Shown here: in pieces, positions 1 to 64,000 of the stretch
Position numbering within the stretch: the stretch's first letter is position 1
Layout: each line of letters begins with the position of its first letter
Notes under the pieces: generated by a model
Databases searched by the model: none
Told to the model about the DNA's origin: nothing
Seen by the model: the letters and a program-made list of their open reading frames with translations, nothing else
Origin: Cyanophora paradoxa CCMP329
Lineage: Eukaryota > Plantae > Glaucophyta
DNA: 64,000 bases
Direction: 5' to 3'
NCBI GenBank assembly: GCA_004431415.1
Contig: QPMI01000423.1
Location: 1-64,000, forward strand
Program-made: the position numbers and the translations under genes

Positions 1-419
1 TAAACATAAGGTTCGTTACATTTCATCGTCGCCTAATGGCATTTGATCCAATCTATACATCGGATAAGGGGAGTCAGCGCGCAAATGACCTCTCTACAAA
101 TTCAGGACATGATCGCCTTCTAATATGCTCTACATGCACGTCCTCTATCTGAGCGGTTTCGATATTAGAACTCATAGCCGCGGGCACAGGCGAGGGCGAT
201 CGAGATCGTGGGTGGTTTGTGATTGTCGCTGTGGTTAGAATATACAGAAAGGCGCCTACCTCCATTCTCGTCGTCAGAAATATTAACCTCTACGTTGTGT
301 CACAGCAAGACTGTGGCAATTAGTGACGAATGAAGCTGAAACATTTCAATGCATTGTGTGATGAAATTCATCGCATCCTACAAGACGCAACGTATTAAAT
401 ATCGGAGAAAATAAAAGGG

Positions 420-1200
420 AATGAGGGCTTTACTTGCTCGTGTTTCCCTTACGAATTGGTCGACTTATAATGCTGTTTATGGAGCCACCTGTCCCTATTG
501 CAAGGGAGTCCACATAAGACCCGCTCTAAATACGGGCGGGTTCAGCTTTGCCTTGCGGATATTCACAGCCATTAGCGGATATGGCGTTTACCACAAGCAT
601 TGCGGCATAATTCACGGGTGCGGTCGGCACAATATGTGCTATTGCGGGGCAACGATTGCTGTCGAGTTACGGCTTGCGCATCTGTCTTTTCTCTTTTTAA
701 TCTCTCTACGTCGACTTTTTGCTTTAATCCGAGTTTGGAGATCTCTTTCTTCACGAGCCCTTTAATTTCTTGCGTTCGTTATAATCTTGATCCATTTCTC
801 GTAGTTAGAGACTTTCATTTCAAGGTCTCGCACTTCTCTTCGAAGCTCATGACAACGTCGACAGGAACCGTGTGTTTTTGATAGGATCCGCGCTTTTTGA
901 GCTCAGTTTCGGCGGCTTTCGGGACGTCTTGCGTTTTGTGCTGGCTTGCGACAATTGCGCTTTAATTACTTTGTCGGTTGCTTCATCAACAGAGCGCCTC
1001 AATCTGTGGTTTTACAGTAGCTAAATCGTCCATTTGGCGTTTACCGCTATCTTGGTTTCCCTTGTCGCGGTGGCACTCGCAATAATCGCCTCTTGCTTGG
1101 CGACCTCCTCTGGCGAAGTGTCTATAGATATTCGGGCATTTCGAGACGCCACCCGACGTTAACCAGACTCTTCAGTCCGCGATTAGGATTACAGAAGCGA
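420..1200 (-). pseudogene. Frameshifted basic/charged viral hypothetical protein
   Basis: Lys/Arg/Glu-rich minus-strand fragments (e.g. 572..754 KKEISKLGLKQKVDVERLKREK) in several frames; no recognisable motif; boundaries approximate. Confidence 0.3.
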
Positions 1201-1239
1201 CAGTTTGAATGGTTTGAGGCTTCTTTCGGTAGACCATGA

Positions 1240-2097
1240 TTATCTTCTCTTACATTTGATTAACATTTTCTTTTTCTTAGGCGAAATTTGCGAAAGTTTG
1301 GGGATACCTTCAAGCTCACGCTCAAATTTGGATAAAGTTCGACAGACAGTTGTCGAATCTTTGACAGGCGGCGGTTTTGTCGCTTGCTCCTCTTGTTGTT
1401 TGCGCTTCTTTTCTTCAAAAGCCGCCCGCTTGTGGAATTTAGTAAACGGATGGTCATCGATCATATCGGCTTTTTCGACCACCATCGCACAGAATACCCG
1501 TATTATCGTGAATGATCGCTTGGTAGCTATGACAGAATTCTTGGAACATGCGCTTAAAACTCTCTTTATCCATGTTCCCGAACTCTTCGTGATATGCTTC
1601 AAACTCTCGCATGTTTGACCAGCTTAGGAATATGATATACTCCGCATTGCTGCGAATGATCGTTGAAAGCTTTGTTAGTTTCTGCGATATTAAAGCGACG
1701 CTACAAAACGTATGACGACCTTGCGCCATCAATTTATTTAGCAAATGATCGCGCGAGAGATCAATAGTTCCCGATTCCAAACAATCGTCGAGCACGATGA
1801 GAATATTCTTTGGTTTCTTACCCGCAATGATAGCCTTTTTGCGGGCTTCTATGATCGACTCTACGTATTCGGTTTCCAGTGTCATGTACTTCGTCTGTTA
1901 TTTGACCCAGAAACCGTTAAACTCGTAGGACAGAAAACCAGAACATACGAGATTGGTCTTCGAGTTCTTTGATCAGCCACTTTAAGAATACCGATTTACC
2001 ACAATTGGTTTTCGCCAATAGGAGAAATCGTGCGGGAAGTTTCACCCTCTGTTTCGGGTTCCATCTTCGAGATCCATGGGCGTTGTCCCTTTTGCAT
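1240..2097 (-). CDS. A32-like (FtsK-HerA superfamily) viral DNA packaging ATPase, frameshifted in this assembly
   Basis: Walker A AKTNCGKS (ORF 1917..2147), then Walker B ILIVLDDC, GRH, ISQ and IRSN motifs (ORF 1454..1885), all typical of A32 ATPases. ATG at 2097; the C-terminal tail probably continues in the 1240..1602 frame. Confidence 0.9.
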
Positions 2098-2154
2098 TCT
2101 TTCACTATAAAAACAATAGAAAAATAAGACTGACTGTGTAATCGCACGAATTCC

Positions 2155-3457
2155 TTAGCTACTTACTCTGCGAATACCATCAGCTTCGATTATCATGATA
2201 TTATGAGCGAGGGCGATGCACTGAATTTGCATCTTCTGATAAGCGGCACCCGCATACCACTCCTCATTACCGACTCCACGGCTGTGACACCATTGAATTC
2301 GAAGACCAGATCGAACGCCGATGTGCCTGTGGCATCGATGTAGCCCGTGTTCTCTTGGTTGAGAAGCGACGCCTTTCCGTTTCAGCACCGAAGTAAATGC
2401 CAGTGAGAGCGGGGTAGCTTGTGCTCTCGGTAAAGATCGCCGAATTATATTTATCTTGAAGTTCGGTCGCGGCAATCATGAGAGGAGCGAAGTATTCGAG
2501 TAAAGGCGGTTATTGTTGAGTTCCACATAGAAGTTCACAGCGTTGGTTCGGAGTGCACGAGGAGCCAGAACCGAGAGAGTTCCGTTGTTCACCTTCGTCT
2601 TCGCGTTTTGGCGCACAGAGAATACGAGAGTGTGGATGAGACCCGCACCTGTGAGTTGCGAGAGATTGACTCGCGAACGGAGGCGGTCGCTGGAATCTGT
2701 GTGTAGGAAACCGATTTCGTTGTAGGGGATCGCGATACCAGTCGATTTAACACGGGCAATGGTCTCAGATACAACCGCCTCATCGGCATTTACGACCTTG
2801 CAGATAATGCGGGGTTTCAGCACTTGAAGGGAAGCACCACTGTTTACGACGAAATATTGCCAACATTGTTTACATCCTCAATGATACCATCACCAATCGC
2901 CTTGAATTCGATTTCGACCACGATCTCAGAGTTCAGAGCGCAAAGTGGGACATCGCCTTCTCGAAAGGAGAGGGTAAATCGATTTCGTAGGTTCCACCGA
3001 CAGTGTTACCAGCGGTTCCGACAAGACCACCACATAGCGAAGTTTCTTATCGAGTTCGCCTGTTCGGTCATCAGTAGAAAATACTGAGTGACGAAATCCT
3101 CTGGGACAACGTAGCGGAATGAAGCGTGAGAGATTTCGATGCGCTTAATCAGCGATCCAATAACGCGAAGGTAGCCAGTGGTTGCAGCAACCCCATTCGT
3201 AAGATCAGTGAGGGTGATTGGGTTAAGATCGAGTTGCAGCGCGAGACCATTCAGGAAATGGTAGCGGGGGATTTTGAAGACAACTCGGTTGCCGAGAGCG
3301 CTGGGTGGCTCAGTGTCGGGGCGACCAGAACTCGAAGTGGCTTAGTGCCAGAGGACGTTCCAATGACCAGCGACTTGTTTAGGAAATAATCCTTGTAGTC
3401 GTCGGTGGTGAGCATAGATTTCAGCGTTGGGCGCTGGAATTGGCTGTTAGTCTCCAT
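2155..3457 (-). CDS. Major capsid protein (double jelly-roll-like), frameshifted
   Basis: About 1.3 kb of stitched frames: METNSQF..., LGNRVVFKIPRYHFLNGLALQLDL, VPLCALNSEIVVEIEFK, LIHTLVFSVR, C-terminal IQCIALAHNIMII. These follow the motif pattern of PLV/NCLDV MCPs; the gene sits between the ATPase and a penton-like gene. Confidence 0.75.
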
Positions 3458-3503
3458 GAGCGTTTCTTCTCTTATCTTTGGGATCAGAAAATAATTTAAA
3501 GGC

Positions 3504-4427
3504 TTAGTAGAAATTCATTTCGGGCGGTGCGTCGTAGGTTTCGATCTCAAAAGTGAAATAATGCGCCCAAACCCCGAAATCTAAGAGAGCGCCATCATGG
3601 TCGATGAGTTTAATCGTCAAGCGGTCGAACGATTTTAATTCGCGGAATTCTCGAATGAGAGGCACCGTAGTGGACGTGTCGAAGTGGTAGATATCACCAT
3701 GTTCGAGTTCCTGTGGATTGGAATGCGCATGAAATAACCATCGACGTGCTTGTTGACTGAGCGAATAAACGGCGCAAATTCATCAATATATAGCCAGATC
3801 ATCGCCGCCGGGGTCTCATCTCCACGAGTATAGCCGCGAATGCGTCGATTGAGTGTCACAGTTCCGTCCCAGGATTAAACACAAGGAATGTATCGCTTGC
3901 AAAAGGGGTAAATGTCTCGTAAACATATAGCTGAATATCTTTGAAACCGAATATTGCGAGTTTCTTAGCGATTGCTTTGCGATTACTGGATTTTCTGAGT
4001 GTTTCAGGGAAGCTTTGGAGAACTTGAACCAAAAGTTACTATCACTGAAAAACTCATAGATCTTTGAAGTAGTATTATAGCGGCATTTAATATATTTTCC
4101 ACCGAAATCTGAAAGGCGAGCTGCTTCGAGTCTTTCTGTGACTTTTGCGGCAAGGTCGTCTTTGGTGTAAAATCCTTTGGGGATTGTGATGGTCACGAAT
4201 CCGGAATCCGAAGCTGTGACCGAGAAATAGAGTTCCATGCGCTCGATGGTTGCACCAGTGGCGTCTATATCGTTTGTCACGGTCGAAAGAACATTGGGAA
4301 CCGTTGCCTGCACCAGGCGCACCGATTTTACGTTGTCATAGCGACGGGGTAATGTCACTACATACTGGTTTGGCTGAGTAAACTCCTCATCGCGATCATC
4401 GCTCGAAAAGCTCAGGTATTCTTTCAT
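3504..4427 (-). CDS. Minor capsid protein (penton-like) 1, frameshifted
   Basis: N-terminus MKEYLSFSSDDRDEEFTQPNQYVVTLPRRYDNVKSVRLVQATVPN, internal IWLYIDEF, C-terminus FDRLTIKLIDHDGALLDFGVWAHYFTFEIE; this is the usual pattern of PLV/NCLDV minor capsid proteins. Confidence 0.8.
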
Positions 4428-4443
4428 CTTACTATAATAGATT

Positions 4444-5283
4444 ATGAAAAGAATAACAATAAATTGCGACAGTAGAGACCTTGAAAACGGCGTGCTGCAC
4501 TTGAAAACGCGCCTTAATAATGTAAGGCGATTTCGTGTGCTATCAGCTGAGATTCCCAATAGCTCTTATGTTGTTCCGCCCGATCAGACAATAACTATAA
4601 CGCTTTTGAACGAAGAGCCCACAGTAATCCCGCATCCAAAATGATAGCACCGATTCCCAGCGTAAACGATTATTATTACGTCGATGCTGATAACGAACGA
4701 TATCCGAAAGAGAGAGCTTTAAACAGTGATGCTTTACTCGGTTTTTCAGGCGGTTCTTTTAATCCTCTCGGTCTCTTCCCGGTTTCCTATTCTCTCGCTC
4801 TGTCTACGAACCGCTTCGTGTTCTCATCTCCGAATAGCCCTTTTACATTAGAGTCCTCAGACCAGGAGTTCTGTGACTGTCTCGCATAGAACCGGAGTGG
4901 TTTACGCCAGCACACCAGAACCAGTGCCGGTTCCACTCAGAGATTACCCCAGTCGCTACGCGATTATATGCCGAAAATGGTCGACTTTAATGCAATTCCA
5001 TATATTTACCTTGATATCGAAGAGCTCCGCCTTTTACCAAATTCGCAGCGGTTACTGGAGACAGAACAATTTCGACGACTCCTATCTTTTGCGAATTCAG
5101 ATGAACTCGGACTTTGGTAGATATTCCTTTTACCACGAACCGAGCGCAAGCATCCCTTTCGTAAATGTCACATCGCAACTCGATTTAGATCGTCTCACAA
5201 TATCGCTTCGAAAATGGCGGGGCTCTGTTGCAGATATAAACGGTCTCTCATACTCGTTTCAGCTGGAAGTGATCACCGACTAA
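4444..5283 (+). CDS. Minor capsid protein (penton-like) 2, frameshifted
   Basis: MKRITINCDSRDL...LNNVRRFRVLSAEIPNS, internal YIYLDIEEL, C-terminus LDRLTISLRKWRGSVADINGLSYSFQLEV; same motif order as penton 1. Confidence 0.78.
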
Positions 5284-6770
5284 ACATAGTAGCCCTCGAA
5301 ATCAATTCGGCATGCCGAAGCTACGTTCGTCGTGAGCACCCAGATTACGAGGGTTCTCACAGATCTCGGTTTGCTAAGAAATGTTCGTCGGGATCAGCAC
5401 TTCCGGCTATTTGATTTGCATTGGTAAACACTCTCGTCGCGCCGGCTTCTGTGTATGTTACAAGCGCCGAAACTCCCGGAGTTAATTGGTAATCGATCTC
5501 AAACGTTTTAATGTAGTTTCCATTCGCAGCCGGCTTCATTTTTATAGAGGAAAGCATAAACAGACGCGGAAAATCAATGCGTAAATAATTGCCTCCCGAC
5601 CTACTACCTTGCGGTGGGTTGGTAAATCCCACCCACCCGTAGCATTTGACCAGCGGGCATCAGAAGCTGTGCCAAATTCCGCAATAAAGGCGCTATTATC
5701 GAGCGGCACCCAGTTAGACTCCGGGGTGCGCTTACATCTGTGCACCCGGACAGATTAATTATGGGAACATCGCCCTCTGAGATATTCATCGTCAGCACTG
5801 AATACATCGCATTAAAATACGTTTGCTGTGCGGAAACAAACGCGAGCGCTTCCGTTTCTAAATATTGCAGGTGACTCGTTGTGATAGTATCGAGGGTCAT
5901 TTTATCTTTCGGTAAAGGAACGCTCAGCTTATAGTAGCGATCGTAATTCTGATCATCGTTTCTGGGTAAAAGTTCCAGTAGCTTTACGTGGGCGTTTAGA
6001 TCGCTCGACTCTAAGAACATGCTGAGAATTGGCGATCCTGTGGCGCTTAGCATCCATTGCACGATCCCCCAATTTTTCATAGTGTCGTACGAATATCCCG
6101 CGATTGCTTTATCGGCGTCTTGGACGTGACCCGCCGTAATCGAGACCACTATAAGCTCCTCCTCGCAAGAGTTTCCGAATAAAGTGCGGGCGAATGTGTA
6201 GCCACATACCCCGGGCGAATTATTTCCACTCATGCAACCATCAATTAAACAATATGTTCTTCCGGCGACTGTGACTTGTTTCGGTTCGAAATAGGTCGGA
6301 GCAGCCGAGGTAGCCCTTGCAGCATCGCGCACAAGCATCCCATTAATATCTTCATCGTTGCTTGAAATAAAAACGGGGGACATTTGAACCGTGTCGAACG
6401 CAGTCACGATGGTGGGTTTATAGAGATCCGCCATAGTCGCCGAGCCGCAGAGATCCAGAGCCACAGCTTCTAAGTTAGTGGCTTCGTACTTTGGGCGCTG
6501 TACAATCGATGTAAGCACTCGTGGATTCGCGAAAATCAGCGGTAGTTTCGCTTTGTAGAGCGCCAGAATATCAGTGGCAGTATATTTAGGGGCGCCATCG
6601 GTTCCCTTGATATTCAATAGGAGCGCGATTAATCCACCTGTGGATGTTCCCGCAAAGCAGTCGAATAGCTGTTGGATTCGTTTACCGGTTTGGGCTTCAA
6701 TCTGTGCCAGTATAGCAGCCTCGATTATTCCACGCGACCCTCCACCACTCAGACATAAAACGGTCTTCAT
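5280..6770 (-). CDS. Patatin-like phospholipase with C-terminal F5/8 type C (discoidin)-like domain; frameshifts in 3' part
   Basis: Oxyanion motif SGGGSRG, nucleophile GTSTG, ATSAAPTYF and a DG(C) catalytic Asp. Downstream frames give YLRIDF...LSSIKMK...YIKTFEIDY...TYTEAGATRVF and VRTLVIW...CRIDFEGYYV-stop at 5280. Confidence 0.85.
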
Positions 6771-6813
6771 TATCTTATATACTTCTTATATATCTTCTTT
6801 GTTTATAAAGAGG

Positions 6814-9800
6814 ATGTCGTTCCTGAATCCGCGACCAGACGCACGAGTTATTAATTCGACCACTCAGATAGAGGACACTGATCAGGTAAACACTGAAATT
6901 CGCGGTCTCTGAAAATAAACTTCAATGCAGACCGCGAAGATCCAGTCAGTGGAACACCGAGCAGACCGCAGCTTTGCAGTTAATGAACGTCGAGAAAGGG
7001 GATCATAAACTTGGAATCGACTTTTTACTTGATGATAACGAACGAAACAGAGTCGCCAGCATTCAGGCAACCCGCCAGCTACCGAAAACGGTGCGATATA
7101 ATCGTAGGAACATCCCGAAAGCATTCGATAGAGGTCGCTTAAACTTCTTCATTCAAGATGAGAGCGGTTTCCAAAATGCAGCTATGAGAATCGTGGATAA
7201 TAGCACACTTATAGCGGGAGTATCCACACGGAAAACAAAGGTAGAGGTCGTCCATGATCTCTCAGCAGGTAATCTAACGACGAGTAACATTACAGCAAGT
7301 AACATCACTACGGATACCCTAAATGTAAACTCGCTCAACTCCGAGTCGTTTTTCGCCACCAATGTCGCAACCTGTAACCTAAACATCGAATCCTTTGTGA
7401 TTCAGAAGAGCGAATCGGTTCCCCAGATAACAGAGGGTGTTTTCACATTAGACCCGCGAAACCGACCTTAGAAATTGTCGAAAATGGGAACGTTGTCGAT
7501 ATAATTGGCGCCAATGCTCCGAATGTGAGATCCTTAGCACTTGATAAAACGACTATATCATTTGCAGAAGAAATTCCGGCTTTTACCACAGAGAAACAGG
7601 CACTGAGAACAGACCATGTTCACATAACCAGAGACAATATAAACGATCTTTTAGGCAAGGACATCGTAAAGGCGTTTTTGGAGTTTGAAAGGAGCAAGAA
7701 CACCAAAGATTCCAGCCAGGATGGAACCCTCACGACCCACACAACCGAAATCGCGGCTTTGCAATCAGAAATTAATGCTCTGTTTGCAGCAGATGGAGCG
7801 CTTGCAATTACCTTAGCCCATATTCTGTCGAAAAGGAACATATACCCCGCGACTGACAACACATACCGAGTTGGTTTATCGAATCTGAGATGGTCAGAGG
7901 TGCATGGAGTTTCCATGTTTGCCTCCAATTTAATCCTTCCATTAAATCACTCACTCCGACCTAATCAGATTCTTACCAATGGTAATGCACTGATCAGCTA
8001 CACCGACTATAATAGTAACCTTTCCGCTCGGTTTCGCAAACTGAGACCTACACTGTCGAGGGATACCCTCAGCAGCTCGCAAATGGGGTCTATGTCGCTT
8101 ATGTAGGCAAACCTACATATACATTCACTTGGGATCAGTTGGGTGTCACAGGTTTCGAGACGAATATACCCACTGTTTCATTGGTGGATCACACTACTTA
8201 TTATAATCCTATCTATAACAATAATGAATCTAATAAAGCATTTATCCAAAATGTCACCTCCACAGGGTTTCAGGTTTCGTTTGTCATTAACGAGACATAC
8301 AATTTACTTATCATCCGAAACAACTTGTTGACTTCCGAAGCTACTATTAGTTTCACTCTTAACATCAATTATATCACCCCTGAATTCGATAGCAAACCCA
8401 AAGTAAAGGTTTACCGAGATTTACAAGGTAGCAATATCGTGCCCTTCTCACAGAATTTCGATCTTGGTGCGAATTCATTAAGGTGGAACACAGTTTATTC
8501 TTTGAGTGCAAACACCTGTAATATTGTAGTCGCAGGTTCATCGGCTACTATTGGAGATCTGACCGCCCCTTTTAGAAAGGAGTATCTTAAAGAACTGTAT
8601 ATTACAAAGTCTGATTTACCAGATGCTATTTCGTTGGTGCTCTCCCCGACTCCCAGCATCTCATACCACAATGTGAAAGACACAAGTAATGTAGTGCGGA
8701 GTGGAAGCAAAGTATTCCAGGCATCCGAGATATCAGCAACAACATATAGATACCTTGCAGCGGTTCCAGCGAATTTTAATTTCACATTTGAGACACCATT
8801 TGTTTCCCCTCCTACTATTGAAATAACTGACACGAATTTGTATGTGATCAATAATGGGTCGACCACCTCTATTAACAATGCACCAGCCGGCTACTCCCCA
8901 TTTGTTGCAACTAACATAACAACCACCGGCTTCACACTTGTCGGAAATGCAACAGTGACATATGCTCTTACAGCATATCCTGTTGGGTTGTATTTTGCGA
9001 AATTTAATCTTTCAGCGATCCCACCTGTGTCCCTTTCTCCTCCCTTTACTATCAATTGGAAGGCAACAGGAACAATACCTCGGTTTGACTCCGAAGATCG
9101 ATTAAAAATAAGGTATCCTCTCGATGTGACCGACCTCCATACTACGAGAATAAATGGGCAGAATTTCGTATTTAATGGAACCAATGCGACTCTGATCGAT
9201 AATCGAGTTACAAATAATTACTTTTTCGATTCTCGATACATTAATACTTGCAACATTGTCATACATAAAACGTTTGAGGATCGCAGTAAGACCTTAACAG
9301 TCACCTTGCCCACTCATTCGAATGTCTCAGATGGATTTTACTATTATCTATTAAATCGCTATTACACCTCTTATATTCCATATCCTTCTGAGACTGTCAG
9401 CATGAGCTATCCCAAAGTCACCCTAACATCAACCAATGCTGACTTCTTTGGATCCACAGACTTCATGAGAGACTTCTTTTATTTTACATCCTCCACAGAT
9501 GGTCTCTTAGTTTATTACTCTTACAGATATGAATCTATTGCTACCCAAATTGACAGTCACCCAAATACAGATGTCATCGAAGTGGGCGATAAGAAATATA
9601 TAAAAACCGCTTCCCCATGGGTTTGCACTGTCCGGCTCGATGACAGATACACTCCTAACCTAAATAACATTGGAATGCACTCGACATGCAATATTTATGT
9701 GCAAGGTGCGATTTCGGCTACCAAATATTTTGAGGGTGGAAATTGTGATACAGGACATAGGTTGCTATCGCGAAATGGACTCTTTGAGTCATTCAGTGGG

Positions 9801-10382
9801 ACGGCTCTACCGCCTTTTATCAGGGACACAGTCTATGATACCACATGCAATATTTGGGTGTGTCGATCTGTGAGCAATCCACCTGTGACACAGGAATTAT
9901 ACAAGTATCTCGCAGATACCTATGGTGCAATCTCAGGATCCTCCACAGGAAATCCAGCGACGGCTCCCATCGTGTTTGCAAATGCATACACAGCGCCGAC
10001 ATCATTAGCAGGGTCGACAGAGCCGCCACCAAACGATCCCAATCCGAACCAGCCTAACCCAGATCCCGATTCAAAAGATCCCCCTACAACTAATCCAGAT
10101 CCAAACACACCACCTAATAATCCCACGAATCCTACAAATCCAGTCGGGGCACCGGGAACAAATCCAGGAACGTTAGTGCTTATGATTCTCTTGCCGATTC
10201 TCGGTGCTCTTGGGCTTGTGCTTGCATACAAATTCCGAGCTTTATGTTGTGCTTGCATAGACAGAACCATTGCAGGAGCAGGTAATAAATACTCAACACC
10301 AGAGCTTAATGTGACCCAAACAGCCGAAGGAGATGTGGGCTTAGAGGTGAGATCAGCCGAGGGCATGGTCTTAGTGTTGTGA
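6814..10382 (+). CDS. Large fibre/spike-like protein with C-terminal transmembrane helix (5' third frameshifted; 8139..10382 intact)
   Basis: SNIT repeats; fibre-type motifs NIYPATDNTYRVGLSNLRW and NIVPFSQNFDLGANSLRW; lectin-like FTFETPFVSPPTIEI...TNITTTGFT; Pro/Asn/Asp linker; hydrophobic LVLMILLPILGALGLVLAY followed by KFRALCCAC. May be more than one gene. Confidence 0.6.
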
Positions 10383-10571
10383 GGACTGACCGACCACCAG
10401 CAAATAGGGCAGCACCCAAAAAATCACGAGCACAAGAATTGGCAGAGCAAACGATGAACAATGATAGAGACTTTATGGCGGAAATGGCACAGCGAGAAGG
10501 GAGAATATATGAACATGTTCCAAACGTTATGTAACAACCTTAATTTTTGTAGTATTCCATAATAGAGTATA

Positions 10572-13500
10572 ATGACTGAACCCATAGTAGAAACGACAAT
10601 AAAGAATGCGGTATTGGATAATAATTTTTATATAACCCATGCCAATATACCCAGTGAATCCAATGACCTGATAGTAGATCTAAAAGGGTATGTGATGGGA
10701 GCTATGGCTTCCAACCTGTGGAATGACATTTTTGGTTACGAGTTTGGTCACATATATGACATAGCAAATGGGATTGGCTATGTGGATGCAATGGCGGGAA
10801 CAGTCTTTCGAAATCTTAATTGCAACTGTGTGGGTGGGTGGATGTTTCAGATCTGTTCAAACGTCGATCCTACTATTGATCCAGCTACTGTGACCTTTGA
10901 TTGCAATCTATTCGCCCCTAAAACCATTTTCTCCATCACTTGCAACCTTGTATGTTCAGATGTGCCCATTGTAGCACCTGTAATAGGTGCATCCAATATG
11001 TATATCCAAAGAAATCCGGTCGTGCATACAGGCGCCGAATTTATATTAGGCGACAACACCCCGATTTGCAGACTCGATCGCGATTTACCTAACAGCCATA
11101 ATCTCATGTATTTCACCTCTGAAAATCGCCTTTCGGGTGATTTCTCACCAATTGAACTCACCATACCAAAGCAGAAGGTGAGCTACAAAGAACTCACAGA
11201 TGTTCCTTTAACGTTTCCACCCAGTTCTCACGAGCATTTGTGGGAGCATATCACCAATCGACCATTAACCTTCCCACCTGATCCACACACTCATGATTAC
11301 TTGTCTCTCAAAGGTGGTGTTATCTCATCTAATCTTACAATTTCATCAAACCTTACAGTTACAAGTAACATTTATGCCAGTAACATTTATGCCAGTAACA
11401 TTTACAGCAGTAACCTATGGGCAAGTAATATTAATGGAAGTAATGTAATAGTCGATTATCTCACTGTGAAGATTGAAGCAAACCTACCAAATCACCCGAC
11501 ATCGAATGTTGTTTTAGATTGGTTAGCAAAGCAAAAACACACAAAAGCAGATATTACAGATTTTGCCCACACTCACACAAAAGATCAAATAACAGATTTC
11601 GCCCATAAGCATTTATGGGAAGATATCACAAATCCCCCATCCACCTTCCCACCGGGAAAACACACACATGATTACTCAGAGATTACTAATAGTAACCACA
11701 GGCACCCATGGGATGAAATAGATGAGCAGCCAGTTTTTGCGCAATTGAATGCAATCGGAAACGTTTTTAATGGCGTCACACTTTACCAATCGATTAATAC
11801 ACCTGAAAGGCTGTTTTTGAATGATCATTACGTAAATCTCAATGGGACATTCACAGGTGAAACAGGCACACCGATGGTGGGAACTCTTGCAGTAAGATTA
11901 CCCAGGGATCCAATTGTAAATGGAGTTTATGATGGTGATTTCAATGTAGGAGTAAATGATACTTTCCCCAGTATCTATGTTACGAATTATCACCCGGGTG
12001 AAACAGGACAAGTAGAGAATTTCTCGGCAGCAATACAAGTAAATGTAACAGATCAAAGTGCATATGATGGAGCAAGACCTAAGATAGTTTTCACAAGGGA
12101 GAAAGTTGTAAACTATCTTCCTGTTGTGGGACAACCCACAGATGATCACGGAAAATGCGAGATTGCATGGATAAAAACGACAACAGGTGGCGCCTTAGAA
12201 GTCAATCAGAGAATGGCAGCTAAAAACTTACACAATACCACCCTTTCCGGTGTTGTTACAGATGATTACCTCGAAAGCAAAAACTATGTAGATGATACAG
12301 AACTTGCAGCAATTCTTGAAGATTATGTAACAGATACCGAATTAACGTCGGCTCTTGGGGATTATTTACCCCTTACAGGCGGGACTCTCACAGGTGATGT
12401 GCATGCTCCGAATTTCTTTGTGGACACTCCGAATGATCAGTCATTCCCTGTTGTCCACCTTGGTGCTGAATATGTATTAGATCCAAACACTCCATTTAGT
12501 CGACTTGAATTACCCAATGTTCACAGGCATTTTTGGGAGCATATCATCAATCCCCCATCGACCTATCCACCTGATTCACACGATCATGATTATTTACCAC
12601 TAACAGGTGGAACTGTTGCAGGTGATGTGCATGCTTCTAATTTCTTTGTTACTACTCCGAATGATCAAACATTTCCTGTTGTCCACCTTGGTGCTGAATA
12701 TGTATTAGATCCAAACACTCCAATTAGTCGCATTGAATTACCCAATGTTCACAATGTTCGACCATTAACCTTCGCACCTGATCTACACACTCACACAAAG
12801 TCAGAGATTACAGATTTTTCACACACTCACACAAAGTCAGAAATAACAGATTTTGCCCATACCCACACAAAGTCTCAAATTACAGACTTCCCGACATTTG
12901 CGACTGTGGCAACAACTGGAAACTATGATGATCTGATAAATACACCAACATACACTTCACCAACTGATTTTGACGCTACAAGTGGTATTTCCACAGACCG
13001 CACAGGAGATTGGAGAGATTATGTTGGGCAACCACTTGTAGGTGACACAAGCACTTGGGCAAACACATGGATTGATGGTGATGATGATTGTAGTAGCTGT
13101 AAGATGTATTGGACTGTTCCAACAGACATGAAATCATGTTATATCTATTATACGTGTCAGTATGACAGTAGATACTTTGATGTTGTTGGAATTGAACCAT
13201 CAAACAATACTTATACTCGTTTACGAGTAAATGCCTATGCTCCTGGAATTAATCCTGTAAGAGATTTTAAACAGTTTGTTGCAATAAATTGTGAAGGACT
13301 TGTTAAAGTTGGTGTTCATGGACAAATAGGAAGAATTTATCTTCCAGGTCCGATTACTGTTGGTTGGAGCAAAAACCCCGCTATATCGTCACACAGTGGT
13401 TTCCTCCATTGGAATAATATATACGGGAAGCCAACAGCTTCTACGACTGTCGGTCCTCACTCTCATTTTAAAGCAGATATCACAGATTTCGCACATAGTC

Positions 13501-14108
13501 ACACAAAGGCAAATATAACAGACTTCGCCCATACTCACACAAAATCGGAAATCACGGATTTCCCAACCTTAGACCCATTTGTAGCGAATACAATTACAGC
13601 CAATAACACCATGTATGTGGGATCCGGTCAAATTTACCAACCGAATGCGCCACTTTATTTGGAACAATGGTTTTTCCACAATTCCGCAAATATATACGAT
13701 AAAACGTTATTATGTCGGGGAAATGCTTACGCAAGAGCATATTATGCAATGGATGAAACAGATAATACAAAGATTGCAAAACTTGTTTCAGAACAGCGTG
13801 TCAATAAAGACCAGTATATACAAACAGGGAAATTCTCAAAATCTTTGACAATCACAGGTCCGGGTCATTGGGGATTTCCACAGGTTGTCACATTCCCGAA
13901 AGCATTTGCGGAAGCCCCAGAAGTGGTTCTCAATCTGATACAAGGATATAATGGTGGTTCATATGTATTGGTATATGGTGTCACAAGTTCCACAACAACA
14001 ACATTTACTATTCATGCAACAATTTCGGCAGAACATGCATTCAATGAAAGCATTGGACTTTTCCACTATCAAATGAGTTATATAGCAACAGGGAAGATGG
14101 TAGCATAA
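10572..14108 (+). CDS. 1178-aa tail-fibre-like protein with His-x-His (HTHTKSEITDF) repeats
   Basis: Intact ORF with many HxHTKxxITDF and HxHxWxxI repeats, YLPLTGGT motifs, SNIYA repeats and a C-terminal lectin-like segment (VTFPKAFAEAPEVV...STTTTFTI), all recurrent in phage tail fibres. Confidence 0.8.
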   Translation: MTEPIVETTIKNAVLDNNFYITHANIPSESNDLIVDLKGYVMGAMASNLWNDIFGYEFGHIYDIANGIGYVDAMAGTVFRNLNCNCVGGWMFQICSNVDPTIDPATVTFDCNLFAPKTIFSITCNLVCSDVPIVAPVIGASNMYIQRNPVVHTGAEFILGDNTPICRLDRDLPNSHNLMYFTSENRLSGDFSPIELTIPKQKVSYKELTDVPLTFPPSSHEHLWEHITNRPLTFPPDPHTHDYLSLKGGVISSNLTISSNLTVTSNIYASNIYASNIYSSNLWASNINGSNVIVDYLTVKIEANLPNHPTSNVVLDWLAKQKHTKADITDFAHTHTKDQITDFAHKHLWEDITNPPSTFPPGKHTHDYSEITNSNHRHPWDEIDEQPVFAQLNAIGNVFNGVTLYQSINTPERLFLNDHYVNLNGTFTGETGTPMVGTLAVRLPRDPIVNGVYDGDFNVGVNDTFPSIYVTNYHPGETGQVENFSAAIQVNVTDQSAYDGARPKIVFTREKVVNYLPVVGQPTDDHGKCEIAWIKTTTGGALEVNQRMAAKNLHNTTLSGVVTDDYLESKNYVDDTELAAILEDYVTDTELTSALGDYLPLTGGTLTGDVHAPNFFVDTPNDQSFPVVHLGAEYVLDPNTPFSRLELPNVHRHFWEHIINPPSTYPPDSHDHDYLPLTGGTVAGDVHASNFFVTTPNDQTFPVVHLGAEYVLDPNTPISRIELPNVHNVRPLTFAPDLHTHTKSEITDFSHTHTKSEITDFAHTHTKSQITDFPTFATVATTGNYDDLINTPTYTSPTDFDATSGISTDRTGDWRDYVGQPLVGDTSTWANTWIDGDDDCSSCKMYWTVPTDMKSCYIYYTCQYDSRYFDVVGIEPSNNTYTRLRVNAYAPGINPVRDFKQFVAINCEGLVKVGVHGQIGRIYLPGPITVGWSKNPAISSHSGFLHWNNIYGKPTASTTVGPHSHFKADITDFAHSHTKANITDFAHTHTKSEITDFPTLDPFVANTITANNTMYVGSGQIYQPNAPLYLEQWFFHNSANIYDKTLLCRGNAYARAYYAMDETDNTKIAKLVSEQRVNKDQYIQTGKFSKSLTITGPGHWGFPQVVTFPKAFAEAPEVVLNLIQGYNGGSYVLVYGVTSSTTTTFTIHATISAEHAFNESIGLFHYQMSYIATGKMVA

Positions 14109-14148
14109 TATTCTCACGTAATAATAATAATATTCTCACGTAATAATA
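14105..14148 (+). repeat. Perfect 22-bp tandem duplication (ATAATATTCTCACGTAATAATA x2) between fibre genes
   Basis: Read directly: 14105-14126 equals 14127-14148; lies just upstream of the ATG at 14164. Confidence 0.9.
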
Positions 14149-14163
14149 AAGAACAATCAAAAG

Positions 14164-15159
14164 ATGTCGACAGTATTCACGCCTGTCTTCTCCCTGAGCG
14201 CCTCAGCTGTCCACAACGTGCAACACACTATATATGATCTAAGTGAGTCATTCCCTTCGACTGAGACAGCGAAAACCGATTCTTTCAATGAGACCTCCAT
14301 TCTCAGAGTCAAAGAACTCAGAGCTGACAAGGCTGGTGGAATCGTTAAAGCTACTGAACTGATCGTATCGAATCGACCCGCAATCTCTTCGGGGCTGGTC
14401 ACCAAAGAAAATCTATATGAAGGTCAACAGGATTCCAAAACGGCTTTTAATCCGGCTGATAGGAATTCGGCGGCTTTTCAAGTTATTAGTGGTGGTGCCT
14501 GGATCGGGACTGGACTGAGTGTGAATGGGAGTGCAACAATTACTGGAAGCCTTTCAGCTTCGGGTGGATTCACTGGTTTACTCACAGCAAGTGGTGGGAT
14601 TAAAACGAATTCTATTGATACTGTGGGGGCAACTGATAATTTTACGATAAAGAGAAACGGGGCAACTGTTGCTTCTACATATTCAACAGGTGTGTCTCCA
14701 AATGATTCGTATGGTTTAACAATAAATGGGAGTAAATGCTATCTTGCTCTTCCAAACCACCCCCGTTTCTGTGTTGCACTAACAGCTCCAATCGCTACAA
14801 ACGGAACCATTGGTAACTGGAATTATACATTTCTAAATCATGGAAACCATCTAGCAACATCAACAGGCATCTTCACAGCACCTGTTTCAGGTCACTACAA
14901 GTTCATCTTCTCAGGAGTAACAACAGCAAATAATGTTAATACACAGGTTATCCTGCGACAAAGTAACCTTACAACTCAACTTATTGCACATTCTCCTGGA
15001 CTTGGATCACCACTGAGTAGATCTATTGGGTTTAATTTTAGTGTTAATATGGGAGCGGGAGATACTGTGAGGTTAGATCTTTATGGTGGTGGATTGGATT
15101 CAGCAGGAACACCGGCGATGTATACTGTGTGGTCTGGTGAATTAATTTCTGCAACATAG
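14164..15159 (+). CDS. Fibre-like protein with C-terminal C1q/TNF-like domain
   Basis: Gly/Ser/Thr-rich shaft, then PRFCV...LNHGNHLATSTGIFTAPVSGHYKFIFSG...VNMGAGDTVRL...WSGELI, matching the C1q signature (GxFTAPVxGxYxF, GDxV, SGxL). Confidence 0.8.
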   Translation: MSTVFTPVFSLSASAVHNVQHTIYDLSESFPSTETAKTDSFNETSILRVKELRADKAGGIVKATELIVSNRPAISSGLVTKENLYEGQQDSKTAFNPADRNSAAFQVISGGAWIGTGLSVNGSATITGSLSASGGFTGLLTASGGIKTNSIDTVGATDNFTIKRNGATVASTYSTGVSPNDSYGLTINGSKCYLALPNHPRFCVALTAPIATNGTIGNWNYTFLNHGNHLATSTGIFTAPVSGHYKFIFSGVTTANNVNTQVILRQSNLTTQLIAHSPGLGSPLSRSIGFNFSVNMGAGDTVRLDLYGGGLDSAGTPAMYTVWSGELISAT

Positions 15160-15168
15160 AATAAAAGA

Positions 15169-15432
15169 ATGTCGAACATCTACCAAGTGGTTCTAACTGA
15201 CACTGAGAAACTGGGAATGGAATACTGTGCCTACTCTGTTCAGGATTGGATCGATAATATGGCTCATAATAGGGCGAGAATCGCGATTGATGAGATTGTG
15301 GACAAAGAAGTTAAATCGTGTATTGCCGCTGGAATTCCGATTCCACTCACAAAGGAAGCGATTGTGGAGCAAGCATTTAATCGGGGGACTGTTCGAAAGG
15401 CAAGCGAAATTCCTGTAAGTGCTCCTATGTAA
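15169..15432 (+). CDS. Small phage-like protein, putative fibre partner/chaperone
   Basis: 87 aa starting 9 nt after the C1q gene. YQVVLTDTE...QDWIDNMAHNRARIAIDEIV...IPLTKEAIVEQAF resembles small proteins recalled from aquatic phage tail regions; not verified by search. Confidence 0.65.
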   Translation: MSNIYQVVLTDTEKLGMEYCAYSVQDWIDNMAHNRARIAIDEIVDKEVKSCIAAGIPIPLTKEAIVEQAFNRGTVRKASEIPVSAPM

Positions 15433-15672
15433 AGAATTCGAAGAATGAGAGAGGCGCAGCCGAGGCAGCTTGTCTGACGACTGGGTTTATTGTTATTTTT
15501 CATAGATCATGCATAAGAAAGGCATGTATCTTGCATAGTGGGCGGGGCGCGAGTGGTTCCAGTGCATTAAATGGAACATTTCGATTGAAGTCGCGAGTTT
15601 GTGCAGGTGGGCATTTTCGGCATGCTTGCTCATGCACATACTCGCTTTAAAAAATATAAAATGAAATTCGGT

Positions 15673-15996
15673 TTAACTCTTACGAGTTTTGCTATAACAC
15701 TCTCGGCATTGATAGTTGAGACCATCCTTCGTTCTTTGTCTTTTATTAAACTCACTTGCAAGCTTCTCAATCTTGCAGTGCGAGCATATCTTCGATTGCA
15801 CTTCGATTTTCGGACGCGTTTTTAACACGAAATGATAAAGGTAATTGTGATAGTCTCGGTCGCAGACTTTGCATCTCCAATTTAAAGTAACATTCCCTGA
15901 GCTACGCTTTTGCAATGCATAACTCGATGCCGGTTTTACCTTATCGCAAACATTGCACCGCTTAGTCTCAGGTAGATTTACTTGATTGCTTGCCAT
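15673..15996 (-). CDS. Tandem CxxC...CxxC zinc-finger protein
   Basis: Two repeats, KRCNVCDKVK...WRCKVC and KICSHCKIEKLASEF...QCREC, like the Zn-binding modules that precede HNH/endonuclease VII domains in viruses; no nuclease domain seen. Confidence 0.7.
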   Translation of the reverse strand: MASNQVNLPETKRCNVCDKVKPASSYALQKRSSGNVTLNWRCKVCDRDYHNYLYHFVLKTRPKIEVQSKICSHCKIEKLASEFNKRQRTKDGLNYQCRECYSKTRKS

Positions 15997-16363
15997 TGTT
16001 ACAGTATATTAACTGGAAGTCTTTAAGTGGGGATCACTTGTTTAATTGGTGGGGCTCACCTTGATTTTTCAATTTGGGTAACTGAAAACAGTCCGGAAAC
16101 GATCGGGAACATTTCGTAAAAATGAGGGTCTTACTGTCCTTACTGAGAGATCGGGGGAAAGTTAAAGGGCTTACTGGGAATGGTAAGGAATTAGAAAAAT
16201 GAAGAATGAAAGGGTTTCGTGATTGGTTTCAGTAAGGAAGGGTTAGATGTTTGAAAAATACAATGTGGCTCAGTGCGAATTTGTGATTTTGTGACTGAGA
16301 TTCGTGATGCTGAAAATGTGCTTATTGAAAATGGTCGCGGGAAGGTCGCGCAATTGGTGGGGG

Positions 16364-17650
16364 CTACCCCCATGCGAGCAGGCTCACGAGCCGCCCGATC
16401 TCCGGCGGTAACGTCGTCAACTTGTTGTCGTTCGCGTAAAAACACTTCAAATTTACAAGCTGCCCGATCTCCGGCGGTAGCAATGTAAGCTGGCCATGGT
16501 TGTCACTGAGATTCAGCTCCCTCAGATTCCCGAGCCGCCCGATCTCTGCAGGGAGCGTTCTCAACTCGTTTCGCTGCAACAAGAGCTTTTCCAGGTTCCC
16601 AAGCTGGCCGATCTCTGGCGGTAGAGCTGCAAGCTTGTTGTTGTCCGCACACAGCGTCCTCAGGTTCGCCAGCCGCCCGATCTCCGGAGGCAGCGCTGCG
16701 AGCCTGTTCTTGCTGATATTTAGGTTCTTCAGGCCCACCAGCTGCCCAATCTCTGGAGGCAATAGTACAAATGAACAGCCGGTCACAGAAAACTCCTCCA
16801 GGTTCACAAGTCGACCGATTTCCAGGGGAAGCGCTGTCAACGGATTGCCATCTGCATGCAGCTTCTTGAGGTGTAAGAACAGTCCAATCTCCTCTGGGAG
16901 AGCCGGCAACCCACTGCAGGCCACGTTCAGCTCCTCCAGATTCGCCAGTCCTGCGAGCGCCGCCCAGGTTCCGGTGTTGCTCGTAATCATGGATGAAAAG
17001 TACTTGAGGTTCAGCACACGGAGCATCTTGAGCTGCACAAACTCAGGCGGCAGCTGGGATCCGTAAAATTCCAGGTCGAGCAGCTGCAAATTCACAAGCT
17101 GTCTGATCTCCGCTGGCAGTGATGTCAGCCCGTTGTGTCCCAACGAGAGCTCCACCAGGTTCACGAGCTTCCCGATCTCCGGAGGCAGCGCCGTGAGCTC
17201 GTTCCTGCTGACGTCGAGCTTCTTCAGGTGCGTGAGCCGCCCGATCTCCCGTGGCAGCGCCGCCAGCTTGTTGCTGCGCACGTACAACTCCTCCAGGTTT
17301 ACGAGCTGCCCGATCTCCGGCGGTAGCGATGTGAGCTCGTTGTCGCTGGCGAGAAGCCGCCTGAGGCCCGCGAGCCGCCCGATCTCCGGCGGCAACGCCG
17401 TCAGCCGATCAATGAATATATCGCCCTCCACATTCAGCTCCTCCAGGTTCGCCAGCTTCGCGAGCTCGGCCCAAGGGACGCTCGTGGCCGAGCAGCTCTT
17501 GAGGTCCAGCACGCGGATGTTCTCAGGGCCCGCCCGCTCGATCGCCGCCGCTGCAGCTGCGGCCGACTGCGCGTTTGCCGTCGTGAGGACCAGCTTCCCC
17601 TCGCCGGCAATCCATGTCCAGCCATCGATATCGACGTCCCCCGCATGCAT
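16364..17650 (-). pseudogene. Host leucine-rich repeat protein, 3'-truncated at the viral boundary
   Basis: GC-rich and intronless, with many 23-aa LxxLPPEIGxLxNLxxLxLxxN repeats. The last repeat breaks at EIGRLVSLL-AWG-stop exactly where base composition changes. First ATG at 17650. Confidence 0.85.
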
Positions 17651-19119
17651 TGATGTCCCGCCGGTCCCGGCCCTGCCTGCGACGCGCCCGCGCACGCGGC
17701 GCGATCGTGATCAGTTCGGTCCCAAGGCCGGCGCCGCGGCCGTAAATAAAAGCGCGGACTTCCGAGTGCAAAGTTCCAGTGGGCTAGCTATAGATCGAGG
17801 CTAGGCGCCCCAATTGCAAGCTTAAGGCGCGCGCGCCTTAAGCTTATGCATATATGATCTATCATAGTATCATAGTATAGCTAGCTCTAGATCATAGTAT
17901 AGCTAGCTCTAGATCGATCGCGACTAGTACTCGGCGAGCTCGATCGCGAGCCGCCGCGCCCCAACTGCAAGGCGCGCGCGCCTCATGATCAGGGCTTTAA
18001 GCTTATATGCGCATATCATCTATCATAGTATAGCTAGCTCTAGATCATATATATAGATCTATAAATATGCATATAGCTGGATAGCCAGTACTAGTGATCG
18101 TGATCATATGCATATATATGCATGATAGAAAGTGCGGGGAGTCGGGGACCCCCATTCGTATACGTATATATACGGATCCCGGACGTATATACGCGTATTA
18201 TGCGGCGTATACGTATACGTATCGAAGTTCTATGGCCAGTTGCAATTGGCCGGGCTAGATAGATCGAGGCGCCGCGGCGCCTATAGCTGATGCATGTATA
18301 GATATAGAAAGATAGCCAGTGATCATATGCATAGATATAATTGTATAGCGTACACGTATACGTATATATACGTGTACCGTGGTACGTATATATACATGTA
18401 TGCATGCCGCAGCGCACGCCGTGCACGTGATCATGATGAGCCGCGAGCAGCGCGCACCTTCAGAATGCTTATGTATACGTATGTGATCAGTACAGCGACA
18501 GTACTAGCGCTGTTCCCAGTCGCGCCGCCGATCTGATAGCGATCCTCACGGTCCGATCCTCACGGATCGGTACGGTTGCTGCAGCTGCTAGCTCAGCCTA
18601 GCAGGCCCTAGCTGGCACTTCAAGGAATCAAGGCTTGCTGCAGACCGTCCGGACTCAGTGACTGTGCCACGGTGCTCTAAGATCTAGGTAGAGCCTAGAG
18701 GCAGCAGGCTCTGAGAGCTCGAGGATCGCGCCGATCGCGGGCCGATTCGCGGCGATTGCCAAAAAAAAAAGTTGGCCGCCGCGGCCGGCCGCACAGACTT
18801 CGGCACAGTGGCGCCGGCGTACTAGTAGTACTAGTAGTCTAGTACTACGGTACCACACTAGTGCGGCACTGCGGCACGTACGCTTACCGGCCCGGGTAGA
18901 CCGGCCCGGGCTAGCCGGCTTTACGCCTAGTCGCCGCCTACGCTAGTACGTTAGCCCGTGTATATGTAGGCTCGGTGTATAGCCGGCAAGTCGGCGGCAA
19001 CTTGGCGGCAAGCTACTAGGCTAGCGGCCCATGGCCAGTAGCGGGTAGATTAATTATAAAAAACAATGAATTTGTTTTTGGTGAATTACCGGCGCAATTT
19101 ACCGCGGCCGGTTTTTTCA

Positions 19120-19490
19120 ATGCGGGGAGGGCGCTCGGGCGGGGCCGGGGGCGGGGCGGGGCCGGGCCGGGCCGGGGCGAGGCGGCGAGCCATGCGGGCG
19201 AAGCGGGACTCGCTGCGGGAGGCGGGTCGGCGAGGAGGGCGCGGGGCGGGCCGGCCTCGACCACGCGGCCCCGCTTCAGCACCAGCACCCGGTCCGCGTC
19301 CGCGATCGTCCCCAGCGCTAGCCTGGCCCGCCCCGGGCCCGGCGGCCCCGGCCCGGCCCCGCCCGTCAGCCCAAGATATCGATCTAGATCTAGATCTAGA
19401 GGCCCCGCCCGGCAGCCGGGGCGGGGCCCGGGGTTTAGAGCGAGGCCGAGGGCGCGGGGCCGGGGCCCCGCGGGCGGCCGCGGGCGCTGC
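19120..19490 (-). pseudogene. Degenerate duplicate of the last exon and intron of the ABCC transporter gene
   Basis: Colinear with ~22036-22370 (TIADADRVLVLxRGRVVEAGPPRALLADP) with indels; no upstream exons. Confidence 0.85.
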
Positions 19491-19953
19491 GGGCACTGCA
19501 GGCATAGGTCCGGATCCAGCCATGGCCAGGCAGGAAGGACTGCGCCGCTGTTTCCAGCTGCAGCGGCTCGGCACGGACCGGACCGTACGCGTCACTCAGA
19601 GCCGGGCCGGGGCGGGGGAGATGTCACAGTGTACGTAGTTATAATTATAAGCGGAGGGGATCCGGAGTCCTAGCCCCGCGTGCGGATCCGGAGGGGAGAC
19701 TAAAATTAAAGGGATCCAGGATCCGGAGGAGGTTAAAATCCCAAATTTTAGAAGCGAGGATCAAAGGGTGGAATATTATTTGATCGGCAGCCACGGGGGA
19801 TCCCCCCGCTGCCGGCCGGAGGGGAGGGGAGGAGAGGAAAATCCGGAAAAGGCATGCATGCGCATGCGCAGATCGATATCGATCAACTCGCGCCGCGTTC
19901 GACACACACGCGGCGTTCGCGATAATTCAAGCCGCAGCTGATCGATCGAGGCC

Positions 19954-21974
19954 ATGGACGCGGATCAAGGCAGCAGCCCCGAGTACGTCGTCGAGTACGC
20001 GGGCTCCGTCCAGGGCCCGCTCCGCCACGAGCACTTCCAGCAGGCGGTCCTCATGCAGGCCTTCCACGCGTCAAACCCGAACGGAGTTCTCGAGAAGGCG
20101 CCCAATTACGACGAGTGGGCGAAGGAAACGGCCCCCGTCGCGAATCCCGCACAAGCGAATCGGACTTTCGCGGGTGCGACCTTCTCAATTATATATATCT
20201 GATTCTCTGCGCCGAATCGCCGAATTCGCGCAAGGGGCTGCGAAAATCCGGATCGGCGACGACCCTCCACGTGGCCGCTACGTTTTCGACGTCTTCAACG
20301 GCGCGTACGACTTCAGCCAGCGGAGCCCAAAAGAGATTGATCCGGATGAGATTCCGGATGACGTGCGCCGCGGGCACGCGGACAAGGGGCTTCCTTCCAT
20401 TGCGGGCCTGAAGATCTACGGCGTGAGCATCGGTTCCTTTCATTCGCGCTCCGCCTACCCGCTCCGAATCGCCCTTCGGGCGTCTTCCGAAATTTTCGCG
20501 TGCGTATCTAGTTATCGAGCTGTGCTCGGGCTTTCGTGTCGATTGCGTCCCAATTCTTTAAAATTTCCCCGCTTGCAGGATCGACTTCGCGAGCTTCTGC
20601 CCGAAAATCGACCTCGAGAAGGAGGAGCACATCCAGATGACGCACATCGCTGGCGGAGGCGACGAAACAGGCGCGTTTGCGTTCCCGGACTATCGCGCGC
20701 GCGTCTCTGTGTATATATAGCTAGACCTGCTGCGAAATCAAAATTTAATTGTGAAGCATTGCAACATTGCAACTGATAAGTTTTGCAGCGTCGAGCGCAT
20801 CGGAGGACGAATCCTGCCGCGGTGCTCGCAGCAAAAGGGATTTGGATGCGCGTTTCAAAAGAGTTTCCGGCAATCCGGAAGCCGTGAGCCAGCTTGTGAT
20901 GGCCGAGATGTGGCTTCGAATGGAGAAGGACATGAGCGTCGCGGACGCGCCGATGCCGCGCACCATCAAGGCCCGCCGCCTGCGCCGCATTGCCCTCGCC
21001 TTCCAGCGCTCCCGCGTCTACCGCATGCAGTACCAGATGAAAAGGTACGCATACGCATTTATTCGCTTCTTACGTTCTTGGAAGTCGATGCGCTTTCTGC
21101 GTGATTTTTGCAGCATTTCCGCGGCGTCGCTGTGGCAGGGCGCGGGCGCCGCGGCGCTGGTCCTTGATCTCGGGGCCCCGCCCGCCTTCTTCTCTCGCAC
21201 TCCGATTCCCGAAAACATCGGCGAGCGGTGAGGCCGCCCGTTCCTATTCTTTCGCGCTCTCCGTCCGATCTCGAGCGCGAAACTCGAATTTCGCAGGGGC
21301 TTCGAGCCGTGCGGGGACTTCACGAGGGACGCGGCCGCGGGCGCCTGCCCCCGCCTCGTCGTCTACGGCGAGGCCGCCGAGCTCCGCCGCGCCTGCGCCC
21401 GCGCGGGGGCCGCCTCGCCCCTGTTCCGCCAGGCCCTCGCCCGCGGGGCCGCGCAAGCAGACGCCCCGGACCTCGCCACTGGTGCGCGGGGCGCGAATAA
21501 GAAGTTCTAGTGTTTATTTACAATTAGCTATAGCTATAGCCAATTAGACTAAATTATAATCATGCGCGCGTTGCGCAGATGGCCTCGAGAGCCGGCGGTT
21601 CCCGACCGGCGCCCTGGGCTCGAGCCCGCCCGCGCTCCCGCCCTCGCCGGTCGAGCTGAGCGACCCGGTTCGCGATCGCGCGCTGCCGCGCCCCAGCCCT
21701 GCGGCGCGAACATGGGATCGACCCGCCTGCGCCTGCGCTCGGCCAGGTCCTCATGATCAGCAACGAGGAAGTGCAGAGGCTGCTCGCCATCAGCTTCTCC
21801 GCCATGCAGCCATGCTTGGGGCGGATGGCCATGGGCGGCGGCGGAGGCGGAGGCGGAGGCGGCACGGGCCCTTCCCAGGCCCGCGGCCGGGCGCCCCAGG
21901 CGCAGGCCAAGCCGGGGAAGCCCGCCCGAGGCGAGGGCAACCGCAAGAAGATGAAGGGCGCCGCCCGCCGCTGA
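19954..21974 (+). CDS. Multi-exon hypothetical protein
   Basis: Host-like coding exons (MDADQGSSPEYVVEY..., EFAQGAAKIRIG..., IDFASFCPKIDLEKEE..., VSQLVMAEMWLRME..., ...RKKMKGAARR-stop) separated by lower-GC segments ending in AG; no family recognised. Confidence 0.5.
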
Positions 21975-22033
21975 TCGAACGATACACGTACGTACACATG
22001 TATATCGCGTATTGTAAACCAACGAGAGTCCGA

Positions 22034-32696
<10,663 letters not shown>

Positions 32697-33227
32697 AATG
32701 GCGCTCTAACCGCGGCGGCACGTGCTGCTCCCGCCGGTGCTGCACGCGACGCGCGAGCTCGCCGCCGCGCTCCGCTGCTCCCGGTGCGCTTGCTGCGCTC
32801 GCGCTTGAGATCTACGAGTCGACTGCGCTCTGGGATTTCGATAAGGGCCCGGTTCGATTCTCGGTGGGGCTGTTTTGGGGCCAGCGAAACTCGCGGCGCG
32901 GGCCCGGGCCCCGGGCGCCGGCTGCACTACGGCAGCTGTAGCGAGTTCGTTTCCGCAGCGCCAACTCATCACTGGTGATCATGAATTCGAATCCGAATCT
33001 GCCCGGCCGCTGCCACCCGGGGGCCGGGCCCGGGGACTTTCGAATTCATGCTTGCAAATGCGAATTGCCTCCGTCCCCCGAGCTTCCCCTAAGCCTCCCC
33101 GTAGTTCGATCGGGAAACATTGAATTCTCCGCAGACTCTCAGCACTAGACCCGTAGCCTCAGCGCTAGCGCTGGCCGTGGCGGCTCGGCAGCACTGCGTG
33201 GCGCCCTCCGAGGCCCGGCTCACGCGG

Positions 33228-35415
33228 TCATGAAGACCTGGCTTCTTGGGGATTCAGGGGGCGGGCCGGGATCGGGGGGCCGGGCCGCCGGGGCCCCCGG
33301 GCGGGCGCACGGGCAGGTAGCGTGCCAGCGCCATGCCGGCGGTCATGCACGCGACGAACAGCAGCGCCGTGGGCTCCAGCACCGCCGCGTTGATCAGCGC
33401 CGGGCCTGCGCCCGCGCACACAGACTTCAGCAGAGCGAAGGGAAGTGGAGGGGGGAGAAGGCGCACCGGGGCACAGGCCGATGAGGCCCCAGCCCTGGGG
33501 AGGGGAAAGAGCGATCAGGGCCCCGGCGGGGCCGAAAAAGGGCGGGGCGCAGCGGGGAGGGGTACAAGCGCACCGCGCCGAAGGCGACGCTACCAGCAAG
33601 CAGCTTCGCATCGATCTTGCGCTGCGGGGGGTACGGGGTGGGACGGCGGACGGGTGCGCGATTTTCAAGGGGGGGGGGCTCACCTGAGCCTCGGGGGAGG
33701 GTACGCAGAACTTGTCCCCGAAGAGGGGGCGTGGCATGCCCCTGGTGGGGGGTGTGAGCGGGGGCGCCCGGGGGAAGATCAGGGAGGGGTATGCGGACCT
33801 GATGAGCCAGAAGTAGAGGATCAGATTTGGGAGGAGGGCGCCGCCCGCGACAAAGAGGAGGGAAGGGTTCCAAACGTCCCTGAAGGGGGGGTACGGGATG
33901 CGCCGTCAGGTTCCGAAGAGGGGTACCGGATACGGCGTCGAGGGGGGAACGGCCGCACATGAAGTTCAGGAACCCGAGAACGGCGTCCTGGCGGCCCATG
34001 CCGCTGAAGGCCAGGCCCGCCCCGATCGCCACCCCTGGGGTACAGGGTGCGCGCCGCGTAAGCGGCCGGCCGGGGTACGCATACGTAGGGGGGTACCGGA
34101 GAGGAGGGAGGATGCGAGGCCGGAGGTCTCCTCGGAGAGTGTACCCTTGTCGCGGGGGGAGAGGGAGACGACGAGGCGGCCGAGGGCGGCCACGGCCACC
34201 AGGGCGCCCCCCATCGCGAGGGCGTCCGCCGCCGAGGCCGCCGCGTAGGGCGCGATGCCCTGCGCGCCTGCGGGTGGGGGCAGCTCGGGAGATCAGACCT
34301 CAGGTGAGCCGGCTCAGGTGAGGAGGGGGCGCGCCCTGCCAGTTGCGGTGGAGGCCGTTTGCCACGGCTGCGGCGACGCCCATGAAGGTGGCCGACGAGG
34401 CGATCGAGCGCAGCGAGAGCCTCGAGATGCCGCAGATCACTGCGGGGGTATGCGGTCATTCGGGCTTGAGGGGGGTACAGGGGCGCGGGGCGGGGCAGGG
34501 CGGGGCGCACTGTGGCCGGAGGTGCAGCCGTTGGCGGTCTGCGTGCCCCATCCTGGCAAGGACCCAGCGGCGTTCGGCTGGGATACGGTGGGGGAAGGGG
34601 GGTGGGGAAGGAGGGTACCGACGAGGAGGCCTCCCAGGATGTACTGCCACGTCGGGAAGGCGAGCAGGGGTACGAATCCGGCTGCAGTGAAAACGCGGGG
34701 CGGGGTCGGTTGAGGCGAAAGATCTTTAGAGGGGGCGAGTGACCCGGGCCCGGGTCGGGGCGGGGCGCAGCGGACCGGGGTACAGGAGCTTGCCGAGCCA
34801 GGCGCCGGCGGCCATGCCTGCGAGCACGCAGGCGCGGAGCCGCCATGCGTCCTTGTCGCCGAAGACGACGGTCGCGAACGTCCCGCTGATGCCGGCGACG
34901 CGCCCGTTCATGAGCATGAGGACGAAGACGCCGGAGCCGAGGAGGAGCGCGCCGGCGAGGGACTGCAGCCTGCGCGTGGGCGCGGCGGTGAGCTCGAGCT
35001 TCGCGGTCAGAGCAGAGTGCAGCGGTTCGGATCGGAGATCTAGAGCGCACGGAGTGAAGGCGCCCATGCTAGCTACGAGGGCGGGCGCGGCTGCTGTCGA
35101 GGCGTGGCGGACGGCCGCGGCCGGCGGTGCGGTGTGGCGGGGGAAGGCCGGGGACAGCGGCCCCTTCCCGGCGCTGCCGACGAAGAAGCTGCGCGATACG
35201 TGCGCGCCGCCGAGGCTGGCGGTGCTGCTGAGGCGGGGCCGGACGGATGTGACGGCCGGGGCGCAACTGGCGCCGCGGGCGTACGCGAGGAGGCCGGCGG
35301 CCGGCGACCCCTGCAGCTGACTTCTGACGGAGACGTTCGCCGGCGCGTGCTGCGCCAGGCGGGAGCGGACGGCGGTGAGCAGGGCGGCGCTCGACGCGGA
35401 GAACGCCGAAGTCAT
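33228..35415 (-). CDS. YeeE/YedE-family sulfur (thiosulfate) transporter with organelle-targeting-like N-terminal extension
   Basis: NGRVAGISG, ICGISRLSLRS, FSGM...VLGFL, WNPSLLFV, IDAKLLAG and GWGLIGLCPGPAL motifs; long Ser/Ala/Arg-rich leader starting MTSAF. Confidence 0.85.
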
Positions 35416-35975
35416 CAAGATTCCGGGGTTCGAGTGCTGGTCCCCCGTTCACTTCGATCAACTGGCGGGCCCGTGCGCGTCGCGGGAAGCCGGGTTACCG
35501 AGGGCGAGCGGCCTGTGCGTCGGTTTGCCGTGTACCCCTGCTCGAAATGCGTAATGCCCCCGGCCGCGGGCCCTGGAGCTCGAGGCTGGATCCGTATGAT
35601 CCGGAGCGCGCGCGCCGAGTCGCAGGACTCGCGGCTCGCGAACTCGAGGCCGGGCGCGGCCGGCGCGGCGCGGAAACGCCGCGACGTCGCCATAGCCAGG
35701 TTTGAGGCTCATCCTCAGCGCCAGCGCATATGCATGCAGGCCGGCGCACGGCATGCTCGCCGCGCGGCCGGCGGCTAGCGCTAGCGCTAGCGCGGCCCCG
35801 CCGGCCGGTCCCACCGACTCCCACGTCGACGCGTACGCACTAGTCGACGCGACGCGGCATGCGCGCACGGCCTCCGACGGGCCCGACGAACGTTCAACTC
35901 GCCGCAATGCATACGGTCAGCAATCTATCTAGTTTGATTCTAGTACTGTGCGCGCGACTGTCCTGGGCGCTATAG

Positions 35976-38900
35976 CTAGCCGCTCGTGGGCGCGGCGGCC
36001 CCCGCCGGCTCCGGCTCGCTGCGGACGCGGGCGAGGGCGGCGGCGGCCTTGGGCCCCTCGAAGAGAGCCCCGATCGCCCACTCGGCGTCCCCGCGCCCGA
36101 AGCCCGGCAGCTCGCCTGAGCGTCCGATGTCAGGTGAGCGTGGGCGAGGGGGGGGGAAGGGGGTACGGGTACCGGCGAAGTAGCGGTCGAGGATGGTCTG
36201 GAGGGGCATGTCGAGGAGGCCGGAGAGGGCGGAGAAGCGGGGGAGGGAGGGGGCGCCCCGCGCGAAGGCCTCGGGCCCCAGCCCCGCCGCCTCCTGCAGG
36301 GCCGCCGGCAGCGGGCCGAGCAGGCCGCCCAGGACCGTCGAGTCGGACTCGGAGATGTCGGGCACGGCGCGGAGGGCGCCAGACAGGGCGCGGAGCAGCG
36401 AGTCGGCGGCGCGGCCGGCGGCCTCCTCGCGCGCCGCCTCGGGGAGGACCTCCCCCGCAAGCCTCGCGAGCTGCCGGAGCCGCTGGGCCGCCTCCCGCAG
36501 CGCCCCCTCGATGGCCCCGCGGCGCCCCGGGGCGGACGCCTGCTCCAGACCGCCCGCCTCCCGCACCGCGTCGGGCCCCAGCCGCTCGGCGTGGCCCTGA
36601 GGACAAGGAGAAGGGCTAAGCAGCCGAGGCGGCGCAGGGAAAGAGTGGTGACTCGGGCACCGTCGCCTGAGCGAAGGCGGCGTCCCCGGCATCGCGGAGG
36701 GGCTGCGCCAGGTCCAGAAGGGACGCCGAGCCGCGCGCAGCTTCGGGGAGCCTACAAGAAAGGCGAGCTCAGTCGAGGACGGGCGAGGGCGAGGGGGCGG
36801 AGGACCGTTGGCGGGAGGCGAGCCCGAGGGTCATGCAGCGGTGGGCGAGGTACCTGCGCGGGCGGGCGGGCGTCTGAGCGGGCGGAGGCGGAAGCCGGGC
36901 GAGGGAAGGAAGGAGGCGAAGGAAGGGCGGACCAGGAGTCGCAGTAGTAGAGGAAGGCGGCGGTGGGGACCGTCGCCAGCGCCTCCGCCTGCCGCGCCGG
37001 GAGCTGCTCCGGCGTTGGGCGCTGGGAAGCGGAGGGGAGAGCGGAGGGGAGAGCGGAGGGGCGGGGCGCACGGCGGCGCGCCAGAGGTCGAGGGCGTCCC
37101 GTACGCCATCGAAGAGCGCCCGCGCCCTGCGGCCGCCCGGCCGGCCTCGGCGAGGAGCGGGGCGGGGCGGGGCCGGGCGGCGGGGGGAGCACGAGCACCC
37201 CGCGTCGGTGGCGTCGGCGGCGCGCTCGGCGGCCGCCTCCAGCAGCTCCAGGAGCCGCACCGCCCGGCGCGAGACCTGCGCGCGAGCCGAAGAGCGTTAG
37301 GGGCGGGGCCTGAGCGGAGGAAGCGGCGGGGCGGATGGGCGATGGGACGGTATGAAAACAAAAAGCTCTTGCGGCGGGGCCTAAGCGGAGGAAGCGGCGG
37401 GCGGGGCGGCACGCGAGCCGAAGAGCGTTGGGGCGGGGCCTAGGGGAAAAAGCGGTGGGGCGGGGCGGGGCGGGGCGGGGCGGGCCTTGCAGCGGGGCAC
37501 GGCGAAGGGCGCCCGTCGGTCGGCCTCCTGGAGGACCCCGGCGAGCGCGTCGGCGCCCTCGGCCCCGCCGAACCCGCCGCCTTCGCCGGGCCCAGCGGCC
37601 GCAGCAGCGACGGGGCGAGCGGGCCGCCCGACTCCGGCAGCGGCCCTGGCCTGCGCACCGCCCGGCCCCGCCGCGCGGCTCGGTCAGACCAGCGCCGCGG
37701 CGAAAGCCCCCGGGAGGAGGAGGCGCAGGATTGTCCCTCATATATCTGCTCACGACTGGACGTCTCGCCACGGGCGGCGCGGGCGCGGCGCGCGGCCGGC
37801 GCGGCGGCGCGCGCGCACGCGGCGTCCCATGGGGACGCGCCTGTGCGCGCCCGCCCCGCGCGGCGCCGTGGCGCGCCCCGAGCGGGCCCGCGGGTCCCGC
37901 CCTCGGTCCGTCTCTCAAATCATAGGGGACGCCCCCGGCCCCTTCCCCGGCCCGCCAGGCCCGCCCCCCTTCAGAGGTACGCACCGACGTCGGACGGGGT
38001 TGGGAGGGTACGGGCTCGAGGTCGCCGCCGAGGATCACCTCCCGGGCCTCGGTCACGAGCTGCGCGGCGCGGGAAGCGTCGGCCGGCGGCGGCGGCAGAG
38101 GCGGCGGCGGCCCGAACGGAGCGCTCGCACCGCGAGCCGCGCCCGAGCGGCGAGGCGGCGTCCGCCTCCTTCGCAAAGGCCGCGAGGGCGCCCGCCTGCG
38201 CCTTCGGCACGAGCCCTGCGCCGCGCCGTGCCGCGCCGCGTGAGGGGCCGCGCGGGCGGGCGGATGGGCGGGGGCGGGCGGGGCGCGCCGAGCTCCGTTG
38301 CGCGGGCCTCGAGGGCAGAGGCGAGGGCGGGAGGCGCTGGAGGGCGGCGCAGAGGGCCGCGCGTCGCGGGCGTGCTCGGCGAGGGCCGCCAGCACCGCCG
38401 GCTCGAGGCCCTCGCGCCTGAGCCGCTCCCACGCCGCCGCGCCGAACGCCGCCGCCAGATCCCGCCGCCCGCACAGGAGCCGCCCGCGACGAACTCGCAC
38501 GCCTCCCGCGCCAGGCGCAGCGCCGACTCTGCGGGCGGCCGGCGGGTCGGCCTGGCGGCGGCGGCGGCGGCGCGGAGGGGCCGAGGCGGAGCGAGCGAGC
38601 GAACCGACGGCGTCGCCTCCCGTCGCGCCGGGCGCGAAGGAGAGCGCCGAGGCGCCCCCGGCCTCCTGCGCGCTCGTTGGCGTCGGCGGAGGAACGGGGC
38701 CGATCATGCCTCGAGGCGGGCGGGGCACCTCGGCCGTGGCGGGGGCGGGGGCGGGCCGCTGGGCGAGCATGGGGAGGAGCAGGCGGTCGGCCACCGAGCG
38801 AGCCAGGGACTCGGCCCGCGCCTCGGCCGCCCCCAGCGCCCCGCACGCGCCCCAGAACAGCTCCAGCTCCGCCGCGGGGCCTGCCCCATTTACAAGGTTT

Positions 38901-39984
38901 AGATACAATGTCAAAAAACCATATGTTGGCAGATGTTGTTACAATTATAGGAACTCAAGATATTGTGTTTGGTGAAATTGATAGATAATTTATAGATATT
39001 AAGCCTCGGCGCTCGGCGGGGCGCACCGACGCGGACGCGGGCGTCGTCCACGAGGACGAGCCGCTCCTGGAGCTCGTCGAGGCGCGCCCCGCAGGCCGCC
39101 CGCCGCGACGCCAGCTCCTCCTGCGCGCGCGCGCGCCGCGTGAGCGCGCGGCGGAGCCGAGCGCGGCGGCGCGGCGCGCGCCTTGACGATGGAGATCAGG
39201 TGGGCCTCCTTGTCCGGCATCGCGTCCACGAGCCGCGCCAGCAGCTCCGCCTGCGGCCACGCCCCGTCGACGTCGGCCCGCCTCTCTCCCTTCGGAGGGC
39301 GAGCGGCGCACCAGGCCCGCCACGCCGGCCGTCGCGCCGGCGAGGTCCCCGACGAAGAACCGCTCGTCGTACCGAAGCGCGTTCTCCCATATCTGCGCCG
39401 CCGCCGCTCGGAGGCGCGCTGGCGGGCCGGCGGGCGGGCGGCCAGCGTGCGGGCGCGGACCTCCGCAAGGACGGCCACGACGCGCCGCTGCATCGCGTTC
39501 GCCTCGCGCGCTGCGATCAGCTGCTTGAACTCTTGCTCCAGCGACTCGATCTCGGCCATGAGGCCCTCCTGCGCCGGCGAATGAGCGCGGGCGGCTCCCG
39601 CGGCGCGGCGCGCGGCGTGCCTTCGGGTGGAGGAGCTTCTGCTCGCCATCGCGGACGGTCGACATGAGCTGCTCGACCTCCTTCTCCGCGCCCTCCGCTG
39701 TGGCGATGACCGCCTCGATGTCATTTCGGTGCTCGCGGACATGCTCCGCTATCTTGGCCTGCGGCGCAGCGCGGCCCGCGTGAGGCTCGCGTCGCCCGGC
39801 AAAGCGAAAGCCGCCGGTGCACCTGCACGGCCGCCAGCTCCGCCTCGCAGCGGGCGATGGCGCCGTCGATGAGCGCGGGGTTCTGGAGCACATCGGCCGA
39901 GAGGGCGTCGTCCGACGCATCCGGACCGACGAGCACGCGCCGCAGGAGCTCCCTGCGGTGCTCGGCCGTGTGCTTCGTCGCCAT
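35976..39984 (-). CDS. ZW10: Centromere/kinetochore protein ZW10 homologue
   Basis: N-terminal coiled coils; C-terminal [37 protein letters not shown] and [13 protein letters not shown]...AIGALFE...ALARV match the ZW10 C-terminal pattern. Confidence 0.75.
38887..39002 (+). pseudogene. nad7: NUMT: 3' end of mitochondrial nad7 inside a ZW10 intron
   Basis: AT-rich ~116-bp island translating [33 protein letters not shown]-stop, the conserved Nad7/NuoD C-terminus. Confidence 0.93.
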
Positions 39985-40005
39985 CGGGGGTACGCCAGAA
40001 TGGAG

Positions 40006-41575
40006 ATGGCGAGCTTCGCGGCGACGGCCCCGGCCCCGGGGCGCGCGGGATCGGCCCACCGAGGCGCGCAGCTAACGTTGCGGGGCGATGCGGCGGCCTG
40101 CGTTCGTTCGCGTCCGGCCTGCGCGGTCGGCGGCTCGGCGGCTAATCGCCACCCGAGCGATCGGGCGGCGCTGCGATCGGAGTTCGTCGGCGAGTCCCTC
40201 GCCAGGCGGGATGCGCGCTCCGCCTTCGCCCGGCCGGCCGCGCTGGTGGTGCTCGCTGCGGGCGCAGCCGGCGCGGCGGGCTCGCGGCCCCAGCACGTGC
40301 GGTTCCGGCCGTGCATCGACCTGCACAAGGGGAAGGTCGTGCAGATCGTCGGTTCGACGCTCAAGGACGAGGAGGAGGGCGCGCCCGGGCCCGAGGTCAA
40401 CTTCGAGACGGCGCGGGACTCGGCGGACTTCGCGCGCATGTACCGCGACGACGGCCTCGCCGGCGGCCACATCATCATGCTCGGCCCCGGCAACGAGGAG
40501 GCCGCCACCTCCGCCCTCTCCGCCTGGCCCGGCGGCATGCAGGCGCGCTCCGCTCATGCCGGCCCGCGCGCGCCCCGCGCCGCCCGCACCGCGAGCGAGC
40601 GGGCCGCGCAGGTGGGCGGCGGGATCAACCCGCAGAACGCGCAGCGGTACCTCGACGCGGGTGCCTCGCACGTCATCGTGACGTCCTACGTGTTCCGCGA
40701 CGTGCGCGCGCCGCCGCCCCGCCGCGCGCCGCGCGCCGGCCGACGCGCGCCGCAGGGGAAGATCGACCGGGAGCGCCTGGCAGAGATGGTGGCGGCGGTC
40801 GGGCCACAGCGTCTCGTGCTGGACCTCTCCTGCCGCCGCAAGGTGCCCGGCCGGAGCGCCGCCTCCGCCGCCGCCGCCGCCCACGCCGCGGCCGCCGCGG
40901 GCCCGCACGCCTCCGCAGGGCGACACGTACGTCGTGTGCACGGACCGCTGGCAGAAGGAGACCGAGTTCGACGTCAGCCCCGCCACCCTCGCCGAGCTCG
41001 CCGAGAGGCGCTACCCCCCCCCCCCCTCTCCGCCCCCGTACCCTTCTAATCTTCGTTCGCAGCTGCGACGAGTTCCTGATCCACGCCGTCGACGTCGAGG
41101 GAAGAAGGTCCGCACCCCACCTGGCCGCCCCCCCCCCCCTCCTCTCCCCCCCCTTCCTCCCTCCTCCCCCCCCCCCCCCCCCCCTCCGCCCCCTCCGCCC
41201 AGCGCTCACGCCGCGCAGGGAGGAGTCCTGGAGGATCTCATCGAGAAGCTGGGTACCCCTCCCAGCTCCCCCCCCCCCCTGCCCCCCCCCACGTCCTCCC
41301 GGCCAATGCCGGGACAGGGGAGTGGAGCCCGCTGCCAGTCACGTACTGCGGCGGGGCGCGCTGCGTCGAGGACCTCGAGACGGTGCGGCGCCTCGGGCGC
41401 GGCCGCGTCGACTGCACCATCGGTGCCCCCCGCCCCGCCCCGCCCCGCGCCCTTCCAGCCGCCCAGTAAACGTACCCCCTTCTCAGGGTCGGCGCTCGAC
41501 ATCTTCGGGGGGAGCCTGCCGTACGCGGACGTCGTAACCTGGCAGGAGCGCCAGCGCGCCGCCGCTCGGCCCTAG
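40006..41575 (+). CDS. HISN3: ProFAR isomerase (HisA, eukaryotic HIS6/HISN3 type) with transit-peptide-like leader
   Basis: [68 protein letters not shown] and GSALDIFGG motifs; alternative in-frame ATG at 40000. Confidence 0.95.
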
Positions 41576-42283
41576 CCGCGATCGGCCCGTCCGTGTCTCT
41601 GAGAATTTCGGAAGATTATGTATACGACCTCAAACAACGGATCGGCCGGACCGGGGCCCAGCATATATATATCCGATTCGATGATCCCAGGAAGGGGATT
41701 TGGAGGGGACCAATCACTCGAGGGGCCGCCGGCGCGGCCTCGCCAGGCCCAGGGACCCATGGCCAAGGCCTAGGTGCCTCGAGCTCGCCAAGCTCGGTGG
41801 ACCCCCGGCCCCTGAACCCTGGCCCCCGGCTCCCCGGCCGTGCCCCCAAGCCGCCGAATGCCTGCATTATTTGCGTCGCGATCGTTCGCGGCGTCGACAT
41901 CGCCTTCTACAAGCTCTGGGAGGAACGTGGCTCGGCAAGACCGGACAAGTAGCTAGTATCAACTACGTGCCGATGGCTGTGAGCCTGTGACGGGCGGTGG
42001 GCGTTAATTTGGGGTTAGCCTTTACAAGTTTTTGGAGGGGGGTTCTGATTGAGATGCGATATCAACGGGCCGGCGGCATGCCCATGGGGCTTCTCGGGCC
42101 TGATAATGAGATCACCGGAGAGAGCCTCTCCGGATCCTCCACGCGCGGGCGGGGCGCCTCAGCCCCGGTTGCTAGCGGCTGCTAGCGCTGGCATGCGCGC
42201 GCGCTTCACATATGCAACTCTCATGGGCTCGCAGGAGGGGGGGGGGGAGGAGGAGGAGGGGGTACAAAGAGGGGGGCGGGGGC

Positions 42284-45200
42284 TCAGAGGATCGGCGTCT
42301 CGATCTTGGGTACGTGCTCCTCGGCCAGCACCTGCCCGCCCCCGTTTCAGGTATATATATTCACCGAGCCCCGCCGCCGTGGGCACGAAAGCCAAGGGAG
42401 GGGGGTACGGTCGCGCGCCTCGTACTGGATGAGGTACATGGGGAGGGCCTGCAGGGAGACAGGGGTACGGGGCATGGGCCGAAGGCGAAACGGAAGAAAG
42501 GAAATCTGGGGGTGGGGGGTGGGGTAGGGGACCTGGTGGGGATGGAAGATCACGTACTCCTCGTTGCAGGGGGTTTTGACGCGCTCGACGGAGCCCGACG
42601 GCAGCTGCGGCCGCCCCGCTCAGAGCCACGCTCAGATCAGATCTGATCTGATCCGCGGGCGAGGAAAGCCGGGCGGGGCCTGACCTGAGCCGCCTCGGCG
42701 GGGAGCCGGCGCCCCGGGGTCTGCGCCCGGGCGCTCGCTCAGAAAAAGCGAAGGATGAGGTCCGGGCGGGCGGGCGGGCTGGGTTTTGCGAACGAAGATG
42801 GAGTCGTATCCCGGGGAGGGCCCGGCGCGGGACGGGTCCGGCGTGACGATCGTCTCCGAGCGGCCCACGGCGACGAGCGTGAGCAGGACCGCCCTGCGCC
42901 GGGCCAGGCCGGGCCGGGCCAGTCGGGACAGGGCGCGCGAGGTTGAAGGGAGAGAAAGGAAGAAGGGAGGCGTACCCCGAGCTGTCGTTGTAGTGGTGCG
43001 CCTTGGACGCGTACTGCCGCAGACAGGCTCAGAAGGAACGAACAAGAAGCGGCCCGACGACCAGACACCACCACCACCAACAACACCAACGACGACGACA
43101 AGAGCGGGGTTCGGACCTTGGAGAAGTAGATGCCGGCGCGGCCGAAGACGTTGAGGGGCCCCCCCCAGGAGGCGCTGTGGATGGGCCCGACGGTGGCGGG
43201 GGCCCCCGCGGAGCCGGCCCCCACCTCCGGCGCGTCGAACCCGTCAAGTAGGACGCGCTGCCGGGCCCCGCGGTCAGCTCCCCGCGGAGAGAGACTAGAA
43301 TAGGAAAACAAAGCTGGACTAGAAAACAATCTAAAGGAGGGTACAGGGCCCGCGGGCCTTTCGAAGGGTACAGGGCCCGCGGGACTTCAGATCCCCCTAA
43401 ATCTCCAGAATGTATATGTCTTGCGAAGAATCTATGTAAAAGGCCTTGTCTAGAACGCGGCTGCTAGGCTCGCCTGGAGGATGTCCAACGGGGCCCCGAA
43501 GAAGAGGCGAAGGTTGAGGGCCGCGTCGCTGGCGCCCCGCAGCCGCTCGAAGAACTGCGCCCGCTGCCGCTCCCCCTCCACCCGCCCCGCCTGCCGGGGG
43601 ACCTGAGGGGGAGGGGGGGGGAAGAGGAGAGGGAGGGGGAGAGGTACCTTGAAGATGGCGGTGATGGCGACGGCGGGTACGCCGTGCACGGGCCGCAGCG
43701 AGGAGGCCACCTCGTCGCAGACCTGCCGGAACTCGCGGCTCTCCGGCGCTAAAAAAAGGGGGGGGCGGGGCAAGTCAGCCGGGGGTACGGGTTCGGGGTC
43801 GGGGTCGGGGGGGTGGGGGGTACGGACCGACGCGGACGACGGGGGCCTGCGGGTCGACCTCCCAGCCGCTCGCGAGCTGGGCCAGCTCGAGCTGGAGGAG
43901 CTTGGGGAGACCGGGGGGTACGTCCGAGATGCCGGGGGCGGCGCCCCGCCCGGCCGGCGAGGGCGGGAAGGAGGGCGGGTTGGACCCGGCCGAGCGCGAG
44001 GGGCTCGGGCTGACGGAGCGCGGCGAGGCGCTGGGGGGGCGGAAGGGTGAGTCTCGGTCCGAGGAGGCCCCGCCGTCCGTGGGCGGCCGGAAGAGTGGCG
44101 GCATCGCCACGGGCGGAGGGCCCGCAATCCCGCTGCTCGCCGCCGCCGCTGCGCGCGCCCGCCCGCCCGTTCCCTTAAGGGCTCAGAAGAACAGCTCGGC
44201 TGATGGGAGGCGCGGACCGACGGCGGCGACGGTGCGGGCGGCGAGCTGGCGGGAGGACGATTCCCGGTACGCGGCAAACTCTTTCTCTGCGTGGAGGAGG
44301 GGGGATACGCGGCCTCAGCGGGGGTACAGGGATGCGCCGTGATGCGATGCGGGTGTAGGCCGCGCGGACCGAGCATGGCGCGCTCGCGGCGCTCCTTGGC
44401 GAGCTCCGCGGTGAGGTACTCGATGAACGACTCCTGCTTTACCGCCTGCGGGGAGGGGGTGAGAAGGGGGGGGGCGGGGACTTCGGGGGGGGGGGGGGGG
44501 GGGTGGAGGTGGGGGAGCGCGTGCCTTCGTTCGCAGCGCGAGGATCTCGCTCCGCATCTGCGGGGGGCGTTCGGGGGGGCGAGCGCGGGGCAGAGGAGGC
44601 GGGGAGGGGCGGGGCGGGCCTGCTCGATGAGCCCGAGCTCCATGCTGTACTCCTGCAGCCGCCGCTCCCGCCTGCGAGGACGGCCGGGGCCGGTGTGACG
44701 CCGAGAAGCAAGCGGGGAGGGGGAGTAGAGGAAAGCAAGGGGGGGAAGGGGCGCACCACTGCTCGACGGCGGTGTGCAGCGAGCGCATGTCGAGGTAGTC
44801 GCGCTGAGGGGGGGAGAAACGGAGTCAGATCGGGTCAAGCGGATCCAGAGCCACAGGCGTGACTCACCTGAACGAGGGGGGATTCCTCGAGGGCGGAGGG
44901 GACCTCGGGGTGGGGATAGAAGCACATCAGCACGGACTGGTCCCACTTGTCCGTGAGGCCCTTGAATCGCGACGCGAGGATGGCGTCGTCCGTGAAACCG
45001 TGCCGCTTGAAAAATCTGCCGAAAGGATTAAAAATAGGCCCGTGGGGGCGCGGGAGGGGGGTACGGGCGCGCGGGGCGGACCCGACGGCGGAGTGGTCGG
45101 CGTACGTGATGATGACGTCGTACGTGCCGACGCAGCGCATGTTCTTCACCGTCTGCGGGGGGTGGGGGGGTACGGGGCGGGAGGTCGGGGGTACCATCGC

Positions 45201-47363
45201 AGAAGGAGAGGCGGGGGGGTACGCACGTCCATGAGGCGGGCGCCGACGCCGAGCGCCTGGTACTTCGTTCGCGTCCCGATGAGCGAGATCTGCCGACGAG
45301 GAGCGTGAGCGCGGCGCGGCGGAGCGGGCGCCCAGCAAAGCTAAGCGAGCAAGCCAAGGTGGCGTCGAGCATGCGAGCCGCACTAGCTAAGAGCGGGCAG
45401 GGGGGGCGGGGGAGCGGGGGGGCGGGCCTGGAGGAGGCGGACGCCGAGGCTGTTCTCCACGAACTCGTACGAGATCGCCCCCACCAGCCGCGCCTGCGCG
45501 GGGCGGGGCGCGGGGCGGGGCGGGAAGGCTCAGGTTCGGCTCGGACCACGCTCAGCTGAGCTCAGCTGAGCTGGGGGCGGGGCGCTTGCCTTGGCAGGGA
45601 CGGGGTCCCCAGGCCCGAACTCCCGGTGCGGCCTCCGCCGCGGCGCCAGCTGCGCGCGGCGAGGCGGGTCGGTTAGGGGGCGAGGCGAGGAGAGCGGCGA
45701 AGGTTTGGACGGGGAGGAACGGGAGGCACGAGGCTAGATAGCCTCCTCCTCCCTTAGAGTGACCTTGGATTTTGGATCTGGAACTTAGATTGGATCGCAG
45801 CGCACGCACCTCGACGGACTTCGCGAAGGAGGCGGCCAGCGAGGCCGCGGCCGCGGCCGAGGGCGAGGCGGCCGCGGCGACGGCCGGCGGGGGGAGGGCG
45901 TCCGACTTTGCCCCCGGGATGGGCAGCTGCAGCTTGGCCGACTGATCGACCGGAGAGGAGGCGGTGAGCGGGCGGGCGGACGAGGGAGGGCGCGCGCAAG
46001 CGCGTAGTACCTTGGGCGGCGTCGGCGGCACCTGCGGCCCCTGCTCGGCTGCGCGTAAGCGGAAGGGGGCGCGGGGGAGGGGGCGGGCGCGGGGGCGGGG
46101 CGCGCCTTGCTGCTGCTGCTACTCGCGGGGCGCACCGCATCCTTCTCCCTTCGCCGCTTGTCCATCCGGTACTCGTCCTCGCTGAATCCTGTACCCCCGG
46201 CGGCGCCGCTCAGCCGCCCGCACAGCGGAGGCGCCCTCGCGGGGGGGGGGGGGGGGGGGGGGGGGGAGGTACAGGCGCACCGTCCGTCTCCTCTTCCTCC
46301 TCCTCCTCCTCCTCTTCCTCGTCGTCGCCGTCCTCCTCCTCGCCGTCCTTGCCGCCCCCGGCGCGCTTCTTCCCGTCCCCCTCCCCCTCGGCGTCGCTGC
46401 GGCGGCCGGTCGGCTCGGGCCGCGCGGGGCCGGGCCGCTGCGCGATCTAGACAGGGCGGCTCGCCTGTCCGTGTACGAGCTCGTCTCCTCGTCCTCGCTA
46501 TCGGTCTCCTGCGCGGGGCGCGGGGCGCGAGCGTAAGGGAGGGAGGAAGGGCGGCCCCATGAGGATCCGGCGCCCCCCGGCCCCCCGCGCGCCTTGTTCA
46601 CGAGCGACGGATCGATTTTGGAGACGCGGTGCGCCTCTAGCGCCTCCTGCGCGGGCGCGCGCGTGTGTGAGCTGTGGGGCGGGTTCGCGGGAAGGCGCGC
46701 CGCGCCGCGAACCAGCTCGGCCCGGACGAGCGCGGCGTTCTTGGCGCGCTCCCGGCGCTCCCGCTGCACATCTGCGGCCGCGCGCGTGGGCGCCGGGTCG
46801 GGCCGCGCCGGGCGGGGCGAGAGAAGCGCCGTAGTCTCAACGCACCGTCCTCGCTCCGCCGGAGGACGATCGTGTACGCGTTGGGAGTGAAGATGAGATC
46901 CCTCAGAAACGCCTTCGAGACCTGTGGCGCGCGGCTCACGCCGCGGTCCCGGAACGCGGCATCGGGCGCCCCTCGACGCTACTCTCGCCTAGCGATCGGC
47001 TGCGGCTCGGACCTAGCGGCACGCGACGTCCGCCCCGAGCCGAGCGGTGATTTGAAAAGGGCCGGGCCGGGGCGCGCGGGCCCACCTCGGGGAGCACATG
47101 GTGGTAGAGCGAGATGACCGCCTCGCGCAGCTCCTTGTCGAACTCGCCGAAGAGATGGAGCTGGATGGGGACCAGGCGGAGGAGCTCGCGGCGGCGGCGG
47201 ATCAGGAGCTCTGAGCGACGGGATTTCGTCCGCGTCAGGCCGCTCCCTCGCGCGCGAAGGGCTGGCGCTGCGCAGGCGCCTAGCCGAGTGCGGGGAAGTT
47301 ATGCGAGGTGACGAGCACACCTGTGTATAGATCCGGCCCGGCCGCCGGCAGCTGGCTGCGCAT
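42284..47363 (-). CDS. GCN5-like acetyltransferase domain + coiled coil + PARP-like (ADP-ribosyltransferase fold) domain protein
   Basis: GNAT part: AVISLYHHVLPEVSKAFLRDLIF, LVGAISYEF, IITYADHSAV-RFFKRHGF. PARP part: LRLFFGAPLDILQRVLLDGF, FGRAGIYFS, VLLTLVAVGR, GYDSI, NEEYVIFHPHQALPMYLIQY. Linking exons spliced by eye. Confidence 0.7.
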
Positions 47364-47587
47364 CCGCGTTGGTGGCAGCTGCAGGCTGCAGCGAGCCGTG
47401 CGATTGGCCTGCCCGGGTACGGCGTTCTTTCAAAGTCTGCGGTGCCCGGAGCTCGAGGCTTCGCGCTGGACTTTCGCTGCGCGTGGCAAGGTTGTGCGGC
47501 GGCTGCTCGACACCGCGGAGAAGGCTTACTAGACCGCGCTCGGGCGAGACAGGGGATTCAGTCCGGCGAGCCCGCCGCGAACTAGCG

Positions 47588-51070
<3,483 letters not shown>

Positions 51071-51292
51071 CTAGGCGCGCGCCGATGGAAATTGCTTCGG
51101 TTCATAAATTAATTCTAGAATTTTCCCAAGCAAAGGAGCCTCGGATGCAGCTAGGAGACTCATGCAAGCTGCCGGGCGCCCGCCGGGCCGGGCGGAGGGC
51201 GCCGGCCGGGCCGGCGGCTAGCGCTAGCGCTGGGGCCCGGCCGCGGGGCCGAGAGGCTCGAAGTCCACGGTCGGGGGGTACGAGGTCCGGCG

Positions 51293-52147
51293 ATGGCGCT
51301 GCGGGGTCCGTGCCTTAAGCTTGCGGCGTCGCGAGCGCCGTGTGCGGCGCTGGCCCGCACGGCGCTGCGATCGAGCGTGCCGCTGCGGCGGGCGGCAGCG
51401 TTCGGGCCGCTGCCGTTGTTGAGTTCGTCCCGCGGGCACGAGCGGGCGTTGCTGTCGAGTTGGAGCGGCGCTGTGCGGGGGACGGGGCGATGCGAAGCGT
51501 CGGCGCCCCCGCCGGGCGACCGCGGGCAGGCGTCGAGCGACGGCGCTGGCCCGTCGGAGGTCGATCGTCCGCCGACCAACACAGAGCGACTGAAGAAGCT
51601 CATCCAGCTGTACGGACCGCTGGGTGCGATGCCGCACGCGCGCTGTGCCTTCCCGGTTGGCCGCTTCCATGTTCTCACCTGAAGCTTTCGCGTGTGCGCG
51701 CCGCTTCGACGCGCAGCGCTCACGTTCCATCTCTCGGTGGCAGGCATAAGCCTCGGTGAGGTCCTTTTCTTCTCCCTACCTGTCGAGCCTGAGCCTGCGC
51801 ATGCTTCGAGCTCCGGATATCGATCCAAGCTTACCCTCGAGCGCAGGTTCGCTCTACGCTCTGATCCACGCGGGGGTGGACGTGCCTGCACTCCTGTCCC
51901 GCCTCGGCCTCGGCGGCGAGTTCCTCGAGGCCGAGGCCGTTGGCTCCACGCTCCTCGTCGCCGTCGCCGCGTGCGCTCGCTTCAAATTTGATCTCGCGGC
52001 TCGCTGCGTCTCCTGATCATGAGGCGCGGGGCGGCGGGGCGCAGGAACACGGCGATCGGCCCGCTGCGCATCGCCCTCACGCTGGCGGCCGTCCCGCCCC
52101 TGGCGAAGGCCCTCGAGCGCTGGAGGAAGGGACGGCCCAAGCAGTGA
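51293..52147 (+). CDS. FAM210B/DUF1279-like organellar membrane protein, copy 1
   Basis: Arg/Ala/Ser leader, RLKKLIQLYGPL, LYALIHAGVDV, GSTLLVAVAA, PLRIALTLAAVPPL. Confidence 0.8.
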
Positions 52148-54901
52148 GCTCGAGTCCGAGTCGGACGACGCGACGAGGCTAGGATAGATAGATGCATACG
52201 AGATTTGATTTGGCTAGGCGGCTGGGGAGTCATACTTAGGCTCGCGACCAGCAGCGGGGCCGGGCAATGAACTTTTCAATTTGTTGAGCGTTTTCTGTAC
52301 ATGTACCACGCGTACGGTCAGCTCCCGAGCGGGCGCCGGCGCCTAGGTGGGCGCAAGCGCCTGGGCCTCGGGCGGAGAGGCGGCCGCCGCGGCCGGCCAC
52401 GGGGTCCCCGGGGGACTCGGGAGACCGGCCGCGGGGGAGATCGATATCGCTGTATTAATTCAATGATTAATATTATACATATAAATCGGGCAGCACTCAT
52501 ATGCATGATCAAGCTCTCCAGCGAACGCTCTAGATCTCTCCACGAGCACACCGGCGCCGGCTTCAGGCCAGAAGTCGGCCGAGGCGGGAATCGAGAGTCT
52601 CAAGCTCAGAATCCCAGAGAGGGCGCCCGAGGCTCATGATCATGATCAAGAGCTCACGCTGGGACGAGCCTCGCGATCGGAGGAGCCTCGGAGGAGCACG
52701 GGCAGGGGCGACAGTATAGCGCTGAAGGCTGCGGATTCGAATTCACGAGGGCCTCGAGCTCCTCCACTGTAGCTAGATCTAGCTAGATATACAGCTAGCC
52801 CAACACCAAACCTACCATGTAGACAGAGCACAGCACTCGACGGTCCTCAGTGTTACTAAGTTATCTAGTCGGAGAGATAAATTGGGCGATGTGAAACTCC
52901 TAGTACTTCTTGTTGTGTGCTAATGCAAATCGTGTGTGAGGGCCTCGAGCTCGACGGGGGGAACGAGGGGGGGGAGGGGGGGGGGGGGGGGGGGTCGGGG
53001 TCGGAGGGGGCCCGCCCCCTCGAGCTCCCCCTCCCCTCTCTTCATGATCAATCCCCGACTGTTTTTTGCAACCGCCCCGCCCCCCCCCCCCTCCCCACCT
53101 CCCTTCCACCCGCCCGCCCCCCTCTTCCGCCTCCTCCCGATCCCCTAGGTCGGTCTGCAGTGAACCGTTGAACCGACCCCCCTGGCCTCCCGCCCCCGGG
53201 CCCGGCCCGCCCGCCCCCTCTTTGCCCCCCCACCCCCACCCCCCAACCTCGTTAACCACGACCAGCATCAGTACCATCAGTACCAGCATCATGATCAGGC
53301 ACCGGTACCGCGCGCGGCACCGAACGGCGCGTGCACGAAGTGATGACAAAAAAAAGATGACAGGAGCAGCGGACCGGTACGGGGGGGTATACGTATGCGG
53401 TACCGGCACACTAGTTCTCGCAGCGTGCCCGAGGAGCAGCGGACCGGCACACTTGCAACTGAAGTCTGTGCAATCGCACTGCGCGCCGAAGTAGGACTGC
53501 TGCCCCTTCAGCTTGTGCCATGCGCACGGAGACTTCAGTTTCAGCGCCAGATGAGCGGAATTTAACGCCGATATCGACGCGGCCGCGGCGAATCAGCGGA
53601 CCATCACGTCACACCTCTAGATCTCTCGCTCGAGCTCTTGTCCACGCGGGTGAGCCAGACAACGATTGCTTTCATTGATCTTGCTTCGTATATATGCGCG
53701 TACCGTCGGCCGCGGGCTGACCGGTGCCCGGCCGCGGGGCGGGTTCTTCGTGAGCGCAGGCCGTCAGACAGCGCAGGCCGCTGCTCCGCTCATGGGCAGA
53801 GCGTACGCGTACGCGTTCGGGACCGCGAGCTCGAGATTGGAGTACTTCGCGCCCGCCGCAATCGATCGCAATGTCGATATCGCGCCTCCGGATCCGGACA
53901 CAGCTGGCCATTGTGATGATGAGCGGTCGACCTCCATGATGACCATGAAGCTTCAGGACAGTCGGACTGTCGCGCGACAATCTGATCATGACTTCGAGAC
54001 GATATCAATGCAAACGAGCGCATTTGGAGACACTTCGGACTCGAGCTCGCGATTGCAATCGTCGACGCCGGCGCCAGCTGCATTATTATATATAATTAGA
54101 TTCTGCAGCTGGATGCACGTGCACGTGCAAGGTACCGGTACCGGTGCGGGGTGCACTTGCAAACGCAGCTCATGATCACCGGCCGTTCTCTGTGGATCTT
54201 GAGGCGCAACGGGCGGCTTCGAAGCGCACAACCGCTTTTTACACTGTCTCGGCCATTATAGCCGGAGGATGGGCTGCGCGTGAAGTGAAACGCGCCGCTG
54301 CTGCAGTCGGCATCAAGGGAATCGCACCAGGTTCGAATATAACGTTAACTCGTCACCCGATTATATATGATCATGAAGTTCTCTTTACTGAGCCAATAGG
54401 TTCACGCAGCTGCCGCTTTCCTCGTTGCCACTGGGGCTCCCGCGTTATTTGGATGCTTGGAGATCATGATCATGTGCGTCCAAAATAAGAATTTTTAGTG
54501 CTACCCATTCACATCTAGATCAGCTGCAGAACTTGAATGAATTTTTATTGCGTCCTTCCGCATGTACATGTACATACATATGCATATGCATAGGAAATCG
54601 GGAGGCGATGCCGTTGCTCGGAAAATGGGTGGAACCCTGCTCGAAGTTCCAGAGCGCTCCCACACGGACATGAAGTAAGAAAATGTTATATTAATATTCG
54701 TGTCCGCGTAGGCTGCAGTATCGTATATATCGCTGACGTCGACGTTGGCGTTTTCCAGCCATGTACATGTAGATCTGGAATCCAAAAAGACTGGCCTTCT
54801 TCGAATGGTGGCAGAGCTGAGCGCTGCCGCGGGCCTCCCTCGGCCGCCACCGGTGTACCTCATTCCGAAGGTCCAGAGACGTGCTTCGAACTTGATCTTG
54901 A

Positions 54902-55002
<101 letters not shown>

Positions 55003-57088
55003 CATAGCCTGATCATGACAGAGTTCCACGTGCACTGCGCCAGGACGAATTGAATGCATTTGCAGCTGGGATCACCCCCCAAACGTACTCGATCCATTTT
55101 TACCTCCGTTCTTTCTTTTCGTCAATTTATTGACTAGCAGTACATTTAATTCGAGGCTCTAGGTCTGCGCTGGGAGTGACACGCGGAGCCCTCGAACGCT
55201 TCACGGCCGAGGAGCTACGTGCTGTTCTAGGGCACGAGGTACTGCTGTTCGAATTCGGAATAGAGCCGGCGCCGCGCGCGCCTTGTGACACATCGATATA
55301 TATCATGTCATCAATATACATTAATGATGTAGCTATAGTGTGTAGATGTATCTAAAAAATCGAATCTAAATCTAGATCTAAATTAAATCAATCTATTAAG
55401 AGATTACTAAGTTAGCAGGTAATGCATGCGGAAACTTCAAGCTTACTATCTAGATCTAGATCTTATTTTATCATTACCAAACCAATCGGCCACGCCGTGT
55501 GACGAATTCAAACAGATCAGCCACATCATGAACGGGGATGTGATGGCTGGGTGCGTCCACGTCGCGATCGAAACGCATAAAAAGCTTAAGAAAATTCAAA
55601 GATGCGTGCACTTTCAAATTCATCTCTTGTCTAACGTTGTCTCTACTGGGACTCGTGATATCGATCAGAACTGCTCTGTCGGTCTTGCTTGGAGGTTCGT
55701 TTCGTCATATTTAATTTCTCTTTTAATTTAATGTCTCCCGCGTGATCATGACCTTGCTGCAATTTATTTCGCCGCCGAGTTGCGCAGGGTTCTTCGGCGT
55801 CAGCCGTTTGGGTTTCGAGCTTTTCACAAGCGCGAAGTCAGCGGAGGGACTGACGGGAGCAATTGCAAGCGGAGGGACACCTTTCAGGGATGACATGCAA
55901 GCGGGGCTCGGGGGGTTGGCTCTCATGTTTTTAGGGTCCTACTCCGCGTTCCCTGGACTTCTCCTTCGATCGGGTTCGAATTCAATTCTGCACATGCGCA
56001 TGCATATGATTTAATTTGAGAGAGATCCAACTGTTTTTAGAGTCTCAATTGAGTAGACGCGCGCGTTATAATTGATTCGTTCGAACCCCCGCAGTGGTTA
56101 GCCAAAACCGCGAGCACCTTGCCGATGCTAGCTCCTGCCACCTGACAGGAAGGTTCATTGGTTCTATTGCATGCCATGATGTATTTAACTATTACATCTC
56201 TGTGATTATATGTGCTGATTAAATGCGTTGGTCAGCGCTAGCTGCCGCGCGCGGGTTAATCATTCTAATGCGTTCGATACCAGGCCTGGCGACCTCGCTG
56301 CCGCCATTCAGCGAATTCAAGCAGAGCAAAAGAAGAACAATTCAAGTTTAAGCATCCGTGCGCTCATGATCATACCCGGATGCACTTCAATGCTTTCATA
56401 GTATATTATATAGATAAATTCACGCGCACGTCAACCCTTGACGGATCTCAGAAAGCGAGATCCAGAGGTCTTTAGACCCCTACCATCACCTGTTTTTTTC
56501 GGGTGGACCGCGCGCGAACGCGTTCTCAGCTCGGGGCGTGGTGCAAGTGAGCGACCGTAATTAATATTCGCGAATTCGATGCATATGCGGTCCGTATGAT
56601 ATATATTAATCTCGCAGTTTTTCACGATCTCGACCCACCCGCTGCTGGAGGAGCGAATCAGACGTGCCGAGGACCGTGCACGCGAGCTCGAGCTCGCAAT
56701 CGAGTCTCGACGCTGTTCCTCGTAATTAACTCAGCATGATTAATTAATTTCGTTGAACACTCTTTCGATGTACATGTTCTCTTTCGAATTCGCGACTCGA
56801 CGTCGACACCGCGGCAACCAATCAATCCATATCTTATAATTCACCTAGCTATAGGGCCTTGCGAAAAATTGCATAGTCAAGCCTTCGAGCACAGTTGAGC
56901 ACGGTCCGATCATGATCATAAGGGATCCGGAGCACAGGCAGCTGCAGGAATTCGAACTGGTTACGCAGCGTTTACCTTTCATTTCGCGATTGCAGGTGCG
57001 GGGAGCAGGGTTGGGCAGGATCCGGATGTTAACGTTTGCCTTTAATTTGCTGGTCCCGCTGCTGGCCATATGCATGGTCTAGAACTGG

Positions 57089-57247
57089 GCTGGGATCCGT
57101 GCTCGAATGGAAAGCGGACGAATAAATTAAAAAGCGTCCGCTTTCCATTCAAGCACGGATCCCAGCATTTTATGCATTATGCATGCTGATGCATTATGTA
57201 CAAAGCTCCCCAGTTCGAATGCATCAGCTGGGGAGCTTTGTACATAA
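57089..57247. repeat. Two adjacent inverted repeats (32-bp and 20-bp arms)
   Basis: 57089-57120 pairs with 57135-57166 (one mismatch); 57194-57213 pairs perfectly with 57228-57247. Confidence 0.9.
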
Positions 57248-57675
57248 ATGCCAAGGCAAATGCCCATCAGCTGGGGAGCATTGTACATTTGCCGGCAGGT
57301 TGTCGAAGAAAGAGGACCAAGAGTCCAGATTTCCATAGGGCAGAAGGGCTAGCGAGGCGCCGGGGCGGAAGGGGCCGGGCCTGAAGAAGGTAGGGGGCAG
57401 GAGGATTTCCAGCTGGGGAAGGGGGAGGGGGCGGGGGAGGCCGGAGGCGGAGGAAAGGAGGGGGAAGGTCGGAGGCGGACGGAGGAGGGGGTGGGTGGGT
57501 GTGTGGGGGTGGGTGGGGGTGGGATGTGGGGTGGGGTGGGCGGTAGCGAGGAGGCAGAGGGGCTCGGGGGTAGGTCGGAGGCGGAAAGGGGCAGGAGGGA
57601 TCGAGGAGGGAAGCCGGGGTGCCGGAGGGGAGGGGAGGGGGGGGGAGAGAGAGAGAGAGACGGGCCGTGCACCCG

Positions 57676-57710
<35 letters not shown>

Positions 57711-57861
57711 CCCCCCCAAGGCTCGCGCCACCGGGGGAGGAGGAAGACGGGGGGCTCGGATCGGAGCGGCCAAGGGAGATGGGGAAGATGGCAGAGAGGG
57801 AGGGGAGCGGATCCGGAGCGGCCAAGCCCGAAAGCCGGAGGCGGGGGGGTACGGCCCTCCC

Positions 57862-60445
57862 TCAAGCCCAGACGAAGACGCGGCCCGAGGCGCTGCCCGT
57901 GTACATCTCGGCGCGCTCCTCGCTGTAGCAGATCGCGCTCACGCTCTCCAGCGGGCAGGAGGAGGAGGGGGCGGAGGAGGCGGAGCCCGCGGCCAGGTCG
58001 CTCACGCCCTCCGCGGCGGCGGCGGAGCGGCTCTGGATCCTATCCCATACCCGCCAGCACCGCGTGCCGCCGCCTCCGCCTCCGCCTCCGCCTCCGCCTC
58101 CGCCGCCTCGGGCCGCCTCGGCCCCCCGTCGGGCCGTCCTGGGCCGCTCGCCTCGGGGGGCGGGCGGGCGGGCAGCGACTCGCAGGCGAGCCGGGCGATG
58201 GGCGCCCGGCGGCCAGGTCCACTACCACGAGCGCCCCGGAGGCTGCGGGGAGGCGAGTAAGGGCCGGGGACGAGGGCGGGGGCGGGGGCGGGAGGGAGGC
58301 AGGGCCCGCACAGTGCGGCCGAGGCGGCGGCGGCGGCGGCGGCGTCGGGGCCTCGGGCGCATCCCTCGCATCGTCGCTCTCCTCCGGCTCGCCCCGCACG
58401 CTCATCCGCCGCCGCCGCGCCGCCGGCTCTGCAGCCGTGTCGCCGCCGGCGCCGCCGCCGCCTGTGTTGCTGTACATGACGATGCGGTCCTGGGGCGCGA
58501 CTCGTCAGGGCCGCCACGGGGCGCCGGGGGGTACGGCGATTCCTGGCGAGCCTGGGAGGGTACGGTGAAGACGTTGCTGGTGCTCTCAGACCAGACGACG
58601 GGGTCCGGCAGCCTGCTTCGAACCTCAGGGAAGGAAACAAAAGGAAAAGGAAAGGAACAGAGGGGCGCACGTGGCAATGAGCTCGCCGGCGGGGCCCCAG
58701 ACGGAGACGGACGAGCTCCGGAACGTGAGGAACTTGCGCGACTCGTACAGAAACATGAACGCTGCGGCGCGGGCCGCCTAAGCCCGGCGGGCCGCGGGGG
58801 CGCGGGGCGGGACGGCGCGCACCGCTGGGCGTGTGGAAGAGGCTCCTGGGGACCTCCCGCCTCGCCGAGGTCACGATCTGCGGCCGGGGGCGTGTGGGCC
58901 GGCGAAGAACCGGGGGGATTGGGGGGAGGGAGGGGGTACGTTGTAGATCTGGAGGTCCTCCCCCTCCTGCTTCACCAGCAGCTGCTCGTTGAACTGCTGG
59001 GCGCGTCAAGCAAGCGAAGGCGTGGCCGGGGCCGGGGCCGGGGCCCGGGCCGGGGCCGGGGCCGGCGGGGGCGGGGACGCGCCTGCTCGATGAAGTTCAC
59101 CTCCTTCTGCCGGTGGAGCGGGTGCAGGTACTCCTTGAGGACGCGCCCCGTCTCGATCGAGATCCACCGCAGCTTCACGTACCCCGCGTTCTTCGTCCGC
59201 TGCCCCGCGCGACGCGCGCGCCGTTCGGCACTTTGCGGCGCGCGCGCGCGCGCGGGCGGGCGGGAGGCCGGGCGGGCGGCTGGGGCGGGGTGGCGGGCTT
59301 GCCCTGTGGATCAGAAGGATGACGCCGGGGCTGCGCGGCGGCGTAAGCCAGAACCGGAAAAAGAAGAAGGAAGAGGCGGGCGGGGGCGCGCCTGATCTTG
59401 ATCTCGTGTATGTGGGAGTCCTGGATGCGGAAGAGCTCTCGGTAGTCCTTCAGGTCCCTGCCCAGGCGCCGGCTCCGCCGTCACGAACTCGAAAGACGAA
59501 GGAAGAGGGAGGAAGGAAGCGAAGAGCGGGCGGCGCGGCGCGCACCAGATCTTGACGATGCGGTCGGGCACGCTGGAGGTGATGACCTTCCCGTTGACGT
59601 CGTCGAACTCGACGAAGCCCGGCCACCGCAGCGACTCGCCCTCGAAGAGCGCCCGGCTCGCGTCGCTGCGCCCCGGCCGTATCCCGCTGCATCGCCCGCC
59701 GGCCGTGTACGCGTCGGCCCGCGAGGAAGAAGAAGAAAAGGAAAGAAATGGGGCCGGCCGGCCGCATTCACGCACGCGATGTCCACGGTCCGGCAGCGCA
59801 GGCTGCTAAAGTTGTCGGTGCTGCTCACGGAGCAGAAGACAAGGCTGCAGCAGACGGTGGGTAAAGATCACACGGAAGCGCGGAGCGGGGCGGGCGCGCC
59901 TGCCGTTGTGCTTGTTCCAAAAGAGGCTGAGGGCGCCGCGATTCAGACGGCGAGGACACATGAAAGGCGGGCCGCGCACTGACCTGCGAATGATCTCGTC
60001 CGGGAGGATGTTCAGGTACCGGATGAATCGCCGGGAGCCTGCGGCGGCCGTCAGCTGAAGACTCGGAGCTGCGGCATTCGGAAAGCGCACGGGAGCAGAA
60101 TGCAGTGCATACGCCACTCTCGTTCAAGACTACGACGAGATCTGATGGCGCAATGACCTCCTGGACCCGCGCCCGCAGCCCGGCAGCTGCCGGCAGTGAT
60201 TCGGCGAGGTCCGGCACATCGTACGGGTCGAGCACGGCCTGCGGGCGCCGCGTCATTGTCCCGCGTGGCGCACGCATGCCCTACCGCCGCACCTGCACTT
60301 GCAGATCCCGGAAAGCGATCGCAGGCGGGTGCTTCCGAAAAGAGCGCGACGGCTGCAGCTCGCGCTTGCGCAGCCGCAGCGCGACGTTCTCCGTGCACGC
60401 GGCGCCTGCGGGGCGGCGGCTAGGGCCCGCGCTCAACGGCCCCAT
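57862..60445 (-). CDS. Conserved uncharacterised beta-propeller-like protein (plant/protist family)
   Basis: LFEGESLRWPGFVEFDDVNGKVIT, EIKISPGVILLI, FIEQFNEQLLVKQE, AFMFLYE and the C-terminus ALESVSAICYSEERAEMYTGSASGRVFVW match a conserved plant family of unknown function. Confidence 0.8.
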
Positions 60446-60494
60446 GGCCCCGCATAGCAAGCTCAGCCAAAGTGCCGGGGTACGCGCTCCGGCG

Positions 60495-61370
60495 ATGGCG
60501 CTGCGGGGTCCGTGCCTTAAGCTTGCGGCGTCGCGAGCGCCGGGTGCGGCGCTGGCCTGCACGGCGCTGCGATCGGGCGTGCCGCTGCGGCGGGCGGCCG
60601 CGGCGGCTTTCGGGCCGCTGCCGTTGTTGAGTTCGTCCCGCGGGCACGAGCGGGCGTTGCTGTCGAGTTGGAGCGGCGCTGTGCGGGGCACGGGGCGATG
60701 CGAAGCGTCGGCGCCCCCGCCGGGCGACCGCGGGCCGGCGTCGAGCGACGGCGCTGGCCCGTCGGAGGTGGAGCGTCCGGCGACGAACGCGGAGCGACTG
60801 AAGAAGCTGTTCCAGCTGTACGGACCACTCGGTGCGCTTTCGCTGTCATCCCGCGCGACGTGAGGACGCGGGGCGTCCGGGATCCCGAATGTGCCCGTCC
60901 CAATGCCGACGTACGCTTCCCCGCAGCCGTGGCGACGCACATTAGCATCGGGCTTGTGAACTTGGGTGGGCGTCGGTTCCGTCAGTGTGCCCTGAACCCC
61001 GGTCTGACCCGCGGCGCCGGCGCGCAGGGGCGATGTACGCGCTCGTCTCGGTGGGCGTCGACGTGCCCGCGCTGCTCCAGAAGCTCGGCTTGAGCGGGAA
61101 CTGGTCCACCGGCTCTACGTTCGTCGTCGCGTATGCTGCGTGCGTCCCGCCCCGACCCGCCCCGCCCGCCCGCCCGCCGGGCGGCCGCCGCGCGCGCGCG
61201 TCGACGCTCTCGCCCCCAGGCACAAGGCGACGGGCCCGCTCCGCATCGCGCTGACGCTGGCGATCGTCCCGCCGCTGGGCAAGTACATCGACCGGCTCCG
61301 CAAGGGCAAGCGGGAGGGCGGGGAGACCCCCCCGGGCCCCGCCGCGCCGCCCGGGGACCAGTCGCGATAG
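60495..61370 (+). CDS. FAM210B/DUF1279-like organellar membrane protein, copy 2
   Basis: RLKKLFQLYGPL, MYALVSVGVDV, GSTFVVAYAAHKATGPLRIALTLAIVPPL. Confidence 0.85.
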
Positions 61371-61453
61371 CTCTAAGCTCTAGTACTAGTACTAGTGTAC
61401 ATTCCCGCAGAAAGAAAGAAAGAGTAGGGTACAAGGGCGGGGCGGGGCGGCGC

Positions 61454-64000
61454 TCAGCGCTGGGCGGCGGGCATGAGGAAGTTTCGGTAGGCCTGCAGCG
61501 GCCGCGTCGACTGCTGAAGGATCATAGAGAGGCCTGAGTGCTGCCCGTGCTGCCCGTGTCCGTGCGAGCCCGCGGCCGGGGGACCCGCTGCGCTCTTTCC
61601 GGCCCCGCTTGGCCTTTTCCCCTCGCCCGCCGGCCCGTCTGCCGCCGCCTCCCCGCGCCCGGCCGCAGCGGCCGCCGCCCGCCTCTCTCCGCGCTGCGCG
61701 GGCCCGAGTCAGCGGGGGAGGAGCGGGGAGGGGCGGGGGTACAGGTCGGCCCCGGGCGCACGCTCTTGGCGCCGGCATCGGATACGTCGGCCCCCGTGGC
61801 TGCGTCCCCCTCGGCCTCTCGCGCAGTCTGAAGCGCCAAGTCAGGGGGGGGAGGGGGGGAGGGGGGAGGGGAGGGGGGGCGAGCGCAAGCGCACGCGGGG
61901 TATGTGTATCCACCCCTCGTCGACCGCCGTCGGCTCGTCCCTGCCCCATCGCCCACGGCCAGCTCGGCGAATGCCCGGCCCGGGGGAAGGGGAAGGGGGG
62001 GGGGGAAGGGGGTACGCACCAGAAGTAGAGGACCTCGCACATCTGCGTCCACTGCGCGCCGGGCGCCGGGGGGGGGGGAGGGGAAAGGGGGGGGGAAAGG
62101 GGGGGGGGGCGGCGTCAGAAGAGGAGGCGGGAGGGGCTGAAGGCCAAGGGGACGGGGTATCGATGTCTATTTATAGCCAGGGCACCTCGTCCAGGGTCAT
62201 GTAGCGGTTGTCTGAGGATCGCCGCAAAGTCAGACCGAGATGAAAGGGGCGGGCGCCGCTACAGCTAGCTATAGGCTATAGCTACGCCGCTCGGGGGTTC
62301 TTGCCGCTTTGCTCTTAACGAGACGACGTGTCCTATAGCTTAAGCCGTTTCCTATAATCTAGAAGAGGCGACGTCCTATAATCTAAACTGTCGTCTTACG
62401 GGCGCGGGCGCGGGCGCGTGCGCACTGTCGTCGTCGTAGCGGGCGAAGAGGGCGTCGAGCTCGGCGGGGGAGAGGCCCGTGGCGGCGCCGGCGCGCATGA
62501 AGTCGGCGTGGGAGAGGACCCCGTTCCGCTCCGTGTCGTACAGGTCGAATAGCGCACGCACCTGCGCGCAGTGCAGCGCGCGCGGGAGAAGCGAGCGAGC
62601 CAGTGAGAGGCTGATCCGTGGCCAGGTCGGCGGTCTTAGGAGAAATTGAAGGGCGACCGCGGGCTCGATAGCTATCTATAGCTATCTAGATCTATAGCTA
62701 GATCTATAGCTGAATCTGCTCGTTTCCGCGGTCGATTCTTGACAGTTTTAAGAATTTCGACATAGACCCGATTGTTTCCGAGCTCGAGGGTGGTCCTCTT
62801 ATGTTCGAGCTTCCGCGCATGCGCACCTCGGCGAGTTGCTTTTTCGTGAGCTGGCGCCGCCGCTCGGGGGGGGGCCCCGAGGCTTGGGCGCCGGCCGGGC
62901 CCGCGCCCGCCGCGTCGGGGGCGCGGCCGGCCCAGCGGAGCATGAGGGCGACCTGGTCCGGGGCGACCCAGGGGTACACGGCGCGGAGGAGGTCGTCGAA
63001 GTAGATCGCGTGCTTGTGCGGGTTCCGCTGCGCTCGGGAGAATAGGTAATCAGGGGTCTAGATCGCGAGTAGCTAGCGATAGATCTAATTCGTGGAGGAA
63101 GAGGATCTAGATCTAATTATTCCGAGGGCGTACGCTGATGATGGCGGAGAGGTCCTCGGCGAGGTGGCGCCAGTCCTCCGGCACCGCCTCCCGCCGCCCC
63201 GTCAGGATCGCTGCCGACGGTCAGAGAGGGGGGCAAGCGGGCGAGCGAGCGAGCGAGGCGCACCCGTGATCTCCAGCTTCGAGATCTCCCCCGTCTGCCG
63301 GCGGCCGGCCCTCGCGGTCAGGCGCCGGCCAACGCGGGGCGCCCAGGCTTTAGGATCCAGGCCTAGGCCTCCAAGCGCGGGCGGGGCGGGGCGGGGCGGG
63401 GCGGGCCTTGGCGGTGTTGAACCTGTCGAAGATCTCGGAGAGCTCCTTCACCTCGTACTGCCGAAGGCCGCGGGGCGCGCTGTGAGCCCAACCTGGCGCG
63501 ACAAAGGCGGGGCGGGGCGGGTGCGCACGCGGGTGTAGGAGGGCCGCGGCTTCAGGAACCCCGTCTCCAGGAACGACACGAGCCGCCTCGGCTGAGGCTG
63601 AGGGCCGCCTGGGGGCGGGCGGGCGGGCGACGGAGGTTAGGGACAGGAAGAGAGGAGGGGAGGGGGCGGGGCGTACTAGAAGTGGAGGGGGAGGCCCCGG
63701 ATCCGGAGTACTTCGGGAGGACGTCAGGCCGGATCAGGGGCTGCTCGGGCGGCGGCGACGACGACGATGGCTGGGCGGGGAGGGGGAGGCCGGCGCCGCG
63801 GCGGAGGGACGCGGAGGGGGAGGGGGAGGAGGAGGGGCCCGGGAGGGGCGGGAGGCTGCGGAGCGAGGAGGTCCGTGAGGGCGAGGGCGTCAGTGTGCGG
63901 GCGGAGGGGGCGGGGGCCAGCCCGGATCCGGCCAGGCTCCGGAGGGAGGTCGTGGGGGTACTGCTCTCGCTGGGGGAGGCCGCCCCGGCCTCGGGGTACG
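61454..64000 (-). CDS. EF-hand calcium-binding protein, 5' end outside window
   Basis: VKELSEIFDR, VRALFDLYDTERNGVLSHADF and LFARYDDDS-NRYMTLDE EF-hand loops; stop position tentative. Confidence 0.7.

What the first reader, a model, noticed from the sequence alone, without database searches (positions are those of the whole stretch)
1..16374. Endogenous Polinton-like virus with an unusually elaborate virion attachment/entry module
Seen: a low-GC intronless island with ATPase, MCP and two penton-like genes, followed by ~10 kb of lipase and fibre genes, joined directly to host DNA. Known: ATPase + MCP + penton is the core of Polintons, PLVs and virophages, which integrate in protist genomes. 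Inference: the combination of twin pentons, patatin-discoidin, a membrane-anchored fibre, an HxH fibre and a C1q fibre with partner may define an undescribed lineage with a complex, phage-like adsorption apparatus in an algal host.
Basis: partly seen in the sequence, partly recalled or inferred. Interest (0 to 1): 0.88.

Follow-up and report, generated by a model that had tools for sequence, protein, structure and literature searches.

The report
Integrated small virus of glaucophyte alga
This is one end of a small DNA virus that lies in many copies in the genome of what is likely the alga Cyanophora paradoxa; the family is already catalogued, and its giant-virus-like shell and phage-like fibres likely let particles stick to and enter cells.

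Summary
Window 1–16,379 (GC 43.7%, flank 68.2%) encodes an A32 ATPase, a double jelly-roll MCP, two paralogous penton-like genes, a patatin lipase and three fibre-like genes. The MCP homologue's model matches PBCV-1 at Z 25.6 and Sputnik at 15.5.

Short-read contigs of six runs show viral contigs about 30–50 times deeper than the flank, a depth cliff at 16,379/16,380 (not 16,374) and other flanks behind that end. They carry an extra letter at all 12 listed breaks, so the frameshifts are likely assembly errors.

The 'undescribed lineage' claim is mostly wrong. Bellas 2023 lists near-identical Cyanophora paradoxa MCPs (85/86, 51/52 residues; 366 hits). Bulzu 2025 tabulates 156 glaucophyte elements and reports their discoidin domains, patatin fusions and a PTR–H-lectin fibre.

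Not found in what I read:
- twin giant-virus-type pentons;
- a fibre with a transmembrane anchor;
- a C1q-plus-partner gene pair shared with freshwater phages;
- signs that fibre tips differ between copies.

The replication and integration genes and the left end lie outside the window.

The parts
1..16379 (.). Right-hand part of a multi-copy integrated PLV-type virus; open at the window's left edge
   Evidence: GC 43.7% against 68.2%; depth cliff at 16,379/16,380 in 4 of 4 runs
1..1240 (-). Short broken reading frames, basic and Cys-containing; unassigned
   Evidence: No Pfam or PHROG hit for the 2 pieces scanned; of 14 pieces scanned in NCBIfam one gave a chance-level E 0.045
1454..2100 (-). 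A32-type DNA packaging ATPase, split by a frame break; start approximate
   Evidence: Pox_A32 E 5.4e-6, 26.5 bits against cut-off 22.8; Walker-A-like motif in the 1,920-2,162 piece
2155..3457 (-). Major capsid protein, double jelly roll of giant-virus type, in several frames
   Evidence: Tiles P0001; the P0001 model matches PBCV-1 at Z 25.6, rmsd 3.6, 327 aligned and SGIV at E 3e-16; near-identical to published C. paradoxa MCPs
3504..4427 (-). Penton-like gene 1 (likely single jelly roll), frame-broken
   Evidence: DUF5901 E 0.004, below cut-off; the only PDB hit at E<=10 is PBCV-1 P1, E 0.09; single-sequence fold failed
4444..5283 (+). Penton-like gene 2, divergently oriented paralogue of gene 1, frame-broken
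   Evidence: N- and C-terminal pieces align with gene 1; shuffles 0/2000 and 1/2000
5280..6770 (-). Patatin phospholipase, likely fused to a C-terminal discoidin (F5/8 type C) domain across frame breaks; end approximate
   Evidence: Patatin E 4.3e-22; F5_F8_type_C E 0.08 on 5,360-5,659; glycine-rich loop, GxSxG serine and DG aspartate motifs visible
6814..10534 (+). Fibre-like gene with an H-lectin-like segment, a Pro/Asn/Asp-rich linker and one C-terminal hydrophobic helix; broken at the 5' end; a tail may continue past the stop at 10,382 in another frame
   Evidence: H_lectin E 2e-4, below cut-off; weak tail PHROGs on two 5' pieces; KD19 2.64; open frame to 10,534; no phage relative
10572..14108 (+). 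Intact 1,178-aa fibre with HxH repeats (phage tail repeat like) and a C-terminal H-lectin-like domain
   Evidence: PHROG tail hits to E 2.6e-13; PTR E 0.002, H_lectin E 0.02; 147 phage records match in part; 36-nt repeat spacing (D12)
14164..15159 (+). Intact 331-aa fibre with a C1q head; this head appears rare among the copies
   Evidence: C1q E 6e-7, above cut-off; contigs over 14,511-15,038 are only 1.4-2.4 times flank depth
15169..15432 (+). 87-aa partner gene, phage-like; likely a fibre cap or chaperone
   Evidence: 44-49% identical to proteins of two freshwater phages (3 records); in both phages the gene upstream ends in C1q
15673..15996 (-). 107-aa double zinc-ribbon protein, like the zinc fingers of endonuclease VII and HNH proteins
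   Evidence: PHROG hits E 8.7e-14 to 3e-4
16066..16379 (.). Terminal non-coding region shared with other element variants; small imperfect palindrome at 16,358-16,372
   Evidence: Contigs join at 16,066 and 16,347 from unlike sequence, and unlike flanks follow 16,379; fold z only -1.8
16380..17650 (-). Intronless LRR gene of the flank whose 3' end is cut by the insertion
   Evidence: LRR families to E 5e-46; the ORF runs 16 nt into the element and stops at 16,364; flank-depth contig

Best explanation
The stretch is the right-hand 16.4 kb of one copy of a multi-copy Polinton-like virus integrated in the genome of what is likely Cyanophora paradoxa, and its genes likely build a giant-virus-type icosahedral particle whose fibres would bind surface sugars and whose patatin lipase would breach the membrane. 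Shown here: the gene set, the fold of a close MCP homologue, the multi-copy end, and extra letters at the listed breaks. Inferred: (1) the family likely spread by an rve integrase encoded left of the window; (2) copies are likely silenced by host CpG methylation; (3) on induction, perhaps by a co-infecting giant virus, MCP trimers and the two pentons would form the shell and the A32 ATPase would package the DNA; (4) HxH-repeat shafts would trimerise at the vertices and present H-lectin, discoidin and C1q heads; (5) the tips likely vary between copies, and the C1q-plus-partner pair was likely taken from tailed phages.
For: Fold and closest structures. Published near-identical C. paradoxa MCPs, and 366 MCP hits in two clusters; P0002 carries a C. 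paradoxa label. Single MCP-region contigs are 31, 29 and 34 times deeper than the flank contig in X2, X4 and X7, and about 50 times in X1. Depth falls 4,281 to 113, 1,475 to 90, 114 to 12 and 5,815 to 231 across 16,379/16,380. A flank-depth contig starts at 16,350 without mismatch in 5 of the 6 runs laid (X1's starts at 16,392), and other flanks follow 16,379 in 3 of 4 runs as listed. An extra letter is seen at 12 of 12 listed places in all 4 runs, each extending a same-letter run. Bulzu Table S6, 156 glaucophyte elements: rve 85, tyrosine recombinase 0, pPolB 49, lipases 89, Pox_A32 139, proteases 0. Lipase and tail-like fibre were found in Gezel-14T virions. Viral genes are methylated in C. 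paradoxa. C1q-partner order is the same in 2 of 2 phages.
Against: No integrase, polymerase, left end or target duplication lies in the window. The junction contig has 30 letters on the viral side, one short of the tool's 31-letter bridging rule, and no long reads were available. Summed contig depth is not a copy number. The fold is that of a homologue, at moderate confidence. Penton, discoidin and H-lectin calls are below curated cut-offs. Only 12 of 90 indel rows were shown, so some breaks may be real decay of this copy. The host species comes from viral sequences, not from a host marker. No virion, expression or binding data were obtained.
Confidence: 0.82

Rival explanations
1. A Mriyavirus-related or other Nucleocytoviricota-like dwarf virus rather than a PLV in the strict sense: same particle, rolling-circle (HUH) replication, possibly an inner membrane.
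For: The best structural matches are all Nucleocytoviricota MCPs. The glaucophyte row is the only one of the 21 seen with NCLDV-type mCP hits (15 of 156), and only 2 of 156 hit the polinton MCP profile. A preprint reports Mriyaviricetes-related regions in a glaucophyte assembly. A PLV-Mriyavirus continuum, some of it with rve integrases, is described.
Against: No HUH, VLTF2/3 or Mriya48 hit among the pieces scanned from the 16.4 kb. Mriyaviruses lack DNA polymerase and integrase, whereas the glaucophyte set has pPolB in 49 and rve in 85 of 156. I recognised no solved PLV MCP among the listed structural matches, so the ranking cannot separate the two readings.
Confidence: 0.25
2. A decayed relic: this copy, or the family, no longer makes particles and persists as methylated repeats.
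For: Many frame breaks in 1-8,023. CpG o/e is 0.61-0.65 over 9,400-15,159, with TpG and CpA raised. Repeats and viral genes are methylated in C. paradoxa.
Against: Short-read contigs carry an extra letter at 12 of 12 listed breaks. ORFs of 787, 1,178 and 331 codons are open. The capsid module has no CpG loss (o/e 1.2-1.4). Such false frameshifts are a known artefact in EVE assemblies.
Confidence: 0.2
3. A fragment of an endogenised giant virus (GEVE).
For: Giant-virus-like MCP fold and P1-like penton. GEVEs are reported in C. paradoxa from best-hit taxonomy.
Against: A sharp end is shared by tens of copies with different flanks. P0001 has no Pfam hit at E<=10. The capsid-fibre layout is compact, with no giant-virus informational gene found in 16.4 kb.
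Confidence: 0.05
4. A free or episomal virus in the culture, joined to host DNA by mis-assembly.
For: High depth, position at the window's edge, and no contig meets the 31-letter bridging rule.
Against: A flank-depth contig begins 30 letters inside the element and runs into host DNA without mismatch in 5 of 6 runs, and further flanks exist. Sixteen runs hold 0.70-0.74 of the words.
Confidence: 0.04
5. The lipase acts in exit or in killing an infected cell rather than in entry, and the membrane-anchored fibre is a cell-surface protein of the infected or lysogenic cell rather than a virion part.
For: The patatin's best NCBIfam match is the CBASS phospholipase family (E 3e-39; 135 bits, below the 200 cut-off). 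A transmembrane helix is unexpected in a membrane-free capsid.
Against: The gene lies between the pentons and the fibres and appears fused to a sugar-binding domain. A lipase is in Gezel-14T virions.
Confidence: 0.25

Closest known systems
Cyanophora paradoxa endogenous viruses of Bellas et al. 2023 (PMC10120064, Tables S2 and S4) and the glaucophyte PLVs of Bulzu et al. 2025 (PMC12220804)
   Same: MCP pieces identical at 47/47, 85/86 and 51/52 residues to Table S2 rows 100 and 102 (compared by eye); HHpred hits there are to iridovirus and other giant-virus MCPs; Pox_A32 ATPase, lipase, discoidin and a PTR-H_lectin fibre are all reported.
   Different: Twin pentons, a membrane-anchored fibre, the C1q-partner pair and copy-to-copy tip variation are not mentioned in the parts read. 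Whether this very copy is in their catalogue was not determined.
Gezel-14T (PgVV), Aquintoviricetes
   Same: MCP, penton, A32 ATPase, virion lipase and phage-like tail fibre.
   Different: An alpha/beta hydrolase instead of patatin; one fibre and one penton named; tyrosine recombinase; haptophyte host. Helper dependence is shown there and untested here.
Mriyaviruses and NCLDV-like PLVs (Zoravirus VC102, VC134, VC218, Zephyrvirus)
   Same: Small genome with a giant-virus-like MCP and A32 ATPase; rve in some groups; lipase ORFs in Zephyrviruses; a few yaravirids carry two minor capsid types or a duplicate.
   Different: HUH, Mriya48 and VLTF2/3 were not found in the visible half. No endogenous Zephyrvirus is known, whereas this family is endogenous in high copy number.
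PBCV-1 and SGIV capsids (Nucleocytoviricota)
   Same: Best structural matches of the MCP model (Z 25.6 and 24.7; E 3e-16) and the only PDB sequence hit of penton 1 (P1).
   Different: Only 8-14% identity; a giant genome against a small integrated multi-copy element.
Tail gene pairs of Limnohabitans phage DC33 and Synechococcus phage S-SRM01
   Same: A C1q-ending gene directly followed by a homologue of the 87-aa partner.
   Different: Bacterial hosts and tailed-phage-like gene context; the C1q heads are only faintly alike in sequence (pairwise E 1e-4 and 2e-5).

Membership tests
Polinton-like viruses (broad sense) | Double jelly-roll MCP | tested here: met
   The model of homologue P0001 matches DJR MCPs over residues 24-431, Z 25.6, rmsd 3.6, 327 aligned; window pieces are 44-69% identical to P0001
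Polinton-like viruses (broad sense) | A32-like packaging ATPase | tested here: met
   Pox_A32 above cut-off
Polinton-like viruses (broad sense) | [quoted passage not shown] | tested here: inconclusive
   Weak DUF5901 and PBCV-1 P1 hits; fold failed at pLDDT 33
Polinton-like viruses (broad sense) | Integrated in a protist genome, often in many copies | tested here: met
   Depth cliff, flank-depth contig entering the element and other flanks; 30 letters on the viral side, one short of formal bridging
Polinton-like viruses (broad sense) | Length 14-40 kb with terminal repeats, an integrase and a replication gene | not testable with these tools
   The element runs off the window at 1; no whole genome is held
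Polintoviricetes (Maverick-Polintons) | pPolB, rve integrase and cysteine protease | not testable with these tools
   Left part missing; in the published glaucophyte set proteases 0, pPolB 49 and rve 85 of 156
Virophaviricetes (virophages) | Virophage-type MCP | tested here: not met
   Sputnik Z 15.5 and mavirus Z 14.3 against 25.6 for PBCV-1; 0 of 156 glaucophyte elements hit the virophage MCP profile
Mriyaviricetes | Nucleocytoviricota-like MCP and ATPase | tested here: inconclusive
   Top structural matches are Nucleocytoviricota MCPs, but no tree with Mriyavirus or PLV references could be built
Mriyaviricetes | HUH endonuclease, VLTF2, VLTF3, Mriya48 | tested here: inconclusive
   No such hit in the pieces scanned; the left part is unseen and frames are broken
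Giant Nucleocytoviricota (GEVE) | Genome over 100 kb with PolB and transcription genes | tested here: inconclusive
   None found in 16.4 kb; a shared multi-copy end speaks against it; left part unseen
Patatin-like phospholipases | Glycine-rich loop, GxSxG nucleophile, catalytic DG aspartate | tested here: met
   Pfam E 4.3e-22 over 1-185 of 191 positions; motifs visible in the translation (motif names recalled)

The most novel reading that the evidence does not exclude
The Cyanophora family is its own branch between PLVs and giant viruses: an integrating virus of PLV size with a PBCV-1-like shell, two pentons and an inner membrane that anchors a lectin spike. Its tens of genomic copies swap phage-derived fibre tips (H-lectin, C1q and others) and so form a built-in library of receptor specificities, in a cultured host.
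Probability: 0.2. Interest if true: 0.72.

Novelty: new member of a known kind. Interest (0 to 1): 0.38.

Why it matters
As catalogued, it is one more copy of a known endogenous virus family. Its value is as a handle. Bellas and Sommaruga 2026 report no host for the NCLDV-like Zephyrviruses, whereas this family, whose capsid also looks giant-virus-like, sits in a cultured model alga. There one can test induction, virion make-up, the presence of an inner membrane and fibre-tip variation, which bears on how small integrating viruses relate to giant viruses. The C1q-partner pair is a concrete case of a phage tail cassette in a eukaryotic virus.

Tried and rejected
Searches for relatives with genomic context found nothing: 6 scans of IMG/VR (ATPase piece, P0001, partner, P0007, P0004, penton piece) and 2 of JGI metagenomes (P0002, A3). 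These use short exact patterns, so the blanks are weak. Alignment A2 was too divergent to scan.

The penton piece gave no homologue among 65 candidates, and its single-sequence fold was uninformative. P0001 has no Pfam or PDB sequence hit at E<=10, and the A2 profile has no PDB hit. Five intact window ORFs are not in the exact-sequence collection. No phage relative was found for the C1q gene or the 787-aa frame.

The ESM Atlas gave no answer, and the C1q-partner complex was not modelled.

No second copy or inverted repeat of the element lies elsewhere in the window. The terminal palindrome is not significant as a fold (z -1.8).

Two joints hint at copies with other fibre lengths or heads: 14,530 to 15,168 in 4 of 4 runs, and 11,606 to 12,790 in 3 of 4. 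They have only 19-22 letters on the short side and the second lies in repeats, so they are hints only.

Weak Pfam and NCBIfam hits (ferrochelatase, LcrV, P56, VMAP-M4, Stc1, apt, Prp) were rejected as chance. Earlier scan findings: none returned.
Full report
Observation. Window 1-16,379 has 43.7% GC against 68.2% for the rest. An 8-nt C/G-run motif occurs 125 times in the flank and never in the island. Left of about 8,020 the frames are short (longest 393 codons); right of it, frames of 787, 1,178 and 331 codons are open. Pfam gave three hits above cut-off in the island: Pox_A32, patatin and C1q. Below cut-off were DUF5901, F5/8 type C, H_lectin (twice) and PTR (27 pieces scanned). PHROGs link the 1,178-aa gene to phage tail proteins and the 107-aa gene to endonuclease-type zinc fingers.

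Capsid. A 111-aa window piece found one longer relative, P0001 (431 aa, 64%), which tiles 3,424 to 2,158 in three frames. A full HMMER search of 1.84 billion representatives gave 5 proteins at E<=0.001, P0001 itself included, so the MCP family is sparse outside this host. P0002 is a EukProt protein of Cyanophora paradoxa. The AlphaFold2 model of P0001 (7 rows, pLDDT 60.6, pTM 0.70) matches SGIV and PBCV-1 MCPs first in Foldseek (E 3e-16, 1e-15). In VIA-align, PBCV-1 scores Z 25.6 (rmsd 3.6, 327 aligned), Faustovirus 23.7, PRD1 18.9, Sputnik 15.5 and mavirus 14.3. The named top rows in BFVD are giant-virus and ascovirus MCPs. I recognised no PLV MCP among the listed matches, so 'closer to giant viruses than to virophages' is shown, while 'closer than to PLVs' is not.

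Pentons. The two divergent genes at 3,504-4,427 and 4,444-5,283 align at their N- and C-terminal pieces (pairwise E 0.001 and 1e-4; 0 and 1 of 2000 shuffles reach the scores). Gene 1's only PDB hit at E<=10 is PBCV-1 P1 (E 0.09). That P1 is the PBCV-1 penton and that DUF5901 marks giant-virus pentons is recalled, not from a call. The fold test failed. Paralogy is supported; penton identity is likely.

Integration and copy number. Of 24 listed runs, all of one organism, 16 hold 0.70-0.74 of the words of 8,600-18,500. I laid 6 of them. Single contigs over the MCP are 31 (X2), 29 (X4) and 34 (X7) times deeper than the flank contig, and about 50 times in X1. The tool warns that depth is no copy number, so I read this as 'tens of copies'. 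At fine scale, depth drops between the bins ending at 16,379 and starting at 16,380 in 4 of 4 runs. A flank-depth contig starts at 16,350 and runs into the LRR gene without mismatch in X2, X4, X6, X7 and X16; in X1 it starts at 16,392. That puts 30 letters inside the element, the most a 31-mer assembly can give and one short of the tool's bridging rule. Unlike flanks follow 16,379 in X2 (1 contig), X7 (2) and X6 (2); the table was cut (10 rows not shown). These flanks share their first three letters, and the window resembles them, so the true end may be 16,381. The insertion cuts an intronless LRR gene.

Frameshifts. All 12 indel rows shown (of 90) are a single extra letter in all four runs, between 1,065 and 8,023, and each extends a same-letter run. 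This is the pattern of long-read consensus errors (established knowledge). Bellas et al. describe false frameshifts in EVE assemblies. The contigs mainly represent other copies, so real damage to this copy is not excluded.

Attachment module. The patatin keeps its catalytic motifs. Its best NCBIfam family is the CBASS phospholipase, below cut-off. The gene at about 6,814-10,382 ends in a Pro/Asn/Asp linker and one strong hydrophobic helix (KD19 2.64), and an open frame continues to 10,534; no relative was found. The 1,178-aa fibre has 10 HxH-type repeats by my pattern, a duplicated internal block, and partial matches in 147 phage records. The 87-aa partner is 44-49% identical to proteins of Limnohabitans phage DC33 and Synechococcus phage S-SRM01, and in both the upstream gene ends in a C1q domain, so the pair is likely a phage cassette. 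Contig depth relative to the flank falls from about 30 at the MCP to 8-15 in the distal HxH fibre and 1.4-2.4 over the C1q head; the longest contig there differs from the window at 14 places. This suggests that heads differ between copies, but the supporting joints are short. CpG o/e is 1.2-1.4 in the capsid module and 0.61-0.65 over 9,400-15,159, a sign of mosaic origin or of longer exposure to methylation.

What is known. Bellas et al. 2023 (PMC10120064; main text parts 1-3 of 7 and supplement rows read) list C. paradoxa MCPs in Table S2 that match window pieces at 47/47, 85/86 and 51/52 residues (by eye). Their HHpred hits are to SGIV (97.0) and Pyramimonas virus (92.1) MCPs, and Table S4 gives 366 MCP hits in two clusters, about 7.3% of the genome. 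Bulzu et al. 2025 (PMC12220804; section 9, section 13 part 1, Table S6 and Fig. S6 text read) report discoidin mainly in rhizarian (n=23) and glaucophyte (n=11) PLVs, alone, in pairs or fused to patatin, and a PTR-PTR-H_lectin fibre in a C. paradoxa PLV, and propose a role in entry. Their 156 glaucophyte elements carry rve 85, pPolB 49, lipases 89, proteases 0, tyrosine recombinase 0, NCLDV-type mCP 15 and polinton-type MCP 2. Sarre et al. 2025 (PMC12344493; abstract, passages, section 9) show CpG methylation of repeats and viral genes in C. paradoxa. A preprint (10.1101/2025.04.19.649669; passages) notes Mriyaviricetes-related regions in a glaucophyte. Bellas and Sommaruga 2026 (10.64898/2026.06.19.733378; part 1, section 6, passages) describe NCLDV-like PLV groups without naming Cyanophora in the main text; its supplements were not seen and may place this family. 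Roitman (10.1101/2022.07.28.501842), Yutin (PMC11253617), Barth (10.64898/2026.10.13.758929) and PMC11161782 were seen as passages only, with Barth's abstract as well.

What I did not find in print. A search for cyanophora + virus + endogenous + polinton gave 1 paper. C1q does not occur in Bulzu's main text or in the 12 listed of 42 papers. These searches cover open-licence papers only.

Verdict. A real, integrated, multi-copy small DNA virus, most likely of C. paradoxa, belonging to a family that is already catalogued and whose lipase-lectin-fibre set is largely described. It works like Gezel-14T-type PLVs (inferred); strict class membership is open because the left half is unseen. The unreported points are the giant-virus-type shell with twin pentons, the membrane-anchored fibre, the phage C1q cassette and the likely variable tips. 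They justify moderate interest.

Noticed in passing
window 9,400-15,159 against 1-6,770: CpG o/e drops from 1.2-1.4 in the capsid and lipase genes to 0.61-0.65 in the distal fibre genes, with TpG and CpA raised: a compositional mosaic inside the element.
   Followed up: partly
window 16,364-17,650 (-): An intronless 428-aa LRR ORF in an intron-rich genome, cut at its 3' end by the virus; GC 60%.
   Followed up: partly
window 16,066 and 16,347: Contigs of other element variants join the terminal region from unlike sequence at these places, so different subtypes share the last about 310 or about 33 bases.
   Followed up: partly
   Followed up: partly
window 17,780-19,050: An AT-richer stretch (53% GC in 18,001-19,000) with many short palindromic words and TATA-like repeats between the LRR gene and the next genes; possibly a repeat element.
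   Followed up: no
window 54,001-57,000: A second low-GC stretch (46-48%) with a long (TA)n run near 54,900-55,000; no BLAST similarity to the viral part.
   Followed up: partly
window 51,392-51,635 and 60,600-60,843: A 244-nt direct repeat (93%) 9.2 kb apart, apparently a duplicated host exon.
   Followed up: no
window 19,100-32,500: Exon-like pieces of an ABC transporter gene, with two similar segments near 19,120 and 22,036 (recognised from translations by recall).
   Followed up: no
window 38,900-41,500: Host genes recognisable by eye: a complex I 49-kDa subunit C-terminus ending near 38,988 and a HisA-like enzyme near 40,300-41,500 (recalled, not searched).
   Followed up: no
L002 2,053-5,303: Synechococcus phage S-SRM01 has two consecutive C1q-ending genes before the partner homologue, one annotated as putative endosialidase.
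   Followed up: partly
L001: The record of Limnohabitans phage DC33 (39 kb, with long fibre-like and lysin genes) is filed under Inoviridae, which looks like a mislabel.
   Followed up: no
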